From: a virus
Taxonomy: Duplodnaviria; Heunggongvirae; Uroviricota; Caudoviricetes
Reading direction: 5' to 3' (one strand)
DNA: 64,000 bases
IMG/VR virus record: IMGVR_UViG_3300020577_013140
Span: 20,381 to 84,380 of that record
Shown here: in pieces, positions 1 to 64,000 of the stretch
How positions within the stretch are numbered: the stretch's first letter is position 1
Layout of the letters: each line of letters starts with the position of its first letter
Made by a program: the position numbers and the translations under genes
Notes under the pieces: model-generated
The model's database searches: none
Seen by the model: the letters and a program-made list of their open reading frames with translations, nothing else
Told to the model about the DNA's origin: nothing

Positions 1-3000
1 TTTGAGCCTCTCGCTGCGACAGATTTGGGAGCAGGTACCTACTTTGCAGAATACCCTGCAGGGTACGGAAAGACGCTAAACGTCGACATTCAATACCGCG
101 TGGTGGCGAAGCCAGTCGTGGATGCCAACTCCAGCAAGATCGTGCTGTACCAGCGGGCCTACTTCACGCCAGCCCAGCTCTCGTGGACCGGCCAGCCTGA
201 GAAAACTTATCGAGTCAAACGACACCAATTGCTTGCTAACGGTACGGAAGAAGTCGTAGAGATCTCCTCTGAATTGTCAGGTCGGACAAGCTATTTCTTC
301 GTCGACGCACCTACTTCGATTTGCCCAGTACGTATTCACCCAAGCCATTTAGACGAAAAAGATCTTTACCAAGTAAACGATAGTATCTTGCATTACTACG
401 TGTATGATACCACCGGTAATCAGTCGACGCTGTTGCACTCCTGGACACCGGCGCAGCTACGGGCAACGAGCGCGCCATTATTTGTAGTACGTCCAGACAA
501 TATTCTCCCGACCGACGCCGGAGACCTCTTCGGCGTATATGCCCAGGCGCTCACCGATACTTCCAACAATCCCCTATATGCCTCTCCTGGGAACGAGCGA
601 AGCTTGATCTCTACTCCAGGAGGAAAAGGACTGCTCTACAAAATTTACGGGCCTAACACCCCTGCCGGTATCAGCGGCATCCGCTTTGTGGCGCCGTATT
701 ACGACTCACCGGTTGAGCCTCTAGGCAGTAAGTATGAACAGTTCGTCGAGCTCTTTGCCAATGAGACCTTTACCTGGTCAAAAGAGCGCTTATCGACAGT
801 TCAGAATACCTGCAGTGGTCGGCCGACGCCTTGTGTTAACCCATGGTTTCCGTCTCCGCTAAACTTCTATGGATTGGAACAAGTCTGGCGGGTCACCGGG
901 CAACCTGAAGCTTCGTCGACCGACATCATGTCGCAACGCTGCAGGATCTTTCAGCACAAAAGGTTCTTCGGCGCGACACCAATGCTTATCGAGAATACCG
1001 CAGGCTGCGAACCTGGGCAGTTTACAGGCGTATTTGTCTTCAACCCAGCCGTAAATTCCCTGACCGGAGTAGGTAACTTTCGCACCCTGGTCACTGCCAA
1101 CGAATGCTGGTACACCGGCGTAGATAACATCGACAGCTTCCCTATTTACGAGACAGTCGAAGACTTTGCGTGGAACGCAGGGTTACCAGCTTACGACGAG
1201 GCCTTTTACTCCACCCAATGGACCCCATGGTCTGACGCCACTCCATGTACTATCAACGGCGCCGACGCAGCCTGGTACGTACTTCGAACCGGCTACGAGC
1301 GTCTGCACCTTCAATCATTGATGGTGCCAGCACCTGGGGAGTACCAGGTTCGCGGACTAGGCTACATCACCTACAACGGACAAAAATACTACAGTGGGGA
1401 TCCGATCACTTTCCAGTCAAACAACCTGATCTACAACGTTTCTGACCCCACCATGAAACTGGTGACGGTCACCAGTATTGCTTGTAACGAGTTGGTCTTC
1501 GACTTTTTCGCAGGTATCGCTCCAGCCAAGGATCTTGGAGAAAGCGAGCTGCGGGATGGCTTGATATACCGTGTGTGCCAAGGCAAGGGTATCACATATC
1601 TGAAAAAGACCAATACCGGGCAAGAGCTTACAACGGTCTTGCCGGGACAAACTTTCACTTGGCGTGCTGGCGATACTTCAGTAATCCGGCTACCTGCCAA
1701 CGCCGTTTCACAAATCAGGGCGGTGGAAGGCATCATACACCAAGAGGATGTGCCCAAGAAGGGTGTCTCCAATGAGTGGTGTATGTTCTTGTCCTTAAAC
1801 CACTACCATCCGTCTGAAAGCTCCATCTGGAAAACTGATCTCTACGGTGATGTCATGCCTTTCTTGCATAACAGGTGCCACACATACTCGATTGAGATCA
1901 AGGACCCATACCATCCAGTCTTGTCGCAGCAGTTTTGCTACGGGCAGTTCCCTCCATTAGTATCTGAAGCTCCTCCAGGTTACACCTACCTGGAAGACAT
2001 CAACTTCCCTTACTGGCCCGATCGCCAGGTGGCGCGTGACTACTATCGCAGCTGCCAGGTTTACCGCCAACCATACATGTTGGAATCCGTGCAGCTCGTC
2101 TACACACCTACTGGGCAAGAGGACGCCGACGGTAATCCTGCCTATAGCGATAACATCGTAAAGGTGGTAATCAGAGGCCGTATTCAGCATACCCGTGCAG
2201 CGGCTGCGGCCGTGGACAGCACTAACGATGGCGCCAGCGACAAACGAGCCGCCTTGCGTTCTGAGCCCTACCGTACTGACGAAAACGCCATACGCGAATA
2301 CTTGCAATACAATGGTGGGCACTACCACTGTGTGAAAGGAATGATCGGAGATAGCGCCACCAGCTACAACGTATTCACGCTGCCTGATGATCCAATGGGC
2401 GCCTGCCATCCGAGGTTCTATTTGGTGAAGCTTGTCCCTTATGTCCACGAAGACGGTAATACCAGTGTGGAGCAAGACTCTGACAGTCTCATCCGGGTGG
2501 ATCCATACGTCCAAATGGACATGTACCTTCGGGCAATGTGTGGTGGATGGATGGACCTGGATTCTCTCAAGTCGATTAACTGTGACCAGGGCCTGTCTTC
2601 GAGCCCTGTGGCGGACTATCTATACGAAAACCTGTGTTACCAGGCCATTCGTTCGTACGGCGCACATCTTGACGTTACTCCTACCGTGTTGGAAGGAAAA
2701 AACTTTCTACCGCTCAAGACACTGGTGCAGTACGACTTTGACTTCAGCCAAGCTTCTAGCGGCGATGAGCAGCTGATGTTGGAATACCGTACTTGGTTAC
2801 TAGACCGCTGCACCTGGGGACCATGGACGACGTACTCAGGTGCCATATCACCGACTGCTTCCAGCACGCCAATAGGCGGCACAGGTTATAGCACGCCTCC
2901 GGTGATCGAAGTGTCAGCCGGTGTTCCGGAACAGTTCAAGTATGAGGCCTTAGGCTCGCCGGTCACACTACAGGCAAACACGACCTACTTCCTATTCTCG

Positions 3001-6000
3001 GAAGAAACATCCGGAGGAGACTATTGGCATGACAGGACCTACACCGACCTCCAGAACAATAGTTACAAGGCCGAGTTGGCAACGCACGGGATATACAGCG
3101 TGTTCCCAGCCAAATACGTGAGTGGTGCATTGACGGTTTACACGAGCGGCGGTGACCAGAACTCCGGCTTTGGCTTAGTGAGCTTGCGCACAGGCTGCGT
3201 CGGGTGTGCACAAAACAGTGCAATCACACCAGTCGGTGAATACGGTAACAAGGTGCACAACATCACCGGACGCGTAGGTATTCGCTTTACAACCGGTAAC
3301 ACACCAATCACCGTTTACGAGCTTGGGCGTATGGTGATCGCCGGCAACAGTCAAATCCATACCGTTCGCCTAATGGCTTCGGATGGTGTGACACAATTGG
3401 CTGCAGTAAATATCGATGCCTCCTCGGCACTGATAAACCCCAATGACACAGCCACATGGACTCCACCGATACTGACTCCAGTCGTAGCTAATGGTGTGAT
3501 CACAGCAATCAACGTCGAAAACTCAGGCAGTGGGCTGGATGCTTCCAAGATAGCGTTGACCAAGCTGTACATCACCGGTGCCATAGGCAGCGGCGCTCAG
3601 GCACAAATTAACGAGATCTACCCAGCCAATTACGTCGCCGGGCAGGACGACCCGCCTTACAGTTACCCGGGTGGTATAAAGAGTGTTACAGTCACAAACG
3701 GAGGCACCGGTTACGCCTCGCCTGTGGTCGTGACATTTACAAATGAGAGCTTCAGAAACTCGGCCCCAGGCCAGCACTTTCCAGCCCAAGCAGTAGCTAC
3801 GGTTGGTGAGCAGGTGGTCGACCGTATTGTCGTGCCTGTCGGTGGAGAGGGAACAGGATATACCACAGCAACCGTACTGCTCTCTGGAGGAGGAGGTACC
3901 GGAGCCAGGGCGACGGCCGAGATAGTTAATGGAAGTATCACCCGCATCACCGTCACGGATCCTGGGCATAACTACCAGAATCCTCCAATCGTCTCAATTT
4001 CCGGAGACGGCACAGGTGCGGAAGGTATAGCCTTTCTGCGGCTGCTTCAGGGGTCTGTGGGGTCAATCGCAAAAATAACCATCACCCCAGAGACAGAGGC
4101 TAATTACGGCTACGTGTTCCCTCCGGATGTAGTCATCACAGGAGGCGACAGTGGCGACAACTCTGCTCACGGCGCATACGGTGTTGCCAAGATGCAAGTG
4201 CTTAACATGGCTGACGACACCAGCATGCGGGTGGTCGGAGTCGATCTGGTGCCTGAGCCTTACGATGGCCTGGCCTCCGTCACTATTCCTTACGACGGCC
4301 CCACCATGACCAAGACCGAGTTTCGGTTTACTCGACTGGCTGACTGGCCGGGAGGTATCAAGAATGCTAACGCAGCGGAAGTGGCAGACATTAGTGTAAC
4401 AGCGACCTCGCTGCTTTCGTTTTACTTCCTTCCTGACCTTCCAGGAAATCCGCATAAGTACGAAATCAAGCGAGCTGACTTTCTGTACGGTTCAGGTTGC
4501 AACCGTACGCCAACCAGTTGGACAACCTTGACTGGGCTGAATGGCGTAACAGGTCCATTGTGTACTGCCAATAGTAACCACTACGAGTACGATGACTGTA
4601 CCGATAACTGTGCCTGCTTGTGGCCGGATCCGACCACCGATCACCTTCTTCCACTACACGCCCCACTGGAAGGTACTGACATAGTGGGTTCCACGTACCG
4701 CATAAAGGATCTGAACGAAATCGGCGGATCAGGGCATGTGACCTCAGTAGCTGTGGACTCACAAGGCACCTCCTATTCTGCTGGCACGTATGCAACTGTT
4801 GTAGGAGGCGGAGGCACAGGAGCCACCGTTGCGCTTACCGTCAGTGGAGGCTTGGTGACAGGCATCACGTTGACAAACACTGGTAGTGGATACACCCAGA
4901 ACCCGCATATCGTAATCACTGACCCGACCGGCGCCGGGCACGGTGCCAAGGCATCGGCTATTGCTGACTCAAAACTACTCAGCTATTACCTGACGTGGCC
5001 TATGCAGCCATTGGTCGTCTACAACGTAGAGCGCCGCCTGTTTTATCGATTCGACTCCGACATGTCGTGGCATACGTTGGCAACCGGCGTACGTGCTCCG
5101 TATATCGACAACGCACCATGGGAAGAAGGATTCTCGAAGGAGATAGGCGTCGATATCGTCGAGAACCGGCAGAGTCTCGGTGCTCCCGTCGTTATAAGCT
5201 CTGACAATAACCAGTCTTCCCAGACTGCCCGCTCCTTCAATATTACGGCCAGCAAAACCTACAAGAACGTTTACGTAAATTGTGTCGTAACGGTGACAAC
5301 ACCACTGGACGGGCAAGTGGGGTCAGTGGATATTGACTTTCCTGTCGAGGAAGTGGTGGTATATGCCGAAGATTCCACCACAATTGCCTTTGAAGACACC
5401 CGCACATTCTCGCAATGGGATGGGCGCATTGTGTCCTTCACCTATACGATGAGTGAAGTTTCATCAGTGACCGCCTCCTGGCCGACGTTGAACAACCATA
5501 AGGTTCTGGTGGAAAACGCAGCGGAGTCTGAGGTGACGTATGAACTGCACCGTACATTTGAAACAGCTGAAAACTCAGGCTCGACCCTGGTTGACGAGAT
5601 CATCGCGGTTTCAAAAATATCTGGTGCTTCAGCGCCGGACTTTAACCTGGCCGCCGACCAAACCGGCATTACCGTGCAATGGACTGGCTGGAATGACGAT
5701 AGTCACAGACGGCTAGACGATGAACGTAACAACATCGGGTTCTCTCCGAAGCCCCGTATTACGAACACCGAAAAGTACCATGTGATCGCGCACTGGAAAG
5801 ACTGGCCGGAAACTCGCTGCATCGAGGACGCTCAACAGAACCGTGAGGAGTGCGATCCCTTGAACCCGGATACTCCATGCATCAATGCAAACCGACAATA
5901 CCGGGTGGAGACAATCGTGGCGGTCAGGAACCGCTGGTTCACCGCCATGCCCATGGGAATTAACATCGAGCGCCCTCAAGGGTTCTCGCCTGTGCCAAAT

Positions 6001-6852
6001 ACTTGCACCTACGCCGAGATGTTCAACAACTTCGCTAACGCGATTAACAAGCTCATCTACGTCCGGTTGGAACTTCCGTTTACCAAGCGCATGCGCAAGA
6101 TGTACCAGACCTCGGTCCCTTCCTCCTTCTGGTCTGCTCAAATTCCTCCGACTGACTGCTCAAGTATTGGCTGTCTAGGCAGCGGTACGGCACGTGGAGT
6201 GTGTGCTGAGGGCGTCGCAGAAACGACGTACACTGATTGGGACGAAATTCCGGTAGCTGCCTCAGTCACAGCTTCGGCGAGCGTAGGCCCAACCGGCTGG
6301 TCCTCGAACGGCGACTGTGTCAACAACATGAAAATGGGCACTTACCGCGCCTCCACACAGTTTGGAGTAGATCCTGACCAGGAAGCGTTCTCAGCCATAC
6401 CCACGGAGCTGCTGGATAATTTCAGCATCACAAACCTGGCGCTGATCGGTAAACGGTCGGACGAATATGGAAACTGCCGTCTCCGTAGCGGGCTGTACCA
6501 GGGATGTGCAGCAGACACCTGTTGCCGAAACTATTACCAGGGTGACTGCGATTGCCAGGATGAACCTGGTGGACCGGTATATACCACCAACCGCTGTGGA
6601 TGTAACTGCAGGTTGCAGGAAAATGGTACCTTTGCCCGAAATGAATGCCGCACACTATGGACCAACGAAGGCGAATGTGCAGTATTTATGGAAGGAGTAA
6701 TTACGGCCCCCGGACTTCCTTGTGGTGACGCTGGTTGGATAGGTGGTAACGGGTTTGAACGGCAGATTCTGTGCACCTCTGGTGCCTCCTGGTCAGCCTC
6801 GTACATCGACGGCATTCGGAGCTTGGTTTACATGAGCTTCCCATTATACTAA
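1..6852 (+). CDS. Giant Gly-rich repeat protein (5'-partial, >=2283 aa), probable virion structural or adhesin protein
   Basis: Open from nt 1 in frame (the track start at 25 is TTG). Repeated G-rich modules (GGTGYASPVVVTF, GGEGTGYTTATVLLSGGGGTGARATA, VVGGGGTGATVALTVSGG..GSGYTQNPHIVITDPTGAGHGA) and a Cys-rich C-terminus (CRLRSGLYQGCAADTCCRNYYQGDCDCQ..). Confidence 0.6.
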   Translation, partial: FEPLAATDLGAGTYFAEYPAGYGKTLNVDIQYRVVAKPVVDANSSKIVLYQRAYFTPAQLSWTGQPEKTYRVKRHQLLANGTEEVVEISSELSGRTSYFFVDAPTSICPVRIHPSHLDEKDLYQVNDSILHYYVYDTTGNQSTLLHSWTPAQLRATSAPLFVVRPDNILPTDAGDLFGVYAQALTDTSNNPLYASPGNERSLISTPGGKGLLYKIYGPNTPAGISGIRFVAPYYDSPVEPLGSKYEQFVELFANETFTWSKERLSTVQNTCSGRPTPCVNPWFPSPLNFYGLEQVWRVTGQPEASSTDIMSQRCRIFQHKRFFGATPMLIENTAGCEPGQFTGVFVFNPAVNSLTGVGNFRTLVTANECWYTGVDNIDSFPIYETVEDFAWNAGLPAYDEAFYSTQWTPWSDATPCTINGADAAWYVLRTGYERLHLQSLMVPAPGEYQVRGLGYITYNGQKYYSGDPITFQSNNLIYNVSDPTMKLVTVTSIACNELVFDFFAGIAPAKDLGESELRDGLIYRVCQGKGITYLKKTNTGQELTTVLPGQTFTWRAGDTSVIRLPANAVSQIRAVEGIIHQEDVPKKGVSNEWCMFLSLNHYHPSESSIWKTDLYGDVMPFLHNRCHTYSIEIKDPYHPVLSQQFCYGQFPPLVSEAPPGYTYLEDINFPYWPDRQVARDYYRSCQVYRQPYMLESVQLVYTPTGQEDADGNPAYSDNIVKVVIRGRIQHTRAAAAAVDSTNDGASDKRAALRSEPYRTDENAIREYLQYNGGHYHCVKGMIGDSATSYNVFTLPDDPMGACHPRFYLVKLVPYVHEDGNTSVEQDSDSLIRVDPYVQMDMYLRAMCGGWMDLDSLKSINCDQGLSSSPVADYLYENLCYQAIRSYGAHLDVTPTVLEGKNFLPLKTLVQYDFDFSQASSGDEQLMLEYRTWLLDRCTWGPWTTYSGAISPTASSTPIGGTGYSTPPVIEVSAGVPEQFKYEALGSPVTLQANTTYFLFSEETSGGDYWHDRTYTDLQNNSYKAELATHGIYSVFPAKYVSGALTVYTSGGDQNSGFGLVSLRTGCVGCAQNSAITPVGEYGNKVHNITGRVGIRFTTGNTPITVYELGRMVIAGNSQIHTVRLMASDGVTQLAAVNIDASSALINPNDTATWTPPILTPVVANGVITAINVENSGSGLDASKIALTKLYITGAIGSGAQAQINEIYPANYVAGQDDPPYSYPGGIKSVTVTNGGTGYASPVVVTFTNESFRNSAPGQHFPAQAVATVGEQVVDRIVVPVGGEGTGYTTATVLLSGGGGTGARATAEIVNGSITRITVTDPGHNYQNPPIVSISGDGTGAEGIAFLRLLQGSVGSIAKITITPETEANYGYVFPPDVVITGGDSGDNSAHGAYGVAKMQVLNMADDTSMRVVGVDLVPEPYDGLASVTIPYDGPTMTKTEFRFTRLADWPGGIKNANAAEVADISVTATSLLSFYFLPDLPGNPHKYEIKRADFLYGSGCNRTPTSWTTLTGLNGVTGPLCTANSNHYEYDDCTDNCACLWPDPTTDHLLPLHAPLEGTDIVGSTYRIKDLNEIGGSGHVTSVAVDSQGTSYSAGTYATVVGGGGTGATVALTVSGGLVTGITLTNTGSGYTQNPHIVITDPTGAGHGAKASAIADSKLLSYYLTWPMQPLVVYNVERRLFYRFDSDMSWHTLATGVRAPYIDNAPWEEGFSKEIGVDIVENRQSLGAPVVISSDNNQSSQTARSFNITASKTYKNVYVNCVVTVTTPLDGQVGSVDIDFPVEEVVVYAEDSTTIAFEDTRTFSQWDGRIVSFTYTMSEVSSVTASWPTLNNHKVLVENAAESEVTYELHRTFETAENSGSTLVDEIIAVSKISGASAPDFNLAADQTGITVQWTGWNDDSHRRLDDERNNIGFSPKPRITNTEKYHVIAHWKDWPETRCIEDAQQNREECDPLNPDTPCINANRQYRVETIVAVRNRWFTAMPMGINIERPQGFSPVPNTCTYAEMFNNFANAINKLIYVRLELPFTKRMRKMYQTSVPSSFWSAQIPPTDCSSIGCLGSGTARGVCAEGVAETTYTDWDEIPVAASVTASASVGPTGWSSNGDCVNNMKMGTYRASTQFGVDPDQEAFSAIPTELLDNFSITNLALIGKRSDEYGNCRLRSGLYQGCAADTCCRNYYQGDCDCQDEPGGPVYTTNRCGCNCRLQENGTFARNECRTLWTNEGECAVFMEGVITAPGLPCGDAGWIGGNGFERQILCTSGASWSASYIDGIRSLVYMSFPLY

Positions 6853-6856
6853 GCCT

Positions 6857-7303
6857 ATGATTTACTTTCCTGTCCCGAATAATGCACCACCGACTCCGGT
6901 CGCTCACATTATCAGAGGGCCGGCGAGAAAGGCGAGTGCAACATCTCCGCTTGTTGCGCCGAAGTCCATTACTCCGCCCCATGAGGAATTAAAGAAGCTG
7001 GTCCAAAAGACCAGTGTGCCTCTGCCACCACCAGAGACCGTGCTGACAGAAGAGTCGGTGCCGTCACTGCCCAGCATGACGCAGATGGCAAAAAACGTAC
7101 TGGGAAGTCTAGGGAGAGTAGTGAAGTCAGCTGCTCAAGGACAGGGTGTGCAGCTGGGGAAAGAAGCAGCAGAGGCACGTCTCGCAATTTGCAAAACGTG
7201 CCCCTTTTTCCGACATGTCGACGAACGCTGTTCCAAATGCGGCTGTTACATGGCCGTGAAGACGTACCTTCGTGCGGAGAAATGCCCGGTAGGAAAATGG
7301 TAA
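6857..7303 (+). CDS. Pro-rich protein with C-terminal Cys4 zinc-ribbon (CKTCPFF..CSKCGC)
   Basis: 148-aa ORF immediately after the giant ORF; C-terminal CxxC..CxxC. Confidence 0.4.
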   Translation: MIYFPVPNNAPPTPVAHIIRGPARKASATSPLVAPKSITPPHEELKKLVQKTSVPLPPPETVLTEESVPSLPSMTQMAKNVLGSLGRVVKSAAQGQGVQLGKEAAEARLAICKTCPFFRHVDERCSKCGCYMAVKTYLRAEKCPVGKW

Positions 7304-7993
7304 CTATACCTCCGGGATCTTCACCCGGCTATTGAGAATAGTCTCGTGGTCCACCCACTTGAGCTTGCCTTCCTTGTCCTTGACGAGCTTGTAGAGCTTG
7401 TTGTCGCGCCCCTTGAGGGTGTTGGCTGCGATGTACTGCGTCACACCAACCTTGTCGGATTCAGCGATGTGCAGGGGGTCAAAGAAACCGAACGACGAGG
7501 TATTGATCTGCCGTGACTCCTTCGGGATAGACTCGCTGCCGGCAATACCGCCCTCACCCATCTTCGTCACGCGATGGGCATTGTCGAAATGCTCCATCGG
7601 GTTAATACCTTCCACGTTATTACTCAGGCTGTTCCCGATAACCACAGACTTAATTTGAGGCGTGAAGAAGGAAGACGAGAGCCAGCTAAGATTTTTTCTT
7701 TGCTGGATCTTGAGCGCTGCCTTTTTACGTAGTCCCGCAGCGTCTTTTTCAATATGGTCTTTGATGAAGTCTTCAAGTCCTAGAAAGCTGGAAAAACGAA
7801 GGTTATCGCGGTCATCCGGTTCGACTTCCTTCTTGTTGATTTTGATCAGCTTGGCCGAAGCAAGCAGCAACGTACGAGCGGAAACGCTGGAGAGCGGCTC
7901 CCCTAACGTTTGCTTCGTGACGACTGGATCGACGTAAGTGCGAGCCAACCACTTTTTCAGCGCGTCGATTTTTTCTTGTTTGGATAAGACCAT
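7304..7993 (-). CDS. Fragment of multisubunit RNA polymerase beta subunit (split-RNAP piece, fork/Rif-region homolog)
   Basis: [42 protein letters not shown] aligns to rpoB [65 protein letters not shown] aligns to [31 protein letters not shown]. Confidence 0.6.
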   Translation of the reverse strand: [229 protein letters not shown]

Positions 7994-7994
7994 A

Positions 7995-8010
7995 TGCGTA
8001 TATTACTCAA
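7995..8010 (+). promoter_or_regulatory. AT-rich TATATTAC element resembling phiKZ-type early promoter core
   Basis: gcgtatattactc sits in the intergenic region upstream of the dCMP deaminase gene. Confidence 0.2.
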
Positions 8011-8239
8011 TAGACCGGTTTTACACAAGCTCTATGACCCTACAAATCGAACTAGACGAGGCCGCCGAAACAGTGCATCTCGTCGTTGACGATCAGCTGG
8101 TCCTTAACGCCCACCGTCGCTCTCCGACCCATATCGTTTTCCGAAACTTCGACGCGCTCGTTGACGACAGGATCCACGACGCCGTAAAGGCAATCGCAAC
8201 CACGCTACTAGATTTGACAGGGGTCTGAGGTGTGCTAGA

Positions 8240-8662
8240 TTGCACCTCATGTCGAGTAAGAAACGAGCAACTTGGCCAGAGTTCGCAATGAGCCTGGCCC
8301 AACAAGCAGCGGATCAACGCTGCCAGGACCCTTACGTTCAGGTAGGGGCGTGCTGCCTACGGCACGATAACTCCGTGGCATCAATTGGTTACAACGGCCC
8401 ACCTCCTGGGGTCGAGGTCGACTGGAGCAACCGGGATGACCGGCGCAAACGCATGCTCCATGCCGAGGTCAACTGTCTCCGCTACGTCAACCCCGGCGAA
8501 GGCAAGCTCTTGGCTGTCACTGTAATTCCTTGCCTCTCATGCCTTTCCGTCATCGCTAGCTGGGGTATCAAGGAAGTCTATTACAAAAATGAGTGGACAG
8601 GTACCGATCCTGACCTCTTCACGGTAGCTAAAGAATTCGGAATCACCTTGCAAAAACTATGA
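8240..8662 (+). CDS. dCMP/cytidine deaminase (zinc-dependent)
   Basis: HAEVNCL and PCLSC zinc-binding motifs. Confidence 0.8.
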   Translation: MHLMSSKKRATWPEFAMSLAQQAADQRCQDPYVQVGACCLRHDNSVASIGYNGPPPGVEVDWSNRDDRRKRMLHAEVNCLRYVNPGEGKLLAVTVIPCLSCLSVIASWGIKEVYYKNEWTGTDPDLFTVAKEFGITLQKL

Positions 8663-9063
8663 GCACACTGCGCACTGTAAAAACTTTTGAGGCCAAGATC
8701 TACGTGGGTCTTCGTAAGCGCTATTCTCGAGAGATATTACCCATGAAGGAACTCCTCGCCATTTGCAAAGAGGCAGTCAAGGATGGCTGGTGCCTGACGG
8801 TGCAAATAATCGACTACGTCTACACTCCCACCTACACCGTCGGGCAACTGGACCCTGTCGATGGTGAGCCTGGTGCAGTAATCGGGGCGATCAACTACCC
8901 CAGGTTTCCTACAGAGCCTGAGGTCTTGAAGGCCAAGGTGTTAGCCTTGGCCAGTTCCTTGCGTGAACAACTGGAACAGGAGCGAGTATCTGTGGTCTTT
9001 ACCGACGAGACAGTGCTGGTCGAACGCGAAGTTGTGTCAACAGAGAAAAGTTCAGAAAAGTGA
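8659..9063 (+). CDS. hypothetical protein
   Basis: 134-aa ORF with a 4-nt overlap with the upstream gene. Confidence 0.4.
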   Translation: MSTLRTVKTFEAKIYVGLRKRYSREILPMKELLAICKEAVKDGWCLTVQIIDYVYTPTYTVGQLDPVDGEPGAVIGAINYPRFPTEPEVLKAKVLALASSLREQLEQERVSVVFTDETVLVEREVVSTEKSSEK

Positions 9064-9113
9064 TGCCGGTAAGTTGCGCGGGAAATGATCGTGGTGTATG
9101 TTAGAAAGACTGT

Positions 9114-9545
9114 ATGAAGATTAAATTCAAACGCCTAAGCCATACGGCGAAAGTTCCAACCAAAGCTACGACAGGTAGCGGAGCATACGACCTTTATTCG
9201 GTCGTCCAGACTATACTTTTCCCCGGTGAGCGCGAAGCTGTCGACACCGGTATTGCCATGGAGATCCCTGAAGGATTTGTCGGCCTGATCTGCCCTCGAA
9301 GTGGGTTGGCTGCCAAGCAGGGAGCAACAGTTCTGAACGGCCCAGGAGTAATTGACTCCGACTTCCGTGACTCAGTCAAGGCCATCGTGATCAATCAAAA
9401 TGTGAAAGTCCCTTGGGCTATCGAGATCGGAGACAAGATCGCACAGATTCTGTTTGTAAAAGCTGAGGAGGTCGACTTCGAAGAAACAAGCGAGTTATCA
9501 TCGACTGTACGTGGCACCGGCGGACTGGGTTCAACAGGTAAATAA
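9114..9545 (+). CDS. dut: dUTP diphosphatase (trimeric dUTPase)
   Basis: All five dUTPase motifs are present: GSGAYDL, PRSGLAAK, GVIDSDFRD, DKIAQIL, RGTGGLGSTGK. Confidence 0.9.
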   Translation: MKIKFKRLSHTAKVPTKATTGSGAYDLYSVVQTILFPGEREAVDTGIAMEIPEGFVGLICPRSGLAAKQGATVLNGPGVIDSDFRDSVKAIVINQNVKVPWAIEIGDKIAQILFVKAEEVDFEETSELSSTVRGTGGLGSTGK

Positions 9546-9546
9546 C

Positions 9547-11652
9547 ATGAGTATCAATTTTCTAGACGAGATTTCCGGATTTATTTTCACCAACAAGTAT
9601 GCTCGTTACAACGGGCTGGTAGAACGTCGCGAAACGTGGGAAGAGTGTGTGGACCGTGTGGCCACCATGCACATCAGCAAGTTCCGCAAGAAGTTGCCCA
9701 AGGAGGACTTGGACCGCATTCGCTGGGCTTTCGAGCTGGTGAAGTCCAAGACTATCGTGCCCTCGATGCGTTCCATGCAATTCGGTGGCAAGGCTGTGAC
9801 CACACACAACGCTCGTGTCTATAACTGCGCAGTCCGCCATATCGACAGTATCCGCGCTTTTGCTGAAGTATTCTACCTGCTGCTCTGCGGCTGCGGTGTA
9901 GGTATCGGTGTCATGCCGCATTTCATTGACCGTCTTCCTTCGCTGGTAAATGCCAACGACAAGACCGGCGCCGTGCTAACTTATGTGGTCGATGATTCCA
10001 TTGAGGGTTGGGCCGACTCCATCGAGGCCCTGCTCAACTGTTATTTCCGTAATACAGCTTACACCGGTCGCAAGATCGTGTTTGATTACAGCAAGATCCG
10101 GCCTGAAGGCGCACCGCTGAAGACCTCTGGTGGCAAGGCCCCTGGTTACAAGGGGCTCAAGAACTGCCATAAGCAGATCAAGGCGTTGCTCGACCACGTC
10201 ATCGAGGATCTACAGCAAAGCCGGCTGAAGCCGATCAACGCTTACGATGTGCTCATGCACGTTTCGGATGCTGTGTTGTCTGGAGGTATCCGCCGTTCAG
10301 CCACCTGCGTGATCTTTGACGTCAACGACCAGGAGATGATGGATGCCAAGACCTACTTCAAGGTCACCAAGCACACCAAGTTCAGCTATGACGAAGACAC
10401 CAAGAAGCACTACGGCAAGGTGACAGTAAACAAGAAAGTTTACGAGGTCGAGCTGACGGACTGGGAGCACGGGCAGTTGCTCAAGGAAGGTACCGTTGGC
10501 TGGAATCACATCGAGCCTCAGCGCGGGCGTAGCAACAACAGTGTGTTGCTTCTCCGGGACAAGGTGACTCGTGAGCAGTTCAAGGCCATCGTCGAACGTA
10601 CTAAGCAGTTTGGTGAGCCAGGCTTCGTATTTGCCAACCATCCGTGGCAGATGTTCAATCCCTGCTTCGAGATCGGGTTTATTCCTGTGACCGAGGATGG
10701 CGTCTGTGGTGTGCAGTTCTGTAACCTAAGCTCTGTCAACGGTGCACAGATTACCACGCAGGCCAGCTTCCTCGAAGCAGTCGAAGCTGCGACTATCATC
10801 GGTACACTCCAGGCGTCTTACACGGACGAACTACGGTATCTCAACCAGGCAGCCAAGAAGCTAACGGAGCAGGAAGCCCTGCTCGGGGTTTCCATCACGG
10901 GGGTCATGGATAATCCTGAAGTCCTCTTGAACAAGGAGAACCAGGCGGAAGCAGCCAAGCACGCTGTTTCCATCAACGACCTGTGGGCACGTAAGCTGGG
11001 CATCAACCCTGCTGCTCGTGTCACCTGCATCAAGCCTGAAGGCACCAGCAGCCTCGTACTGCGCAGTGCCTCTGGTATCCATCCGCATCACGCTCGTCGG
11101 TATTTCCGCCGTGTGCAATGCAATAAAATGGACCCAGTGTACAAATACTTTAAGTCCATTAACCCGCACATGTGCGAGCCTGGTGTTTGGAGTGCCAATA
11201 AAACAGACGACGTAATTACGTTTCCGTTGACCGTCTCCGATCAGGCCATGGTCAAGGCAGACCTTGACGCCACCAAGCATCTGGAGATTGTTAAATCGAC
11301 CCAACAAAGCTGGGTCCTTGAAGGTGTAAACAAAGAGCACAATAACAAACCGGTGACCCACAACGTATCGTGCACGATCCTCGTGAAGGACGACGAATGG
11401 GATACGGTTATTGACTATCTCTTTGATAACCGTGAATTCTTCAGCGCCGTATCGTTGCTGCCTTTGATCGGTGACAAGCTGTACAAGCAGGCACCGCTCG
11501 AAGCCGTGACTACGCAAGCCGACGAGGAGCTATGGTCTAAGCTGGTGACCGGCTACACTCCTGTCGATTACCGTAAGTTGAAGGAGGAGGAAGACACCAC
11601 CCGAGTGCAGGAAAGTGCTGCATGTGCTGGAGGAAAATGCGAGTTGTACTAG
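9547..11652 (+). CDS. nrdJ: Ribonucleotide reductase large chain, class II (B12-dependent)-like
   Basis: 702 aa with CNLSSVN and NPCFEIGF active-site motifs. No small-subunit gene is adjacent. Start set at ATG 9547, after the dut stop. Confidence 0.7.
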   Translation: MSINFLDEISGFIFTNKYARYNGLVERRETWEECVDRVATMHISKFRKKLPKEDLDRIRWAFELVKSKTIVPSMRSMQFGGKAVTTHNARVYNCAVRHIDSIRAFAEVFYLLLCGCGVGIGVMPHFIDRLPSLVNANDKTGAVLTYVVDDSIEGWADSIEALLNCYFRNTAYTGRKIVFDYSKIRPEGAPLKTSGGKAPGYKGLKNCHKQIKALLDHVIEDLQQSRLKPINAYDVLMHVSDAVLSGGIRRSATCVIFDVNDQEMMDAKTYFKVTKHTKFSYDEDTKKHYGKVTVNKKVYEVELTDWEHGQLLKEGTVGWNHIEPQRGRSNNSVLLLRDKVTREQFKAIVERTKQFGEPGFVFANHPWQMFNPCFEIGFIPVTEDGVCGVQFCNLSSVNGAQITTQASFLEAVEAATIIGTLQASYTDELRYLNQAAKKLTEQEALLGVSITGVMDNPEVLLNKENQAEAAKHAVSINDLWARKLGINPAARVTCIKPEGTSSLVLRSASGIHPHHARRYFRRVQCNKMDPVYKYFKSINPHMCEPGVWSANKTDDVITFPLTVSDQAMVKADLDATKHLEIVKSTQQSWVLEGVNKEHNNKPVTHNVSCTILVKDDEWDTVIDYLFDNREFFSAVSLLPLIGDKLYKQAPLEAVTTQADEELWSKLVTGYTPVDYRKLKEEEDTTRVQESAACAGGKCELY

Positions 11653-11662
11653 ACAACTCATA

Positions 11663-11700
11663 GCTAAAAAAAGGCGTCCCGCAAGGGGCGCCTTTTTTGT
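11663..11700. terminator. Bidirectional intrinsic terminator between convergent genes
   Basis: AAAAAAA-GGCGTCCC-GCAA-GGGGCGCC-TTTTTT. Confidence 0.6.
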
Positions 11701-11712
11701 ACCTACTGTCGA

Positions 11713-12345
11713 TCACTTCGCAGCAGGAGGAATCGTTCCGATCACAGCTTGGTTGGAGATGCGCTTCTCGATGTCGCGGATTCGCGCCATGATAAGGTCC
11801 TCTCCTTCCTTCTGCGGAACCGTATGATTCGCGAAGGAACTCGTACCACCGAGCCACTCAGGCAAGAGACGACGGAACGTTCCGCGTTCCGCGACCTCCG
11901 CATTCCGTGCACTGGTGGCCTGGAACACTTTTCCGACGGCAGCATCAGCAGCCGTGAGATTCCGCGCAGTCGCCCACTCGGTCTGCAGGTTATTGCGTAC
12001 GGTACGGTCGACGCCCAACGCCTTGGCCTCGGCCAGCGCACGGGTCATGACGGCGACCGTCGCAGTCTGCGGGGCAGCATCCCGGAGGTTCAGGAGGTTG
12101 TAGGAGCGCTCTTCGGCGGCTTGCAACACTACGAGAGCTTCCGCCAGCTGACGCACTTCCGAGGCCGTGGAAACAGCAGAACACCGGTTGGTGTTGCTTC
12201 CGTTGAGACGGCTGGTGATCTGTTGGACGACGGCATCCTGTGCGCCTTGGATGGAGGCGATGCCGCTTGGGCCGGACTGGGCGGACGAGGTGAAGGTCAG
12301 GGCGGCGGCGATGGCCAGGCCCGCGAACAAACGAGTGATGGTCTT
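11713..12345 (-). CDS. Secreted hypothetical protein (signal peptide MKTITRLFAGLAIAAALTF)
   Basis: Start taken at the internal Met that gives a signal peptide. Confidence 0.5.
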   Translation of the reverse strand, partial: KTITRLFAGLAIAAALTFTSSAQSGPSGIASIQGAQDAVVQQITSRLNGSNTNRCSAVSTASEVRQLAEALVVLQAAEERSYNLLNLRDAAPQTATVAVMTRALAEAKALGVDRTVRNNLQTEWATARNLTAADAAVGKVFQATSARNAEVAERGTFRRLLPEWLGGTSSFANHTVPQKEGEDLIMARIRDIEKRISNQAVIGTIPPAAK

Positions 12346-12394
12346 CATGGTGATAAGTGAGTATTTGGTTTTGTTTTGAAGGGGTACGACCCCC

Positions 12395-12408
12395 ACAAGA
12401 TATTATAC
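12395..12408 (+). promoter_or_regulatory. CAAGnTATTATACC promoter-like motif (copy 1)
   Basis: caagatattatacc in the divergent intergenic region. Confidence 0.35.
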
Positions 12409-12596
12409 CTTCTAGGGGGGTGGTTATTTACCTAGGGTCCCGGGGGGCTAAAAAAAGGCAGGGAGGTGTGACCCCCCTGCCCGGCGGTGTCCCTACCGCC
12501 ATAGGCCTCACGAGCCAGCAACAATCCAATTACTCACTGCAACGCTCCCTTCCACCACTCCTCTCCAAGAGGGGTAGAAAGAAGCCAAAGTGTCTA

Positions 12597-12610
12597 CAAG
12601 TTATTATACC
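12597..12610 (+). promoter_or_regulatory. CAAGnTATTATACC promoter-like motif (copy 2), about 75 nt upstream of tmk
   Basis: caagttattatacc. Confidence 0.4.
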
Positions 12611-12683
12611 TTCATATGGAAGGATTTACACATAGGGGCGGGCCCCCTTGACAACTTTCGATGGTCTGCTACAGTTACAGCCT

Positions 12684-13307
12684 ATGACCAACGGCTTATT
12701 CATCACTCTCGAAGGAAACGAAGGCAGCGGTAAGAGCACCCAGAGCACGTTACTGCGTGACGCGCTACTCGCTCAGGGCCACATCGTCACGCTCCTCCGG
12801 GAACCTGGCTCCACCGATATCGGCACCAAGATTCGCGGCCTACTCAAGGACCCAGGTAACAAGATCTGTTCCGAGGCGGAGCTGTTTCTGTTCCAGGCAG
12901 CGCGGGCGCAGCTCGTGCACGACGTCATCGCACCAAAACTGCGCGCTGGAGAAATCATCATTGCCGATCGCTTTTATGACTCCACTTGGGTCTACCAAGG
13001 TTGGGCTCGTGGCATCAACTTGCTGGCTATCGAGTTTACCAACCGTCTAGCCACTCCCGGCGTCGAAATCAACAAGACCTTTTTTATCCGTGTCCCCCTT
13101 GATGTGTGTATGGCTCGTGTTGCCTCCCGTGGCAATACCGATCGCTTTGAGCAAGAAGGGGTAAAGCTTCTCTCCAAGATCCATGAGGGATACGAAGAGC
13201 TGAGCAAGAATTTTCCTCGTCGCGTTGAAGTTGTGGACGGTAATCGCCAAGCCACCCTTGTACACCAGGATCTTCTTGCCAAGACCCTCCGACTTATCCA
13301 GCAATAA
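12684..13307 (+). CDS. tmk: Thymidylate kinase
   Basis: MTNGLFITLEGNEGSGKST P-loop. Start at ATG 12684, not the TTG at 12648. Confidence 0.85.
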   Translation: MTNGLFITLEGNEGSGKSTQSTLLRDALLAQGHIVTLLREPGSTDIGTKIRGLLKDPGNKICSEAELFLFQAARAQLVHDVIAPKLRAGEIIIADRFYDSTWVYQGWARGINLLAIEFTNRLATPGVEINKTFFIRVPLDVCMARVASRGNTDRFEQEGVKLLSKIHEGYEELSKNFPRRVEVVDGNRQATLVHQDLLAKTLRLIQQ

Positions 13308-13308
13308 T

Positions 13309-13503
13309 ATGGAAACACTTCCTCCTCTCAATATCACATTCGTTAACGCCTACGGTGCACAACCCACAGAAACACTCAAAAAGAAGGAACAGTTGGAGCT
13401 TCCATTTACGAAGCCTTTGAGTCTTCCTGTGCACCGAAGTAAATTCCCCAAAGATAAATGGGAGCCCCTCGGTACCTTTCAGACGCCGCACATCCAGCAA
13501 TAA
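13309..13503 (+). CDS. hypothetical small protein
   Basis: 64-aa ORF between tmk and thyX. Confidence 0.3.
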   Translation: METLPPLNITFVNAYGAQPTETLKKKEQLELPFTKPLSLPVHRSKFPKDKWEPLGTFQTPHIQQ

Positions 13504-13504
13504 C

Positions 13505-14224
13505 ATGAACGACATCATCCCTGACGGTCCGCTTCAATCCGGTTTTACTATTCCCGTGCTAGACCACGGCTTTGTCCGCTACATCGACCACATGGGTACG
13601 GATACTCGTATCGTGGAGGCTGCTCGTATCAGTTATCGTTCTCCCAGCAAGGGCGCTGATGCCGACCAGAAGCTCTTGGAGTATCTCTGGAAGAACAAGC
13701 ACACCAGCCCATTCGAGATGGTAAAGGTGACGATGAACGTCAAGTTGCCCATCTTCGTGATGCGCCAGTACGTAAGGCATCGTATGCAGAACCTTAACGA
13801 GGTTAGTGCTCGATATACGGAACTACCCAAGGAGTTTTACACCCCAAGTGTCTGGCGCGTACAGGACGTGAAGAACAAGCAAGGCAGTGGGGCTGCCGAC
13901 GAGAAGCCGGCTGAATGGCACGCCCAGCTTACTGAGGACCTGGTTAAACACTGCGACGCCAGCTATGACCTTTATCAGAGCATGCTCGACCGCGGCGTGG
14001 CTCGTGAAATGGCCCGCATGGTGCTGCCTGTAAACATCTACACTGAAATCTATGCCTGCTGGGACATGAAGAATCTCTTGCACTTCATCACCCTCCGGGA
14101 CGACGGCCACGCTCAGTCGGAAATCCAGGAATACGGCAAAGCGATTAAAGCTATCTGCCGTAAGCTGTTTCCTGGCGTGATCAAGGCTTACGAGAAATAC
14201 CAGTGGAAGCTGGTGGAAAGCTGA
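13505..14224 (+). CDS. thyX: Flavin-dependent thymidylate synthase ThyX
   Basis: RHRMQNLNEVSARY matches the ThyX RHRxxxxxS signature. Confidence 0.85.
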   Translation: MNDIIPDGPLQSGFTIPVLDHGFVRYIDHMGTDTRIVEAARISYRSPSKGADADQKLLEYLWKNKHTSPFEMVKVTMNVKLPIFVMRQYVRHRMQNLNEVSARYTELPKEFYTPSVWRVQDVKNKQGSGAADEKPAEWHAQLTEDLVKHCDASYDLYQSMLDRGVAREMARMVLPVNIYTEIYACWDMKNLLHFITLRDDGHAQSEIQEYGKAIKAICRKLFPGVIKAYEKYQWKLVES

Positions 14225-14230
14225 GGTACC

Positions 14231-14470
14231 ATGCCTGAGTTCAAAGATTACAACCTACTGTACCAGCGAGTAAATATCGACGGTGGTAAACCTCAACTGC
14301 GTGTGGTACTACAGACAGCGGAATTTGGTCCAATGGAAAGCCGGATTATCGACGCTGTAGCAGATGAGGCGCTCAATGAACAACTCCTTGGCACGTTGGC
14401 TGACGATGTCATCGACGAATACGAGTTAAGACTTTCCCGACGACCTGTTGTCGTACAGGGATGGAAGTGA
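14231..14470 (+). CDS. hypothetical protein
   Basis: 79-aa acidic ORF. Confidence 0.35.
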   Translation: MPEFKDYNLLYQRVNIDGGKPQLRVVLQTAEFGPMESRIIDAVADEALNEQLLGTLADDVIDEYELRLSRRPVVVQGWK

Positions 14471-14507
14471 TGAATGTCGGGCCGAGGAGAAATCCTCGGC
14501 CTTTTTC

Positions 14508-14541
14508 ATAGCTAAAAAAAGGTGCCCCGTGAAGGGCACCT
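14508..14541 (-). terminator. Intrinsic terminator (minus strand) after the Sel1 gene
   Basis: On the minus strand: GGTGCCC-TTCACG-GGGCACC then TTTTTTTAGC. Confidence 0.55.
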
Positions 14542-14544
14542 TGA

Positions 14545-15033
14545 CTATTTCCGTGATGGCAGTTTCTTCAACAATTCATCACGGGCGGCATCCGCCACCG
14601 CACGTCCAAACAGGGTGTTACATCTGAACGGGCTATCCACCCTGCCATTCGGCGCAGTAACTTCTTCCAGCATGGTTTTCTCGTCCTTTACACCAGCGAG
14701 CTTACAAGCCCGTCGGATCCATGCCTCACCAGCGGCCTTGTCTGCCTTGAGGCCTCCTAGGCCCCAATACACTGCCACCCCATAGTCGTGGGTAGCCAAG
14801 GCGTGACCCTGCTTTAGCGCGGCCTGCAGCTTCTGAAGGCTGTCGACTTCGCTTCGGGCCACTCTCTTTCCGATCCACAAACGGCCAGCCAGGTTGTACT
14901 GACTTTGCGGATCATTCGTTGTGGGTTGGACCTGCCAGGCAGACGGACCTGCCTGACCGGTAGGATATGACTGAGCGCTTACGGATAAAATGGAAACAGC
15001 CGTAAGGATTACCAATCTGAGTAGTAGGTTCAT
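14545..15033 (-). CDS. Secreted Sel1/TPR-like repeat protein
   Basis: Signal peptide MNLLLRLVILTAVSILSVSA and a Sel1-like YGVAVYWGLGGLKADKAAGEAWIRRA repeat. Confidence 0.5.
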   Translation of the reverse strand: MNLLLRLVILTAVSILSVSAQSYPTGQAGPSAWQVQPTTNDPQSQYNLAGRLWIGKRVARSEVDSLQKLQAALKQGHALATHDYGVAVYWGLGGLKADKAAGEAWIRRACKLAGVKDEKTMLEEVTAPNGRVDSPFRCNTLFGRAVADAARDELLKKLPSRK

Positions 15034-15545
15034 AAATCCGAAGGAAGCCAGCCCTTGCGGACTGGCCTCCCGTAGGAGAGGGCGAAGGCCGCCAATAAAG
15101 ACTCCATGTTGGTCCACCAGAGCCACTGGTGGCATGGAGAAGAAAGGCTCTCCCGAAATTAACGCGACACCGGCTCGAGATCAGACGGCACAACCACCAT
15201 GCCGCGATAGATCGCACGGCCGAGGCGCCCATGGATCACGTGCCTGGCCTTCGAGGGGGAAGCCACCACGATCGTGTTGGCTCGGGGGTTCGTTCCGGCA
15301 ATCCTCGTTGGAGTTGGAGAGAAGGTTCGAGATGGAGACTTCATGTGACTTGTGTAGACTTGAGTTGTATTTGAGTAGTGTACTGGTAACCACGATGCGT
15401 TATAGGGCTAACACCCGCGGTTACATACTATACCTTAAAACGCACAATATCCGCACCCCGGGGGAGGGCTAAAAAAAGGCAGACGGTTGCTGCTGTATGT
15501 ACCCTGATATACCAAAGAACCCCCGGCGTTGCCACCGGGGGGTCT

Positions 15546-16148
15546 TCAACGTATAAACGGATCCCATTCAGGGAACCGAGGGTCGCGCCTTAACCTTACA
15601 GCCATTGGCTTGGGCTTCGGAGGTTCTAGCCTGATCCGTAGAGTCAGTCCGACTTCGTGTGCAGGACGGTCTCCCTTCTTGCGGTTATTAACGATCGCTG
15701 TTAATCCACAATTTGTCCAGTCCGTCTTGCCTCCCTTGGATTGCGCGATGTAGTGGTCCATATCGCAGTCATCCCACTTCATCTGTTCGAGCGTGTACAT
15801 ATCTTTGCCCTTCTGTCTCTCCCATAAAGCCACCTTGGTCAGGTTGGGCTCAACAAGAGGCACACGATCGTATTCCGCAAGTACAATGATGGATGGCACA
15901 CGTATGGTTTGTTTGGCTGTACTCACATGCCGGTCAGTGGGACGAACAGGCAGCGTCAACCAGTCTTCCCACTTGACCGGACCTACGATGTCATGGTTCT
16001 CGTCGACCTCCAGCGCCGTCGCCACTTTCGTAGAAGGGTCCTTGCGCCTTGGTTTGGAAAGGAGGAAAAAAGCACGCCGCACGGATATGAGCCGGAGCGG
16101 CTGCATAAGGCGATTCAACAGCAGTACTTTTTCGTCGAGAATGTTCAT
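15546..16148 (-). CDS. HNH endonuclease
   Basis: DMDHYIAQSKGGKTDWTNCGLTAIVNNRKKG. Confidence 0.55.
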   Translation of the reverse strand: MNILDEKVLLLNRLMQPLRLISVRRAFFLLSKPRRKDPSTKVATALEVDENHDIVGPVKWEDWLTLPVRPTDRHVSTAKQTIRVPSIIVLAEYDRVPLVEPNLTKVALWERQKGKDMYTLEQMKWDDCDMDHYIAQSKGGKTDWTNCGLTAIVNNRKKGDRPAHEVGLTLRIRLEPPKPKPMAVRLRRDPRFPEWDPFIR

Positions 16149-16645
16149 ATGACAACCATGTAGTTTTCGTTCAGTAGTTCCGCCAAGATTGGTCGGACTT
16201 GTGTTTCCCAGTCAAGACCTCCATTACCGCAGCCCACCTTCGGCAGGCAGATCGGCAGGATTTCTTTGGACGCCATTGTATATGATGCCATCACTTGTGG
16301 CCACCATAACGTTAAGGTTATTGCACTGGAGCGGATCAGTGATAAATCTGACGGGTTGCTCCAGTGATGCTTGGTTGGAAACGAGATGAGCCTCCCAGGA
16401 GGGTAAGCAAATGGATGGTTTCCCAGTCCGGCAACCAGGTTCCCCCAATTTTTTCGTACCTCTGGAAATCGCTCGGCCGCATCGCGTGCCAGCCCTTTAC
16501 CCATGATCAACAACCCGTCTCGATTTACAACTCCGTTAGTCGGTATGCAGATCCAGTGGCCCAGTGCATGGTAGTACCACAGGCTCCCTGATTGCGTGCG
16601 CATTGGTGATTTCCTGCCATTGTACGATAAAGGCACCACGACCAA
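16145..16645 (-). CDS. Macro-domain (ADP-ribose binding/processing)-like protein
   Basis: ICIPTNGVVNRDGLLIMGKGLARDAAERF matches a-IVNaaN..GgGV..aI. KVGCGNGGLDWETQVRPIL is the G-rich second motif. The start may be the internal Met at 16603. Confidence 0.4.
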   Translation of the reverse strand: MVVVPLSYNGRKSPMRTQSGSLWYYHALGHWICIPTNGVVNRDGLLIMGKGLARDAAERFPEVRKNWGNLVAGLGNHPFAYPPGRLISFPTKHHWSNPSDLSLIRSSAITLTLWWPQVMASYTMASKEILPICLPKVGCGNGGLDWETQVRPILAELLNENYMVVI

Positions 16646-17015
16646 GACGTCTTTGCAGAAACTTCTTGGTCGGGTCCAGGCCTTTTTCTCGCATCAACTT
16701 ATCGCGCAACGGGATGTCTGTGACTTCAGCCACGGATAGATCAATGGACTTTGTTATCCAGGTGCGCTTCATACGCTTACTCGACCGAGGTGCCCCCTGA
16801 GTCAACAAAGCGTTGGATGAATTGGACGTTAGCAAGTACCTGCCTTGCTTTTCCAAGCCCCATGGAGAACGGAAACCGTGCTCCTGGGTTTAATAGAATC
16901 GTTGGTTTGCCCTGGTACTCGCTGATCACCGGAATCGAAGACTCAGGGACAGGGGCAGGTGCAGGGGCAGAATTTTCAGGGATATCGGTGCGTGTTACGT
17001 TAGACATGATGGAAA

Positions 17016-17090
17016 TGCTCCGTACAGGACTTGAACCTGTAGCCTTCTCGTTAGGACCGAGACGCTCTAATCCAGTTGAGCTAACGGAGC
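17016..17090 (-). tRNA. tRNA-Arg(CCT)
   Basis: Cloverleaf with acceptor GCTCCGT/ACGGAGC and anticodon loop GTCCTAA. Confidence 0.7.
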
Positions 17091-17097
17091 GAAGAGG

Positions 17098-17916
17098 TTA
17101 TTGTTGGGTTGCAGCAGAAGCACTATTAAAAACTGGCGGAGCGTTGTCGAAGATTGCTTCCTCCTTGTTCACGACCTTACTAAGTTCGTAAGGCCATTCG
17201 ACTACGTCTGTCCTAAGCACCTTGCTGCCGGGTGGAGGGCGATGTTGCTCCGGGATGGCCACAAAGTCATCCGGGCATAGCTCCCGCTCGACAGTCTGCT
17301 TGCGATAGAAGGCACCGGTCTTAACCCACTTCGGGTAGTCGGCCCAGTTAATACCTTTTTGGAAAAGCATCTCCTGTTGCTCGTCGGCACTTTTACCGTG
17401 CAGCTCTTTGTTCGAATAGTGCGCTTGAGCTGCCGACGAGATGCTATTTCTTCGAGCGTCCTTCTCACGCCACAATAGTACGTTCACAGCTTCGTACTTT
17501 GTCGGAAGCTGCCAAACGCGACAATCAAACGTCGCAGGCTTCACAAGAGGCACTGACAGGCTTTTTCCGAGAAACTCGTTGAACGCCGCAGTGGCGATCG
17601 AAGCCAGTACCGAGGTCAGCTTGTACAGCTTACCATCGAAGAATATCTGTGACTTCGGATTCTCTTGATACAAGATCAAAGAGATCTCATCCGATTGCGT
17701 GTAGCCGATCACGGCCCCAGACTCACGCAGCAGTTGGTCGGTCGCGTAGACAAACGCCGCATGGAGGTCTTCATCAAAGGGTTTCTTGAACCGCTTAGTA
17801 AATGTGTGGAATGCACGCCCATCAATTCGGGCGGCGACTGGAAGCAGAGGGAGTAACGTTCGACCCGTCTCCATTGCTTCATACTCTTTCATCCGATCGC
17901 CAAATTCATCTCTCAT
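17098..17916 (-). CDS. Thg1-like protein (tRNA-His guanylyltransferase / 3'-5' polymerase family, TLP)
   Basis: ARIDGRAFHTF..KPFDEDL..VIGYTQSDEISLIL..FFDGKLYKLTSVLASIATAAFNEF aligns to human THG1L VVRLDGRNFHRF..KPNDSRAL..IVIAYGQSDEYSFVF. Confidence 0.85.
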   Translation of the reverse strand: MRDEFGDRMKEYEAMETGRTLLPLLPVAARIDGRAFHTFTKRFKKPFDEDLHAAFVYATDQLLRESGAVIGYTQSDEISLILYQENPKSQIFFDGKLYKLTSVLASIATAAFNEFLGKSLSVPLVKPATFDCRVWQLPTKYEAVNVLLWREKDARRNSISSAAQAHYSNKELHGKSADEQQEMLFQKGINWADYPKWVKTGAFYRKQTVERELCPDDFVAIPEQHRPPPGSKVLRTDVVEWPYELSKVVNKEEAIFDNAPPVFNSASAATQQ

Positions 17917-17919
17917 AAA

Positions 17920-17949
17920 GAAAAAAGCCTGCGTAAAACGCAGGCGGAA
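17920..17949 (-). terminator. Intrinsic terminator (minus strand) between the tRNA cluster and the Thg1-like gene
   Basis: AAAAAA-GCCTGCG-TAAAA-CGCAGGC. Confidence 0.45.
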
Positions 17950-17950
17950 A

Positions 17951-18053
17951 TGGTGCCCTCGGCAGGATTCGAACCTGCATACGTGCGCTTATCTAGCGCA
18001 TGCTTTCGCCCGGGAATAAGCCGGGAGCCCTAACCAGTTGAAGCTACGAGGGC
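17951..18053 (-). tRNA. Atypical 103-nt tRNA (encoded CCA; anticodon loop CTTATTC giving UAU?) with a 30-nt variable region
   Basis: GCCCTCG..CGAGGGC-A-CCA acceptor, T-arm GCAGG-TTCGAAT-CCTGC, anticodon stem CCCGG/CCGGG, extra hairpin GCATGCGC-TAGATAA-GCGCA. Confidence 0.5.
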
Positions 18054-18256
18054 TATTTAGTGCTGTTCGTCCAAACCTGAGACACAGTCGACCCATCAGG
18101 ATAGATGTAGTGTATGTGGTCAGGATCGTTCTTCGGAACTTTCACCGGCGCAGTTTTGGCTGTCGGTGTATGTTCTTTGTACGTATTGGAAGAGTTGCAG
18201 CCAACGACGATGCCTGCAGTTACGAGCAACGCGATAAAAATCTGAGGCGCTTTCAT
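18053..18256 (-). CDS. Small lipoprotein
   Basis: MKAPQIFIALLVTAGIVVGC lipobox. Confidence 0.45.
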   Translation of the reverse strand: MKAPQIFIALLVTAGIVVGCNSSNTYKEHTPTAKTAPVKVPKNDPDHIHYIYPDGSTVSQVWTNSTK

Positions 18257-18272
18257 GGCTGTAGAAGGGAAT

Positions 18273-18361
18273 TGGCGGATGGGGAGGGATTCGAACCCTC
18301 ACCGGCTTTTAACCGGGCAGCTTAGCAGGCTGCTCTAGCACTCCAACTCTAGCGCCCATCC
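18273..18361 (-). tRNA. tRNA-Ser(GCT), class II, CCA encoded
   Basis: Acceptor GGATGGG/CCCATCC, anticodon loop CTGCTAA, long variable arm. Confidence 0.7.
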
Positions 18362-18400
18362 ATAAACCAACGATGCACGCCTCATCAATAAAAGTCAATC

Positions 18401-18685
18401 TCAATTCTTAGGGAGAGGCTTGAAACGGAGGTGTAAACCTTCTTCATGCCATTTTTTGTTAATCCGAAGAAAGCCTCGGAGGTAAAAGCCTTCCTGATCC
18501 ACCCACCAGCGGGTAATCACCCCTTCGAGCTCGGTAAAATCGTGAGGCTGCCCGTCGTTCAAGACAATGTTTTTGGCGGGAGTATCAAGGTAAAAAGTAA
18601 AGGCCTGTCCATCGTTGCAGTGCAGCTCGCCTGCTAGGTTATGGACGTTGTTATCTTTGTCGCATCGCTGAAGATAAGCTTTCAT
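18401..18685 (-). CDS. hypothetical protein
   Basis: 94-aa ORF. Confidence 0.4.
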   Translation of the reverse strand: MKAYLQRCDKDNNVHNLAGELHCNDGQAFTFYLDTPAKNIVLNDGQPHDFTELEGVITRWWVDQEGFYLRGFLRINKKWHEEGLHLRFKPLPKN

Positions 18686-18734
18686 GAGAAAAATCGAGTT
18701 TTTGCTGAGTCATTAGCGGTTCATGAGTATCCAG

Positions 18735-18971
18735 TCATGTGCAACAATGCACAACGATGTCGTGCTCCTGTTCCTCCATCCAACGAGGTTTGGCTTTCAT
18801 GTCAGTTCGAGGAGGGTTAATTGGTGGATCCTGGCACTCAAACCAGACTACGATGTCTTGTTCCCCTTGAGCTTCAAACCAACGTGCGAAGTGGCGCGCC
18901 TGCTCAATGGTGAGACCGTCGAAGATTACTCTTGCCATAATGTGTTCTTTTCCCATCGACTGTGGCGCCAA
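18735..18971 (-). CDS. hypothetical protein
   Basis: 78-aa ORF; overlaps the 3' end of the next gene. Confidence 0.3.
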   Translation of the reverse strand: MAPQSMGKEHIMARVIFDGLTIEQARHFARWFEAQGEQDIVVWFECQDPPINPPRTDMKAKPRWMEEQEHDIVVHCCT

Positions 18972-19969
18972 TGGCTGTCTGTGCTTACGTGGTTCGGCCG
19001 TACAAACTTTGCCACGTTACTGCGAAAGGCACCGTAATTGAACGCACTGGAATTGCGCACGACATAGCCTTCCATCAAGTCCGGTGTTCTATTCGGAACA
19101 TACAATGACCGGATCTTCTCTTCATCCCATGCGCCGCGATACAGCACTGGAACTGTTTGAAGCCCAAGTAGTTCTGCCCACTCGGTTGTTTCATCCCAGG
19201 ACAAACAAACGTTCCGTTCGTTCCAAATGGAGAACACCTGGAAATACGCACGCAACTGCTTGTAGTGGATGCTGTGTTTAATCAGTAAGTTCTCTCCGCA
19301 CACACGCCAGCCTTCTGGAATTTCATGTGCGACCTGTGTCCACGCGCGCCATACTTCAGCACGGTCCGCACCACTGGCCTTTTCCAAGGAGCGCGCATGA
19401 ACGTAGTCGTTGTAAAGCGTCGTATTTTCACCATCCAGTTTTTCAGTGACCACCACTTCCATTCCATTGAACGGCTCCAAGGAAGGAAGCACCCGGTCAT
19501 CGCTTGAAGGGCAGGACCAAGGCAAATGATAAGTTCGTGGGTACTTGACGTACTTTACAAACAGAGGCAACACTCCACCTTGTGACAGAATCTTCTGTAC
19601 GCTCTCGTCAAAGAACAACTCGCCTTTTAGCCGTGTGCCATTCGGCAAGACCGGATTGCCCCATTTGTCGTATTCTTGGTCTCGGTACAGATGCGCCGGT
19701 AAAAGAGTCTGTGTTATTCCTGCACGTTCTCGCAAGGTCGCCGGAGACAGTGTCGTCTCCTCGGCCTGGATGTGGTGTATGGCACAGAGGCTTGCTCCGT
19801 TGTCCAGGAAGTAACCGCCGGCCTCAGTCGGCTCCGTCCAGAGCCTCCGCTCCATAATATGATGTGCGTCGAGAGGACCAGAGGCCCGACATACTACGCA
19901 GCGATTGTCGTCGCGGGCAAACACAGCCTCACGAAAAGCGTTACGTTCCAGCAAGGTAGAAGTTGTCAT
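18926..19969 (-). CDS. HNH-nuclease-domain / RNA ligase (Rnl2/Rnl5-like nucleotidyltransferase) fusion protein
   Basis: N-terminal CVVCRASGPLDAHHI..LCAIHH (HNH). C-terminal ligase motifs TEKLDGEN (I), CGENL (III), EGYVVR (IV), KFVR (V). Start moved to the Met at 19969 because tRNA-Leu occupies 19976..20056. Confidence 0.65.
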   Translation of the reverse strand: MTTSTLLERNAFREAVFARDDNRCVVCRASGPLDAHHIMERRLWTEPTEAGGYFLDNGASLCAIHHIQAEETTLSPATLRERAGITQTLLPAHLYRDQEYDKWGNPVLPNGTRLKGELFFDESVQKILSQGGVLPLFVKYVKYPRTYHLPWSCPSSDDRVLPSLEPFNGMEVVVTEKLDGENTTLYNDYVHARSLEKASGADRAEVWRAWTQVAHEIPEGWRVCGENLLIKHSIHYKQLRAYFQVFSIWNERNVCLSWDETTEWAELLGLQTVPVLYRGAWDEEKIRSLYVPNRTPDLMEGYVVRNSSAFNYGAFRSNVAKFVRPNHVSTDSHWRHSRWEKNTLWQE

Positions 19970-19975
19970 AGAAAA

Positions 19976-20056
19976 TGCGCCCAGCAGGACTTGAACCTGC
20001 ACCCCTCACGGGACTAGATTTTGAGTCTAGCGCGTCTGCCATTCCACCATGAGCGC
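19976..20056 (-). tRNA. tRNA-Leu(CAA), class II
   Basis: Anticodon arm CTAGA-CTCAAAA-TCTAG, long variable arm. Confidence 0.65.
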
Positions 20057-20065
20057 GTCTGAAGA

Positions 20066-20362
20066 TTATCGACTTGGGTCTCCTATCTCGATTCGACGTA
20101 GTTCCCCAACACCAGGAGGCAGCATTTGGGTTACTTGCTCCCGTTGCCAGGCACGGTACAGGTCCAATGCTTTCTTGCCCTCCGCGAGGAAAAACTCAAG
20201 GGCGTCACCACCATGGAACATCAACGCCGGAATCGACACAGTCGCACCGTCATTGACTTGAAGGAAGGAAATCCTGTCAGCACCATTCTCGGCCGCTCCT
20301 GGAAGGACCTGGACAAGAAACCCCTGTTTCGTTTTTGGACTGCAAAACGTGTGAACGATCAT
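20066..20362 (-). CDS. hypothetical protein
   Basis: ORF shortened to the internal Met because tRNA-Ser occupies 20369..20461. Confidence 0.3.
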   Translation of the reverse strand: MIVHTFCSPKTKQGFLVQVLPGAAENGADRISFLQVNDGATVSIPALMFHGGDALEFFLAEGKKALDLYRAWQREQVTQMLPPGVGELRRIEIGDPSR

Positions 20363-20368
20363 AAATCG

Positions 20369-20461
20369 AGGATGGGGTGGGATTCGAACCCACAGTGCCT
20401 CCCAAACGGGACGCACGCTTGCTTTCCAAGCAAGTGCAATAAACCGTTCTGCCACCCATCC
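20369..20461 (-). tRNA. tRNA-Ser(GGA), class II
   Basis: Acceptor GGATGGG, anticodon arm CTTGC-TTGGAAA-GCAAG, long variable arm. Confidence 0.65.
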
Positions 20462-20468
20462 ATAAAAG

Positions 20469-20789
20469 TTAAATTTCGAGGTGAATACGAATCTTGCAGG
20501 GATTCTCTTTCTCTGCGCGCTTGATCTTGACGACCAACTCGTTGGTAGCCTCGTCCACCGTTTGTTCCGTGGTGAAAGTGAACCCATTCATGCGTTCTTC
20601 CAAGGCGGACATGACCGTCTGGAATATCGCGGCTTCTTCCTGTTCGTTGCGGCTGGTGCTCATTGGTCTTTGTGGATTCTCTGCTTTGTTGTGTGCGAAA
20701 AAATTTGGGTCACAGATGGGGCAATGTTGATAAACTTCACAGTAGCACATCGGGCTACCGTCTTCTCGACGTTCGATGATTTCAGCCAT
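20469..20789 (-). CDS. hypothetical protein (Cys motif CYCEVYQHCPIC)
   Basis: 106-aa ORF. Confidence 0.4.
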   Translation of the reverse strand: MAEIIERREDGSPMCYCEVYQHCPICDPNFFAHNKAENPQRPMSTSRNEQEEAAIFQTVMSALEERMNGFTFTTEQTVDEATNELVVKIKRAEKENPCKIRIHLEI

Positions 20790-20808
20790 GATTTGATTTA
20801 GTTGAAAA

Positions 20809-20887
20809 TGGCGCCCATGGCAGGACTCGAACCTGCAACCCTCTCCTTAGAACGGAGTGGCTCTTGTTCCGATTGAGCTACATGGGC
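20809..20887 (-). tRNA. tRNA-Arg(TCT), CCA encoded
   Basis: GCCCATG..CATGGGC-G-CCA; anticodon loop GTTCTAA. Confidence 0.6.
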
Positions 20888-20891
20888 AAAA

Positions 20892-21197
20892 TTACCACCA
20901 ACGGTTGACGAGAACTCTGGTGCCTTTTTTGGCTCCGTTGTCAAACAGCCAATCCGCCACAATGTCGTCACCACGCTCGATGACGCCGTAACGATTTCTA
21001 AACAGAACTTCTCGCTCGTTCTTTATGTCGGTTGCCGGCTTGTACTCGTCGTAGACGTAGTACGACACAAAGGTGTCGTTGGCGCCAGGGTTATCCTTAA
21101 AGAAAGCTTCCCTGACTTTATCCGGTGCGTTCTGAATATCAAACACCTGCGCTCGCCAGAAGTTCTCGCCTTTGCGTTTGTCAGTTGAATAAACCAT
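20892..21197 (-). CDS. hypothetical protein
   Basis: 101-aa ORF. Confidence 0.4.
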   Translation of the reverse strand: MVYSTDKRKGENFWRAQVFDIQNAPDKVREAFFKDNPGANDTFVSYYVYDEYKPATDIKNEREVLFRNRYGVIERGDDIVADWLFDNGAKKGTRVLVNRWW

Positions 21198-21405
21198 ATC
21201 TTATCGATAACAATCGACAGTAGTCATAAATGGAATTTGCAGCGCGGCTGTCAGGGGTTCCTCCCGTAGGTTTAGCTTACCCGACGATTCTCGTGCCTTT
21301 ACCGTGCACGCGCTGCAACAATACCACAGGTTACGGATTACCTGCCAAGACCACCCCTGTGAAGGGCAAGTTGTCTGCTTGAGTGCTAATGCACCGGTAT
21401 TAAGA

Positions 21406-21489
21406 TGGCGGACATGGAGGGACTCGAACCCCCAGTTTCAGCTCCAATTACGGATCCAGCGTTCCGAAGACGCGGCCGGCTACATGTCC
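21406..21489 (-). tRNA. Atypical tRNA-like gene (84 nt, CCA encoded; anticodon arm unresolved)
   Basis: Acceptor GGACATG/CATGTCC-G-CCA, T-arm GGGGG-TTCGAGT-CCCTC; the D/anticodon region is about 9 nt too long. Confidence 0.4.
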
Positions 21490-21496
21490 GTGTAAA

Positions 21497-22618
21497 TTAC
21501 TTTTTGGTCTTTTTCTTGACCTTCTTGGAGCGCCGGGCCTTCGGGGCAGCGATCTCCCTGGCCGTCACCACTTGCCCGGTGAGCTCGCAATACTGGTTGC
21601 GATTCTGCCAGCGGCTTTCATACCGCTTGGAATTCCGAACATTGTGTCGCTCGAAGAATCGCCGAACTTTTTCGAGATCGACTTGATCAGTCGGATGCTT
21701 CAGGTTGTGTTTGTCGAGTATCCTGAGCATTTCCTTCAGCTTATGCTCATAATGGAAACGCCGGTCGAGCAACCACAGCGTACCGAGCACACGCTCTTGC
21801 GTACTGAGCTTACCCTTCTTCTGAAGCTTGGCCCAATATTTATGCAAGTCTTCGACGTTGTGTACTTCAAGCCCGAGGTCGTGGTGAAGCCATCCTTCGC
21901 GCCAGATCTTGACGACAGTATCATCCGAGCCAATCCGGAGGTATATAAACTTTCGGGCGATCTGGTACGTGTACCATGCTGCCCGGAATCGGAAGTCAGA
22001 CGTGAAGGCCGCAAAGCATCGACCGAGAAGGTTCGATACCAAATCATCCAGCTCCTTGCCTTTGGCTGAGAGCTCGTCTTTGTAGCGGTTCAGTGCATAA
22101 CGAATGTGTTCGCACTCCTCAAACAACTGATAAACCTCGGCCAACGCCGGGTCGCTCCGACGCAACACACTCTCGAATTCTGGGCGGTGCTTCCGTTGAT
22201 ACGTTGCTGCGGCGTGCTTCTCCTCTATTTCGGCCTTGGCCTCAGGTGAGGGCGCAGCATCTATCTGAGCTGTCCACCAGTCATCGAGATGATCTTCCAA
22301 GTCGTCCGCCTGTGAACTTTCATGATTGCCGCAAATAGCGGTCGCGAATAGTGAAGGGCGGTCCATCACCTCATTATCGACGCCTGAGCCAAGTATCCAA
22401 TAGGCTCCGTTTCCTTTTCCTCCCAGCCAGGCAGGCCACAGCTTGGGAAGTAGCTCCGCGATGTCCGGGAAGCGTTCTTTAAGGGACTCAAACACTTCAG
22501 GCTTGGTCATCCGATAAAGGCTAAAATAGATCTTACTGATGCGTTCCGGGTCAGATAGTCCCATTGGGTTTTTCAGGTTCAACTGCCGGAGGAGTGCAAA
22601 CCGAACAGAGGCACTCAT
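21497..22618 (-). CDS. hypothetical protein with Lys-rich C-terminal tail
   Basis: 373-aa ORF ending ...KARRSKKVKKKTKK. Confidence 0.45.
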   Translation of the reverse strand: MSASVRFALLRQLNLKNPMGLSDPERISKIYFSLYRMTKPEVFESLKERFPDIAELLPKLWPAWLGGKGNGAYWILGSGVDNEVMDRPSLFATAICGNHESSQADDLEDHLDDWWTAQIDAAPSPEAKAEIEEKHAAATYQRKHRPEFESVLRRSDPALAEVYQLFEECEHIRYALNRYKDELSAKGKELDDLVSNLLGRCFAAFTSDFRFRAAWYTYQIARKFIYLRIGSDDTVVKIWREGWLHHDLGLEVHNVEDLHKYWAKLQKKGKLSTQERVLGTLWLLDRRFHYEHKLKEMLRILDKHNLKHPTDQVDLEKVRRFFERHNVRNSKRYESRWQNRNQYCELTGQVVTAREIAAPKARRSKKVKKKTKK

Positions 22619-22726
22619 CCTGGCTGAGAAGGGTTTGTAGGCTGTATCGACGAATCTGGGCTTTGCAACGTAAACACAAAACCCGCTTGATAAGAATATG
22701 ACTGTAGTCGCCGTAAGAGATGTGCT

Positions 22727-23110
22727 TCATAACGCAAGAGCTAGCTGCCTCAGCTGATCAACTGCCGCATCCGGTGATGGCGCAGGGTCGACAAACCGAA
22801 AGGCAGGGGCCGCCTTTTTCCGGTCTTTCTCCTCCTCCTCGCGCTCTTCTTCTTTGGTAGGAGCCGGACCCATTTGCTTCAGTACGCAAGGTTCACAGTA
22901 GCCCAACAGCTGATACTTGAAAGCATACCATGGGTGGCTAAATGCCTTTGCCTTCCCCTTGCAGAGTTGGCAATTTTCACCGTCATAGAAAATAGGAAAG
23001 CCATCGCTGTCCCGTTTCCATTGTTTGCACTCAGGAAACTTCGGAATATGCCGCTTCCAGAACGGCACAGGTTTTTCTTCTTTGTCGGATTTCTTCATGA
23101 GGTTGGCCAC
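22727..23110 (-). CDS. Cys-rich hypothetical protein (CQLCKGK..CEPC)
   Basis: 127-aa ORF. Confidence 0.4.
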   Translation of the reverse strand: MANLMKKSDKEEKPVPFWKRHIPKFPECKQWKRDSDGFPIFYDGENCQLCKGKAKAFSHPWYAFKYQLLGYCEPCVLKQMGPAPTKEEEREEEEKDRKKAAPAFRFVDPAPSPDAAVDQLRQLALAL

Positions 23111-23574
23111 ACATATGGCAAGTTATCAGGCACTACCCAATTAAACTGGCGGTACCACTCCGGGGCTTTCCGCAGCAAGTTGCTGCGATGTGAATCATGG
23201 AAAGCGTCCGTACCGAACCACGGAGGCTTTAAGGCGTCTTCAGTTTTCGTTGCAGGGTTTACGGCAGGTACCAACGCAATAATCCGTGCACGACAGGAAT
23301 CCCTATAGTTACGACGGACCCATTCATCGCAGATTTCAATACCGTATTCCGCCAGGGAAGGCTCGAATCCTTTCCACATCTTGGCGGCCGGGTGATTCAC
23401 CCACCCTTTCGGGTTGAACGGCTCAACGATCCAGCCGGTAACTGTTTCGACCACCTTCGTTCTGGTCAACGCTTGAAGTAGTTGAACACACTCAACGCGC
23501 TGTTTACCAAGTCGTTTATTGTCCAGCGCCCAAGCTGAGCGCCGGAAGTCAGGATACGGAAGAAAGGTCTGCAT
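23095..23574 (-). CDS. conserved hypothetical protein (N-terminal MQTFLPYPDF..LDNKRLGKQRVE motif)
   Basis: 159-aa ORF; the family was not confidently recognised. Confidence 0.45.
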   Translation of the reverse strand: MQTFLPYPDFRRSAWALDNKRLGKQRVECVQLLQALTRTKVVETVTGWIVEPFNPKGWVNHPAAKMWKGFEPSLAEYGIEICDEWVRRNYRDSCRARIIALVPAVNPATKTEDALKPPWFGTDAFHDSHRSNLLRKAPEWYRQFNWVVPDNLPYVWPTS

Positions 23575-23579
23575 GAAAT

Positions 23580-23661
23580 TGGTGCGAGTGACAGGAGTCG
23601 AACCTGCAAGGGTTTCCCCACGTCGTCCTAAGCGACGCGCGTCTGCCGTTCCGCCACACTC
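23580..23661 (-). tRNA. tRNA-Leu(TAG), class II
   Basis: Anticodon arm CGTCG-CTTAGGA-CGACG, long variable arm. Confidence 0.65.
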
Positions 23662-24104
23662 GCAAAAGTCTTCACCGCGTGACAGTTTGGGCAGAGTGAC
23701 TGTAAATTCTCAATGCGGTTATCGAAATGATCACCATTGATATGGTCCAGCTCCAATGGTATAGAAGTTCCCTGCCACTTACGACGGTTACAATGTTGGC
23801 ATTTGTCTGGGAGTAATCCTTCCGCGACAAGCCTTTTACGCAGCTTGGATGGTGTAATCTTTACTACAGTTTCTCGTGTTAGGTAATCGGTGACTGGGCG
23901 GGCAGGTGGGAAGGTCTTTCCACGCCTCCAAGCTGATCCTGTAAAGTGCGAGCTGTCTATCCCGAGTTGCTGCGCTCTTTTTGTCAAGTGCGTTTGCGCT
24001 CCGGTTGCCGGAGTAACATTTAACTTTTTGCAAACTTGTGCCCAAGATGAGGACGCAGCAATGACAGGTGAGAGCAGTTCTTTTGTATAACGATTTCGTG
24101 GCAT
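23628..24104 (-). CDS. HNH homing endonuclease
   Basis: LELDHINGDHFDNRIENLQSLCPNCH; the C-terminal 11 codons overlap the tRNA-Leu gene. Confidence 0.7.
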   Translation of the reverse strand: MPRNRYTKELLSPVIAASSSWAQVCKKLNVTPATGAQTHLTKRAQQLGIDSSHFTGSAWRRGKTFPPARPVTDYLTRETVVKITPSKLRKRLVAEGLLPDKCQHCNRRKWQGTSIPLELDHINGDHFDNRIENLQSLCPNCHAVKTFASVAERQTRVA

Positions 24105-24145
24105 ACGTACTAATCTTATCGACAGTACGTATGCCAGTCAAGGAA

Positions 24146-25483
24146 CTATTCGTAGTTCCGAATCGCCCTTACAAAGGGGATCTGAGGAACTCCATATTCC
24201 GACAGCTGTTGGTATTCCACAGTAGCCATCTCGCCGATGAACTCCTCACGGCGTTCATACAGTTCACGTAGCCATTCACGATCACCCTCAATATTGGAGG
24301 CAAACGCTGTCTCACCTGTGGGAGTAGGATCGTGAAGCTTGAGCACAATGCGTTTGGCGCACCCGACCCAATCTCCATTACCCTCCTCGATGGCAACGAC
24401 TTCAAACTCGTCGTCATCCTCGTGCTTAAGCTTTAGCATCTGTTTGGATCGTCCATGCTTGAACTCGCATTTACCCCAGCGGATCATCAGACCTTCACCC
24501 TTGGCTGCCTTGTTGGCTTCCATGAGCTTGGTGATCTCGGCCTTGGATTTGGCCACGACGTACGGGTGCATCACCAGATGGCGGCCGACCTTGTATTTCT
24601 TCTGGATATCCTCAATCAAGGTCTTGACCGCAGCATACCGCTCAATCCACGGAGTTTCCGTAGTAATACCATTGAAGCCGTAACCATCGAACACGTAGAA
24701 CTTGACCAGCTCTTCGGATTCGGCACGCATCTCAGGCGTGATGTCCTTGGGTTGATAGACCACGCTGACGATCTCAACCAACCGGTTCAGTCGTTCCCGC
24801 AACTCGTGATTGTGCGCTTCGCCGTCAATGAACGCTTCCGGATGCTCCGCGAAGATAGGCGAAAGGGCCGCACGGATATGGGGAATCGTATGAAATAGTT
24901 TTCCGCCTGTCGACAGTGCGCCCACCGCGGTGTTCTGACAGCGGATGCCGTTGAGCTTGTCTTGGACATAGACCGGATATTCGACTTCATCTTCTCGGTC
25001 GACGAACTTGTCACCCTTCATGGGTTTCTTGAACGCGACTTTGTCGACCGCCTTGATATCAGCCGTGTAGCCAAGGGTTTGCTTCTTGTCCCATTTGGCT
25101 TTCGCTTCCTTGATGGCTTGCTCGGCCGCCGTGGTAGCGTTCGCCTTGCCGGTGTTCTTGGCTTCACAGGTATGCGCCGCGGAGGTCGTCAACTTGCCAC
25201 CGACAACACCCTCTTCAACGAAGTAGCTGTTGCCTTTGGTATAGATGCGCCACTGCTGGAGCTTACCGTTAGAATTTCGTTTGTAGAGAGTTGCTAGTGT
25301 TTCGGACATGTTGTTGAATTGAATTGCGGCGCCACACGCTCCACCGTTTGCAACCGGTGCCCAATGCTTAATCGGGTTGCTACCCTGAGTTGTGGTCTTC
25401 GGGGCCGTCGCCCCTGTTTCGGATACCATGTACGCCGTATCTCGGTAGTTCTGAGCACGGAACGTTTTGATCACGGGCCGCAA
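24146..25483 (-). CDS. ATP-dependent DNA ligase with N-terminal extension
   Basis: Motifs KLNGIR (I), FIDGEAH (III), EGLMIR (IV), LKLK (V); start uncertain. Confidence 0.7.
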   Translation of the reverse strand: MRPVIKTFRAQNYRDTAYMVSETGATAPKTTTQGSNPIKHWAPVANGGACGAAIQFNNMSETLATLYKRNSNGKLQQWRIYTKGNSYFVEEGVVGGKLTTSAAHTCEAKNTGKANATTAAEQAIKEAKAKWDKKQTLGYTADIKAVDKVAFKKPMKGDKFVDREDEVEYPVYVQDKLNGIRCQNTAVGALSTGGKLFHTIPHIRAALSPIFAEHPEAFIDGEAHNHELRERLNRLVEIVSVVYQPKDITPEMRAESEELVKFYVFDGYGFNGITTETPWIERYAAVKTLIEDIQKKYKVGRHLVMHPYVVAKSKAEITKLMEANKAAKGEGLMIRWGKCEFKHGRSKQMLKLKHEDDDEFEVVAIEEGNGDWVGCAKRIVLKLHDPTPTGETAFASNIEGDREWLRELYERREEFIGEMATVEYQQLSEYGVPQIPFVRAIRNYE

Positions 25484-25962
25484 AAAAATGGTGGGGAGGG
25501 CAGGTAATTCTCCTGCATTGCACTGCGCTTTGTCGACCGCAACTTCGCTTTATCAGAGCGCTGCGTTCGATTATGCCTAGCAGACTCAAGCTTAAAATGC
25601 TCGTGCTTCCAGTTATCGAAGCTCCCTTCCCGTTGAATACAAAGACCGGACGATGCTACCCGCCTATGTGCTGCTTCGCTGATCGCAGCTAGGCCAGATG
25701 GTTCAGCTTTACCTGCACCGTCCGGTCTACACCGATACATGACGTCGGGCTCGCCACTCCCGATAAACGAGGGTTTAATCCATCACCCGTCCAGCCGTTT
25801 TGGATCGGCTGCCTGTGTCACTGCATCCACAGCGCTTTCACGTATCTGAAGTTGTGCTTCGCGCTTCAATCGAGCACGAACCGGCGTACCGTCCTTCTTG
25901 TGATAGGTGGACGAATTACAAGAACGATCGTTGTGCTTGCGATGGTGCGCTTTCATTGAAAT

Positions 25963-26070
25963 TGGTGTGCGAGGCGGGACTTGAACCCGCATAGCCCTCA
26001 CGAACAGGTTGGTGCCTGCTTGAGTCGGTATGGGCATCCCCGGATACCACTCCGGAGCGTATCTCACCTA
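25963..26070 (-). ncRNA. tRNA-like element (clear T-arm + acceptor 3' half + CCA; 5' half unresolved)
   Basis: GCGGG-TTCAAGT-CCCGC-CTCGCAC-A-CCA; no canonical 5' acceptor partner was found. Confidence 0.25.
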
Positions 26071-26124
26071 CAATCCCTTTGGTTATTTGTTCCCTCGGGG
26101 TGACGGCTCACACATGAAGATAAA

Positions 26125-26197
26125 AGCCACAGGTGGGAATTGAACCCACATAACCCAGTTTACAAAACTGGTGCATTACCGGTCTAGCCACTGTGGC
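26125..26197 (-). tRNA. tRNA-Thr(TGT)
   Basis: Acceptor GCCACAG/CTGTGGC, anticodon arm CCAGT-TTTGTAA-ACTGG. Confidence 0.7.
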
Positions 26198-26206
26198 GAA
26201 GAGGAA

Positions 26207-26277
26207 TAGCTGTGAGTGGAATCGAACCACCATCAACGGCTTATGAGTCCGCTGCTCTACCACTGAGCTACACAGCT
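26207..26277 (-). tRNA. tRNA-Met(CAT) (elongator/initiator/Ile2 not distinguished)
   Basis: Anticodon loop CTCATAA, T-arm GGTGG-TTCGATT-CCACT. Confidence 0.6.
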
Positions 26278-26284
26278 ATGATTG

Positions 26285-26833
26285 CTACGCTCGCAGCTTG
26301 CGAGCAAGACGACGAAGCGCCGTGCCGGCCGACTTCGGTATGGTTTCGTTGGCCGGTCCGGCGTAGAGGACGTCGGCCCAGCGCTCCAGGACCCGGTCGG
26401 CGATCCCAGCAGGCAAAGTATCCGTCAGGAACTCCACCACCCGCTGGGCCTCGGTATCGTAGTCGTTGAGGTATTCACCGGTTTCCACAGTAGGCCAAGA
26501 AACCGTCACGGACGCCGAGCGGCGAGGACGGCTGGGCGTACTGACTCGCGGGGCGATCCGGATGCGCCGCGTGGCACCTGGCGAAACCGAGGTCACAGCC
26601 AGAGGCGGCGTCGGGAAGCCAGAGGCAAGAGAGATGATGGAGGATTGCGGGAAGTTGAAAAGACCGTCATACGCATCCACAGCTTCGTACCACGGGAGGT
26701 TGTTGGCGCCGGGGAAGAAAGAACTCGAGGCCGGGCGGGCAGTCAAGTGCTTCGTGATGCGCACCGTGCGTCCACTCGGAAGAACGACAAAAGAACCAAT
26801 TGGAGTGGTATGTGAACGATAAGTTGAGGGCAT
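26285..26833 (-). CDS. hypothetical protein
   Basis: Start moved to the internal Met to avoid tRNA-Thr at 26864..26934. Confidence 0.4.
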   Translation of the reverse strand: MPSTYRSHTTPIGSFVVLPSGRTVRITKHLTARPASSSFFPGANNLPWYEAVDAYDGLFNFPQSSIISLASGFPTPPLAVTSVSPGATRRIRIAPRVSTPSRPRRSASVTVSWPTVETGEYLNDYDTEAQRVVEFLTDTLPAGIADRVLERWADVLYAGPANETIPKSAGTALRRLARKLRA

Positions 26834-26863
26834 GGAATTAGTCTGGTTGAATGAGATGAGTTG

Positions 26864-26934
26864 TAAATAAACGAGCCTCAGTCGGGAGTCGAACCCGGGT
26901 CTTCTCCTTACCAAGAAGATGTTCTACCGTTAAA
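26864..26934 (-). tRNA. tRNA-Thr(GGT)
   Basis: Anticodon arm TCTTC-TTGGTAA-GGAGA. Confidence 0.6.
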
Positions 26935-27145
26935 CTACAGAGGCTTAAAATTTCAGTGGTACGTGAGCCAGGTGCATGCGGCTGCAATAACAGCGCATCC
27001 TAGGAGCGCCAAGGCACAGCGCTTTGCAAACAACAGCTGCGTCGGTATCTTGAGTGTGCCTAGAAAGTGTCCGCTACGTTCGAAGGAGTAGCGATACACT
27101 ATCCGACGTTTCCGCACTCGAGTTGACGAACGTGCGACAGGCATA

Positions 27146-27862
27146 TCAACTCCCTTTGATTCTTCGGCGCCAGTAAGCCAGCCCAAGGAGAGGAAATACT
27201 CCGAGGAGAACCTTGCCTGCTGAAGCCTCAGGGACAACAGCGACATTGCCGATAAGCCCTTGCGCCAGGCGGTAATCCCCTTGAGACGTTGACGGTCCCC
27301 ACCAGATGGCTGCGTCACCGGCTACCGCAAGCTCCTCAGGAGAGTGGATCCAGGAAGTGACCTGCCCGTAAGCACCGTCAGTCATTCCATGCGTTGACGC
27401 ACGGAAACGCCCAGAAGACAACGAAGGAGTTTCGTCATACAACGACTCCCACACCAACACCTGAAGCGCGACGGCTTCGGCGTTGTTGTGCACCTGGTCA
27501 TGGAACGTGAAGTACACACGAACAGCGCGTTCGAGGCCACCCGGAGCCCAATCAGGAGTCTGCCAAGAAGGCATTCCCTGGGCCACGAGGATCGGAATCG
27601 GGGTGAATTGCCCCGAACTCAGATGCGCGCCGATGTCCGTGCAGTACGTCAGCCACGAGGCTCCAGCCGTCGGAGTGGCGCGAAGCTGCCCGGCATTGAC
27701 CGACGAAAAGTCGCTGCCATCAATGGACACACGAGCAGTTCCGCCGAATAAAGATGGTACGTTGAGCCAGGAATCAACAGCGAGGTTGTCTCCGAGGGCC
27801 GTGAATGCGGTCATGAGGAACATGACAGCGCCGAACAGTAGTGACCGGATGTTTTTCTTCAT
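27146..27862 (-). CDS. Secreted protein with PEP-CTERM-like C-terminal sorting signal
   Basis: Signal peptide MKKNIRSLLFGAVMFLMTAFTALG. C-terminus VPEASAGKVLLGVFPLLGLAYWRRRIKGS: PEA, a TM helix, then an Arg cluster. Confidence 0.55.
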   Translation of the reverse strand: MKKNIRSLLFGAVMFLMTAFTALGDNLAVDSWLNVPSLFGGTARVSIDGSDFSSVNAGQLRATPTAGASWLTYCTDIGAHLSSGQFTPIPILVAQGMPSWQTPDWAPGGLERAVRVYFTFHDQVHNNAEAVALQVLVWESLYDETPSLSSGRFRASTHGMTDGAYGQVTSWIHSPEELAVAGDAAIWWGPSTSQGDYRLAQGLIGNVAVVPEASAGKVLLGVFPLLGLAYWRRRIKGS

Positions 27863-27900
27863 TGGGTTATGTATCTTAACTTTGATTATGAGGTAAAGCA

Positions 27901-27973
27901 AGCGCTACCAGGGAATCGAACCCTGCGAAGAGAGTTTTGCAGACTCCTCAGTTACCCAGCTCCGTCGTAGCGC
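27901..27973 (-). tRNA. tRNA-Cys(GCA)
   Basis: Anticodon arm GGAGT-CTGCAAA-ACTCT. Confidence 0.6.
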
Positions 27974-27979
27974 AGAAAT

Positions 27980-28058
27980 TGGGGTGACCAACGGGACTCG
28001 AACCCGCAACCGACAGCTTCACAAGCTGTGGCTCTACCGATTGAGCTATGGCCACCAT
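27980..28058 (-). tRNA. tRNA-His(GTG) with genomically encoded G-1, C73 and CCA
   Basis: G-GTGGCCA..TGGTCAC-C-CCA; anticodon arm ACAGC-TTGTGAA-GCTGT. Confidence 0.7.
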
Positions 28059-28059
28059 A

Positions 28060-28797
28060 TCAGGGCAAAACGAGCTCTCGTTCCCCTATGGAAAATTTAC
28101 CGTCCGTGAACACGCCGTAATACCTTAAGTAAGTATCAAGGCAGTAGTTTTGGCTCCCATGCACGACGCCTGTGCGTCGGTTGGTATCGTACTTCCAGAC
28201 ATCTCGACGAGGCGTATGACCGAATAACTGGTTCAACCCAGGGGTGGGTAGAAACTCAGACGTGTCACACCAGAGGAGACCTCCGAATGGCGTTCGTCCT
28301 CCACGTGCCGTACCGGCTTCAAAGAACCAGTGCGGACGTTCCTGCCGGAGTTTCATCTGAGCTTGCACAGACTGTCCTTCGAGCCACTCCTTCGGTGCCG
28401 CCCGGAAAGAAGCAGGGATATGGGAAGTCGTTACGCCAGCGTGTGTGCATAGCCAGTCTTCTTCCCAGTGAACGAATTCAAATCGGTCCCAATGTTTTTG
28501 AGTAACGAGATCTCGAATGGCTTCGCATTTAGCTGTCGTATAGCCGGAGCAACGGGTGTGGCGACTTGGAAAGGCGTAGTGCACGTCGTGGTTGCCCCAG
28601 ATGAATACGTCTTCCGGATGAAGGCGCATCCGGCGGATCAACCAGGTGGCCGTATGCTGCGACAGCTCTTCATCATCATGGAAATCGTCAAACCAGTCAC
28701 CGAGAAAGACTACTTTGTCTGGTAACTCTTTTAGAAGAATCTCTTCAACCGCAATGGTGTTATGATGGATATCCGGAATGATGACGGTCTTTTTCAT
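28060..28797 (-). CDS. Calcineurin-like metallophosphoesterase
   Basis: IPDIHHN, GDWFDDFHDD and GNHD motifs; start at MKKTVII to avoid tRNA-Val. Confidence 0.65.
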   Translation of the reverse strand: MKKTVIIPDIHHNTIAVEEILLKELPDKVVFLGDWFDDFHDDEELSQHTATWLIRRMRLHPEDVFIWGNHDVHYAFPSRHTRCSGYTTAKCEAIRDLVTQKHWDRFEFVHWEEDWLCTHAGVTTSHIPASFRAAPKEWLEGQSVQAQMKLRQERPHWFFEAGTARGGRTPFGGLLWCDTSEFLPTPGLNQLFGHTPRRDVWKYDTNRRTGVVHGSQNYCLDTYLRYYGVFTDGKFSIGERELVLP

Positions 28798-28803
28798 CGA
28801 AAA

Positions 28804-28878
28804 TGGTGGGCGCTGCAGGGATTGAACCTGCGACATGCTGTGTGTAAGACAGCTGCTCTACCGCTGAGCTAAGCGCCC
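28804..28878 (-). tRNA. tRNA-Val(TAC), CCA encoded
   Basis: Anticodon arm GCTGT-CTTACAC-ACAGC. Confidence 0.7.
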
Positions 28879-28914
28879 GAAATTGATTTGCTGGGTTGCC
28901 CCAGCGGCCGATGG

Positions 28915-29460
28915 CTACGACCCGTGGTGGTCGATCGGCTTCCAGTTTTTCTTTGCCATGTATATCGCGACCTCATCAAAGGTGACAGGGCGATATCCGT
29001 GAACGTCCACGCCAACGTCGATTGACCGAGCATTGGGGTCGTCCGGCAAAGAGCCATGGGAATGGCCGTACAGTTGCCAGGTGCCGTGGTGTGACTTGTT
29101 CCACACTCTCATGGCATAGTGGCTTAATATAATCCGTTGTCCTTCGACGTCTACCTCTGCTTCAGCTGGAAGAAAGGTAACCTTGTGATCCCACCGTCGT
29201 TCCTGACGGACGCGCTTCATTTCTTTGTCGTGATTTCCCATGACGAAGAAGATGTGTCCATTCAGTCTGGAGAGATATCTTTCTGAGGGGGCGAAGGAGA
29301 AATCCCCCAAGTGATACACGGTTTCCTCCGGTCCAACAACTGCGTTCCAGTTTTGGATCAGTGATTCATCCATGTCGTAAACGCTCTTAAAAGGGCGGTT
29401 ACAATACCGAATAATATTTGCGTGGCCGAAATGTGTATCGGCCGTGAAGTATGTGTTCAT
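28915..29460 (-). CDS. Metallophosphoesterase (lambda-phosphatase / YfcE-like)
   Basis: ADTHFGH, GDFSF and GNHDKE motifs. Confidence 0.65.
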   Translation of the reverse strand: MNTYFTADTHFGHANIIRYCNRPFKSVYDMDESLIQNWNAVVGPEETVYHLGDFSFAPSERYLSRLNGHIFFVMGNHDKEMKRVRQERRWDHKVTFLPAEAEVDVEGQRIILSHYAMRVWNKSHHGTWQLYGHSHGSLPDDPNARSIDVGVDVHGYRPVTFDEVAIYMAKKNWKPIDHHGS

Positions 29461-29514
29461 TAAAACTAGAAGAGCCGCCTAGTCTCCCAGGCGGCTCCGC
29501 ACCGATTGGTGCTA

Positions 29515-30039
29515 TTAGAAGGTCCAGCGCAGTCCGGCTCGTACGAGCGACTCGCCACCATTGTTGAGGTAGTCGCGCCAGCGGTATTGGACGTCCGTGA
29601 ACGTTCCGACGTGCTGCGTAAAGCGGTACTCAACTCCTCCACCGGCGTAATAAAATCGATCGTTTTGATGGTCAAAGTCAAATCCGATTCCACCAAGCAC
29701 ATAAGGCGCAAAGCCAGTGTCCTTGATAGGTAGTCGAACGACCGGGCCGATCGAAAGATTTTGGAAAAAGCCTCCGTCATCAAAGCGGTCCTTGGACGTC
29801 GCCAATGAGAGGCCGATATTCTTCGTGACGAAGTAATCGGCTTGAAGGCCAGCGCCCCATCGGCCGTCACCGGCCACTTGGCCAGTTGCCTGATAGGTTG
29901 CGAACGTTGATACTGCCAACTCCTTGGCCTGATAAGGCGATACGGAGGCTGTGGTGTTGGTGGCGCCTAGGGCACCAATCGCAAACGCGAACATTGCGAT
30001 CAACGCGAAGAACAGGGTCTTGAGTTTATTGAACTTCAT
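29515..30039 (-). CDS. Outer-membrane beta-barrel protein (OmpA/OmpW-like)
   Basis: Signal peptide, alternating amphipathic strands, C-terminal ...RAGLRWTF with terminal Phe. Confidence 0.55.
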   Translation of the reverse strand: MKFNKLKTLFFALIAMFAFAIGALGATNTTASVSPYQAKELAVSTFATYQATGQVAGDGRWGAGLQADYFVTKNIGLSLATSKDRFDDGGFFQNLSIGPVVRLPIKDTGFAPYVLGGIGFDFDHQNDRFYYAGGGVEYRFTQHVGTFTDVQYRWRDYLNNGGESLVRAGLRWTF

Positions 30040-30053
30040 GTGTTTACTGTCTG

Positions 30054-30341
30054 TTATGGTTTTTCTGAGACTGGCCCGATGGTAAACTCCACCCCGAGAT
30101 TACTCTCGTTGCAAAGCGCTTCGAGCCTCTTGAGGCGTGCTTGCGCGGCCTCAAGACGGGTTATCGCCTCTACCGTATTCTGTTGCACAGCGGCGCAATC
30201 CCCTTGCGCTGCCTGCAGCTCTTGTTGGAACACGCCGAGGGCGTGAACAGCTTCGCCAATATGATTCTGCTGCCCTTCATACACTCGTTGTAGAGCCTTC
30301 AGGTCTTCCACCACACTAGCTAACGTCACGACTTTTTGCAT
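30054..30341 (-). CDS. coiled-coil hypothetical protein
   Basis: Start at MQKVVTL (ATG 30341) because tRNAs occupy 30356..30570. Confidence 0.4.
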   Translation of the reverse strand: MQKVVTLASVVEDLKALQRVYEGQQNHIGEAVHALGVFQQELQAAQGDCAAVQQNTVEAITRLEAAQARLKRLEALCNESNLGVEFTIGPVSEKP

Positions 30342-30355
30342 AGTTCCCCCAAATT

Positions 30356-30433
30356 TGGTGCACATGGCAGGATTCGAACCTGCAACCCTCAGCTCCGTAG
30401 GCTGATGCTCTGATCCAATTGAGCTACACGTGC
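30356..30433 (-). tRNA. tRNA-Arg(ACG), CCA encoded
   Basis: Anticodon arm TCAGC-CTACGGA-GCTGA. Confidence 0.7.
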
Positions 30434-30495
30434 GAAAGTTTCCTAATTGTCTATGAGGGATGCACGGAAAGCAAGAGCCAATTACTGACAACAAA

Positions 30496-30570
30496 TGGCC
30501 CCGGAGGTCGGTATCGAGCCGACGTCTCGGCTTTTTCAGAGCCGCGCTAATCCACCTCAGCTACTCCGGG
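30496..30570 (-). tRNA. tRNA-Phe(GAA), CCA encoded
   Basis: Anticodon arm CGGCT-CTGAAAA-AGCCG, T-arm GTCGG-CTCGATA-CCGAC. Confidence 0.6.
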
Positions 30571-30620
30571 GAAAGAAAAAAGCCCCTCTTTCAAGGGGCC
30601 CGTGAAACCAATCAACTGCC

Positions 30621-31121
30621 TTACAGCCAGGCGAGTTGCACCGTCACTACGCCACCGGCTACTGAAGTCGGTGTACCTGTGAGCTTGACGGCAAGACGAT
30701 CACCTGCTGCCAGCGTAAGCGTGGCCGCCGTGGTCGAAAGCGTCGCATTCTGCACCGTGTTGTTCGCACCCTTCAAGTTGAAAGAACCTGACTGATGGAG
30801 TGAGGTACCGGCGCCAGGTGCCTGCGTACCGGTGTCCTTGGTGACAACTGCGGTCACTGCTCCGCCGTCGGTACCGAGAGTCGAGTGGACTTCGCTGATC
30901 GCAACTACCTTACAGGCTTGCGGTGCAACGAAGAAGGTGCCAGTTGCGAAGGTTGCTGGCTGAATGTACGTGGCGACTGGACCGACTGAAAACTCCACCC
31001 AGTCAGTACCGTCGCTCACCTTGGCGGCATTGTTGGTGGTGTCGTAGCGGACTCCACCGCGATTACGACCGGTTGCGGCGGGAAGAGTTGCCGCGTAACG
31101 AATAGAACTTGCATCTGCCAT
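30621..31121 (-). CDS. hypothetical protein (Thr/Ala/Gly-rich, possibly structural)
   Basis: 166-aa ORF. Confidence 0.4.
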   Translation of the reverse strand: MADASSIRYAATLPAATGRNRGGVRYDTTNNAAKVSDGTDWVEFSVGPVATYIQPATFATGTFFVAPQACKVVAISEVHSTLGTDGGAVTAVVTKDTGTQAPGAGTSLHQSGSFNLKGANNTVQNATLSTTAATLTLAAGDRLAVKLTGTPTSVAGGVVTVQLAWL

Positions 31122-31212
31122 AATAAATCCTCTGGTTTGTTGTTAACCTTGGATCATTATGGCAGACGCAATTAAGAGGGTCAATACGGAATATTGTAGC
31201 GGATATACCGCT

Positions 31213-31527
31213 TTACTGCTTCTTGACGGCCTGCAGCATCGAGGCGAACGAGGAGGATAATGCCAGTGCTTGGTCGGAAGAGAATCCCTCGCTGAGCAGC
31301 TCCAGGTAGTACCTGCGCTGGAGTTTGGCCGCGGTGGCGAGGAGGTCAGACTCGAGGACAATAGCCAGAACCCTCTCGGCGGCGCCAATGGCGACCGTGA
31401 CAGGCTTCAGCATCTCGAGAACTGTATCGTTGAACTCCGATTGAAACGACGCCTGCTCTTCAGGAGACAGGGATTGGAATTCCTTCAGGTCCTTACCGGA
31501 CAGGATGGTTTCAGCTTTGATAGGCAT
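31213..31527 (-). CDS. hypothetical helical protein
   Basis: 104-aa ORF. Confidence 0.4.
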   Translation of the reverse strand: MPIKAETILSGKDLKEFQSLSPEEQASFQSEFNDTVLEMLKPVTVAIGAAERVLAIVLESDLLATAAKLQRRYYLELLSEGFSSDQALALSSSFASMLQAVKKQ

Positions 31528-31532
31528 GATTG

Positions 31533-32411
31533 TTACTTGTTGACGTTGAGCATTGGGGTGAGCTTCGAGTCGTAGGGCAGTACCAAGAAGGTAGTATTGG
31601 TAGAATGTGCCAGCCCTTCGATCGCTTTAATATAGTACCATTGCAGATACTCCGGTGTCAGTGATTTGGCGATCTCATTGTTCGCCTTGGCGATACCTTG
31701 AGCTTCTTTCTCCTTGCGTTCGATTTCCTGCCGCTCCTTGTCGATCGTGTAGGTCATCGCTTCGGAAGCCTGCTGTGCGGCGGCCTTCTTCTCCAGGGCT
31801 TCACGGGTGGACGGCGGCGGAATGGCTCCTCGCAGCAACACACGGTCAACGATGATTCCCTTGGGAGCCAACATCGTCTTTACCTCCGCAAAGATCTTGT
31901 CGCTGGCAGCTGCGCGATTGCTGCTGTACAAGTCTTCGTAGGTGTAACCCGCGATGACGTTGCGAGTGGCGCTTCGTTTCGCCGAAGTAACGAGGCTTTC
32001 AAATCCACCAGGGCCGATCTCGTTTACGAATTTGACCAGTGATGCCGTAGAAGGGTCAAGCGCAACCCACGAGCTGGACTCAAGGGTCACAGGAAGACCA
32101 CTGGATGTGGGAGTATCCATGGCTTCCTTGATCTCCGTCAGCTGCACATTCAGCCGGACTCCGGATTGCCACGGTGCGATGATATGAATCCCAGGCTCCA
32201 GTACAGCCCCGGTCGTACGACCGAAGCTCTTCACAACATACCGAGTACCAGCTTCCACCTGCACGGGGCAGCGGAGCGCGAAGAAAAGAACGAACAAGCC
32301 GAGCAACACCAAAACGGCGACGTTGCGGATTGTGCGGAACGTCTGCTGTGCAGCCGCCGCTTGAAGTTGTTGACGTGTGAGGTCAGGCTGACGGTAACCG
32401 TAATTGCTCAT
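31533..32411 (-). CDS. SPFH / band-7 (prohibitin/HflK-like) membrane protein
   Basis: N-terminal TM helix, SPFH core and a C-terminal coiled coil. Confidence 0.7.
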   Translation of the reverse strand: MSNYGYRQPDLTRQQLQAAAAQQTFRTIRNVAVLVLLGLFVLFFALRCPVQVEAGTRYVVKSFGRTTGAVLEPGIHIIAPWQSGVRLNVQLTEIKEAMDTPTSSGLPVTLESSSWVALDPSTASLVKFVNEIGPGGFESLVTSAKRSATRNVIAGYTYEDLYSSNRAAASDKIFAEVKTMLAPKGIIVDRVLLRGAIPPPSTREALEKKAAAQQASEAMTYTIDKERQEIERKEKEAQGIAKANNEIAKSLTPEYLQWYYIKAIEGLAHSTNTTFLVLPYDSKLTPMLNVNK

Positions 32412-32794
32412 CGAATTTGGAACCCACGAAAACCTTGTAGATCTGGCTCTGTGTGCCAGTCCAGTTCAAGTTCTTCTCGGGTAGTTTCCTGCGTTGTTAT
32501 GGTCTCTAGGGCCAGCCGAATAGCTTCGGCTTCTTCTTCCCCTTCGACCTCAATGTAGAACTCTGTCCCTCCCAGGATTGATCGTACCCGGAAGTCTATG
32601 ATGGCAAAGGTTCTTCGGGATCCATACTGTCGAAGAAAGGCAGGAGGCAAAAAGGCTGTCGGCTGGTTGGCCTGGAGTCTGATTGCCTTTTCTGACAGTT
32701 CTTGAAGCGTAGACTCCACAGCGACTACGGCGCCAGGAATGACGTCGTGTTGGCTAAGAAAAGGAGGAAAGTCCTTTTTATCGAATTCACGCAT
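32408..32794 (-). CDS. hypothetical protein
   Basis: 128-aa ORF, overlap-coupled to the SPFH gene. Confidence 0.4.
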   Translation of the reverse strand: MREFDKKDFPPFLSQHDVIPGAVVAVESTLQELSEKAIRLQANQPTAFLPPAFLRQYGSRRTFAIIDFRVRSILGGTEFYIEVEGEEEAEAIRLALETITTQETTREELELDWHTEPDLQGFRGFQIR

Positions 32795-32804
32795 ATACTG
32801 AAGA

Positions 32805-32893
32805 TGGCGGAGACGGTAGGATTCGAACCTACGGCGGTGTGACCCGCGTCCGTTTTCAAAACGGATGCCTTAGACCGGCTCAGCCACGTCTCC
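32805..32893 (-). tRNA. tRNA-Ser(TGA), class II, CCA encoded
   Basis: Acceptor GGAGACG/CGTCTCC, anticodon arm TCCGT-TTTGAAA-ACGGA. Confidence 0.7.
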
Positions 32894-33307
32894 TAAAACT
32901 GTGATTGGAAAATCAGCTATAAGTAGCCTCGATTTAGCGTATTTACTGGGGGTTGTCGCCAACGATACCGTGCACGTGGATTTTACGTCTGCTGCTGGTA
33001 TCCAGCAAACCAAGTCTAATTCGTTTATGTAGACTGCAAGGACGTCACACTCTGTGGGGTCAAAACGAACAATGGTGTTAGTGCTTTTGTTAGGACGTAC
33101 TTTTTTGATTTGAACAGGATATGACCCATCTGAGCCCCTAACATTCGTGCTCTTTACAGAGATGCGAAGAAGCTGAGCACCTTTGGACGCAACCAAGTCA
33201 AATGGTGCTTTTCCAGAGATCTGCGAAAACACGTGATAACGTGCCTTGGTCAGCTCATAGATGGCCCGTGCCTCAGCTTTTGCCGAAAAATATGTCTTGT
33301 CATCCAT
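32870..33307 (-). CDS. hypothetical protein, possible PD-(D/E)XK-like nuclease fold
   Basis: 145-aa ORF with an FDLVA..LLRISVKS pattern; the 3' end overlaps tRNA-Ser. Confidence 0.35.
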   Translation of the reverse strand: MDDKTYFSAKAEARAIYELTKARYHVFSQISGKAPFDLVASKGAQLLRISVKSTNVRGSDGSYPVQIKKVRPNKSTNTIVRFDPTECDVLAVYINELDLVCWIPAADVKSTCTVSLATTPSKYAKSRLLIADFPITVLGDVAEPV

Positions 33308-33427
33308 GCCTTAAGTTTAGTAAACCTGAGGCAGTAATACAATAAAAATTGGCTCTAGTCCTGTGAATCGAACACAGATAAACGAGTTAACAGCTCGCCG
33401 TAATACCGTTATACGAGACTAGAATGA

Positions 33428-33457
33428 AAAAGCCCCGACGTTAATCGGGGCTGAAAG
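33428..33457 (-). terminator. Intrinsic terminator (minus strand) after tRNA-Gln
   Basis: AAAAA-GCCCCGA-CGTTAAT-CGGGGC. Confidence 0.45.
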
Positions 33458-33458
33458 C

Positions 33459-33532
33459 TGGCTGGTCCTCCAGGATTTGAACCTGGACAAGGACAGTCAA
33501 AGTGTCCTGTGCTACCGTTACACCAAAGACCA
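33459..33532 (-). tRNA. tRNA-Gln(TTG), CCA encoded
   Basis: Anticodon arm GGACA-CTTTGAC-TGTCC. Confidence 0.65.
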
Positions 33533-33539
33533 ACGGAAA

Positions 33540-33926
33540 TTAGCTGATAACCTTGACGGTCAGCGTGACCGTAGCGTTCATCGCTTCATGTGAATACCAG
33601 GCATAGGCGTAGCGCGCCTTCTTGACCGTTGGGGCACTCATTACTACACGAGTTTCGCTGGCTGTCGGCGAAAGAAGAACACGAATCTTTTCAGCGGTAG
33701 GACCTACAGCTGCCGGGATGTTTGAACCAATGAGCGACGAGGCCCAACCAACGTAGACATCCACCACGCTTCCATTGCCTGGAGGTGTGGCACCGTTGAC
33801 TGCAGTGACCTCGAGGATCACATCGTTTGCCGTTACGGCATTCAAATCAGTGCTGGCAGCGCCAGCGGCAATTTCAGCGGCCGCAGTGAGGGTCACGCCG
33901 TTCAAGAGTGTAGTCGCGGTATTCAT
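33540..33926 (-). CDS. hypothetical Ala/Thr-rich protein
   Basis: 128-aa ORF. Confidence 0.35.
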   Translation of the reverse strand: MNTATTLLNGVTLTAAAEIAAGAASTDLNAVTANDVILEVTAVNGATPPGNGSVVDVYVGWASSLIGSNIPAAVGPTAEKIRVLLSPTASETRVVMSAPTVKKARYAYAWYSHEAMNATVTLTVKVIS

Positions 33927-33982
33927 GGATATCCAATTGTTCTCCCATAATACTGCAACACCCTATTCTCGGCAATGGAAAA

Positions 33983-34056
33983 TGGCTGCCACTCCCGGAT
34001 TCGAACCAGGACTAAAGGTTCCAGAGACCTCTGTGCTACCGTTACACCAAGCGGCA
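33983..34056 (-). tRNA. tRNA-Gln(CTG), CCA encoded
   Basis: Anticodon arm GAGGT-CTCTGGA-ACCTT. Confidence 0.65.
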
Positions 34057-34149
34057 AAAGGGCGGCGCGTCGGGTATCTAATCCGACACACCCAGCAAAG
34101 ATCGAGGGCTATCCAGCCTACCTCTGCTGTTCCCCAAATAGCTAAAAAA

Positions 34150-34234
34150 GGATGGTGCAGGATTTGAACCTGCGGGGGCTGTTAACCCCGCCTGTTTTCG
34201 AAACAGGAGCCTTCAACCACTCAGCCAACCATCC
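34150..34234 (-). tRNA. tRNA-Ser(CGA), class II
   Basis: Acceptor GGATGGT/ACCATCC, anticodon arm CCTGT-TTCGAAA-ACAGG. Confidence 0.65.
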
Positions 34235-34241
34235 GTGAAAA

Positions 34242-34439
34242 TTAAGCAGCGATAGCACCGTGCAGCCAGCTTCCGTCGTCCCGTAACCGGTCGACGTGGC
34301 GGACGCTATCGTGGAGACAGAGGGCGTAGCTGGTTGGCAGTACATCGCCACCAGCTTCCGCCGTGAAAGAAGGAACATCGCTCTTTTCGAGATCAAGGTC
34401 GACGATGTCCTCGACAACTAGGTTTCGGTATCTTGGCAT
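34242..34439 (-). CDS. hypothetical small protein
   Basis: ORF trimmed to the internal Met because of tRNA-Leu at 34445..34526. Confidence 0.3.
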   Translation of the reverse strand: MPRYRNLVVEDIVDLDLEKSDVPSFTAEAGGDVLPTSYALCLHDSVRHVDRLRDDGSWLHGAIAA

Positions 34440-34444
34440 AAAGT

Positions 34445-34526
34445 GTGCCGGTGACAGGAATCGAACCTGCATGGCTGTTAACCAGCGGATTTTAAGTCCA
34501 CTGTGTCTACCTTTCCACCACACCGG
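34445..34526 (-). tRNA. tRNA-Leu(TAA), class II
   Basis: Anticodon arm GTGGA-CTTAAAA-TCCGC, variable hairpin GCTG-GTTAA-CAGC. Confidence 0.65.
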
Positions 34527-34707
34527 CGAGGTAATGTGAAAGTTCGAACGTTTCTTCTTTAAGCTGTCGAAGAACGGCTCGCGCCTGACCATTGGTCAGG
34601 ATGTCTCCAACAGCAACGCCATCAACGAGCAGCATGAATTCCCCATCGTCGTACCGTGTCAGCTCGACTTTTGGTTTGTACATACTCTCATCATAATGAC
34701 TATCCAT
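34507..34707 (-). CDS. hypothetical small protein
   Basis: 66-aa ORF; the 3' end overlaps tRNA-Leu by about 20 nt. Confidence 0.3.
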   Translation of the reverse strand: MDSHYDESMYKPKVELTRYDDGEFMLLVDGVAVGDILTNGQARAVLRQLKEETFELSHYLAGVVER

Positions 34708-34748
34708 GGCGATGAAGTTCCAATGAGGTTACAGACGTGAAACAAAAA

Positions 34749-34823
34749 TGGTGGTAGTGACAGGGATCGAACCTGTGACCTTCGCCTTATCAAGACGCTG
34801 CTCTACCGCTGAGCTACACTACC
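34749..34823 (-). tRNA. tRNA-Ile(GAT), CCA encoded
   Basis: Anticodon arm GCGTC-TTGATAA-GGCGA. Confidence 0.7.
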
Positions 34824-34827
34824 ATGG

Positions 34828-35240
34828 TGGAGATGCCGGGAGTTGAACCCGGGTCCCATAAACCAACTATCAACCAATGCTACATGCTTAGTTCGTTCAA
34901 ATAAGACCTCATACCCGAATGAACAAAGGAGTGAGGAATTTATCCACTGTGATATGAACGCCGGTACTGTGGACCCTGTGGCGTAAACCCTGAAAAACAC
35001 CGACCCTAAATATCAGGAGTCTCCAGGCGGTGGCTTCACCATGATTAGGCGAAGGCGAGCTGGGCAGGGGCAGGAAGCGCAAAGGCAGCCTTGACCGAAG
35101 CCCAGGCATTCTTGGCAAAACCGACAACTGCATTGATCACGTTATTGGCGTGTTGTTTTGATGGGTGTTGAAAGGGCTAACCATCATCCCTTGCATGCAT
35201 TGAGTATCCGTTTAGTCTAGGTCGAAACCAGTACATCCCC
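34828..35240 (-). ncRNA. ssrA: tmRNA (ssrA)
   Basis: 5' end GGGGATGTACTGGTTTCGACCTAG pairs with 3' end GGTTCAACTCCCGGCATCTCC-ACCA, a tRNA-Ala-like T-arm and acceptor. An internal ORF ends ..AKNAWASVKAAFALPAPAQLAFA* (candidate tag). Confidence 0.6.
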
Positions 35241-35335
35241 ATTAAATTCTTGAAAATAGCTGGACAGGTTCCCTGTGGTTGCTAGAATGAAGGAGTGCAC
35301 CAGTCGTGCACAAAAATTCAACCAAGGAAAAACAA

Positions 35336-35655
35336 TGGCACTTGTACTTACAGACGTACAAAAGGTCTCCCTGTCCGTGGTCTTCACCGATCGAGCCGGC
35401 AATCCGGCGGTCGTGGATGGCGCACCTCGGTGGAGCAGCTCGGATCCTGCGATCGTCGCAGTGACCGCGAGCGAAGATGGTCTCAGCGCTGAGGCCATTG
35501 CTGTTGGTCCTCTTGGCCAGGCACAGGTGAGTGTGGTCGCAGACGCCGATCTCGGCGAAGGCGTCACTGAAATCACCGGCGTGCTCGACATCGAAGTGAA
35601 GCCCTCGGTGGCTGTATTCGCAATTGTCGCGGCCGGAGCACCAGTCGAGAAGTAA
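35336..35655 (+). CDS. Ig-like (BIG2-type) domain protein
   Basis: An aaggaaaaacaATG RBS-like sequence precedes it; beta-rich LSVVFTDRAGNPAVVDG.. Confidence 0.45.
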
Positions 35656-35667
35656 CGACTTCAATTC

Positions 35668-35705
35668 TACACAGGCAGCAGGTTACGACTTGCTGCCTCT
35701 TTTTT
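35668..35705 (+). terminator. Intrinsic terminator (plus strand)
   Basis: GGCAGCAGG-TTACGAC-TTGCTGCC then TCTTTTTTT. Confidence 0.55.
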
Positions 35706-35777
35706 TAGCCTCCGGTGGGGATCGAACCCACGACCTTCCGCTTACGAAGCGGACGTTCTAACGCTGAACTACGGAGG
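35706..35777 (-). tRNA. tRNA-Thr(CGT)
   Basis: Anticodon arm TCCGC-TTCGTAA-GCGGA. Confidence 0.65.
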
Positions 35778-35781
35778 CAAA

Positions 35782-35868
35782 ATGGTGGGCGTGGGAGGAC
35801 TCGAACCTCCGTAGGCCGTTAGGCCGACGCGTTTACAGCGCGCTGCGATTGCCACTATGCGACACGCC
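35782..35868 (-). tRNA. tRNA-Tyr(GTA), class II, CCA encoded
   Basis: Anticodon arm GCGCG-CTGTAAA-CGCGT, long variable arm. Confidence 0.65.
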
Positions 35869-36112
35869 CAAAGTTTAATCTTGTTTGCAAATCCAGTATT
35901 TCGTCTGCGTCTACTTCCCAACCATTCTCACTATACTGATATTCACAACAAGGGAGTAAACGACCGCTGTCGTCTACTTCGTCTGATGCATTACAAGAAC
36001 ACCCACGTGGAACGTGAGTGTCACAAAAATAAGGGTACTCATTTCGAGTATCCGGCAGATACAGCCATCTGGCAATCTGATTGCACCTGCAACAGCGGTG
36101 TTTTTCGTTCAT
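35855..36112 (-). CDS. Cys-rich small protein
   Basis: 85 aa with CCRCN..CDTH..CSCN..CCEY. Confidence 0.35.
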   Translation of the reverse strand: MNEKHRCCRCNQIARWLYLPDTRNEYPYFCDTHVPRGCSCNASDEVDDSGRLLPCCEYQYSENGWEVDADEILDLQTRLNFGRVA

Positions 36113-36262
36113 GAAAAATGGCGGGGACCGAAAGGATTTTCACCTTCCTCTAGCCTTGCGGCGAACCAGGTCATGACTCCTGGACAGCTCTTCCTGTTTC
36201 GATACAGGACAGTGGGTGTTCCACAGCCCGGATCCCCAATGAATAATGAAAGTGGTCGGAGT

Positions 36263-36338
36263 GACAGGGCTCGAACCTGCAACCTCATGCTCCCAAAGCA
36301 CGTGCGCTACCAATTGCGCTACACTCCGATGAACCGCC
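36263..36338 (-). tRNA. tRNA-Pro(TGG), CCA encoded
   Basis: Anticodon arm CGTGC-TTTGGGA-GCATG. Confidence 0.65.
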
Positions 36339-36440
36339 AGCAATGGATTTCTTTTCTTACGTGTCCCACCAATTTTTATTGGGACGACCGGTGATGAGCC
36401 GGGGAGACGCCATTGCCAGCAGAAAGACTATAGAAAACGA

Positions 36441-36554
36441 AGCACCTGGTTGGACTCGAACCAACGGCCAGACCTTGCTCCCGGCATTTTGGTCCTTCAC
36501 CATTGCACTCTCGTGCTTGAGGGAGGTCTGCTCTACCAACTGAGCTACAGGGGC
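36441..36554 (-). tRNA. tRNA with 41-nt insertion in the anticodon loop (putative intron; identity unresolved)
   Basis: Canonical acceptor GCCCCTG, D-arm GCTC-AGTTGGTA-GAGC and T-arm GTTGG-TTCGAGT-CCAAC. Anticodon stem GACCT...AGGTC is separated by 48 nt instead of 7. Confidence 0.55.
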
Positions 36555-36559
36555 AAAAG

Positions 36560-36635
36560 TGGTGCATCTGGCGAGACTCGAACTCGCAACTTTTCGGTTA
36601 AGAGCCGATTACTCTACCAATTGAGTTACAGATGC
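36560..36635 (-). tRNA. tRNA-Lys(CTT), CCA encoded
   Basis: Anticodon loop CTCTTAA. Confidence 0.65.
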
Positions 36636-36900
36636 AAAAATCGAAGAGTCATCCACAGAGACCAGTTTTCCTTTGGGGGAAGCGCGCTGAACTCATTCAG
36701 GAAAGGATGACCCGCCTCAATCCTTACTGAGGTGTCCTGCCGTCGGAACCCATCGTATCCGACAACCTGCGTGTACAGGCGATTTTCGGCCGTCGTCCAA
36801 ATGGGTGGAGCGGAGCGGCTAACTTAGCAGCAAATTTGTGGGGAGTACCGTGCACTCACCCTTGCACTCGTCCGTTCGAGTTTATCCCTCGTGAGGAAAG

Positions 36901-36976
36901 TGGTGCGCTCGCCGGGGCTCGAACCCGGGACCTACGGCTTAAAAGGCCGCTGCTCTACCAACTGAGCTACAAGCGC
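36901..36976 (-). tRNA. tRNA-Lys(TTT), CCA encoded
   Basis: Anticodon arm GCGGC-CTTTTAA-GCCGT. Confidence 0.7.
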
Positions 36977-36982
36977 GAAAAC

Positions 36983-37297
36983 TTAAGCCGTCTTGATTTT
37001 GGCAAGAGGTTTGGGAGCCGCCCTATTTGGCGGTGGATTGTTACGTGGTGCCGTGAACTTGGGTGCACCGAGGAGCTCGTCGGCCGCGGCGACCAGAGCA
37101 TCGATCTCGTTGACCCCAGTCAAGGGCGCCTTCTTCTTCCGCTCAGGCGGACGTACAAATCCAATGCGCACAGTGCGCTTTCCCATCGTGTACCCTCCTG
37201 GGCGCATGACGGGAATGTCGAACTCCGTCGACCCTTGGTCGTTCGTACGGAAGTTCTTGAGCGCCGCACGAAAACGTTGGCGTGTGTTCTTGTTCAT
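36983..37297 (-). CDS. hypothetical basic protein (Pro/Lys/Ala-rich C-terminus)
   Basis: Start ATG overlaps the upstream stop (ATGA). Confidence 0.4.
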   Translation of the reverse strand: MNKNTRQRFRAALKNFRTNDQGSTEFDIPVMRPGGYTMGKRTVRIGFVRPPERKKKAPLTGVNEIDALVAAADELLGAPKFTAPRNNPPPNRAAPKPLAKIKTA

Positions 37298-37545
37298 GCT
37301 TTCACCTTCTTCTTGGAGGCGTACTTGGTTTTGCCCGCTGGAGCCTTGACAGGCGTCGGGCTTGTCGGCTGGTTGGGCCTTTCGAGGGCTGCGCGTCGAG
37401 CGGCCGCAACTCGCTTCCAACGCCGCTTGGTCTTAGCGCTGGCGAACTCGTACTTCGAGCCTTCGGCGAGCAGTTGTAGGATGTCGGAGTTGTCCTCAGC
37501 CTTTCCAAGGCGGGCCGACAAACTGAACGGTTTATTTTCAGGCAT
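37294..37545 (-). CDS. Lys/Ala-rich histone-H1-like small basic protein
   Basis: 84-aa ORF ending ..KAPAGKTKYASKKKVKA; trimmed because tRNA-Glu lies at 37580..37655. Confidence 0.4.
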   Translation of the reverse strand: MPENKPFSLSARLGKAEDNSDILQLLAEGSKYEFASAKTKRRWKRVAAARRAALERPNQPTSPTPVKAPAGKTKYASKKKVKA

Positions 37546-37579
37546 GGTGTCAATGATGTTACTCTCTACCAATGGAAAA

Positions 37580-37655
37580 TGGTAGCCGCACTCGGGATTG
37601 AACCGAGTTCCCTGTCGTGAGAGGACAGAATCCTTACCTTCTAGACGATGCGGCC
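37580..37655 (-). tRNA. tRNA-Glu(CTC), CCA encoded
   Basis: Anticodon arm CTGTC-CTCTCAC-GACAG. Confidence 0.65.
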
Positions 37656-37834
37656 AAAAAACTAGGTCTCCCTCACGGGAGCCTAGCAAGAATGACAAAG
37701 TATGTGACGAACAGCTCCCACCAAGCACGTCACTCGTTCGTTTCCGATGCGTTGTTGGACGAGTGGGATTCGACCTCAAGTAAATACTGGACGGCAAGCG
37801 TCCAGGTGCGAGAGGATCCTCGTCATCCTTAAAG

Positions 37835-38191
37835 TTAGAAGCGATGGTTGCAATGGGTGCAAGCCACGCGGAAAATCTTTTCGTCTCTCCAATCACCACC
37901 ATCTCGAATGGGAGGTTGATGGTCGACGGTCGCTTTCTTCTTCAACGGGCCGTCTAACAACAAAGGGCGCCCGCAGCGCCAGCACTTCAATTCACCGTTA
38001 TCCTTGTGGACCTTTTTGAGCCAGCGCCGGCTGATACGATACATCCTTGCGTCAGTGTAGATGCTGTGATCAAGGGCAACGTAATGTCGCGATAACAACA
38101 CTAGACTGGCAAACGATGACGCAACGGGTTTGGTGATCAATACTTTGTGCCGCGACCAGCGGCGCATATATTTGCCTTCTGATCGTGTCAT
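37835..38191 (-). CDS. HNH endonuclease
   Basis: CWRCGRP..VDHQPPIRDGG..ACTHCNHR. Confidence 0.6.
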   Translation of the reverse strand: MTRSEGKYMRRWSRHKVLITKPVASSFASLVLLSRHYVALDHSIYTDARMYRISRRWLKKVHKDNGELKCWRCGRPLLLDGPLKKKATVDHQPPIRDGGDWRDEKIFRVACTHCNHRF

Positions 38192-38200
38192 TGTGATAGT

Positions 38201-38277
38201 TGGTAGCCCTATTGGGATTCGAACCCAACTCTTCGTCGTGAAAGGACGAGATCCTGAGCCGGCTAGACGATAGGGCC
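38201..38277 (-). tRNA. tRNA-Glu(TTC), CCA encoded
   Basis: Anticodon arm TCGTC-CTTTCAC-GACGA. Confidence 0.7.
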
Positions 38278-38420
38278 ATTAAAAGGGAAGTCCGAGAAGA
38301 TAGAACAGAAGCGGGATAAAGAGCATGATCGCTACAACCCAACCGACAACTACCAGTGACGGGTTGTCCCATGGTCCCTCTGGACGCTGTTCTTCTTCGT
38401 CATCAAAGTTGTTAGGAATG

Positions 38421-38726
38421 TCAGCCACAACATTTCTTGTATTTCTTCCCGCTCCCGCAGGAGCAGGGGTCATTGCGTCCGGTCGTTTGAACTTTCACTG
38501 GATGGCGCACAACGTGAACACCTGCCGGAGAGATGTACAGGCCTTTGACTGTTGGGTGTTCGCGGTTTGCGATCTGCCGAAGGATTTCTGCACATACAGG
38601 ATCGCTGTCTTCTACCTTCGCAGGCACAGCCTCTCCCATAAAGTCGGCGTGCATTGAATGAGCTGCAGCATCCACCGCAAGCTGCATCAAAGCAAGGCGC
38701 TCTGGTCGGTTCAAATTACAATTCAT
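38421..38726 (-). CDS. SEC-C motif (YecA-like metal-binding) protein
   Basis: C-terminal [19 protein letters not shown]. Confidence 0.45.
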
Positions 38727-38736
38727 GTATGATGAA

Positions 38737-38815
38737 TATGGCGGGAGCGACGGGATTCGAACCCGCAGCCTCTACCGTGACAGGGTAACGCTCTAAACCA
38801 TTTGAGCTACGCCCC
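38737..38815 (-). tRNA. tRNA-Asp(GTC), CCA encoded
   Basis: Anticodon arm TTACC-CTGTCAC-GGTAG. Confidence 0.65.
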
Positions 38816-38823
38816 CGCTGAAA

Positions 38824-39189
38824 TTATTCGGTTGTGAGAAGTCTTCCGAATTCGGCCAAGTGATACCGGAAATGTGCCACCACCTTGCTCATATCCAGCA
38901 TGGCCACCATGTGCTGACCGGTCGGATCCGGGCACTCGGACTTGAACCGGTTGTCAGCCAGACGGCGACGGGCCGAGATGTGTTCTGCTTGTTCAAGGCG
39001 CCACTTGTGAAAAGCGCGTGCGCGCTGCATGAATTCAAAGTAGCCAGGAAGACTTTCTGCACGTGTAAGAAACGCGACAGCGTCATGTTCGCCGCTACCA
39101 GTTGGCCGCATTTCCTGCGCCAATGCATTGATAGCGTCGTGTGTGGCCCAGTAATTTTGGGCAACCGTCACCAGTTCAGTTGTTGTCAT
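38824..39189 (-). CDS. hypothetical protein
   Basis: 121-aa ORF. Confidence 0.4.
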   Translation of the reverse strand: MTTTELVTVAQNYWATHDAINALAQEMRPTGSGEHDAVAFLTRAESLPGYFEFMQRARAFHKWRLEQAEHISARRRLADNRFKSECPDPTGQHMVAMLDMSKVVAHFRYHLAEFGRLLTTE

Positions 39190-39199
39190 GAAAATTTGT

Positions 39200-39271
39200 G
39201 GAGCCTAGGGGATTCGAACCCCTGACCTTCTCAATGCCATTGAGACGCTCTACCAACTGAGCTAAGACCCC
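39200..39271 (-). tRNA. tRNA-Ala(GGC)
   Basis: Anticodon arm TCTCA-ATGGCAT-TGAGA; D-arm GCTC-AGTTGGTA-GAGC. Confidence 0.65.
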
Positions 39272-39279
39272 ATTGAAAA

Positions 39280-39756
39280 TCAGATGCCAGGATGCCGCAA
39301 TTCGACCATGGTCAAAACGGCATGTTCGGCCAGTTGTCGACGTATCAACCTTTCGGTGTACTCGGGGTCGTCCAGAGCACGGAGCGCACGAATGATCGCA
39401 CCAGATGCCTGGTGCAGGCATACTCCCGCCGCACCGTTCTTGGGTAACCCGTTTTCACCAACCGCAAGTTGATTGGCGAGAACGTCATATTCATCACTAG
39501 CAGCCTGCAGCTTTGCTTTGATTTCTTCCAGCGTAAGTTGGTTCGACATATTTGTGTGAGGAGGGTGTGCACTGCAGTTTCCGCCCACACATCTGCCAGT
39601 GTGGTCTACACGAATGAAACCACAGCCTTCGCAGAGCGCACTCACATACCTGCCGGCAGCGGTGTCTTCAGCGGTTGAAAGGCCAGAAAGATCCCCGGGT
39701 TCACTGTCTGAGATACCGAGAATATGAACAGAACATTGTCTACAGAAATCTGACAT
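39280..39756 (-). CDS. Cys-rich hypothetical protein
   Basis: 158-aa ORF. Confidence 0.4.
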   Translation of the reverse strand: MSDFCRQCSVHILGISDSEPGDLSGLSTAEDTAAGRYVSALCEGCGFIRVDHTGRCVGGNCSAHPPHTNMSNQLTLEEIKAKLQAASDEYDVLANQLAVGENGLPKNGAAGVCLHQASGAIIRALRALDDPEYTERLIRRQLAEHAVLTMVELRHPGI

Positions 39757-39764
39757 AAAAAAAT

Positions 39765-39836
39765 TGGCCGAGGGAGGGGTCGAACCTCCAATCTATCACT
39801 TACTAGAGCGATTGCTTTACCATTAAGCTACCCGGA
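39765..39836 (-). ncRNA. tRNA-like element (T-arm GGAGG-TTCGACC-CCTCC; acceptor and anticodon arms not resolvable)
   Basis: T-loop signature and tRNA-like spacing, but no canonical acceptor pairing was found. Confidence 0.25.
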
Positions 39837-39840
39837 AAAA

Positions 39841-39915
39841 TGGAGCACCATGAGGGACTTGAACCCTCGTATTCACTTTGGAAGAGTGATGCCTGAGCCT
39901 CTCGGCCAATGGTGC
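39841..39915 (-). tRNA. tRNA-Gly(TCC), CCA encoded
   Basis: Acceptor GCACCAT/ATGGTGC, anticodon arm TCACT-CTTCCAA-AGTGA. Confidence 0.65.
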
Positions 39916-39994
39916 GGGAAGAGGGACTGACGATGCACTGGGCCTCAGGATATACCTTTGGTTGGTGTGCCCCGCATCCGTATCCCTCAAAATA

Positions 39995-40067
39995 TGGAGC
40001 CTAGGGGATTCGAACCCCTGACCTGTTGCTTGCAAAGCAGCCGCTCTACCAACTGAGCTAAGGCCCC
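39995..40067 (-). tRNA. tRNA-Ala(TGC)
   Basis: Anticodon loop TTTGCAA; D-arm GCTC-AGTTGGTA-GAGC. Confidence 0.65.
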
Positions 40068-40265
40068 TGAAAACTAATAGGTCGGTAATCATCGGAGCAC
40101 CTGGGTGCTTAAGCGAGCCCGCCAATGGCGCCACGGCGTCTCTCTACTGTGTTTCCCTGAACTTACCGACCAAGGCATTCACCGTCCTCCGACACCGGAG
40201 GTCCATGATTATACTTGGTTTTCAATCATGTTGAGCCCGCGCGATATTGGGCACGATTACTGAAA

Positions 40266-40339
40266 GTGGCAGGCGGTGTAGGTGTCGAACCTACCTGAAC
40301 GGTTTTGGAGACCATTGTCCTCGCCAGCGAGGCCCGCCT
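40266..40339 (-). tRNA. tRNA-Trp(CCA) with atypically short D-arm, CCA encoded
   Basis: Anticodon arm ATGGT-CTCCAAA-ACCGT matches tRNA-Trp; acceptor AGGCGGG/ACCGCCT-G-CCA. Confidence 0.5.
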
Positions 40340-40351
40340 ATGAAAATTCAC

Positions 40352-40386
40352 TTGGCTAAAAAAAGATCGCGTAAGCCGCGATCTTT
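40352..40386 (-). terminator. Intrinsic terminator (minus strand)
   Basis: GCTAAAAAAA-GATCGCG-TAAGCC-GCGATC. Confidence 0.55.
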
Positions 40387-40404
40387 CGCGTAGCCGCCGC
40401 TGCT

Positions 40405-40923
40405 CTACTTGTCTTGGAGGACTTCCACGGCAGGCTCGTTCGATTGAGTCTGCACGAACTTACGGCTACCGACCCGGTAGATGGCATACGGCCGTCCCCA
40501 GATATCCTTCCGGACCTCGAACGTCCGTGTCATGAGACAGTCGACCGGTGCCAAGGCGGCCTGGCGGTACCAGGGCCCTTGGTGGTCCAGGCTGTTCGAT
40601 AGTTCGAACACGCTCTTGGAATTCTGGTAGCAGATGATCCAATGGATCAGCTTGCAGGCCACCAGGAGGATGCACAGCCGAACGAGCCAGCGGGGGAGGA
40701 ATATCTTTTTGCGATTGTTGTTGTTATTTTTATTCTTACCATTTTTAGGCGGGATTGTTGGAGGACTGCCACCACCAGTCGGAACTGGATTGGCGTTCGC
40801 CGGGGTTGCACCCGGAGGAGGCAGCGTACTCGAGGAGGACGCCGTGGGAGCAGCTTGAAGCTGTGCGTTGCGGGTGTTGAGGCCGGGAACCGCGTCCCCG
40901 ACTGTCGCGAATGAGGTAGTCAT
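40405..40923 (-). CDS. membrane protein with Pro/Asn-rich low-complexity N-terminal region
   Basis: TM helix LVRLCILLVACKLIHWII. Confidence 0.4.
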   Translation of the reverse strand: MTTSFATVGDAVPGLNTRNAQLQAAPTASSSSTLPPPGATPANANPVPTGGGSPPTIPPKNGKNKNNNNNRKKIFLPRWLVRLCILLVACKLIHWIICYQNSKSVFELSNSLDHQGPWYRQAALAPVDCLMTRTFEVRKDIWGRPYAIYRVGSRKFVQTQSNEPAVEVLQDK

Positions 40924-40975
40924 AACAGTAGTATCCGTAGATCAGTCCGCCGTTTGTTAGGTGCGACGGACCTGT

Positions 40976-40989
40976 CAAGCTATTATACC
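40976..40989 (+). promoter_or_regulatory. CAAGnTATTATACC promoter-like motif (copy)
   Basis: caagctattatacc. Confidence 0.3.
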
Positions 40990-41032
40990 ATCTATCGACG
41001 CATAGCCCTACGGGGGGAGGGGAGGGGTGGAG

Positions 41033-41107
41033 CGGGTAGAGGGAATCGAACCCTCACATGGATCTTGGCAAGATCCCAGGCTGGCCGTTACATCATACCC
41101 ACAAAAA
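41033..41107 (-). tRNA. tRNA-Gly(GCC), CCA encoded
   Basis: Anticodon arm GGATC-TTGCCAA-GATCC. Confidence 0.65.
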
Positions 41108-41308
41108 TCAATGACCTCCTCGTTTACCCATTGCCCTTAGGAGGTCGTCAATATACCCACTGCCGTGGATGTTATTGGCCTTCAAGTACTCTTTCCATTT
41201 GGCGATAAACACGGCGCGTGTACGATGGGAAACGGTTCCATTAAATGGAGGCTCGGCGATGATCTTCTCAAATGCCTTCTTCAACTGTTCAATCTGCTCT
41301 TTTTCCAT
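41108..41308 (-). CDS. hypothetical small helical protein
   Basis: 66-aa ORF. Confidence 0.3.
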   Translation of the reverse strand: MEKEQIEQLKKAFEKIIAEPPFNGTVSHRTRAVFIAKWKEYLKANNIHGSGYIDDLLRAMGKRGGH

Positions 41309-41592
41309 GTGGGTGATTATGCCAAACAGTTATTTGATTGCAAGAAAGTAATGGACGTTGGGCGGATACTGACGCTTGGTCAGCCCATACGAGCGAGGTG
41401 TCCGGGCCTGCCTGATGACTTTCGATCCGCCCCTTGGGGGAACCAGTGTGGATCAACTGGTTCCGTGTACAAAGAACATACACCTAAAAGCATTTCTGCA
41501 GCCCACAGGTATTTCAAGGTGGTCTTCGATAGCGTATCGTCCTATCAGACGACCGGAGAGTCACTCCGATTCAAATTGTCCATGTCGATAAC

Positions 41593-41628
41593 AAAAAACC
41601 CCGCCTGGCTTGGCGGGGTGTTTTATTT
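41593..41628. terminator. Bidirectional intrinsic terminator
   Basis: AAAAAA-CCCCGCC-TGGCTTG-GCGGGG-TGTTTT. Confidence 0.55.
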
Positions 41629-41807
41629 CGAAGAGAAGTTATACAACCCGCCTGTGAGTACCCAATTCGTCCGTATTCTGTGACAGCGCAAATGGGTGTA
41701 CTACACAATATGCCCATCCACCGATATCTGTCGGCGCGGAGTGGGTTTGCGATTTTGCAAATCTCTTGTGCATGGTCTTTACAGATTACGGTATCGTTGA
41801 ATAACTG

Positions 41808-42497
41808 TCAACAGGTTTTTCGTTCACAAGTCTGCGAGCGAAATATTCCGTCATCTACGGCATGTACTGGAACGTTTATCTGCCCTGGCGCTGTGTACAC
41901 CAGCGAACGCTGCTGTGCGAACATTGGGTCGGAGTAAACGTACACACCACCAACCTCGTTAAAAAGTGATTGAATCTGCACATCCATTGGGATGTCGCAA
42001 TTCAATCGAGGCAAAGCATGGGCCGCTGCCTTTTTATTTATCATGTAGGCATGGCAGCACATTGGCGGCCACGAAACGCGATCGAAAGATTTGTTCACTG
42101 GCTCGCGCGCTTCGAAGTTACACCAGCAATAGCCCCAATACACAACGTTCCAGTCAGATGGCAGAGCAAAAGCATACGCCTTGAACATCGTGGCCAACGC
42201 GTTGCTTGGGAGTAAAACGTCGTCTTCAAAAATCAAGAAGGCCTTGTGGTCTGAGGCCAACAAGGATTTCCACAGAGCCATATGCCCAAGCTGGCAGCCG
42301 ATCATGCCTGGTGTCATTGATTGTTTTAGCGAGCTCAATTCCATGCGACGGCCGTGGAAGCCGTGAAATGGGCGAGCTGAGAAACCTCGCTCGGTGTTAA
42401 GATGGCGTAACGCAATTTGCTCCCGCTCTGGCGTCTCTGCAAGAGTCAGAACATACGTGGGAGGCAAGCAAAAGTTGTGGAGTCTGGAGAGAAGCAT
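41808..42497 (-). CDS. Glycosyltransferase family 25
   Basis: YVLTLAETPEREQ.. and GCQLGHMALWKSLLASDHKAFLIFEDDVLL. Confidence 0.65.
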   Translation of the reverse strand: MLLSRLHNFCLPPTYVLTLAETPEREQIALRHLNTERGFSARPFHGFHGRRMELSSLKQSMTPGMIGCQLGHMALWKSLLASDHKAFLIFEDDVLLPSNALATMFKAYAFALPSDWNVVYWGYCWCNFEAREPVNKSFDRVSWPPMCCHAYMINKKAAAHALPRLNCDIPMDVQIQSLFNEVGGVYVYSDPMFAQQRSLVYTAPGQINVPVHAVDDGIFRSQTCERKTC

Positions 42498-42514
42498 GGT
42501 ACAATTTTGGCGAA

Positions 42515-44137
42515 ATGAACGTCGCCATTATAGTCATCGCCACAGGTGCGTACACCAAATTCTTCAAAAACCTGTACCAGTCAGTTAAGAAGTATTTCTT
42601 ACCAGGGCACGAGAAAACATTCTTGTTGCTGACTGATAATAAAACTGGTTGGCCAGCTGACGTCAAAGTGTTCCCGGCGCTACATCTTCCTTGGCCACTA
42701 CCTTCTCTACTGCGTTTCGATCGATTTCTGGAACTGGGGCTGGAACAATACGACCTTGTTTACTACTTGGATGCTGATCAAGAAGTAGTTGCAACAATTG
42801 GTAGTGAGGTCATTCCTTCTAAAGGGCAGCTGGTTGCCGTGACGCACCCATGCAGCCAGCATCTAAAAAATGAACTGTTCGAGACCAACCCCGCAAGCGC
42901 TGCTTATTGCAATCCACGGATATTAGGAACCTACTACCATGCCAATTTCTTTGGTGGGTACGCTGCCGATTTCCTGGCCCTGGCAAGGGAGTGTGCGGCC
43001 ACAGTGGCAAAGGACTTCAATAACAAAATCATCGCGAAGTGGGACGATGAATCGCACATGAATCGATATCTGGCGTCTCATCCGCCAAAAGTACTTCCAT
43101 CAACCTACGGCTACCCAAGCTACGATACTACGAACAACCCGGATAAAAAGATCCTCCATTTCGCCAAAGACCAAGACTCTATGCGAGCTTATCGAACAAC
43201 CGGAACAAGTGCTTCCAGGGGTATTGTACTCCTTGCGGCCGGCGCCGCGTGCTATGGTGATTACGCCGCCAACTTTGCTGCCAGCGTATTGAAGTCCGAC
43301 CCGGAAGCCAAGATCACACTGTTCACCACCCCGTCAGCCTCAGAGCATCTCAGCAAGCAACAACGAGGGTACTTCGACAAAATACTACCGGTGCCACGGG
43401 AGACATTGTACGTAAACAACATTCCCTATTACAACCGATTCAAATTGTTTCTGCCGCATATTTCTCCTTATGACGAGTCGTTGTATTTTGACGTCGATTC
43501 GTTATGGGTTTCCAACACGCCTGTTGGTCAGCTGTTCGATTTCATGAAGGTACATAAAACTCCAATAGGCGGGCAATGTGAGGCAGTTGTGCCAATAAAT
43601 GAGGCAGCAGTATTGTTCAAAGGGATTAAGGACTTGAAGCCTCTTGAGGCGTTTCATCCGGCCTTGACCTTTACAAACAAAAACTTCTACCAGCTTCACG
43701 GACAATGTCTGTATTGCACAAAAACTGCCACAGCCATTCAAGTGTTCGACATGGCTTTACGGTTATTCGATGCGATGTTGAAGAACGAGCTCACTTCTTC
43801 CGTGTACTGGGTTTGGCACGGTCAACCCCTTGAAGAGCTATGTATCACACTCGCCACCGGCATGGTTAATGTGCATGTGCCAGACGCGGTCACAAAGATT
43901 GCACCGGTCTCAGTGCAGAGCGACGGGTTGAAGGAAATTGATCCCTTCTCTACCACTCGGTTTGTCATTTCCATCATTGGGTACAACACGCATGCCGAGG
44001 CCCAGAAGGTAGGCGGATACTGTATGGGAGAGGAAGTAACTGCCTTGTACGTCGGCCATTACAACAATAAGATTGACCAGTTGCGCCAGGCAGGGTACGA
44101 CGTGCACCATTACACCTCAAAAACTGTTCAGCTATGA
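42515..44137 (+). CDS. Two-domain nucleotide-sugar glycosyltransferase (GT-A fold, DxD motifs LDAD and FDVD)
   Basis: 540-aa ORF; GT8-like second half. Confidence 0.55.
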   Translation: MNVAIIVIATGAYTKFFKNLYQSVKKYFLPGHEKTFLLLTDNKTGWPADVKVFPALHLPWPLPSLLRFDRFLELGLEQYDLVYYLDADQEVVATIGSEVIPSKGQLVAVTHPCSQHLKNELFETNPASAAYCNPRILGTYYHANFFGGYAADFLALARECAATVAKDFNNKIIAKWDDESHMNRYLASHPPKVLPSTYGYPSYDTTNNPDKKILHFAKDQDSMRAYRTTGTSASRGIVLLAAGAACYGDYAANFAASVLKSDPEAKITLFTTPSASEHLSKQQRGYFDKILPVPRETLYVNNIPYYNRFKLFLPHISPYDESLYFDVDSLWVSNTPVGQLFDFMKVHKTPIGGQCEAVVPINEAAVLFKGIKDLKPLEAFHPALTFTNKNFYQLHGQCLYCTKTATAIQVFDMALRLFDAMLKNELTSSVYWVWHGQPLEELCITLATGMVNVHVPDAVTKIAPVSVQSDGLKEIDPFSTTRFVISIIGYNTHAEAQKVGGYCMGEEVTALYVGHYNNKIDQLRQAGYDVHHYTSKTVQL

Positions 44138-44916
44138 TCCCAAAGCGCATTCATTTCATATTCGGGCTTCGAGAAGACTTCGGTGGTAAGCCTTGGTCCA
44201 TGATCCACTACCTTGCGGTTGCTTCTGCGAAAGAGATCAACCCTGAGTACGAAGTCATGATGCACGCCAAGTATGAGCCGAAGGGGAACTTCTGGTGGGA
44301 CGCAACCAAAGCGATGGTGACGATGGTCCCTGTCGAAGAGGTCCCGATGAGTATTTTCGGTAAGCCAATCAAAAACCACGCACACTCAGCAGACGTACTC
44401 AGACTACGCGCGATTCAGAAATATGGCGGCATCTACCTCGACTCCGACACAATCTGCGTCAAGCCATTTGACCCATTGTTGTCTCATGAGTTTGTAATGG
44501 GTGTGGAGAAGTTCGAGGGACACATAAACGGGCTGTGCAATGCAGTCATCATGAGCGCACCCAATGCTCCCTTTCTGGATCACTGGTACAACGCCTACCA
44601 TGAGTTTAATCCTGATGGTTGGATTGAAATCTCAGTACAAAAACCGATGGCGTTATCTCAGCAATTTCCTGACCTGATACATATTGAGCCGAACGAGAGT
44701 TTTTTCAAGTTCGACTGGTCCCAAAAGCATGTTGCGATGCTACATGACGGAGTAGCTGACGTCAGTGATTGCTACTCCATCCACCTATGGGAAACCATCG
44801 TATGGCGAGAAATACTCAGCGGGCTAGATCCAGTTAAGCTGCTGAGGAAGACGACGACATATTCAACGTTGGCACGGCGTCACCTACAGCGTTTTGGATC
44901 AACAGCGTTCGCTTGA
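44134..44916 (+). CDS. Glycosyltransferase family 32 (DXD sugar-binding region)
   Basis: IHFIFG.. and LRAIQKYGGIYLDSDTICVKPFDPL. Confidence 0.65.
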   Translation: MIPKRIHFIFGLREDFGGKPWSMIHYLAVASAKEINPEYEVMMHAKYEPKGNFWWDATKAMVTMVPVEEVPMSIFGKPIKNHAHSADVLRLRAIQKYGGIYLDSDTICVKPFDPLLSHEFVMGVEKFEGHINGLCNAVIMSAPNAPFLDHWYNAYHEFNPDGWIEISVQKPMALSQQFPDLIHIEPNESFFKFDWSQKHVAMLHDGVADVSDCYSIHLWETIVWREILSGLDPVKLLRKTTTYSTLARRHLQRFGSTAFA

Positions 44917-45499
44917 CAAACGGACACGACTGAAAGTCGACTTTCGCATCCGGGTTCAAGTTAAATGGCGGCAACTCAAGGTTGATCTTACGAAATCCCC
45001 CGAGTGCGCAGTCAGTATTTGCATCATGGCACACGTCGTTCGTGATCAACAAAAACTTTACAACCTTGAGCTGCCGCAGCATGTGGTCGATCGTTTTTAT
45101 CGGTAGGTGTTGTAGCACGTCCTTTACAATCGCCAGATCAAATGACTGCAAGTCGACCACGTCCTCAAGCAGACCGCACTGGAATTGATGATTCTGTGGG
45201 AGGCTGAGCTTTCTATTCCGCTCAATGACAGAAGGCACCGGGTCAATACCCAGGTAATCCACGCCTGACCAGTCCACGTTCCCGAGGTGCTCCCACAAGC
45301 CGCAACCTACGTCAATCACCTTGCGTATGTTGTAGCTTTTCAACACACGACGCAAAAACGTGCGATACCCACCGGTATGTTGTACAGAAGAGCCAGGACC
45401 GCTGGTGTCCTTCCGCTGCCAGACGTCTTCGTTATAAACCTTAGTGAACGCCCTTGTGATGTCATCCTTTTGCGGGCCAGTCAATGAAGTTCCAATCAT
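44834..45499 (-). CDS. Class I SAM-dependent methyltransferase
   Basis: VIDVGCGLWEHLG (motif I). Confidence 0.6.
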   Translation of the reverse strand: MIGTSLTGPQKDDITRAFTKVYNEDVWQRKDTSGPGSSVQHTGGYRTFLRRVLKSYNIRKVIDVGCGLWEHLGNVDWSGVDYLGIDPVPSVIERNRKLSLPQNHQFQCGLLEDVVDLQSFDLAIVKDVLQHLPIKTIDHMLRQLKVVKFLLITNDVCHDANTDCALGGFRKINLELPPFNLNPDAKVDFQSCPFVKRTLLIQNAVGDAVPTLNMSSSSSAA

Positions 45500-46223
45500 A
45501 AGTAAGTGAACGATTCTCCGAGTTTAGGTTCGTCGGATTCTTTGCTAATACTGTATTGCGATAGTGCTCGAAAGACAACTGCCTGGCAAGCCCATCCGGA
45601 TACAAATAAACATTCATGCGAGGCAAAACGAACTCTCGTAGTTGCTCGTCGACGTGACACCAGATGCGATATCCTTCAGACAACAACTTAGGCAGCCCTC
45701 GCTTATGCACCATGTAGGCATGGGTGCAAAGTGGAGGGATCGAAGATTTTCGCAGGTACTTTCCGGCTTTCGTGACCTGAGCGCTGTCTGGCAAAAAGTT
45801 GTAGCCAACGAACGCAAACTCCCAATCGTTAGGCAACGTCGGCGTGATGCTTTCAAAGACCTCAGCAAACCCAGGCGACAACAGGATGTCGTCTTCGAAG
45901 ATCAAAAATTGATCGTCTGGCAAGTGCATGCATGTTTGCCAAATCATGTAATGAGAAAGAGAGCAGCCGAGATGCCCGGCCGTGACGTAATAGGGTTTGG
46001 TCTGGTCACGCTTTGTCGGAAGACCTACCACCTGGCGGTAATGTGCCTCTTTCATGGCAGCGACACGTTCGTTGGGCATGTCGGTAGCCAAATGAAACTT
46101 GGGGCCATACAAGCCATAAAATGGAGTCACTGGAACACCAGAAGAAGTCAAATGCCCCATGGCACGTTCCATGCGTTCCGGGAACTCATTGAGCACCAAG
46201 CAGAATGTTTTGGGCCATATCAT
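45462..46223 (-). CDS. Glycosyltransferase family 25
   Basis: HLGCSLSHYMIWQTCMHLPDDQFLIFEDDILL; start ATG overlaps the upstream stop (ATGA). Confidence 0.6.
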   Translation of the reverse strand: MIWPKTFCLVLNEFPERMERAMGHLTSSGVPVTPFYGLYGPKFHLATDMPNERVAAMKEAHYRQVVGLPTKRDQTKPYYVTAGHLGCSLSHYMIWQTCMHLPDDQFLIFEDDILLSPGFAEVFESITPTLPNDWEFAFVGYNFLPDSAQVTKAGKYLRKSSIPPLCTHAYMVHKRGLPKLLSEGYRIWCHVDEQLREFVLPRMNVYLYPDGLARQLSFEHYRNTVLAKNPTNLNSENRSLTYDWNFIDWPAKG

Positions 46224-47200
46224 AGAAGGGCCTCGATTTCCTGTGTTGTAAAAGTAAGCACGCCAGAAGCAATCTCGTTCACTCCGGTACCCAGCAACCA
46301 CCGATCTCCTCGACGCACTCCTCCACAAGGAAACAATGCTGCATGCTGGAACTTGTGAGACGATGGTGCTGTTGATCCCAGAAAGCAATTCAATTGTGGC
46401 TGAAATTCCTTGCCGTTTGTCAGTGCCAAATCGCCTATCGCCAATGGTGCTTTGGTGCTTCGCAGGACCTTAAACGGCGGGCGATTCTCCATCAAGTAAG
46501 CCCCAATATGGTATGTTCGGTTTACTCCTTGAGATGTAAAGCTATGGAAGAATACGAGAGAGCTCGCATCATCGAACGGCAGAGGAGGAGTGCTGCCGCT
46601 GGGTCGCCCGTACTCCCAAACTGGAACACCCGGTGTAATATGCTCCTCAGTCGAATACTCGTCGATCTCACGAAAAACAGTGTGCGGAGCAACATGATAG
46701 ATCATGAACAGTTGCTCATCGTAGAGGAATGGTAGCCAATTCTTTTCAGCCTTCAGGTTTGAGAAATGATGCACACCGTTGTAACCGTAAACGGGATGGG
46801 TGATGCGGAGCACGTTAAAGGCCTTGTCTAACTCATAAATCACCTGATGCCCGACGGTGTGGAAGTTTACGCCATCTTCAAAATATTGCCCCGCCCACGA
46901 ACATACCGTCATGTAGAAACTGCCATCTTTACGACGGACTAATCGAGGGTCTTCATAATGGTAAAGCAGTGCGGTGCGGTTGTTGCAGACTACTACAGGC
47001 TTACGCACCCCGTTGTAGACGGCCAGGTTCTCATGAAGAGGCTGACAAACAATGGAGCTGACTGGCCGAGTTGGATTAGGGGTCGAAGGTGCAACATGTC
47101 GGAGAACTGCGTGTAACCGCCCATTACAGTCGTCTATCAGTGCACAGTTGGTGTCAAAGGCCAGGCTATTCTGTTCACGAGGCAGGAAAGTCAAATTCAT
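46220..47200 (-). CDS. hypothetical protein, possibly glycoside hydrolase/phosphorylase-like
   Basis: 326-aa ORF in the glycosyltransferase operon. Confidence 0.35.
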   Translation of the reverse strand: MNLTFLPREQNSLAFDTNCALIDDCNGRLHAVLRHVAPSTPNPTRPVSSIVCQPLHENLAVYNGVRKPVVVCNNRTALLYHYEDPRLVRRKDGSFYMTVCSWAGQYFEDGVNFHTVGHQVIYELDKAFNVLRITHPVYGYNGVHHFSNLKAEKNWLPFLYDEQLFMIYHVAPHTVFREIDEYSTEEHITPGVPVWEYGRPSGSTPPLPFDDASSLVFFHSFTSQGVNRTYHIGAYLMENRPPFKVLRSTKAPLAIGDLALTNGKEFQPQLNCFLGSTAPSSHKFQHAALFPCGGVRRGDRWLLGTGVNEIASGVLTFTTQEIEALL

Positions 47201-48756
47201 AGCGATTGAAAAATTGGTGACGCTTGGATATCTCGCAAAAACGTTTCCGGTTTCACCTTGTCAGCGACACCTGAAGTACGTAAGTACGCCGAGGTCTCTG
47301 CGATCAATGTGCGGCTTCCGAGCTTCTTATTAGCTTCCTCAATAGTCTTAAAATAGAATGGATAGTCGACGCCAAGGTAGTCCACAACCGACGGCAAAGG
47401 GTTGACTAGAATCGGCGTCCCACGTGCCATACACTCTACGATCGCATTATTGGCGATCGCGTCGTACATGTGGAGCATGACGAGGTTGTTTGACAACAGA
47501 ATGTCGTAGTCTTGATCTGACAAAAAATCTTGGCAGTGTACCGAAGCTGTTTGTTCCTCTGAGAGTTTGTACTGCTGGGTATTTGCTTCGATGTCTCGCA
47601 AGGCAGCAACCGACGCCTTGTTATTGAGATGTGGGTTCAGGAACACCTTACGGTATGGAGACTGCAGGTCGTACAAGGTACGGAAACGGCGACACCACCA
47701 ACCAACCTGAACGATGCTTCGCTCCGCATTAGCGTCGAACTTCTCCATGCTGAACATATGCTCCGGTGCGGGCACTCCAGTTGTGGAATACACGTGGTTG
47801 ACCGGTACTGGTAGTACGTTGCCTAGAAATTCGGCCGCAGGCTTCGACATCACATAAATTCCCTTGCACGTTGGGAGACTCGCATGAAACGTCGGTGCTC
47901 GAAGAAAACTTCCTGGCTGCATTTCGTGCGTAGTAAACCATTCTGGCATACGAAGAACCGGGTTGTGCATGAAGCCAAACCAGGGCTGCTGGTATGGCAG
48001 TTGACGTTCGTTCACCGGTGGAACTGCCAGGTGGTTCCAACGGAAGGTGCTGTCAATGAATCCATCCAACATTGGCCCTTCAGTACCATGGAACCTCTCG
48101 AGCAGCCCGAGGACGTAACTCCAGCCATATCGGTGCCCGATAAAGGTGAGCACTCCGTTCATGTTCATCTTGCCTGTGCGCTTCGCTGGGTCAAACGTCA
48201 AATGAAGCGCACCATATGAGTCACGTCGTATATCTGTGGCACCAGCGACCTTGCTTCTTTCCTCTGCCAAGATATGGTAATACTGGGCGTGGTTATTAAG
48301 CACATGTATGCCTACCTCACGACTGCTGCCGTCCTTGTATTCTACAGTAAAAGAAAATACCTGCATTCCGATGGAACGGAAGTCGTTGTTGTTGACTACG
48401 TTATGGGGTACGAAACATGCCGAACGCAGCACTACTTTTACCTGCGGCCGACTTGGTTGTACAGGCATCGCAACGTCGAAGTGCCTCTCTCCATCGATAA
48501 CATTGTCTTCAGCCACGACCACTAGACCATCCACTTCCAGAGTCACCTTACGACTCGCTCTTACATAACCAGAGAGTGATGCGCGGATACGAATGCGCTT
48601 AACAAGTGCGGTGTCTACATAAAGCTCCGAGACTCCTCCGGAAGTCCAACGGTAAGCTCGCCGACCATGATCATTGTAAAACTCCTGGGTGCTCCAACCC
48701 TCTCCGAGCAACAACTCATCGGACTTTAACGTGGATAGATGTGACATGTTAATCAA
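47197..48756 (-). CDS. Glycosyltransferase with GT1/GT4-type C-terminal domain and unknown N-terminal domain
   Basis: C-terminal AIVECMARGTPILVNPLPSVVDYLG. Confidence 0.55.
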   Translation of the reverse strand: MINMSHLSTLKSDELLLGEGWSTQEFYNDHGRRAYRWTSGGVSELYVDTALVKRIRIRASLSGYVRASRKVTLEVDGLVVVAEDNVIDGERHFDVAMPVQPSRPQVKVVLRSACFVPHNVVNNNDFRSIGMQVFSFTVEYKDGSSREVGIHVLNNHAQYYHILAEERSKVAGATDIRRDSYGALHLTFDPAKRTGKMNMNGVLTFIGHRYGWSYVLGLLERFHGTEGPMLDGFIDSTFRWNHLAVPPVNERQLPYQQPWFGFMHNPVLRMPEWFTTHEMQPGSFLRAPTFHASLPTCKGIYVMSKPAAEFLGNVLPVPVNHVYSTTGVPAPEHMFSMEKFDANAERSIVQVGWWCRRFRTLYDLQSPYRKVFLNPHLNNKASVAALRDIEANTQQYKLSEEQTASVHCQDFLSDQDYDILLSNNLVMLHMYDAIANNAIVECMARGTPILVNPLPSVVDYLGVDYPFYFKTIEEANKKLGSRTLIAETSAYLRTSGVADKVKPETFLRDIQASPIFQSL

Positions 48757-49825
48757 AGAAATGAATTTGTGTTAGTACCTTTTCCAAACGACGATGCGCG
48801 GCCGTCCAGGAATACTTCATGGCGCGCTCGGATGCTGCTTTTCCAAGAGCAGCTACCTTGTCCGGGTGATTGTAAGCCCAACGCATCTGATCGATGAGTG
48901 AATCACGATCGATCTCGGCCCAATAACCTCCAGCTGAGAAATCGTCCTGGGCATAAATCCCATGGCACGGCACAAGCTTGAAGTCGACAGGGTAACCAAC
49001 AGAATCATCAAAATACTCGCGCATACCGCCGAAGCGAGGAGCGATCGCTGGTCTTCCGATTGCCATCGCTTGATGAGGCATCAACCCCCAGCCTTCAGAG
49101 TTCGACACCGAGACGTACACGCTCAAGCGTGAATACCACTGTGCCATATCTTGCGGCGACAGGAAACGATTTGTCACTTCAACCCGATTGTCATTCACCT
49201 TGGCCGAGGCTTCATCAGGGAACGTTTTCAACAACAGCCGTACATCTTTTTGCGTCGGGAACGCATCGGCAAAAATTGCAGCCATGCTGTCGACATTCTT
49301 TCGGATCCCGCCGACCGATAAACGTCCGCCAGTACCGAACGTGAAAAAATCTTCGTTTGGCCTTTGGCGCGGATAATACACGTCTGTGTCGATCCCAAGC
49401 TGCGAAATGCTTATTGGTCGGGCGACACCGCATGCGTTAAACGAACAAGCGTTCCATTCGCAGGGTACCACGACGTGGCTCACTTTATTCAAGTTGTCCA
49501 CGCCTTTGCGTGGGATGCGATTCGTCTCCCACATCGTAAAAAACACGCGCTGTCTGCCGTCTCGCGGGAATTCATGGTAAGGCAGCCCAAGCACCAACTC
49601 CTTTCGGCAATCGAAATTTTCCTCGACCTTGTTCCGTTCGGCTAACACGGAGTCAGCAGTCTTTGTGGGTCGGAAGGTGTCATCACGAAAGTCAATTGAC
49701 ATTGGCAGAACCCTGACGTCGTAGCCAAATGCCGTAAAGTCTTTTAAGATCTGCAGCCCGTGCAGGCCATAACCAAAATAATTGCTGATATAAGATCTCA
49801 GCAGCAGTTGCTTCATGCGGCACAT
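48749..49825 (-). CDS. Glycosyltransferase family 4 (GT1 fold)
   Basis: SNSEGWGLMPHQAMAIGRPAIAPRFGGMREYF. Confidence 0.65.
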   Translation of the reverse strand: MCRMKQLLLRSYISNYFGYGLHGLQILKDFTAFGYDVRVLPMSIDFRDDTFRPTKTADSVLAERNKVEENFDCRKELVLGLPYHEFPRDGRQRVFFTMWETNRIPRKGVDNLNKVSHVVVPCEWNACSFNACGVARPISISQLGIDTDVYYPRQRPNEDFFTFGTGGRLSVGGIRKNVDSMAAIFADAFPTQKDVRLLLKTFPDEASAKVNDNRVEVTNRFLSPQDMAQWYSRLSVYVSVSNSEGWGLMPHQAMAIGRPAIAPRFGGMREYFDDSVGYPVDFKLVPCHGIYAQDDFSAGGYWAEIDRDSLIDQMRWAYNHPDKVAALGKAASERAMKYSWTAAHRRLEKVLTQIHFFD

Positions 49826-49867
49826 TTAATAGCAACGAAAGGTGAACTTCAAGCAAAATCAAAGGCA

Positions 49868-49906
49868 ACGAGCTGCTAGCTAAAAAAAGGAGGCGCCGTA
49901 GCGCCT
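49868..49906 (-). terminator. Intrinsic terminator (minus strand)
   Basis: AGCTAAAAAAA-GGAGGCGC-CGTA-GCGCCTCC. Confidence 0.55.
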
Positions 49907-49913
49907 CCCGTGA

Positions 49914-51221
49914 TCAACCGAAGTTTGCAGCCAGTTCGCGCTGCGTCCTCGCATATTCAGGCGACGAGGGCGACAAGGCGGCGCGCAGGCTGGTGTCGTT
50001 GGTGAGCTTCTCGTAGCCGGCGAGAAAGGTTTCCATCAGCGAATGTTCGCCCAGTTGGGCCATCTTCGCCAAGATAGCGAGGAAGGCGTTGGGTTCACTG
50101 GCCATGACCTTCACCACCCTCTTGAAGGACGAGCTGTCCGGCCCTTCTGATGCCAGCAGGCGCTTTCCCTCCGAAATGGTCTCCTCCAGTACGCGAAGCC
50201 GGAAGCCGAATGCGGCGGCGCGATCTTCCGGATGCTCCGGCGGGATGTCACGGTCAGGGTAATACGGTGTAAGGGCCTCCAGGAAGAGGAGGTACTCCGT
50301 TGTACCAGGTTTTGGCACCAAGACGAACTTCGGGTCGTCTTCCAGGATGACACGGATCCATTTCTCCGTGACGTCCGTGTACCCCAATTCCGCCAATCGG
50401 AGGATCGTCGCTTGGAGCGACGCCACGCTCGGCGCCTGGCGCGTAAATTTCCGTACGTACGCGACATCATCTCTCACGAACTTCTCCCTCAGCAAGGCGC
50501 CGAGCTCGACCAACTCCGCGCGAGCTTCGCGGTAGGACTGAAATCCGGGCCGGGCCTTCGGCTGGGAAAAGTCCAAACGACCTCCCAGCATCTTCCCGAC
50601 CTCGGCAGCAATAAACCGGGCGAGGTCGTCGTCCGATCCCCCTGCAAGCGACTGACCAGCGCGCTCGCTCGGTGCATCAGCCTCCTGGCCGGGCGCCGAA
50701 TCCTGGCCGGGCGCCGAATCCTGGCCGGGCGCGGTGGCTGCTCCGAACTGCCGTTCCTGTCGACATGCGGGGCAGCCGCATATACTCGCCAAACCTCCCG
50801 CAGCCACCTTCTGTCGGAAGTCCAGAATGCCTTGCATCTGGGTGCGCATGTAGCCGGGACCCGTGTTATCGGAGTAACCGTCGATCTCGGCCACGGAAGG
50901 TAAGTTGGCTTGGATGGACTCCAAAGCCATGTTGAACGCTCCGGCCGGAAAAGCGTACCGGTACGCGAAGAACCCGGCCTTCAAGGCCAGTTGAAAGGCC
51001 GCCACGTCTCCGGGATAACCGTTCCCTTCGTGGATACCAAATTGGGCGGCGGCGCGAGCCTCGTACCAACGGTTGAAGGCAGCCCCAAGCCCCTTGCGCA
51101 GGGCTTCAGTAACCACCTTCTTGTCGGCCGGGTCGTCGGGAATAAGAACAGTAACGGCTGGAAGCGCCAATAGCGCAGCGGTCAATGCCTGGAATGAGCG
51201 GAAGGATTTTTGATTTTTCAT
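49914..51221 (-). CDS. Secreted protein with (APGQDS)n tandem repeat
   Basis: Signal peptide MKNQKSFRSFQALTAALLALPAVTVLI; 18-nt DNA repeat at about 50685..50735. Confidence 0.5.
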   Translation of the reverse strand: MKNQKSFRSFQALTAALLALPAVTVLIPDDPADKKVVTEALRKGLGAAFNRWYEARAAAQFGIHEGNGYPGDVAAFQLALKAGFFAYRYAFPAGAFNMALESIQANLPSVAEIDGYSDNTGPGYMRTQMQGILDFRQKVAAGGLASICGCPACRQERQFGAATAPGQDSAPGQDSAPGQEADAPSERAGQSLAGGSDDDLARFIAAEVGKMLGGRLDFSQPKARPGFQSYREARAELVELGALLREKFVRDDVAYVRKFTRQAPSVASLQATILRLAELGYTDVTEKWIRVILEDDPKFVLVPKPGTTEYLLFLEALTPYYPDRDIPPEHPEDRAAAFGFRLRVLEETISEGKRLLASEGPDSSSFKRVVKVMASEPNAFLAILAKMAQLGEHSLMETFLAGYEKLTNDTSLRAALSPSSPEYARTQRELAANFG

Positions 51222-51407
51222 GTGTACTGACGTTGATGATTATCGGCTACTAATTACCGGACGGTGCCGGTTGTGGACGAAGGAGCTTTTTTGCTCGCTT
51301 CTGTTGTCGTTGATAAATAGCCCTGAGACGGAGTTGCTCAGCTTGTACCTCGTCAGCACAAGAGAAGATTCGCCCGTGGGCATGAACAAGCGTGGCGTTC
51401 ATCCAAT

Positions 51408-51416
51408 ATTATACCC
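51408..51416 (+). promoter_or_regulatory. TATTATACC promoter-like motif about 45 nt upstream of the 51459 gene
   Basis: catccaatattataccc. Confidence 0.35.
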
Positions 51417-51458
51417 CCGTATGGCGTTTATCTTGACACGGGGGGAGGGGGTGAGATA

Positions 51459-52595
51459 ATGCGCGCCATGCTGACGTTTCACTCCATTTGGACTAAGCCT
51501 GCCGTCGCGAAGGGCGTCAAGGATATCGTATTATGGGATTTTGAATGGCTTACGTGGCTCGCTGGTCTTCTATCCGCTAAAAGCAACGGAAAAACGGTGC
51601 TGGTCGCCGATGAGCGCGGCCGTTCCTTCGTCGAAAAGATGGGGTTGGCCAGTCTATATGACGAGATCCTAACGGAGCTTGATTCGATCCCTCCCACGAT
51701 CGATCCAGAGCTGTTTTGGGCGGCCGGTAAGCTGTACGCCATCCGCGCCCTCAAGAAGCTAAAAACAATCGATCCGTTTGTCTTGCCAATCGCCAGCCTG
51801 GACTGGGACTGTATTCCGTGGAACTATCCGGACGCTTCTTCAGACATTATGTGCTTGAATCTGGAGCAACTCCGTTGGGCTTGGTACAAGGACTGCCGGT
51901 CAAAATACGAAAAGTTCACGCCAAAGGCCGTAAACTGGAAGCTCGCACCAGCTAACAACGGTGTGATCTATTTCCGGCGGTTCAAAGACATGTTGCATTA
52001 TGCCGATTTCTCCACTGAGTTTATGGAGACTTTTTCCAAGGAGGCGACTACGCACAACTACTTTGACCTGCCACGGTACGTTTACGGTGACGCCATGACC
52101 TTCGCCGAACAACAGATACTCCCAAGCGCTGCCTGGCACCTGCATGAAACCGTGGAGCCGTTCCTACCTGTACGCGATGATGGGTTCCTTCCAGGCAACG
52201 CCTTCTTCACACATCTTTGGACAACCAAGACCTTGTACCGGGCTTTTCCAGAAGCAAGAATCCATTACACAAATCAGCTGATCCGCCACCTACGCAAGCA
52301 TTATCCTATTTGCATACCTCTGCTAAAAGCTCGAGATTTACACATCACCCAGCCGGTCTTGACTCAAGATGAGAACACCCGATGGAACCGAGAAGGCGTG
52401 AGACACTTCAAAAATTACAATGTCGCAATTGTGAAGTCAGTCAGTGGACGAGTTGAACTCCGTGATCGAAATATCTCAGGCACAAGGACTTTGAATGTCG
52501 GAAGCATTGTACTGCCAGGAGATCGTCTTGTTCACCAGACGTCGGACAGTAAAATAGAGCTTGAATTCAACCAAACAAACGAATACCTTACATAG
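51459..52595 (+). CDS. hypothetical protein
   Basis: 378-aa ORF. Confidence 0.45.
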   Translation: MRAMLTFHSIWTKPAVAKGVKDIVLWDFEWLTWLAGLLSAKSNGKTVLVADERGRSFVEKMGLASLYDEILTELDSIPPTIDPELFWAAGKLYAIRALKKLKTIDPFVLPIASLDWDCIPWNYPDASSDIMCLNLEQLRWAWYKDCRSKYEKFTPKAVNWKLAPANNGVIYFRRFKDMLHYADFSTEFMETFSKEATTHNYFDLPRYVYGDAMTFAEQQILPSAAWHLHETVEPFLPVRDDGFLPGNAFFTHLWTTKTLYRAFPEARIHYTNQLIRHLRKHYPICIPLLKARDLHITQPVLTQDENTRWNREGVRHFKNYNVAIVKSVSGRVELRDRNISGTRTLNVGSIVLPGDRLVHQTSDSKIELEFNQTNEYLT

Positions 52596-52783
52596 CGTAT
52601 GAAGTTCATTTCAGCACTCATGAAAGCCATTAGCCGGATGTTTCAGTTCCTCGTTCAAAAGAAGGCGACGCCGCCTCCTGCCTATTACCTTGGTCAACCA
52701 AGTACCGCCAACAGCGGCTATACCGCTCCTGTAGGCGCCAAGATCCTCAAGGGCTAACAGCCCCTCCACGTCGTGTTTATTCT

Positions 52784-52809
52784 GCCCGGGACTTCCCGGG
52801 CTTTTTTTT
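52784..52809 (+). terminator. Intrinsic terminator (plus strand)
   Basis: GCCCGGGA-CTTC-CCGGGC-TTTTTTTT. Confidence 0.55.
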
Positions 52810-52856
52810 ACCCTTGAGGTGGCAACTTCTAATAGGGCATAATGCTTGTAGAGGTT

Positions 52857-53636
52857 ATGAAAAAGATTCTCTCACTCCTCCTCGCAAGTTTATTGCTAGC
52901 AGGTATTTCGGGTTGTTCACTTCTATCGCCAGGAAAGAAGGAGTTCTTCCAAACTAAGATGCCTGCCTTCCCAGAGAAAACCAAGGTGGAAGAGAAACAG
53001 AAACAGGCAGCGACATACCTTGCCGAGCAAGTCGGGCTGGCGTACGACGCCGCGCTGCTCTCACAAACCACTAATACCGTCATGGTTCCGCTCAGAGAGG
53101 CGCGAACTGTGGCTGAACCATTAGCCGAGTCACTGGGGCCTCCAACAACACCTTATAAAGGCCCTGCAACCAACCTAGTGGCCGACTTGCGCCAACTGGA
53201 AGCCAGATACGATGCCGCCCTTCGTAAGCTCGAAGCCAAGCTTGGTGATTTGGAGGGCAAGAAGATTGAAGGAACTGGGCTCATTCAGATGGGTTACTTC
53301 ACCTGGCTGCTGTTGCTGTTCGGGGTCATAGCCTTACTATTCTTCATACTGAAGATAGTTGCAATTTTCAACCCGCCGGTGCAAGTGGCTACTTCTGCAA
53401 TATCCGCAGGCGCTCACGTTCTCCGTCGCGGCTTTAGCGAAGTAATCGAAGCTGGGGAAAAGTTCAAGGATATGGTGAAGGCAAAGGTGGAAGACCCTGA
53501 AACCCAAGAGTACATCTTGGATCTCTTCCGCCGGGCACACATGGAAACACAAAGCCGTGACGTGCAACAAGTTATCCAACATTTGACAGCAAAAGAACCT
53601 GATCCAGCGAAGATCGCTAAGCAGTTGAAAACATAA
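52857..53636 (+). CDS. Lipoprotein with internal TM helix
   Basis: MKKILSLLLASLLLAGISGC lipobox. Confidence 0.5.
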   Translation: MKKILSLLLASLLLAGISGCSLLSPGKKEFFQTKMPAFPEKTKVEEKQKQAATYLAEQVGLAYDAALLSQTTNTVMVPLREARTVAEPLAESLGPPTTPYKGPATNLVADLRQLEARYDAALRKLEAKLGDLEGKKIEGTGLIQMGYFTWLLLLFGVIALLFFILKIVAIFNPPVQVATSAISAGAHVLRRGFSEVIEAGEKFKDMVKAKVEDPETQEYILDLFRRAHMETQSRDVQQVIQHLTAKEPDPAKIAKQLKT

Positions 53637-53658
53637 GAAACCTCACAGAAGGCCGCCA

Positions 53659-54144
53659 ATGTCCCATAAGAACCAACCACCTCCCGATGAGCTGAGCGAT
53701 ACCGCCAAGTTTCTAGAAAACTTGCGTCTAAGAGCGATGGCTACATTCCTAGGCACGCTCATGCTCCTCTACTCCTTTTTCGGTAGTATCTACCGGGTCC
53801 CAACTCAAATGGAACAACAAGGGAAGGAGATCGTTACGCTACAAGCCACGTCAGATAAGACACTTACACGCGTAAACGAGCTGGAAAAGTTTCTGGCTAC
53901 AAAAGAAGACACCTTCGCAGAAGTGGCTCGCTCACGTCAGCGCATCGAGACGCTCGAAAAGATCGAGGCAAGTCGAATGAGTATGCAGCAGCAGATTGAC
54001 CGGTTGGAAAATACTTCCAAGGAACTCGCAAAGCTTCTTGACAATACCTCTCTAAGATTATCAGAATTAAATGTGACTGTTACGGCCTTGAAAGAAACTG
54101 CGGCCGAGACGCGGCGTACACTTGAAGACTTAAAGAGGAAGTAA
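53659..54144 (+). CDS. Membrane-anchored coiled-coil protein
   Basis: N-terminal TM helix and heptad-rich C-terminus. Confidence 0.45.
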   Translation: MSHKNQPPPDELSDTAKFLENLRLRAMATFLGTLMLLYSFFGSIYRVPTQMEQQGKEIVTLQATSDKTLTRVNELEKFLATKEDTFAEVARSRQRIETLEKIEASRMSMQQQIDRLENTSKELAKLLDNTSLRLSELNVTVTALKETAAETRRTLEDLKRK

Positions 54145-54149
54145 TCCCT

Positions 54150-54827
54150 GTGAATCAACTCAGAAAATTTCTTGGCCGGTGGCTGTTCCCTTTGCTGATC
54201 GGTATTGCGTATTGGGTATTTGACGCAGTCATCGACTACTTCAACCCAGGCACTCCGAGCCGTCCGACTACGTTTGTACAAGCTCTCCTGGCAGACTGGC
54301 ACTCGATGGACATCGTGTTCCGGGTCATAATGACGATATTGTGCTCTTGTGGTGCCGCGTATTACGAAAGAGTGATGCAAAAGGTGCAGAAGCTGGAGAA
54401 GTTACTTTATCTGAATGAATACGCTGTCGAACGAACCAAGGCCTTTGCCTTACTATGGACCGACGAAAACGGAAACCTGATCAAAGCCAATCAATACGCC
54501 GCCGAACGGCTCGGCTACACTAAAGCGGAGTTGCTTAGCCGCACCATCTTTGACATTACACCAAGCCACACCCTTGAAAAATGGAAACAGCTCCTCTCAC
54601 AGCTAAAAGAAAAGGGCAGTCTTTCGTACGCAACCATGCAACGCAAAAAAGACGGAACCAGTATTGATGCGATCGTGTATCTCCAGTACCTGAAGACCAA
54701 GACCGATCAATACCAGTTCGCCTTTGTTTGCGATGCATTCCACTGCCCTGTTCCCAACTCCAGGCACCCAATCTCCCCATGTGGAAAACCTGTGTTACCT
54801 ACGTTTGAAACTCTGGTGCCTTCATAG
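54150..54827 (+). CDS. Membrane protein with PAS domain
   Basis: Two TM helices; LLWTDENGNLIKANQYAAERLGYTKAELLSRTIFDITP.. is a PAS fold. Confidence 0.5.
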   Translation: MNQLRKFLGRWLFPLLIGIAYWVFDAVIDYFNPGTPSRPTTFVQALLADWHSMDIVFRVIMTILCSCGAAYYERVMQKVQKLEKLLYLNEYAVERTKAFALLWTDENGNLIKANQYAAERLGYTKAELLSRTIFDITPSHTLEKWKQLLSQLKEKGSLSYATMQRKKDGTSIDAIVYLQYLKTKTDQYQFAFVCDAFHCPVPNSRHPISPCGKPVLPTFETLVPS

Positions 54828-54991
54828 GTCTCAAAGGCTGTTTCATTTTTGACGGATGCCTAGGCCGACGATAATGTACCGTCGGCCTTTCTGTTTGTCG
54901 GAATTCCTTAATGACTTGACGGTTCTTACGAGGAATCTTTTCAAAGTTGTCAGAGCTCACACGAGTATTTTATTTCATGCTGGGAGCATCT

Positions 54992-55444
54992 TCAAGCCTC
55001 CGTCGGAGTCATTTGATCCATTTCGGTTTCTTCCAGACGCAACACGCCGGTGTCGAATAACCCTTTGACATAGTTACAAACAAAGTTGGCCGTGTCAGTT
55101 CTCAAAGGAGCCAGTACAGTTTCAAGACGTTGCGCCAACGCACCTAGCCGAGGTGAGTACCTGTGCGCATCAGGAGTTGCGGCCTGGCGTTCAGCCTCCT
55201 CGTTCAGTATGCGGTACACCCAGTAGGCAACCGCGTCTTTGGCGCTTGGACGCGTGTTAAACGTCGTCTTGTTCCCACGAAGCCATAAATACCGGTTATT
55301 GTACACTATCCGATAAACCCTCCGCCTTCGTACCGGGATCGTCCCCATCTGCAACAACTGGGCCACGGCATCTGGAAAGCCTGTGGGTGTAATAAGCGTG
55401 TGAAAATTCTTTGGTAGTTCTCTTGGGTTGGTAGGCATAGACAC
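54992..55444 (-). CDS. Paralog family member (C-terminal ..G[IV]L..E..motif)
   Basis: Shares the N-terminal basic region and C-terminal TGVLRLEE motif with 56467, 58253 and 58647. Confidence 0.4.
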   Translation of the reverse strand: MSMPTNPRELPKNFHTLITPTGFPDAVAQLLQMGTIPVRRRRVYRIVYNNRYLWLRGNKTTFNTRPSAKDAVAYWVYRILNEEAERQAATPDAHRYSPRLGALAQRLETVLAPLRTDTANFVCNYVKGLFDTGVLRLEETEMDQMTPTEA

Positions 55445-55495
55445 AAAGAAACCCCGGCCAGCAATTGCCGACCGGGGCTGATTATTGGTCGCCGA

Positions 55496-56464
55496 CTAAG
55501 GTTCAATGGGCTCCGGCTCCTTGTACGAGATGAGACCTTCATCTGGATGCGGAAGCCCCGATGGTACGTCAACCGCCCGGAGCATGCGTACGGTCGTCGC
55601 CAAGTCGTCCAAGGTAGTGCCACGCGCACGAGAAGCAGCACGGTGGTTGGCAACCTGAGACATGATCTGCGCTCGCTTATCAGCACTGACTACGCCACTG
55701 ACGCCAGTACCACCAGTCAAATCAAGCCCTTTCGATCGATCGGCGCTATAGAACGTGTCGACCGTCACCGCCTGCTGCTCAGGCGTAAGCGACGAAAGAC
55801 GAGTCATGTACGACGATCGTGCAGAGGCGGCGGCGGCGAACATGGCGCGCGTTCCTTCGCTCGACGCGGTGAACTGCATCGTGTTACTTACTGGTACACC
55901 GATGCTCTCTGCTTCCACCGCTGCGTTGATGTTTGTGCCAATGAAGGTAATTACCCAGCGATGGTCTTGTTGGAGCTTCTCAACATACCTGCGCAGGGAG
56001 ACTTGACCCCAACCCTCAGTATGATCGGTGTTCTCACCATCAGTGATGATGGTAACAACGACTCGCTCCTGACGTAACCGCTCAGCTCCAAGGTGTTCCT
56101 CAAGATGCTTCAATGTTTGCCCAACAGTGCCGTACAACCGGGTACTGCCGTCAGGTACGTAGTCCGCCTCCGAGATCTCTTGAATACCGTCGGCTGGAAT
56201 ATCGAAGTAGCGTTCTTCGGCCCGACCGTTGAACACCACCAGTGTAACGTAGTTCGACTGGTTCGGAAGGTCCCGCATGAGCTGGCGAATGTTCTGCACC
56301 TGCTCGTTGAACCCTGTGATTGTGCTTTGGCGCAAACGCAGCATGGAGCCACTCGCGTCCAGGATGAACACGTGATGAACAACGGTCGGCGGCGTCGGTG
56401 GGGCGTCGGCGGATACGCCTGGAATATGAATCTGCGGTAGTGGATCTAGTTGTGTGTCTGACAT
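55496..56464 (-). CDS. von Willebrand factor type A domain protein
   Basis: VFILDASGSM MIDAS motif. Confidence 0.65.
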   Translation of the reverse strand: MSDTQLDPLPQIHIPGVSADAPPTPPTVVHHVFILDASGSMLRLRQSTITGFNEQVQNIRQLMRDLPNQSNYVTLVVFNGRAEERYFDIPADGIQEISEADYVPDGSTRLYGTVGQTLKHLEEHLGAERLRQERVVVTIITDGENTDHTEGWGQVSLRRYVEKLQQDHRWVITFIGTNINAAVEAESIGVPVSNTMQFTASSEGTRAMFAAAASARSSYMTRLSSLTPEQQAVTVDTFYSADRSKGLDLTGGTGVSGVVSADKRAQIMSQVANHRAASRARGTTLDDLATTVRMLRAVDVPSGLPHPDEGLISYKEPEPIEP

Positions 56465-56466
56465 GG

Positions 56467-56916
56467 TTATTCTTCCTCTGTTGGCATCGGGATGGTATCC
56501 AACGGACGTACTTGTAGTATTCCGCTGTCGCGCAAGGCTTTTGTAATGGCGGTCACCGCTCGATGTCCGTGCTCGTCTTTGAAGGCTAATAAGTCATCAG
56601 GGAGTGCAGGGGAGTGCTCGTCTTCCAACATCTGCAACACCCGGCGTACGTAGGTATTAAATTCTGCAATTGGTGCAGCTGGGCTGTTCCATACAGTCTT
56701 GCCCAACCCGAGCAATCGGTTATTCCAAAAAAGTCCGTAGACTGGGCGGGCGCACCGGTCCACGTGATAAGCGTGGTTCTCGGTCCCAGGGACACCGTAT
56801 CGATGGCCTCTTGGGTTCGATATTCGCTGTTCGACTGCTCCCATCAAACGCGAGATTAAAATCGCTTCTTCATGTTTTGTCAATTGCTTTGTCATCTTTT
56901 TGTATCGTAATCTCAA
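56467..56916 (-). CDS. Paralog family member
   Basis: ..AITKALRDSGILQVRPLD. Confidence 0.4.
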   Translation of the reverse strand: MRLRYKKMTKQLTKHEEAILISRLMGAVEQRISNPRGHRYGVPGTENHAYHVDRCARPVYGLFWNNRLLGLGKTVWNSPAAPIAEFNTYVRRVLQMLEDEHSPALPDDLLAFKDEHGHRAVTAITKALRDSGILQVRPLDTIPMPTEEE

Positions 56917-57874
56917 GTTTGTTGAAGGGGATGATTTCGACGGCGGTTCTCAACCAATAGTCGAAAAAAGTCTTTCGCTGCTTCGGTTCTAAACACCATT
57001 CCTTCAACCGCTCTGGCAGCCTGCTTAACCAATCACGATACTCCATGTGGAAACTTCCTTGCAGCGCGGCGAGAGCATTCTCTTTAGTCGGAAATAGCAG
57101 CTTACCCAGGACTTTTATGGGAATGCCGTTTACAAGAACAATGAATTCTCTCACCCCTCGTGTGTCTTTGGTGTACAACAGGTTAAGTTGCTCGGCCATG
57201 ACATGCACCTGCCTGTCGTCCGGGGTAAATGGTGCAGGCGTGCGTGCATACGTTACCGTTAATTGCATCCCCCGGCGAGGAACGATCACTTCCAAAGACA
57301 AGTCTTTAGCTACGATATCCGTTCCCTGTCGCCACCCAGTGAAAAGGTATGTTTCCTTGAGGTGCTTGTATAACACATCAGGTACTGAAACCTCAATCCG
57401 CGGATCAACCTTGAATGTCACCTTCTCGCCAAACATGTATGTAAGTCGGCCTGGGGTAACGATCTCCGTACGTCCGTTGATGTCTGGCTTGTCAGCGTAA
57501 ACCTTCATATGACTCTTTGAGGTTACGCCGTGAAACACCACGTCACATGGAATACGCTGCTCGTAAACGGCAACGTATCGGTCGTTGCGTTTTACGTTCT
57601 CCAACACCAACACAGGCTCCGTGCTGACGATCTGGTCTGTCCTTGGGTTCTCCCAATGCTTGAACTGATCGTATCCAACCTGCTCCGGCACAGTAAATGT
57701 GTAAGGCCGTCCTTCCTCACACATGAAGGTTGCTGGAGTGAGCCTGGACCAGAACTTCTCCTGGTCTCCAGGCTCAACATCTATCATGACTTCGGCCACT
57801 GGCCTTGCTGCCATCTGGATTTTCCAGACGTTTACTTTATTTGTGACTGGTGGGGTGGACGGAACTTTTGCCAT
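56870..57874 (-). CDS. hypothetical protein
   Basis: 334-aa ORF. Confidence 0.45.
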   Translation of the reverse strand: MAKVPSTPPVTNKVNVWKIQMAARPVAEVMIDVEPGDQEKFWSRLTPATFMCEEGRPYTFTVPEQVGYDQFKHWENPRTDQIVSTEPVLVLENVKRNDRYVAVYEQRIPCDVVFHGVTSKSHMKVYADKPDINGRTEIVTPGRLTYMFGEKVTFKVDPRIEVSVPDVLYKHLKETYLFTGWRQGTDIVAKDLSLEVIVPRRGMQLTVTYARTPAPFTPDDRQVHVMAEQLNLLYTKDTRGVREFIVLVNGIPIKVLGKLLFPTKENALAALQGSFHMEYRDWLSRLPERLKEWCLEPKQRKTFFDYWLRTAVEIIPFNKLEITIQKDDKAIDKT

Positions 57875-57891
57875 GGCGCCATCTTACCACG

Positions 57892-58251
57892 TCAAGGCTT
57901 CTTGTCCAGCGGCGAAGAGATACGCTGGATGCAGAACCTTTCGCGACTGATGGCCTCCGCGATTGCCCGTTGCCGGAGTTTGTTGTCCTTGAGCGCCCGA
58001 CGGACCTGCGAAACTGTGGAGGCAAGGTGTTGACCTGACAGTGTGGCAACGATCCGAGGAACCAGTCTCACGATCGCCTGCGCAGCGGCTTTCGGTGAGT
58101 CGTAGGTTCGTTTTCCAAACATGTTCCTCCCAATAAAGAGGGCGTACTTGCTTGGGCTGGCGCCAGGCTGGGCAAGCGGATGCCCATCAATGGCGCCGCA
58201 AAACAGGTTAATAACTTCGGTGTCACTGAGTTTCTGAGCTGTTTTCTTCAT
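57892..58251 (-). CDS. hypothetical protein
   Basis: 119-aa ORF. Confidence 0.4.
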   Translation of the reverse strand: MKKTAQKLSDTEVINLFCGAIDGHPLAQPGASPSKYALFIGRNMFGKRTYDSPKAAAQAIVRLVPRIVATLSGQHLASTVSQVRRALKDNKLRQRAIAEAISRERFCIQRISSPLDKKP

Positions 58252-58252
58252 G

Positions 58253-58654
58253 TTATGTCAATGTGGGTTCTACTGATCCATATGGTATCGGCCTGTATTC
58301 GATCTCCCCTGAAGCCTCAAGCTCCGCCATGATCCTGCTGAGGCCGGCGTTCCGGCAAAGTGACCATTCCTCGTTCGGCATCCTCGGGTTAACCGCTTCT
58401 CCTTGGAGGGTAAGCGCCCAACGGGTGTGACTTTGAAAGGCGTGGACTAACTGCCGGCGAAGAAACCTTCGGCACGAGTCCACACTGTCCCGAGGACGTT
58501 CACCGTATGGAACAATCCCTCGAACGTAAGTCATGTACCTCGTACGGGTGAAAGTTCGGATAGGGAGGATTTCGGTGAACGCCTGATCCAACCGGCTGCG
58601 AAGACGGTCGACTGCTCGTACAATGTCCGTTTCAGTTACTTTTTTCTTAGCCAT
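58253..58654 (-). CDS. Paralog family member
   Basis: ..RIMAELEASGEIEYRPI. Confidence 0.4.
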   Translation of the reverse strand: MAKKKVTETDIVRAVDRLRSRLDQAFTEILPIRTFTRTRYMTYVRGIVPYGERPRDSVDSCRRFLRRQLVHAFQSHTRWALTLQGEAVNPRMPNEEWSLCRNAGLSRIMAELEASGEIEYRPIPYGSVEPTLT

Positions 58655-59060
58655 TAGCGATTCCTATCGCATTCGAGGTTGTTCCTAGGATGGAGTTGAC
58701 CTCCCGGTATTCCACCACACCAGAAGCTTCGAGCTCGGCGATAAGCTGGTTAAGCCCGCCGGCTATGTAGAAACGTCGCCAATCAGACCAGAAAACGGTG
58801 TTATTGGGGTCTCTTCGCAAAGCTGTATAAAGTGAGGAATAAAACTCGGAGGCCAATAGTCGCTTTAAGGAAGCCCGGCAGTGACCAGGTGAACGACGGA
58901 GGCGTTCACCCCTTGGAATAGTCCCCCGAATAAACAACAGGTATTGAGGACGGACACCACCAGCTACATTCGCGCCTTGAACCCGATCCAACACGCCCTC
59001 CAAATGAGGGCGCATCAAATCAGCGTACTTAGCTCTTGTAGCCTTACCTACGTTTGCCAT
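58647..59060 (-). CDS. Paralog family member (tandem duplicate of 58253..58654)
   Basis: ..QLIAELEASGVVEYREV. Confidence 0.4.
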   Translation of the reverse strand: MANVGKATRAKYADLMRPHLEGVLDRVQGANVAGGVRPQYLLFIRGTIPRGERLRRSPGHCRASLKRLLASEFYSSLYTALRRDPNNTVFWSDWRRFYIAGGLNQLIAELEASGVVEYREVNSILGTTSNAIGIANG

Positions 59061-59284
59061 AATTTACGGGAGGAAGGCAGGCTGTTGTGGCACCATGTCT
59101 GAGACAGGCACAATACGTATGAACGTACCGTCCTCGGTGGGCGTGACAATGCTTGCACGAGACTCTTCGGCCTCAGCCTCACGCTTCTTGGTTTCAGCAC
59201 CCCATTTGGTAGTAAGATGAATGGCGTAGCAGACTGCTCCAATGAAGAGAGCAGCTCCTGCGAATCCGATTGTTTGGTCAGTCA

Positions 59285-59665
59285 TTAGATGGCGATTGCG
59301 GTTACAGGTGGTGAAGGCGGGCGCGGCTCTGAGGGCTGACCCGCATTGATATTAAGATGGTTTCCGACCTCCTGGGAGGCCCATTGAGTGAGCACGTGCT
59401 GGATATTCGACACGAGAGCCGGATCGGTGAAACAGAATGTAAGCTGCCCGAGTACCGGTGTGGTGGTCTCGTAAGAAATCACCAGCTTGGCCTTTGTATC
59501 AGGAGGATCTCCCGGTGTGGTGACTTGTTGTCCATTCGGTAGACGTTGGGTCGCCGCAGGTTCTGCCGGCAGCATGTCGATTGACACCAGTCGCTCACGC
59601 GGGACGATATGAAGATATCCAGCTGTATCTACGATAATGATCATTTTGCTTCTTGGTTGGAACAC
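59285..59665 (-). CDS. hypothetical protein
   Basis: 126-aa ORF. Confidence 0.35.
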   Translation of the reverse strand: MFQPRSKMIIIVDTAGYLHIVPRERLVSIDMLPAEPAATQRLPNGQQVTTPGDPPDTKAKLVISYETTTPVLGQLTFCFTDPALVSNIQHVLTQWASQEVGNHLNINAGQPSEPRPPSPPVTAIAI

Positions 59666-59985
59666 CGGGCGATGGCCAGGCGCAGGGACTTGACCTGATT
59701 GGCGTAACCTGTGTTAACTTCCTGAATAACCCGGAGCCGGGCTGCACGGAGCCTATCCAGCTCCCACTTAAGTGCCTTCCCGGCCTTCAAGTCGTGTATC
59801 ACACACGTTGGAGCGACTCCGCGAAGAGTCATTTGATACGAGGGTATATGTATTGCCCCGTCTTCCGTCCACTCGCCGATCGCCCCTAAGAGGTGCGGGA
59901 AGCTGTCGTAAGGCCAGAAGACATAGCATTTACGTCGGGAATTACGCCGGGGTTTGCGCCGGGGCGCTTGTTTTGGTCGAGCCAT
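59641..59985 (-). CDS. hypothetical protein with Arg-rich N-terminus
   Basis: 114-aa ORF. Confidence 0.35.
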   Translation of the reverse strand: MARPKQAPRRKPRRNSRRKCYVFWPYDSFPHLLGAIGEWTEDGAIHIPSYQMTLRGVAPTCVIHDLKAGKALKWELDRLRAARLRVIQEVNTGYANQVKSLRLAIARCSNQEAK

Positions 59986-60090
59986 ATGTGATTGGTTTTT
60001 TGGTTACCCTGGGTGGCCGTGGGCGAGTTGTAGCCGCCGAAGCCGCCGGGCGATAACGAAAGATACGATAGATGATAAATAGCAAGAGCG

Positions 60091-60690
60091 CTAGGAGCCA
60101 TCCGAAGTCGGCCACTCATCCTCCTTGGTTAAATTCACTTGAGACTGCAGGGGCACAGGTCGAATCATACCCTTTCTCAAGTCCTCCAACGGCAGTACCT
60201 GATAGGTCTGATGATCCCAGCCGAGCTTACGCTGCGCGTCGTACTGGTTACAATCAGATTCAAGCAGCCCGATCATATTGTTGAAGTCGGCCGGGTCGAG
60301 CGAGGCCACCGGCGCGCTCCGTAAAAACCAAATAAGACGACGAGCGGTCTCGATAACTGTAGTTGCGTACCGTGTCTCTCGCTGCCACGCCATGGTGGTA
60401 ACCCCGACCGTTCGCTTCACCACCTTACAAATACCCACTCTTGTGTCGTCGTATTTCAAACAACGAGAACAAAAGACTTTCTGGTGCGCTGGTATGGGTT
60501 CCTTGGGCAGATGATAACGGGCGGAACAGATGCCGCACTCGAGGTAAGAGGCCTCCTCTGTACCTTGTCGTAATAGTTCTGGAATCGCCTGCATCCAAAT
60601 CTTCTCGGCTGCAAGCACTCCTTGTTGAAATTCAGAGTTCTCTTTGCTCATGTTATACGGGGAACTGGACCGCAGGCGATATACCTCCAA
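60091..60690 (-). CDS. Zinc-finger (CxxC..CxxC) protein
   Basis: YLECGICSARYHL..FCSRCLKY. Confidence 0.4.
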   Translation of the reverse strand: MEVYRLRSSSPYNMSKENSEFQQGVLAAEKIWMQAIPELLRQGTEEASYLECGICSARYHLPKEPIPAHQKVFCSRCLKYDDTRVGICKVVKRTVGVTTMAWQRETRYATTVIETARRLIWFLRSAPVASLDPADFNNMIGLLESDCNQYDAQRKLGWDHQTYQVLPLEDLRKGMIRPVPLQSQVNLTKEDEWPTSDGS

Positions 60691-61046
60691 ACACGGTGTC
60701 CAACAGGAAAGTGATGACTTAACAACCGGTAAAGCGGATGGCGCTTTGACATTTTAACCTTCATGCCGCTACCTGCATCAGGGCACCATAACCCGCTCGG
60801 GTGCGGCAGCCCGGTGGCTCTCCGATGGTCGTAAAACACGTTATGATCTTCAAACAGTCGATCAGGGTTGGCCCGAATAAGGCGGAGAAGAACAAAGAAG
60901 GCCTCACCCATGTATCGAGCTTCCCAATACTGCGTGTGGCTGCCGACCGCGCTTAACAGCTCGTGTACTAGCTCCCTGTCGTATTCGACAGCAAGGTTCT
61001 CTACCTTCCGTGACAGATATCGTTCGTAGTCAGACAGCATAACCAA
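60648..61046 (-). CDS. hypothetical protein
   Basis: 132-aa ORF. Confidence 0.35.
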   Translation of the reverse strand: MVMLSDYERYLSRKVENLAVEYDRELVHELLSAVGSHTQYWEARYMGEAFFVLLRLIRANPDRLFEDHNVFYDHRRATGLPHPSGLWCPDAGSGMKVKMSKRHPLYRLLSHHFPVGHRVWRYIACGPVPRIT

Positions 61047-61338
61047 TCTGTTTGGACATGGCAGGAGTCATCCCGCCAAATCGGTTGAATCGTTCGTAAA
61101 AAGCGTCGTTCAACGCTGTACCTTTACGAAAATAAGGATGACCAATTGGTGCAAAACGCACCAGCATGCACATGTCGTGGTGCGACATGGTTTTGAGTTG
61201 GGCAAGGTACTCCTCGTTATTCCCAGGCTGGAGTGCCTCCAAGACTGTACCGTTCATATGGCTTTCAATGGTGTGCAGCTCCACGGGTAGCCGCGAGTGA
61301 ATAAAAATGACGTGCCTATGCTGGCGTATGACACCCAC
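61030..61338 (-). CDS. hypothetical protein
   Basis: 102-aa ORF. Confidence 0.35.
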   Translation of the reverse strand: MGVIRQHRHVIFIHSRLPVELHTIESHMNGTVLEALQPGNNEEYLAQLKTMSHHDMCMLVRFAPIGHPYFRKGTALNDAFYERFNRFGGMTPAMSKQIGYAV

Positions 61339-61519
61339 GGAGTATCCTCACCAGGACGGCACATGCTGCCCAGCACCACGTCGCCAACTGCAGGGTTCGC
61401 AGGGTTGACTCCGCCCACGGTCATGGTACACAGGAGCTTCAGCCCTTTCGCGCACTCCGCCAGATACTGTTCCTTGGTGATTTCCTGGATGCCGAGTTGT
61501 TCAGGGTTGCAGTACGTGC

Positions 61520-62209
61520 TCATACGTTTTCTTCATGCCGAAGTTCTTCCACCTTCGCCAAACGAAAACCTGTGACCTTAATGGGGTTGAATTGCCCCCA
61601 GCCTCGAGCAGCGGCCACGCGATTACCGGCCGCATTGAATCCTTCGACCCGCTTCTTTAGAAAGTCGATGGTCTTGCGGTTGGGTTTCTCGGCGAAGAAA
61701 ATTCCCACGGACAAATAGGCCGGGTATTGGCTTACCCTCTTGGCGGCGGCTACCTTCGCGTTTTCTTTCTCCAGCCGGACGATCTCCTTGTTGACATACT
61801 CCGGTTTCCAATTTACCGGGGCAGAAGTGGGGTTGAGCTGATATTGCCGTAGCTTGGTAAGCTGCTCGTTATGACGCTCGGTGGCGAACTTTTTGTAGGC
61901 CACCAAGGCAGACTCGTTGTTTCCAACACGGAAATTGCCACCATAACCGTTGTTGAACCAACCGGGAGTGGTCTGGATCTCGCACGGCCAGCTGAACCGG
62001 CTGCAGCCGGTGGAGTCCGGCACACTAAGCAGCAACTCGTCGAAGTTCGGTGTGGAGCGCTTTCTCTTGGTCTCTTCCTTAAAGATATCGCTGTACTCAC
62101 GACCCATACCACACTCACCAATCCTGCCAGTGAGATAAGCGGTCAGTTCACGTTCGAAATTGCCAGAATATTGTTCAGTATCGATGATGAAAATCCAATG
62201 TTTAACCAT
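61520..62209 (-). CDS. hypothetical protein
   Basis: 229-aa ORF. Confidence 0.4.
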   Translation of the reverse strand: MVKHWIFIIDTEQYSGNFERELTAYLTGRIGECGMGREYSDIFKEETKRKRSTPNFDELLLSVPDSTGCSRFSWPCEIQTTPGWFNNGYGGNFRVGNNESALVAYKKFATERHNEQLTKLRQYQLNPTSAPVNWKPEYVNKEIVRLEKENAKVAAAKRVSQYPAYLSVGIFFAEKPNRKTIDFLKKRVEGFNAAGNRVAAARGWGQFNPIKVTGFRLAKVEELRHEENV

Positions 62210-62330
62210 AGCGTGCTAAAGAAAAGGTTCGGGTAGTAAAAAAGCCACCGCTGCAAACGCAACGGTGGCCAATGGCCGTCAAAACTACATGACTAAGAAA
62301 ATCCGGTTGTGGCCTGAGAACCGGCCTTAT

Positions 62331-62340
62331 CTATTATACC
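62331..62340 (+). promoter_or_regulatory. TATTATACC promoter-like motif (copy)
   Basis: ctattataccc. Confidence 0.25.
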
Positions 62341-62402
62341 CTCTTAACGGGGTGTTCGTTACCGGGAGGTGGGGGAGCCAACCCAGGGTTTATGAATCGA
62401 GT

Positions 62403-62723
62403 TCATGTGTATAGAGGAAATGTTTTGAACTTGTCAGGCCAGGCCTCCCTTGGGCAAAACGCCAAGGCGACCTCCTTGTTATCAAGGGCGGACTCTGTAA
62501 GCAACACCCAGCCCCAGCTGTATTTGGCGTCCTCAAACTGCTCTCTGGTTACCTTCACTGTCACCTTCTTGAAGGAATGATCCAACCATTTCTGCATGGC
62601 AGGTACATCGCTGTATTTCAGGTAGCAAGCCAGCGAGGCGTGGGCTGCGGAGTTGATTGCATGCCCCAACGGAATATCGTCGGGGATGAGGATGTACATT
62701 TTTAGCTTAGTCGCGTTGGTCAT
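62403..62723 (-). CDS. Peptidyl-tRNA hydrolase, PTH2 (archaeal/eukaryotic) type
   Basis: [28 protein letters not shown] aligns to PTRH2 [46 protein letters not shown] aligns to MLKQWEYCGQPKVVVKA. Confidence 0.55.
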   Translation of the reverse strand: [106 protein letters not shown]

Positions 62724-63318
62724 AGGCAGGTAAAGAGCCCCAGAGTATCGGTCAGGGTCTGAAACCTCAACTGTTTTCCGTACTCAGCTTCGATCAGTGC
62801 AAGCAGGTGGCTGTACATGTCGTGTATGGCCACCCAAGCCCCTTTTTTAGCCAACCGTATGGCATGAGGCAGGTTGGCCTGTACTTCTTCCGGTCCGTGG
62901 ACCGTATCGAGAAAGAGTATGTCATAAAAGGACTGATCGGTTCGGAAGTCTCCTTTTACCAAGGTCACATAGTCCAGCAGACCGGCTTCCCGTAGGTAAG
63001 CCTGAGCCTGCAGATAACTGTTGGTGCCCTTGGCCCACAAAGCGTGGAGCTCTGCCGGCATATGAAGGTAGCCGGTGTGCCCCAGGGTTTGGGCGAATTT
63101 CTGATACTCCTGATCCGAGTCACAGGCCAGGTCGTACGAGAAAAATTCCGGGGGCTGCTATCACGGATCGCCTCACAAATGCATGCCGTAGACCTGCCAC
63201 AGTACGTCCCTGCCTCCAATATGCGCGCACCTGACGTCTTACGCACAAGCTTGTACAGCTGAGCCGCCTCCGCGTCTGAAAACCAACCGGGGATGTTTTT
63301 GTACGCCGCTGGTTGCAC
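62720..63318 (-). pseudogene. Class I SAM-dependent O-methyltransferase (family 3-like) interrupted by a frameshift
   Basis: N-terminal half ILEAGTYCGRSTACICEAI (62965..63318 frame) and C-terminal half ..YDILFLDTVHGPEEV..AKKGAWVAIHDM (62720..63061 frame) overlap around 63100..63160. Confidence 0.4.
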
Positions 63319-63370
63319 GGTTAGAGGAAGGTCACGTTGATGTCCGGAATGGACGGTTTATTTGGTGTGT

Positions 63371-63676
63371 TCATTTCTTTGCACGCAGTTGTTCTTGTTC
63401 TTGCCGACGAAGGCGCTCGTACTCTGTCACTACGCTTCCAAGGAGTCTCAGGTACCGAGGGCGGACATCAAAGAATATCCACCGGCAATAGATGTCGCCG
63501 TAGAGCGTCAGTTCATCATATAACTTCGATGCCTCGGCCGGGCTCTGGACCCCGATCAGCCTGGCGACGAAGTCAGACAACACGGAATGCGCCGCGTCGG
63601 CCCTTTTTTTACACAGGTAGTAGATGTAGCCGATCCACGCAAGCGCCGCGGTCAGCACTATGAGGATAACGATCAT
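63371..63676 (-). CDS. small membrane protein
   Basis: N-terminal TM helix MIVILIVLTAALAWIGYIYYL. Confidence 0.35.
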   Translation of the reverse strand: MIVILIVLTAALAWIGYIYYLCKKRADAAHSVLSDFVARLIGVQSPAEASKLYDELTLYGDIYCRWIFFDVRPRYLRLLGSVVTEYERLRRQEQEQLRAKK

Positions 63677-63682
63677 AACTTG

Positions 63683-63964
63683 TTATTGTCCGGTTGAGAT
63701 TGGGTCAGGTTCGTCTGAAGAATAGATACGCTCCAGCTTCACGCTGCTGCAATCGATGTCCTCTCCCGCGTTCAGTGCCTGCATCAGCACAGGCTCGAGC
63801 TTTCGCGCCCGTTCTTCATCCACCAACTCGCCTGGTTGCCAGGAAAGTGTGTACGTGTAATCCTTGTAAAGTCCGGTGATGCCGAGACCGGCGTTGGCGA
63901 TAAAAGTGTTGATGCTCGCCTTTCCGATTCGTGCATGGAAGTCTGCCTTGAAACAAATGCTCAT
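63683..63964 (-). CDS. hypothetical protein
   Basis: 93-aa ORF at the window edge. Confidence 0.3.
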   Translation of the reverse strand: MSICFKADFHARIGKASINTFIANAGLGITGLYKDYTYTLSWQPGELVDEERARKLEPVLMQALNAGEDIDCSSVKLERIYSSDEPDPISTGQ

Positions 63965-64000
63965 TCTGGTACCTCGATTAACCGTCCATCTTCTTTCAGC

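Follow-up and report, generated by a model that had tools for sequence, protein, structure and literature searches.

A phage HNH nuclease-ligase fusion of the DR_B0100/LigB clade encoded in a tRNA array, with a possible role in RNA break repair

The window analyzed here is a 64,000-nt stretch of a caudoviricete virus record (IMGVR_UViG_3300020577_013140, positions 20,381 to 84,380). It contains a complete open reading frame (ORF) for a 347-aa protein that lies between tRNA genes and joins an HNH nuclease-like module to a ligase domain. The gene and its surroundings, listed in the direction of transcription, are as follows.

19976-20056, minus strand: tRNA-Leu(CAA), 6 nt upstream of the fusion ATG (ARAGORN, Rfam)
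18926-19969, minus strand: HNH-ligase fusion ORF, complete, 347 aa (ORF list and sequence)
18401-18685, minus strand: 94-aa ORF directly 3' of the fusion gene; the related contig L006 has a called gene in the matching position
18273-18361, minus strand: tRNA-Ser(GCU), on the same strand further downstream (ARAGORN, Rfam)
17954-18053, minus strand: tRNA-like gene of 100 nt whose D-loop is enlarged by about 28 nt (Rfam tRNA, 47.1 bits)
17927-17945, minus strand: terminator-like hairpin, 8 bp (6 GC) followed by a T-run (consensus scan; number of sites not above the shuffled expectation)
17098-17916, minus strand: Thg1-like 3'-5' nucleotidyltransferase, from a family that repairs tRNA 5' ends; the following gene (Pfam Thg1, E=5.9e-30; phrog_4717, E=3.5e-81)
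16145-16645, minus strand: macro-domain (DarG-like ADP-ribosyl hydrolase) protein (NCBIfam DarG, E=5.6e-14; phrog_335, E=7.1e-20)
15546-16148, minus strand: second HNH protein, free-standing, 200 aa; its homologues are found with the HNH-ligase in tRNA arrays elsewhere

No Shine-Dalgarno sequence is present between tRNA-Leu(CAA) and the fusion ATG, and the two genes are likely carried on one transcript. The hairpin at 17927-17945 would, as read from the sequence, close a unit composed of tRNA-Leu, the fusion gene, the 94-aa ORF, tRNA-Ser and the 100-nt tRNA. The last of these lies 873 nt 3' of the fusion stop codon and is probably on the same transcript. The synteny of the Thg1-like gene is shared with L006, and the macro-domain gene is located 2.3 kb downstream of the fusion gene. 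The second HNH protein belongs to a cluster (cluster 11) spanning L006, L008, L025 and L037 (BLASTP to L025, E=1e-11). On the Variovorax RA8 plasmid (L080), an HNH endonuclease is annotated at the equivalent position. The tRNA region of the window also encodes a DenV-like glycosylase, an ATP-dependent DNA ligase and a PD-(D/E)XK nuclease; no kinase, HD-Pnk or Tpt1 was found within the window. A nucleotide search of the region against a phage collection gave no near match.

Regarding the short tRNA insertions reported in the earlier note, they are indeed present in two tRNA genes of the window: the D-loop of one (17954-18053) is lengthened by about 28 nt, the anticodon loop of the other (36441-36554) by about 41 nt. 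The tRNA with the D-loop insert is conserved in L006 and L008, both of which are related phage contigs carrying the fusion gene. Comparison of these contigs revealed that the insert is a hairpin, conserved between them and marked by a compensatory substitution; for this reason, it looks more like a structural arm that is kept than like an intron. Among eight array-bearing loci scanned with Rfam, an over-long (100-nt) tRNA occurs in L006 and L008 only, and it is this same tRNA. Intron models proposed by ARAGORN for the two odd tRNAs were forced and mutually inconsistent, and were dropped. A search of IMG/VR for the tRNA with the anticodon-loop insert, by pattern and via its neighboring protein, found nothing.

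The modules and motifs of the fusion protein, numbered by residue, map to the window as follows.

19556-19969, minus strand: N-terminal module, aa 1-138, a predicted HNH nuclease with a conserved extension (DKWGN, GELFFDESVQK)
19760-19912, minus strand: HNH beta-beta-alpha-metal core, aa 20-70, with C24xxC27, D34-A-H36-H37, N57 and C62xxH65-H66
18926-19555, minus strand: C-terminal adenylyltransferase (ligase) domain, aa 139-347, assigned by sequence to the DR_B0100/LigB clade
19424-19441, minus strand: ligase motif I, KLDGEN, aa 177-182; K177 is the predicted AMP-accepting lysine
19286-19300, minus strand: ligase motif III, CGENL (E226); E226 and N227 invariant
19055-19072, minus strand: ligase motif IV, EGYVVR (E300); E300, G301, V303 and R305 invariant
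18998-19009, minus strand: ligase motif V, KFVR (K321); K321 and V323 invariant

The earlier note read 18926-19969 as a single polypeptide fusing an HNH nuclease-like domain to an Rnl2/Rnl5-type RNA ligase. The fusion itself, with an HNH nuclease-like domain and a PF09414-superfamily ligase domain on one chain, is confirmed by domain matches and by a confident AlphaFold (AF2) model of all 347 residues (pLDDT 93.1, pTM 0.87). The profile phrog_24030 matches over its full length (E=7.5e-127; aa 6-343 against profile positions 3-339 of 342). In an alignment of 37 homologues, the catalytic residues of both domains are all invariant. Conservation is high in the linker between the domains, and the AF2 model shows this linker, and with it the two-domain arrangement, as rigid. 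Sequence searches of the PDB, run both with this protein by itself and with a family profile, returned just chance hits (FABP) and a weak match to IscB.

The N-terminal module is, on sequence and model, a predicted zinc-binding HNH nuclease. The motif described previously (CxxC...DAHHI...LCAIHH) holds up, in that the catalytic and zinc-ligand residues H36, H37, N57, H66, C24, C27 and C62 show no variation within the family, the most divergent members included. The beta-beta-alpha-metal core is present in the AF2 model, and its fold matches the HNH domains of McrA and IscB; the nearest HNH structures in a fold search are all DNases (McrA, IscB, Cas9, Cap5 and TagI). Profile matches are weaker: Pfam HNH_2 scores 17.2 bits, under its cut-off of 21, and seven HNH PHROGs match with E-values from 2.8e-5 to 5e-4. 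Some homologues carry a precomputed PF01844 match. The boundary of the module is marked by L074, an HNH-only ORF corresponding to aa 1-138 alone, and by NTase-only homologues that begin at about aa 139-143. An exhaustive search with the HNH module yielded 327 cluster representatives (E<=1e-10), in which the module is always N-terminal. Ten representatives, taking in all eight listed matches longer than 430 aa, were scanned for other domains; eight carry an RNA_ligase domain, a ninth matches BACON weakly and the tenth has no Pfam domain. Thus, this type of HNH module is almost exclusively attached to this ligase.

The C-terminal domain has the adenylyltransferase fold. As the earlier note had suggested from its motifs, it aligns to nucleotidyltransferase superfamily models; PF09414 (RNA_ligase) matches the fusion protein with 105.5 bits (cut-off 27), covering model positions 2-171 of 171. 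K177, D179 and G180 of motif I are invariant in the 37 homologues, as are the key residues of the other three motifs named there, and motifs III, IIIa (FQVFSIW), IV and V follow in order. In some homologues, inteins are inserted exactly at motif I. The closest folds to the ligase domain are RNA nick-sealing ligases. The domain shares 51% identity with Deinococcus DR_B0100 over the whole length (about 205-210 aa, E=2e-63); motifs I-V align, and K177 falls opposite K40 of DR_B0100, a lysine whose replacement by alanine (K40A) abolished adenylylation (PMC1997131). Identity with DRB0094 (DraRnl) is 25% over 159 aa (E=5e-5), confined to the NTase core. An identification of the Deinococcus plasmid match as DRB0094 was rejected, since gene order and direct comparison pointed to DR_B0100. 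The superfamily part of the previous assignment therefore stands, and the placement in Rnl2 or Rnl5 proper does not. Strictly speaking, the fusion fits neither Rnl2 nor Rnl5, as it is without the C-terminal domain of the former and the N-terminal OB domain of the latter; judged by its sequence, it is a member of the DR_B0100 (LigB/DdrP) clade. T4 Rnl2 and kinetoplastid REL1 have a C-terminal helical domain, whereas the fusion protein ends 23 residues past motif V. Rnl5 enzymes (DraRnl DR_B0094 and Naegleria NgrRnl) have as their signature an N-terminal OB domain, which is required for nick joining; the fusion has the HNH module instead, and this module has no similarity to the DraRnl N-terminus.

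Fusions of this kind are not new and represent a known, very common family. Section 3.4.9 of Iyer et al. 2021 (PMC7824862) describes HNH fusions to Rnl2-family ligases, citing Burroughs & Aravind 2016. Relatives in the databases number more than 7,800, spread over jumbo phages, an archaeal virus, megaplasmids and many phyla of bacteria. Full-length identity of about 55-60% is kept across phyla, and the window protein is 31-55% identical to the phage proteins named below. In phages, the DR_B0100/LigB clade is most often met in its HNH-fused form. HGTV-1 gp136 (annotated 'RNA ligase / HNH endonuclease domain'), CcrBL9 gp226 and ME3 gp200 are family members, and these 'Rnl2-family' ligases (phrog_24030) share both architecture and family with the window protein; the cultured phage RsoM2USA has a homologue as well. 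NTase-only relatives also exist, namely DR_B0100 and the XacN1 version; no split-off HNH gene lies beside the NTase-only versions at the XacN1 and D. radiodurans loci. Conversely, a Bacteroidota sub-clade retains the HNH intact and has lost the catalytic residues of the ligase, so that the HNH would be able to work without sealing by the same protein. No biochemical study of HNH-fused family members was found in the searchable literature.

With respect to genomic neighborhoods, the fusion gene recurs within tRNA arrays of phages and bacteria, and its recurrent neighbors are RtcB, HD-Pnk, cREC, RlaP, Thg1 and macro genes. HD-Pnk follows the fusion gene in six other family loci; in L054, the family ligase ORF overlaps the HD-Pnk start. 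Genes for SAM-methyltransferases lie upstream of the fusion gene in five loci. This context points to RNA/tRNA break repair, and the re-ligation of cleaved tRNAs suggested in the earlier note fits it. Several observations count against such a reading. The commonest neighbor in viral loci is an ATP-dependent DNA ligase (8 of 80), the characterized jumbo phages with a fusion gene have no tRNA within 6 kb of it, as is the case in cultured HGTV-1, CcrBL9 and ME3 and in contrast to the array beside Thg1 in the window, and most family members, including most cellular loci, are far from tRNA genes. The lack of kinase and Tpt1 matches in the window and the DNase character of the nearest HNH structures weigh in the same direction. 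Among 70 cellular and 80 viral loci, no universally conserved neighbor was found, the top 'clusters' being antisense shadow ORFs.

Several characterized systems are comparable in part. DR_B0100 is an orphan ligase that forms ligase-AMP by self-adenylylation, yet the protein alone sealed no test substrate. It consists of the NTase domain alone, whereas the fusion has an extra 138-aa N-terminal HNH module, and it is encoded in a radiation-induced operon on a megaplasmid, whereas the window gene lies in a tRNA array. The DR_B0100 operon includes PARG/macro and HD-Pnk genes; HD-Pnk is common to other family loci, and the window has a macro-type ADP-ribosyl hydrolase nearby. The Runella slithyformis cluster (Tpt1, MTase/HIT, ligase-like, HD-Pnk) shows the same ligase/HD-Pnk overlap as L054, and its MTase recalls the SAM-methyltransferase genes of the five family loci; Tpt1 and HD-Pnk belong to this cluster and were not found in the window. 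The Runella ligase, like DR_B0100, adenylylates and seals no standard substrate, and is perhaps a member of the DR_B0100/LigB clade. T4 Pnkp-Rnl1 is a phage counter to host anticodon nucleases and ends in ATP-dependent sealing of 3'-OH and 5'-PO4 termini. Its ligase is of a different family from that of the fusion, and it heals ends by kinase-phosphatase action; the module attached to the fusion ligase is a nuclease, with which healing would be by cutting.

In the reading that we prefer, and to which we give about an even chance, the fusion protein of this jumbo phage is a member of a tRNA-array unit and takes part in the repair of RNA (chiefly tRNA) breaks, with the HNH and ligase modules acting on the same substrate. 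Lys177 would accept AMP from ATP and hand it to a 5'-phosphate end, and attack by a 3'-OH would seal the break. HNH enzymes leave 5'-PO4 and 3'-OH ends, exactly those that the attached ligase would need; because this ligase class joins such ends, the end chemistry of the two modules is compatible. The HNH may engage the substrate or trim otherwise unligatable ends and would thereby supply what the NTase-only relatives lack. Such repair would help translation survive host tRNA-cleaving defenses. That the substrate is RNA and not DNA is inferred, as is any functional coupling of the two modules; the existence of NTase-only and HNH-only forms counts against action on the same substrate. A stricter version, in which cutting and sealing are self-contained on one RNA and the HNH cleaves or trims a damaged or insertion-bearing tRNA to 5'-PO4 and 3'-OH ends that the LigB-type ligase joins at once, seems unlikely.

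A different possibility, which we regard with some doubt, is that the modules have two independent jobs, as suggested in print (Iyer et al. 2021, PMC7824862, section 3.4.9), the HNH being a DNase against host or competing-phage DNA, or of the homing type, and the ligase repairing RNA separately. The closest HNH structures are DNA nucleases, the modules occur apart and the dead-ligase clade retains its HNH. The patchy spread over phyla, phages and megaplasmids, which resembles horizontal transfer, and the intergenic position between tRNA genes are likewise typical of mobile nuclease genes. However, the full-length identity kept across phyla is unlike that of fast-decaying homing endonucleases, the HNH module is almost exclusive to this ligase, and the linker is highly conserved and rigid in the model. 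Moreover, many bacterial chromosomes carry the gene, and a free DNase with no immunity partner would be a hazard to them; no conserved partner was found. DNA repair, as proposed for LigB/DdrP, would have the HNH nick or trim damaged DNA or RNA-DNA junctions and the ligase reseal DNA. It draws on the link of the radiation-induced DR_B0100 operon to DNA repair, on the DNA ligase that is the commonest viral neighbor, on the glycosylase, DNA ligase and nuclease genes of the tRNA region, and on the precedent of the Rnl5 enzyme DraRnl, which was named an 'RNA ligase' and proved important for DNA repair. We consider it improbable, as this phage already encodes a dedicated DNA ligase, the recurrent neighbors are RNA-specific (RtcB, cREC, RlaP, Thg1 and tRNA arrays) and the closest ligase folds seal nicks in RNA.

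The earlier note had also proposed protein-only splicing, in which the HNH excises the insert of a tRNA and the ligase joins the halves. Two insertion-bearing tRNA genes are at hand, one of them probably cotranscribed with the fusion gene and conserved in both related phage contigs, and HNH products would be directly ligatable. Nevertheless, this idea seems very unlikely, given the conserved hairpin with its compensatory change, the restriction of the over-long tRNA to two of the eight array-bearing loci, the inconsistent intron models and the distance of most family members from any tRNA gene. Equally remote is a purely nucleic-acid-binding or structural HNH domain without nuclease activity, comparable to the OB domain of Rnl5 or the C-terminal domain of Rnl2. 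The module does occupy the same N-terminal place as the essential OB domain of Rnl5, the model is a rigid two-domain one, and NTase-only DR_B0100 is unable to ligate alone; yet pure binding needs none of the His-His pair, the Asn and the metal-binding His that are invariant even in the most divergent members, and the module stays intact where the ligase is dead.

Self-adenylylation of the DR_B0100/LigB clade with no ligation by the protein alone has been observed in two laboratories, and the question of its substrate dates from 2007. The attached nuclease, together with recurrent placement in tRNA arrays and beside RtcB, HD-Pnk, cREC and RlaP, allows guesses at that substrate that can be put to the test. 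If the modules act separately, the fusion would be one more bifunctional phage accessory protein. If cutting and sealing do occur on one RNA, this would represent a kinase-free route of RNA repair or editing and would account for the apparent inertness of DR_B0100-type ligases on standard substrates. If the two modules cooperate, as in the preferred reading, the family would follow an RNA-repair logic unlike the kinase-phosphatase route of T4 and may provide phages with a counter-defense against tRNA-cleaving immunity.

The HNH-ligase gene is an open reading frame of 347 aa at 18926-19969 (-) with its ATG at 19969. The earlier note described a single polypeptide with HNH and ligase motifs; the ORF is real, and every quoted motif is found in it:

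Residues 24-27: CVVC
Residues 34-38: DAHHI
Residues 61-66: LCAIHH
Residues 177-182: KLDGEN
Residues 224-228: CGENL
Residues 300-305: EGYVVR
Residues 321-324: KFVR

A GTG at 20002 was rejected as the start codon, as it would overlap tRNA-Leu(CAA) at 19976-20056 and the homologues start at the ATG. The ligase motifs align to the nucleotidyltransferase superfamily, residues 171-323 matching the whole Pfam RNA_ligase model (PF09414, E=4.3e-30). Residues 9-79 match seven HNH PHROGs at about 1e-4 to 1e-5, Pfam HNH_2 alone falls below threshold (17.2 vs 21 bits), and phrog_24030 ("RNA ligase") covers the whole protein (E=7.5e-127). The observation of an HNH nuclease-RNA ligase fusion is confirmed. 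The AlphaFold2 model, for which 37 homologues were the input, has a mean pLDDT of 93.1, a pTM of 0.87 and a linker without disorder, and it contains the beta-beta-alpha layout of an HNH metal core (strands 34-37 and 58-61, helix 63-70). The 37-sequence alignment revealed invariant residues in the HNH part (C24, C27, H36, H37, N57, C62 and H66) and in the ligase part (K177, D179, G180, E226, N227, E300, G301, K321 and V323), and both sets are kept in the most divergent fused members, those of the archaeal virus HGTV-1 and Acinetobacter phage ME3. Both conditions under which the earlier note would have been refuted were thus checked, and it withstood them. These data show a two-module enzyme with purifying selection on both predicted active sites.

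Regarding the class of the ligase, the earlier placement in the Rnl2/Rnl5 class with DRB0094 as reference has to be withdrawn. The ligase module shares 51% identity with a D. radiodurans pMP1 protein over its entire 210 aa (E=2e-63), whereas DraRnl (DR_B0094, 342 aa, same plasmid), rejected as a close relative, shares 25% over 159 aa (E=5e-5); this match is limited to the NTase core, leaving the N-terminus without any match, and the HNH-ligase protein lacks an Rnl2-type C-domain. Downstream of the pMP1 gene come a microbial PARG and then an HD+P-loop kinase. As this order matches the radiation-induced operon DR_B0100 (ligB/ddrP)-DR_B0099-DR_B0098 (HD-Pnk) (PMC6300522; PMC11833690), the relative is identified as DR_B0100. 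K177 aligns to K40 of DR_B0100, and the K40A variant loses adenylylation (PMC1997131). Wild-type DR_B0100 forms enzyme-AMP and ligates neither DNA nor RNA (PMC1997131; restated in PMC5397189), and a Runella "ligase-like" protein encoded just upstream of HD-Pnk behaves in the same way (PMC6097658). Judged from sequence, the ligase half is a member of the LigB clade, an orphan as to substrate.

The module boundary lies at about residues 138-140, where NTase-only proteins begin (DR_B0100, XacN1 ORF260, Atu_ph07 and those of B. cereus plasmids); among the NTase-only genes examined, none has a separate HNH gene beside it. An exhaustive search with residues 1-138 matched 551 cluster representatives, of which 327 reach E<=1e-10, with the module N-terminal in every case. 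A Pfam scan of ten representatives, including all eight listed matches longer than 430 aa, detected RNA_ligase in eight, only a weak BACON in one, and no Pfam domain in one of 133 aa. One locus, L074, has an ORF corresponding to the 1-138 module alone, with no ligase within 5 kb; in this Fermentibacteria MAG (4453-6756), the stand-alone HNH module (133 aa) is flanked by HD_4 and PIN-PhoH genes. In the forms of 698-743 aa (P0134, P0144, P0176 and P0187), a Hint+LAGLIDADG intein interrupts the same protein precisely within motif I (KxDGE|intein|C). The homologue P0159 (530 aa) carries a mini-intein in the same site, and in P0201 the linker between HNH and ligase holds 177 aa of additional low-complexity sequence. 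Four Bacteroidota members form a dead-ligase sub-clade:

L063, 4926-5864: dead-ligase member
L065, 4992-5894: dead-ligase member
L068, 4956-5900: dead-ligase member
L070, 1011-1850: dead-ligase member

Every HNH residue is kept in this sub-clade and the ligase catalytic residues are lost: in three of the four, Q or V replaces the motif I lysine; motifs III and IV have lost their glutamates; and R, Q, E or V stands in place of the motif V lysine. HD-Pnk lies 0.6-0.95 kb downstream in relatives of this sub-clade (L064, L065, L068, L071 and L072). The HNH module is thus specifically tied to the LigB-type ligase fold, yet some lineages can do without one activity or the other.

At least 7,847 relatives are present in the protein database; the best 120 are all full length, with 56-89% identity. 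Among viruses, full-length versions are known from Caulobacter jumbo phages (CcrBL9, CcrSC and others), Acinetobacter ME3, Ralstonia RsoM2USA, Salicola SCTP-2 and Halogranum virus HGTV-1, whose gp136 bears the annotation "RNA ligase / HNH endonuclease domain". Relatives are also encoded by 277 IMG/VR contigs, by megaplasmids of Variovorax, Pseudomonas, Bosea, Erythrobacter and others, and by chromosomes or MAGs of at least 10 bacterial phyla. The fusion is therefore not new but one more member of a known, biochemically uncharacterised family, and Iyer et al. had already described HNH fusions to Rnl2-family ligases; a literature search found no study on the biochemistry of any fused member.

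In the window, 6 nt separate tRNA-Leu from the ATG, and this spacer (19970-19975, TTTTCT) holds no Shine-Dalgarno sequence; the gene lies within an array of 34 co-oriented tRNAs predicted by ARAGORN. The Rfam scan contributed a tmRNA and two more tRNA-like genes, and DNA-repair-type genes also lie among the tRNAs:

34825-35240 (-): tmRNA within the array, matching the full Rfam model RF00023 at 108.9 bits and missed by ARAGORN
Within 23095-25483, 28915-29460 and 32870-33307 (-): DenV-like pyrimidine-dimer glycosylase, separate ATP-dependent DNA ligase, metallophosphoesterase and PD-(D/E)XK nuclease

Downstream follow a 94-aa ORF, tRNA-Ser, a 100-nt tRNA with a D-loop insert, a strong terminator-like hairpin, a Thg1-like gene, tRNA-Arg(CCU) (17016-17090), a macro-domain gene and a second HNH gene; the related phage contig L006, encoding an 86% identical protein, has the same gene order. 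No Tpt1 or kinase was found in the window. At 39764-39838 (-), ARAGORN called a tRNA whose "anticodon" has two bases (tRNA-??? (ag)); the Rfam match there is weak (41.4 bits, model positions 3-68). A very long ORF (2275 aa, 25-6852 (+)) occupies the window start. The closest relative in the genome collection is L008, a contig of 211 kb that was binned as Sediminibacterium (Bacteroidota MAG); this binning and the absence of a Shine-Dalgarno sequence weakly suggest a Bacteroidota host.

The tRNA insertions mentioned in the earlier note are borne out by two genes to which Rfam aligned the full tRNA model. The 100-nt tRNA-like gene at 17954-18053 (-) has 35 nt in place of a 7-nt D-loop, the ~28 extra nt forming a hairpin with a 5-bp stem and a 7-nt loop. 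Its counterparts (L006 11878-11977 and L008 6725-6824) are 96% conserved, with compensatory G-to-A / C-to-T changes in the 5-bp stem and another compensatory change in the anticodon stem, which argues for the insert as a probable retained structural arm. The anticodon loop of this gene, missed by ARAGORN, is UAGAUAA, with A at position 33. The 114-nt gene at 36441-36554 (-) has 47 nt in place of 6 in the anticodon loop, with ~41 extra nt at the canonical intron position; a pattern scan of IMG/VR gave no relatives.

Placement in long tRNA arrays recurs in independent lineages, namely Paucibacter soli (31 tRNAs), Variovorax JS1663 (25) and a Variovorax RA8 plasmid, and likewise in phage relatives. 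Three Armatimonadales contigs show the order array, RtcB, HNH-ligase gene. Published work on long tRNA arrays in bacteria independently reported that an HNH gene and rtcB are linked to such arrays (PMC8421152). The association is partial: 7 of 60 cellular and 11 of 80 viral loci lie in arrays, a tRNA lies no more than 6 kb away in 34 of the 80 viral loci, and CcrBL9, ME3, SCTP-2 and HGTV-1 have none within that distance of the gene. Over the nearest 2 kb, cellular loci carry ~0.27 tRNAs per kb, ~20x a typical bacterial average that is our own estimate. Tight same-strand cellular neighbours (n=55) include RtcB (three), cREC (two) and RlaP (one); six loci have HD-Pnk 3' of the gene, with an overlap of the two in L054, and five have a SAM methyltransferase 5' of it. 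Viral loci (n=80) show no recurring tight partner, their commonest neighbours being ATP-dependent DNA ligase (8/80), R2K ATP-grasp, peptide deformylase, NAMPT and metallophosphoesterase. The second HNH protein of the window (15546-16148 (-)) is free-standing and Cas9/HNH_5-like. Its homologues occur in the HNH-ligase arrays of L006, L008, Paucibacter and Variovorax JS1663 (cluster 11), and include:

L025, 6328-6897: second-HNH homologue
L037, 6878-7867: second-HNH homologue

At the corresponding place, Variovorax RA8 has a gene annotated as an HNH endonuclease (L080 10322-10885), likened here by position and annotation. There are hints that the second HNH and the HNH-ligase belong to a shared, possibly mobile, tRNA-array accessory set.

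HNH nucleases leave 5'-PO4/3'-OH ends, and ligases form enzyme-AMP on a lysine, pass AMP to a 5'-PO4 and close the break by attack of a 3'-OH. As HNH ends are of this type, HNH products would be ligase substrates. By established ligase chemistry, Lys177 would be adenylylated, AMP would pass to the 5'-PO4 end, and 3'-OH attack would close the break, while the HNH module may engage or trim the substrate. Such an RNA/tRNA break-repair enzyme is the preferred reading, with about an even chance of being correct, because RNA-repair genes occur beside the gene, it sits in tRNA arrays, the HNH is paired exclusively with this ligase, the model is rigid and the NTase-only relatives are inert. Three things speak against obligatory coupling of the modules: the clade with a dead ligase, the occurrence of each module on its own, and HNH relatives that resemble DNases. 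The published suggestion that the two have independent functions is a possible but tentative alternative; Iyer et al. proposed that the HNH acts against rival DNA and the ligase in RNA repair.

DNA repair, as suggested for LigB, is unlikely. Splicing of insertion-bearing tRNAs by the HNH-ligase is highly improbable, as the conserved D-loop insert with its compensatory changes argues for a structural arm, and, beside the selection on both active sites, a purely structural HNH module is just as hard to credit. As a whole, the earlier interpretation is partly supported. What this analysis usefully adds for the family is the recurring association with tRNA arrays and HD-Pnk/RtcB, the re-assignment of the ligase half, on sequence grounds, to the orphan LigB clade, and a "pseudo-ligase" sub-clade.
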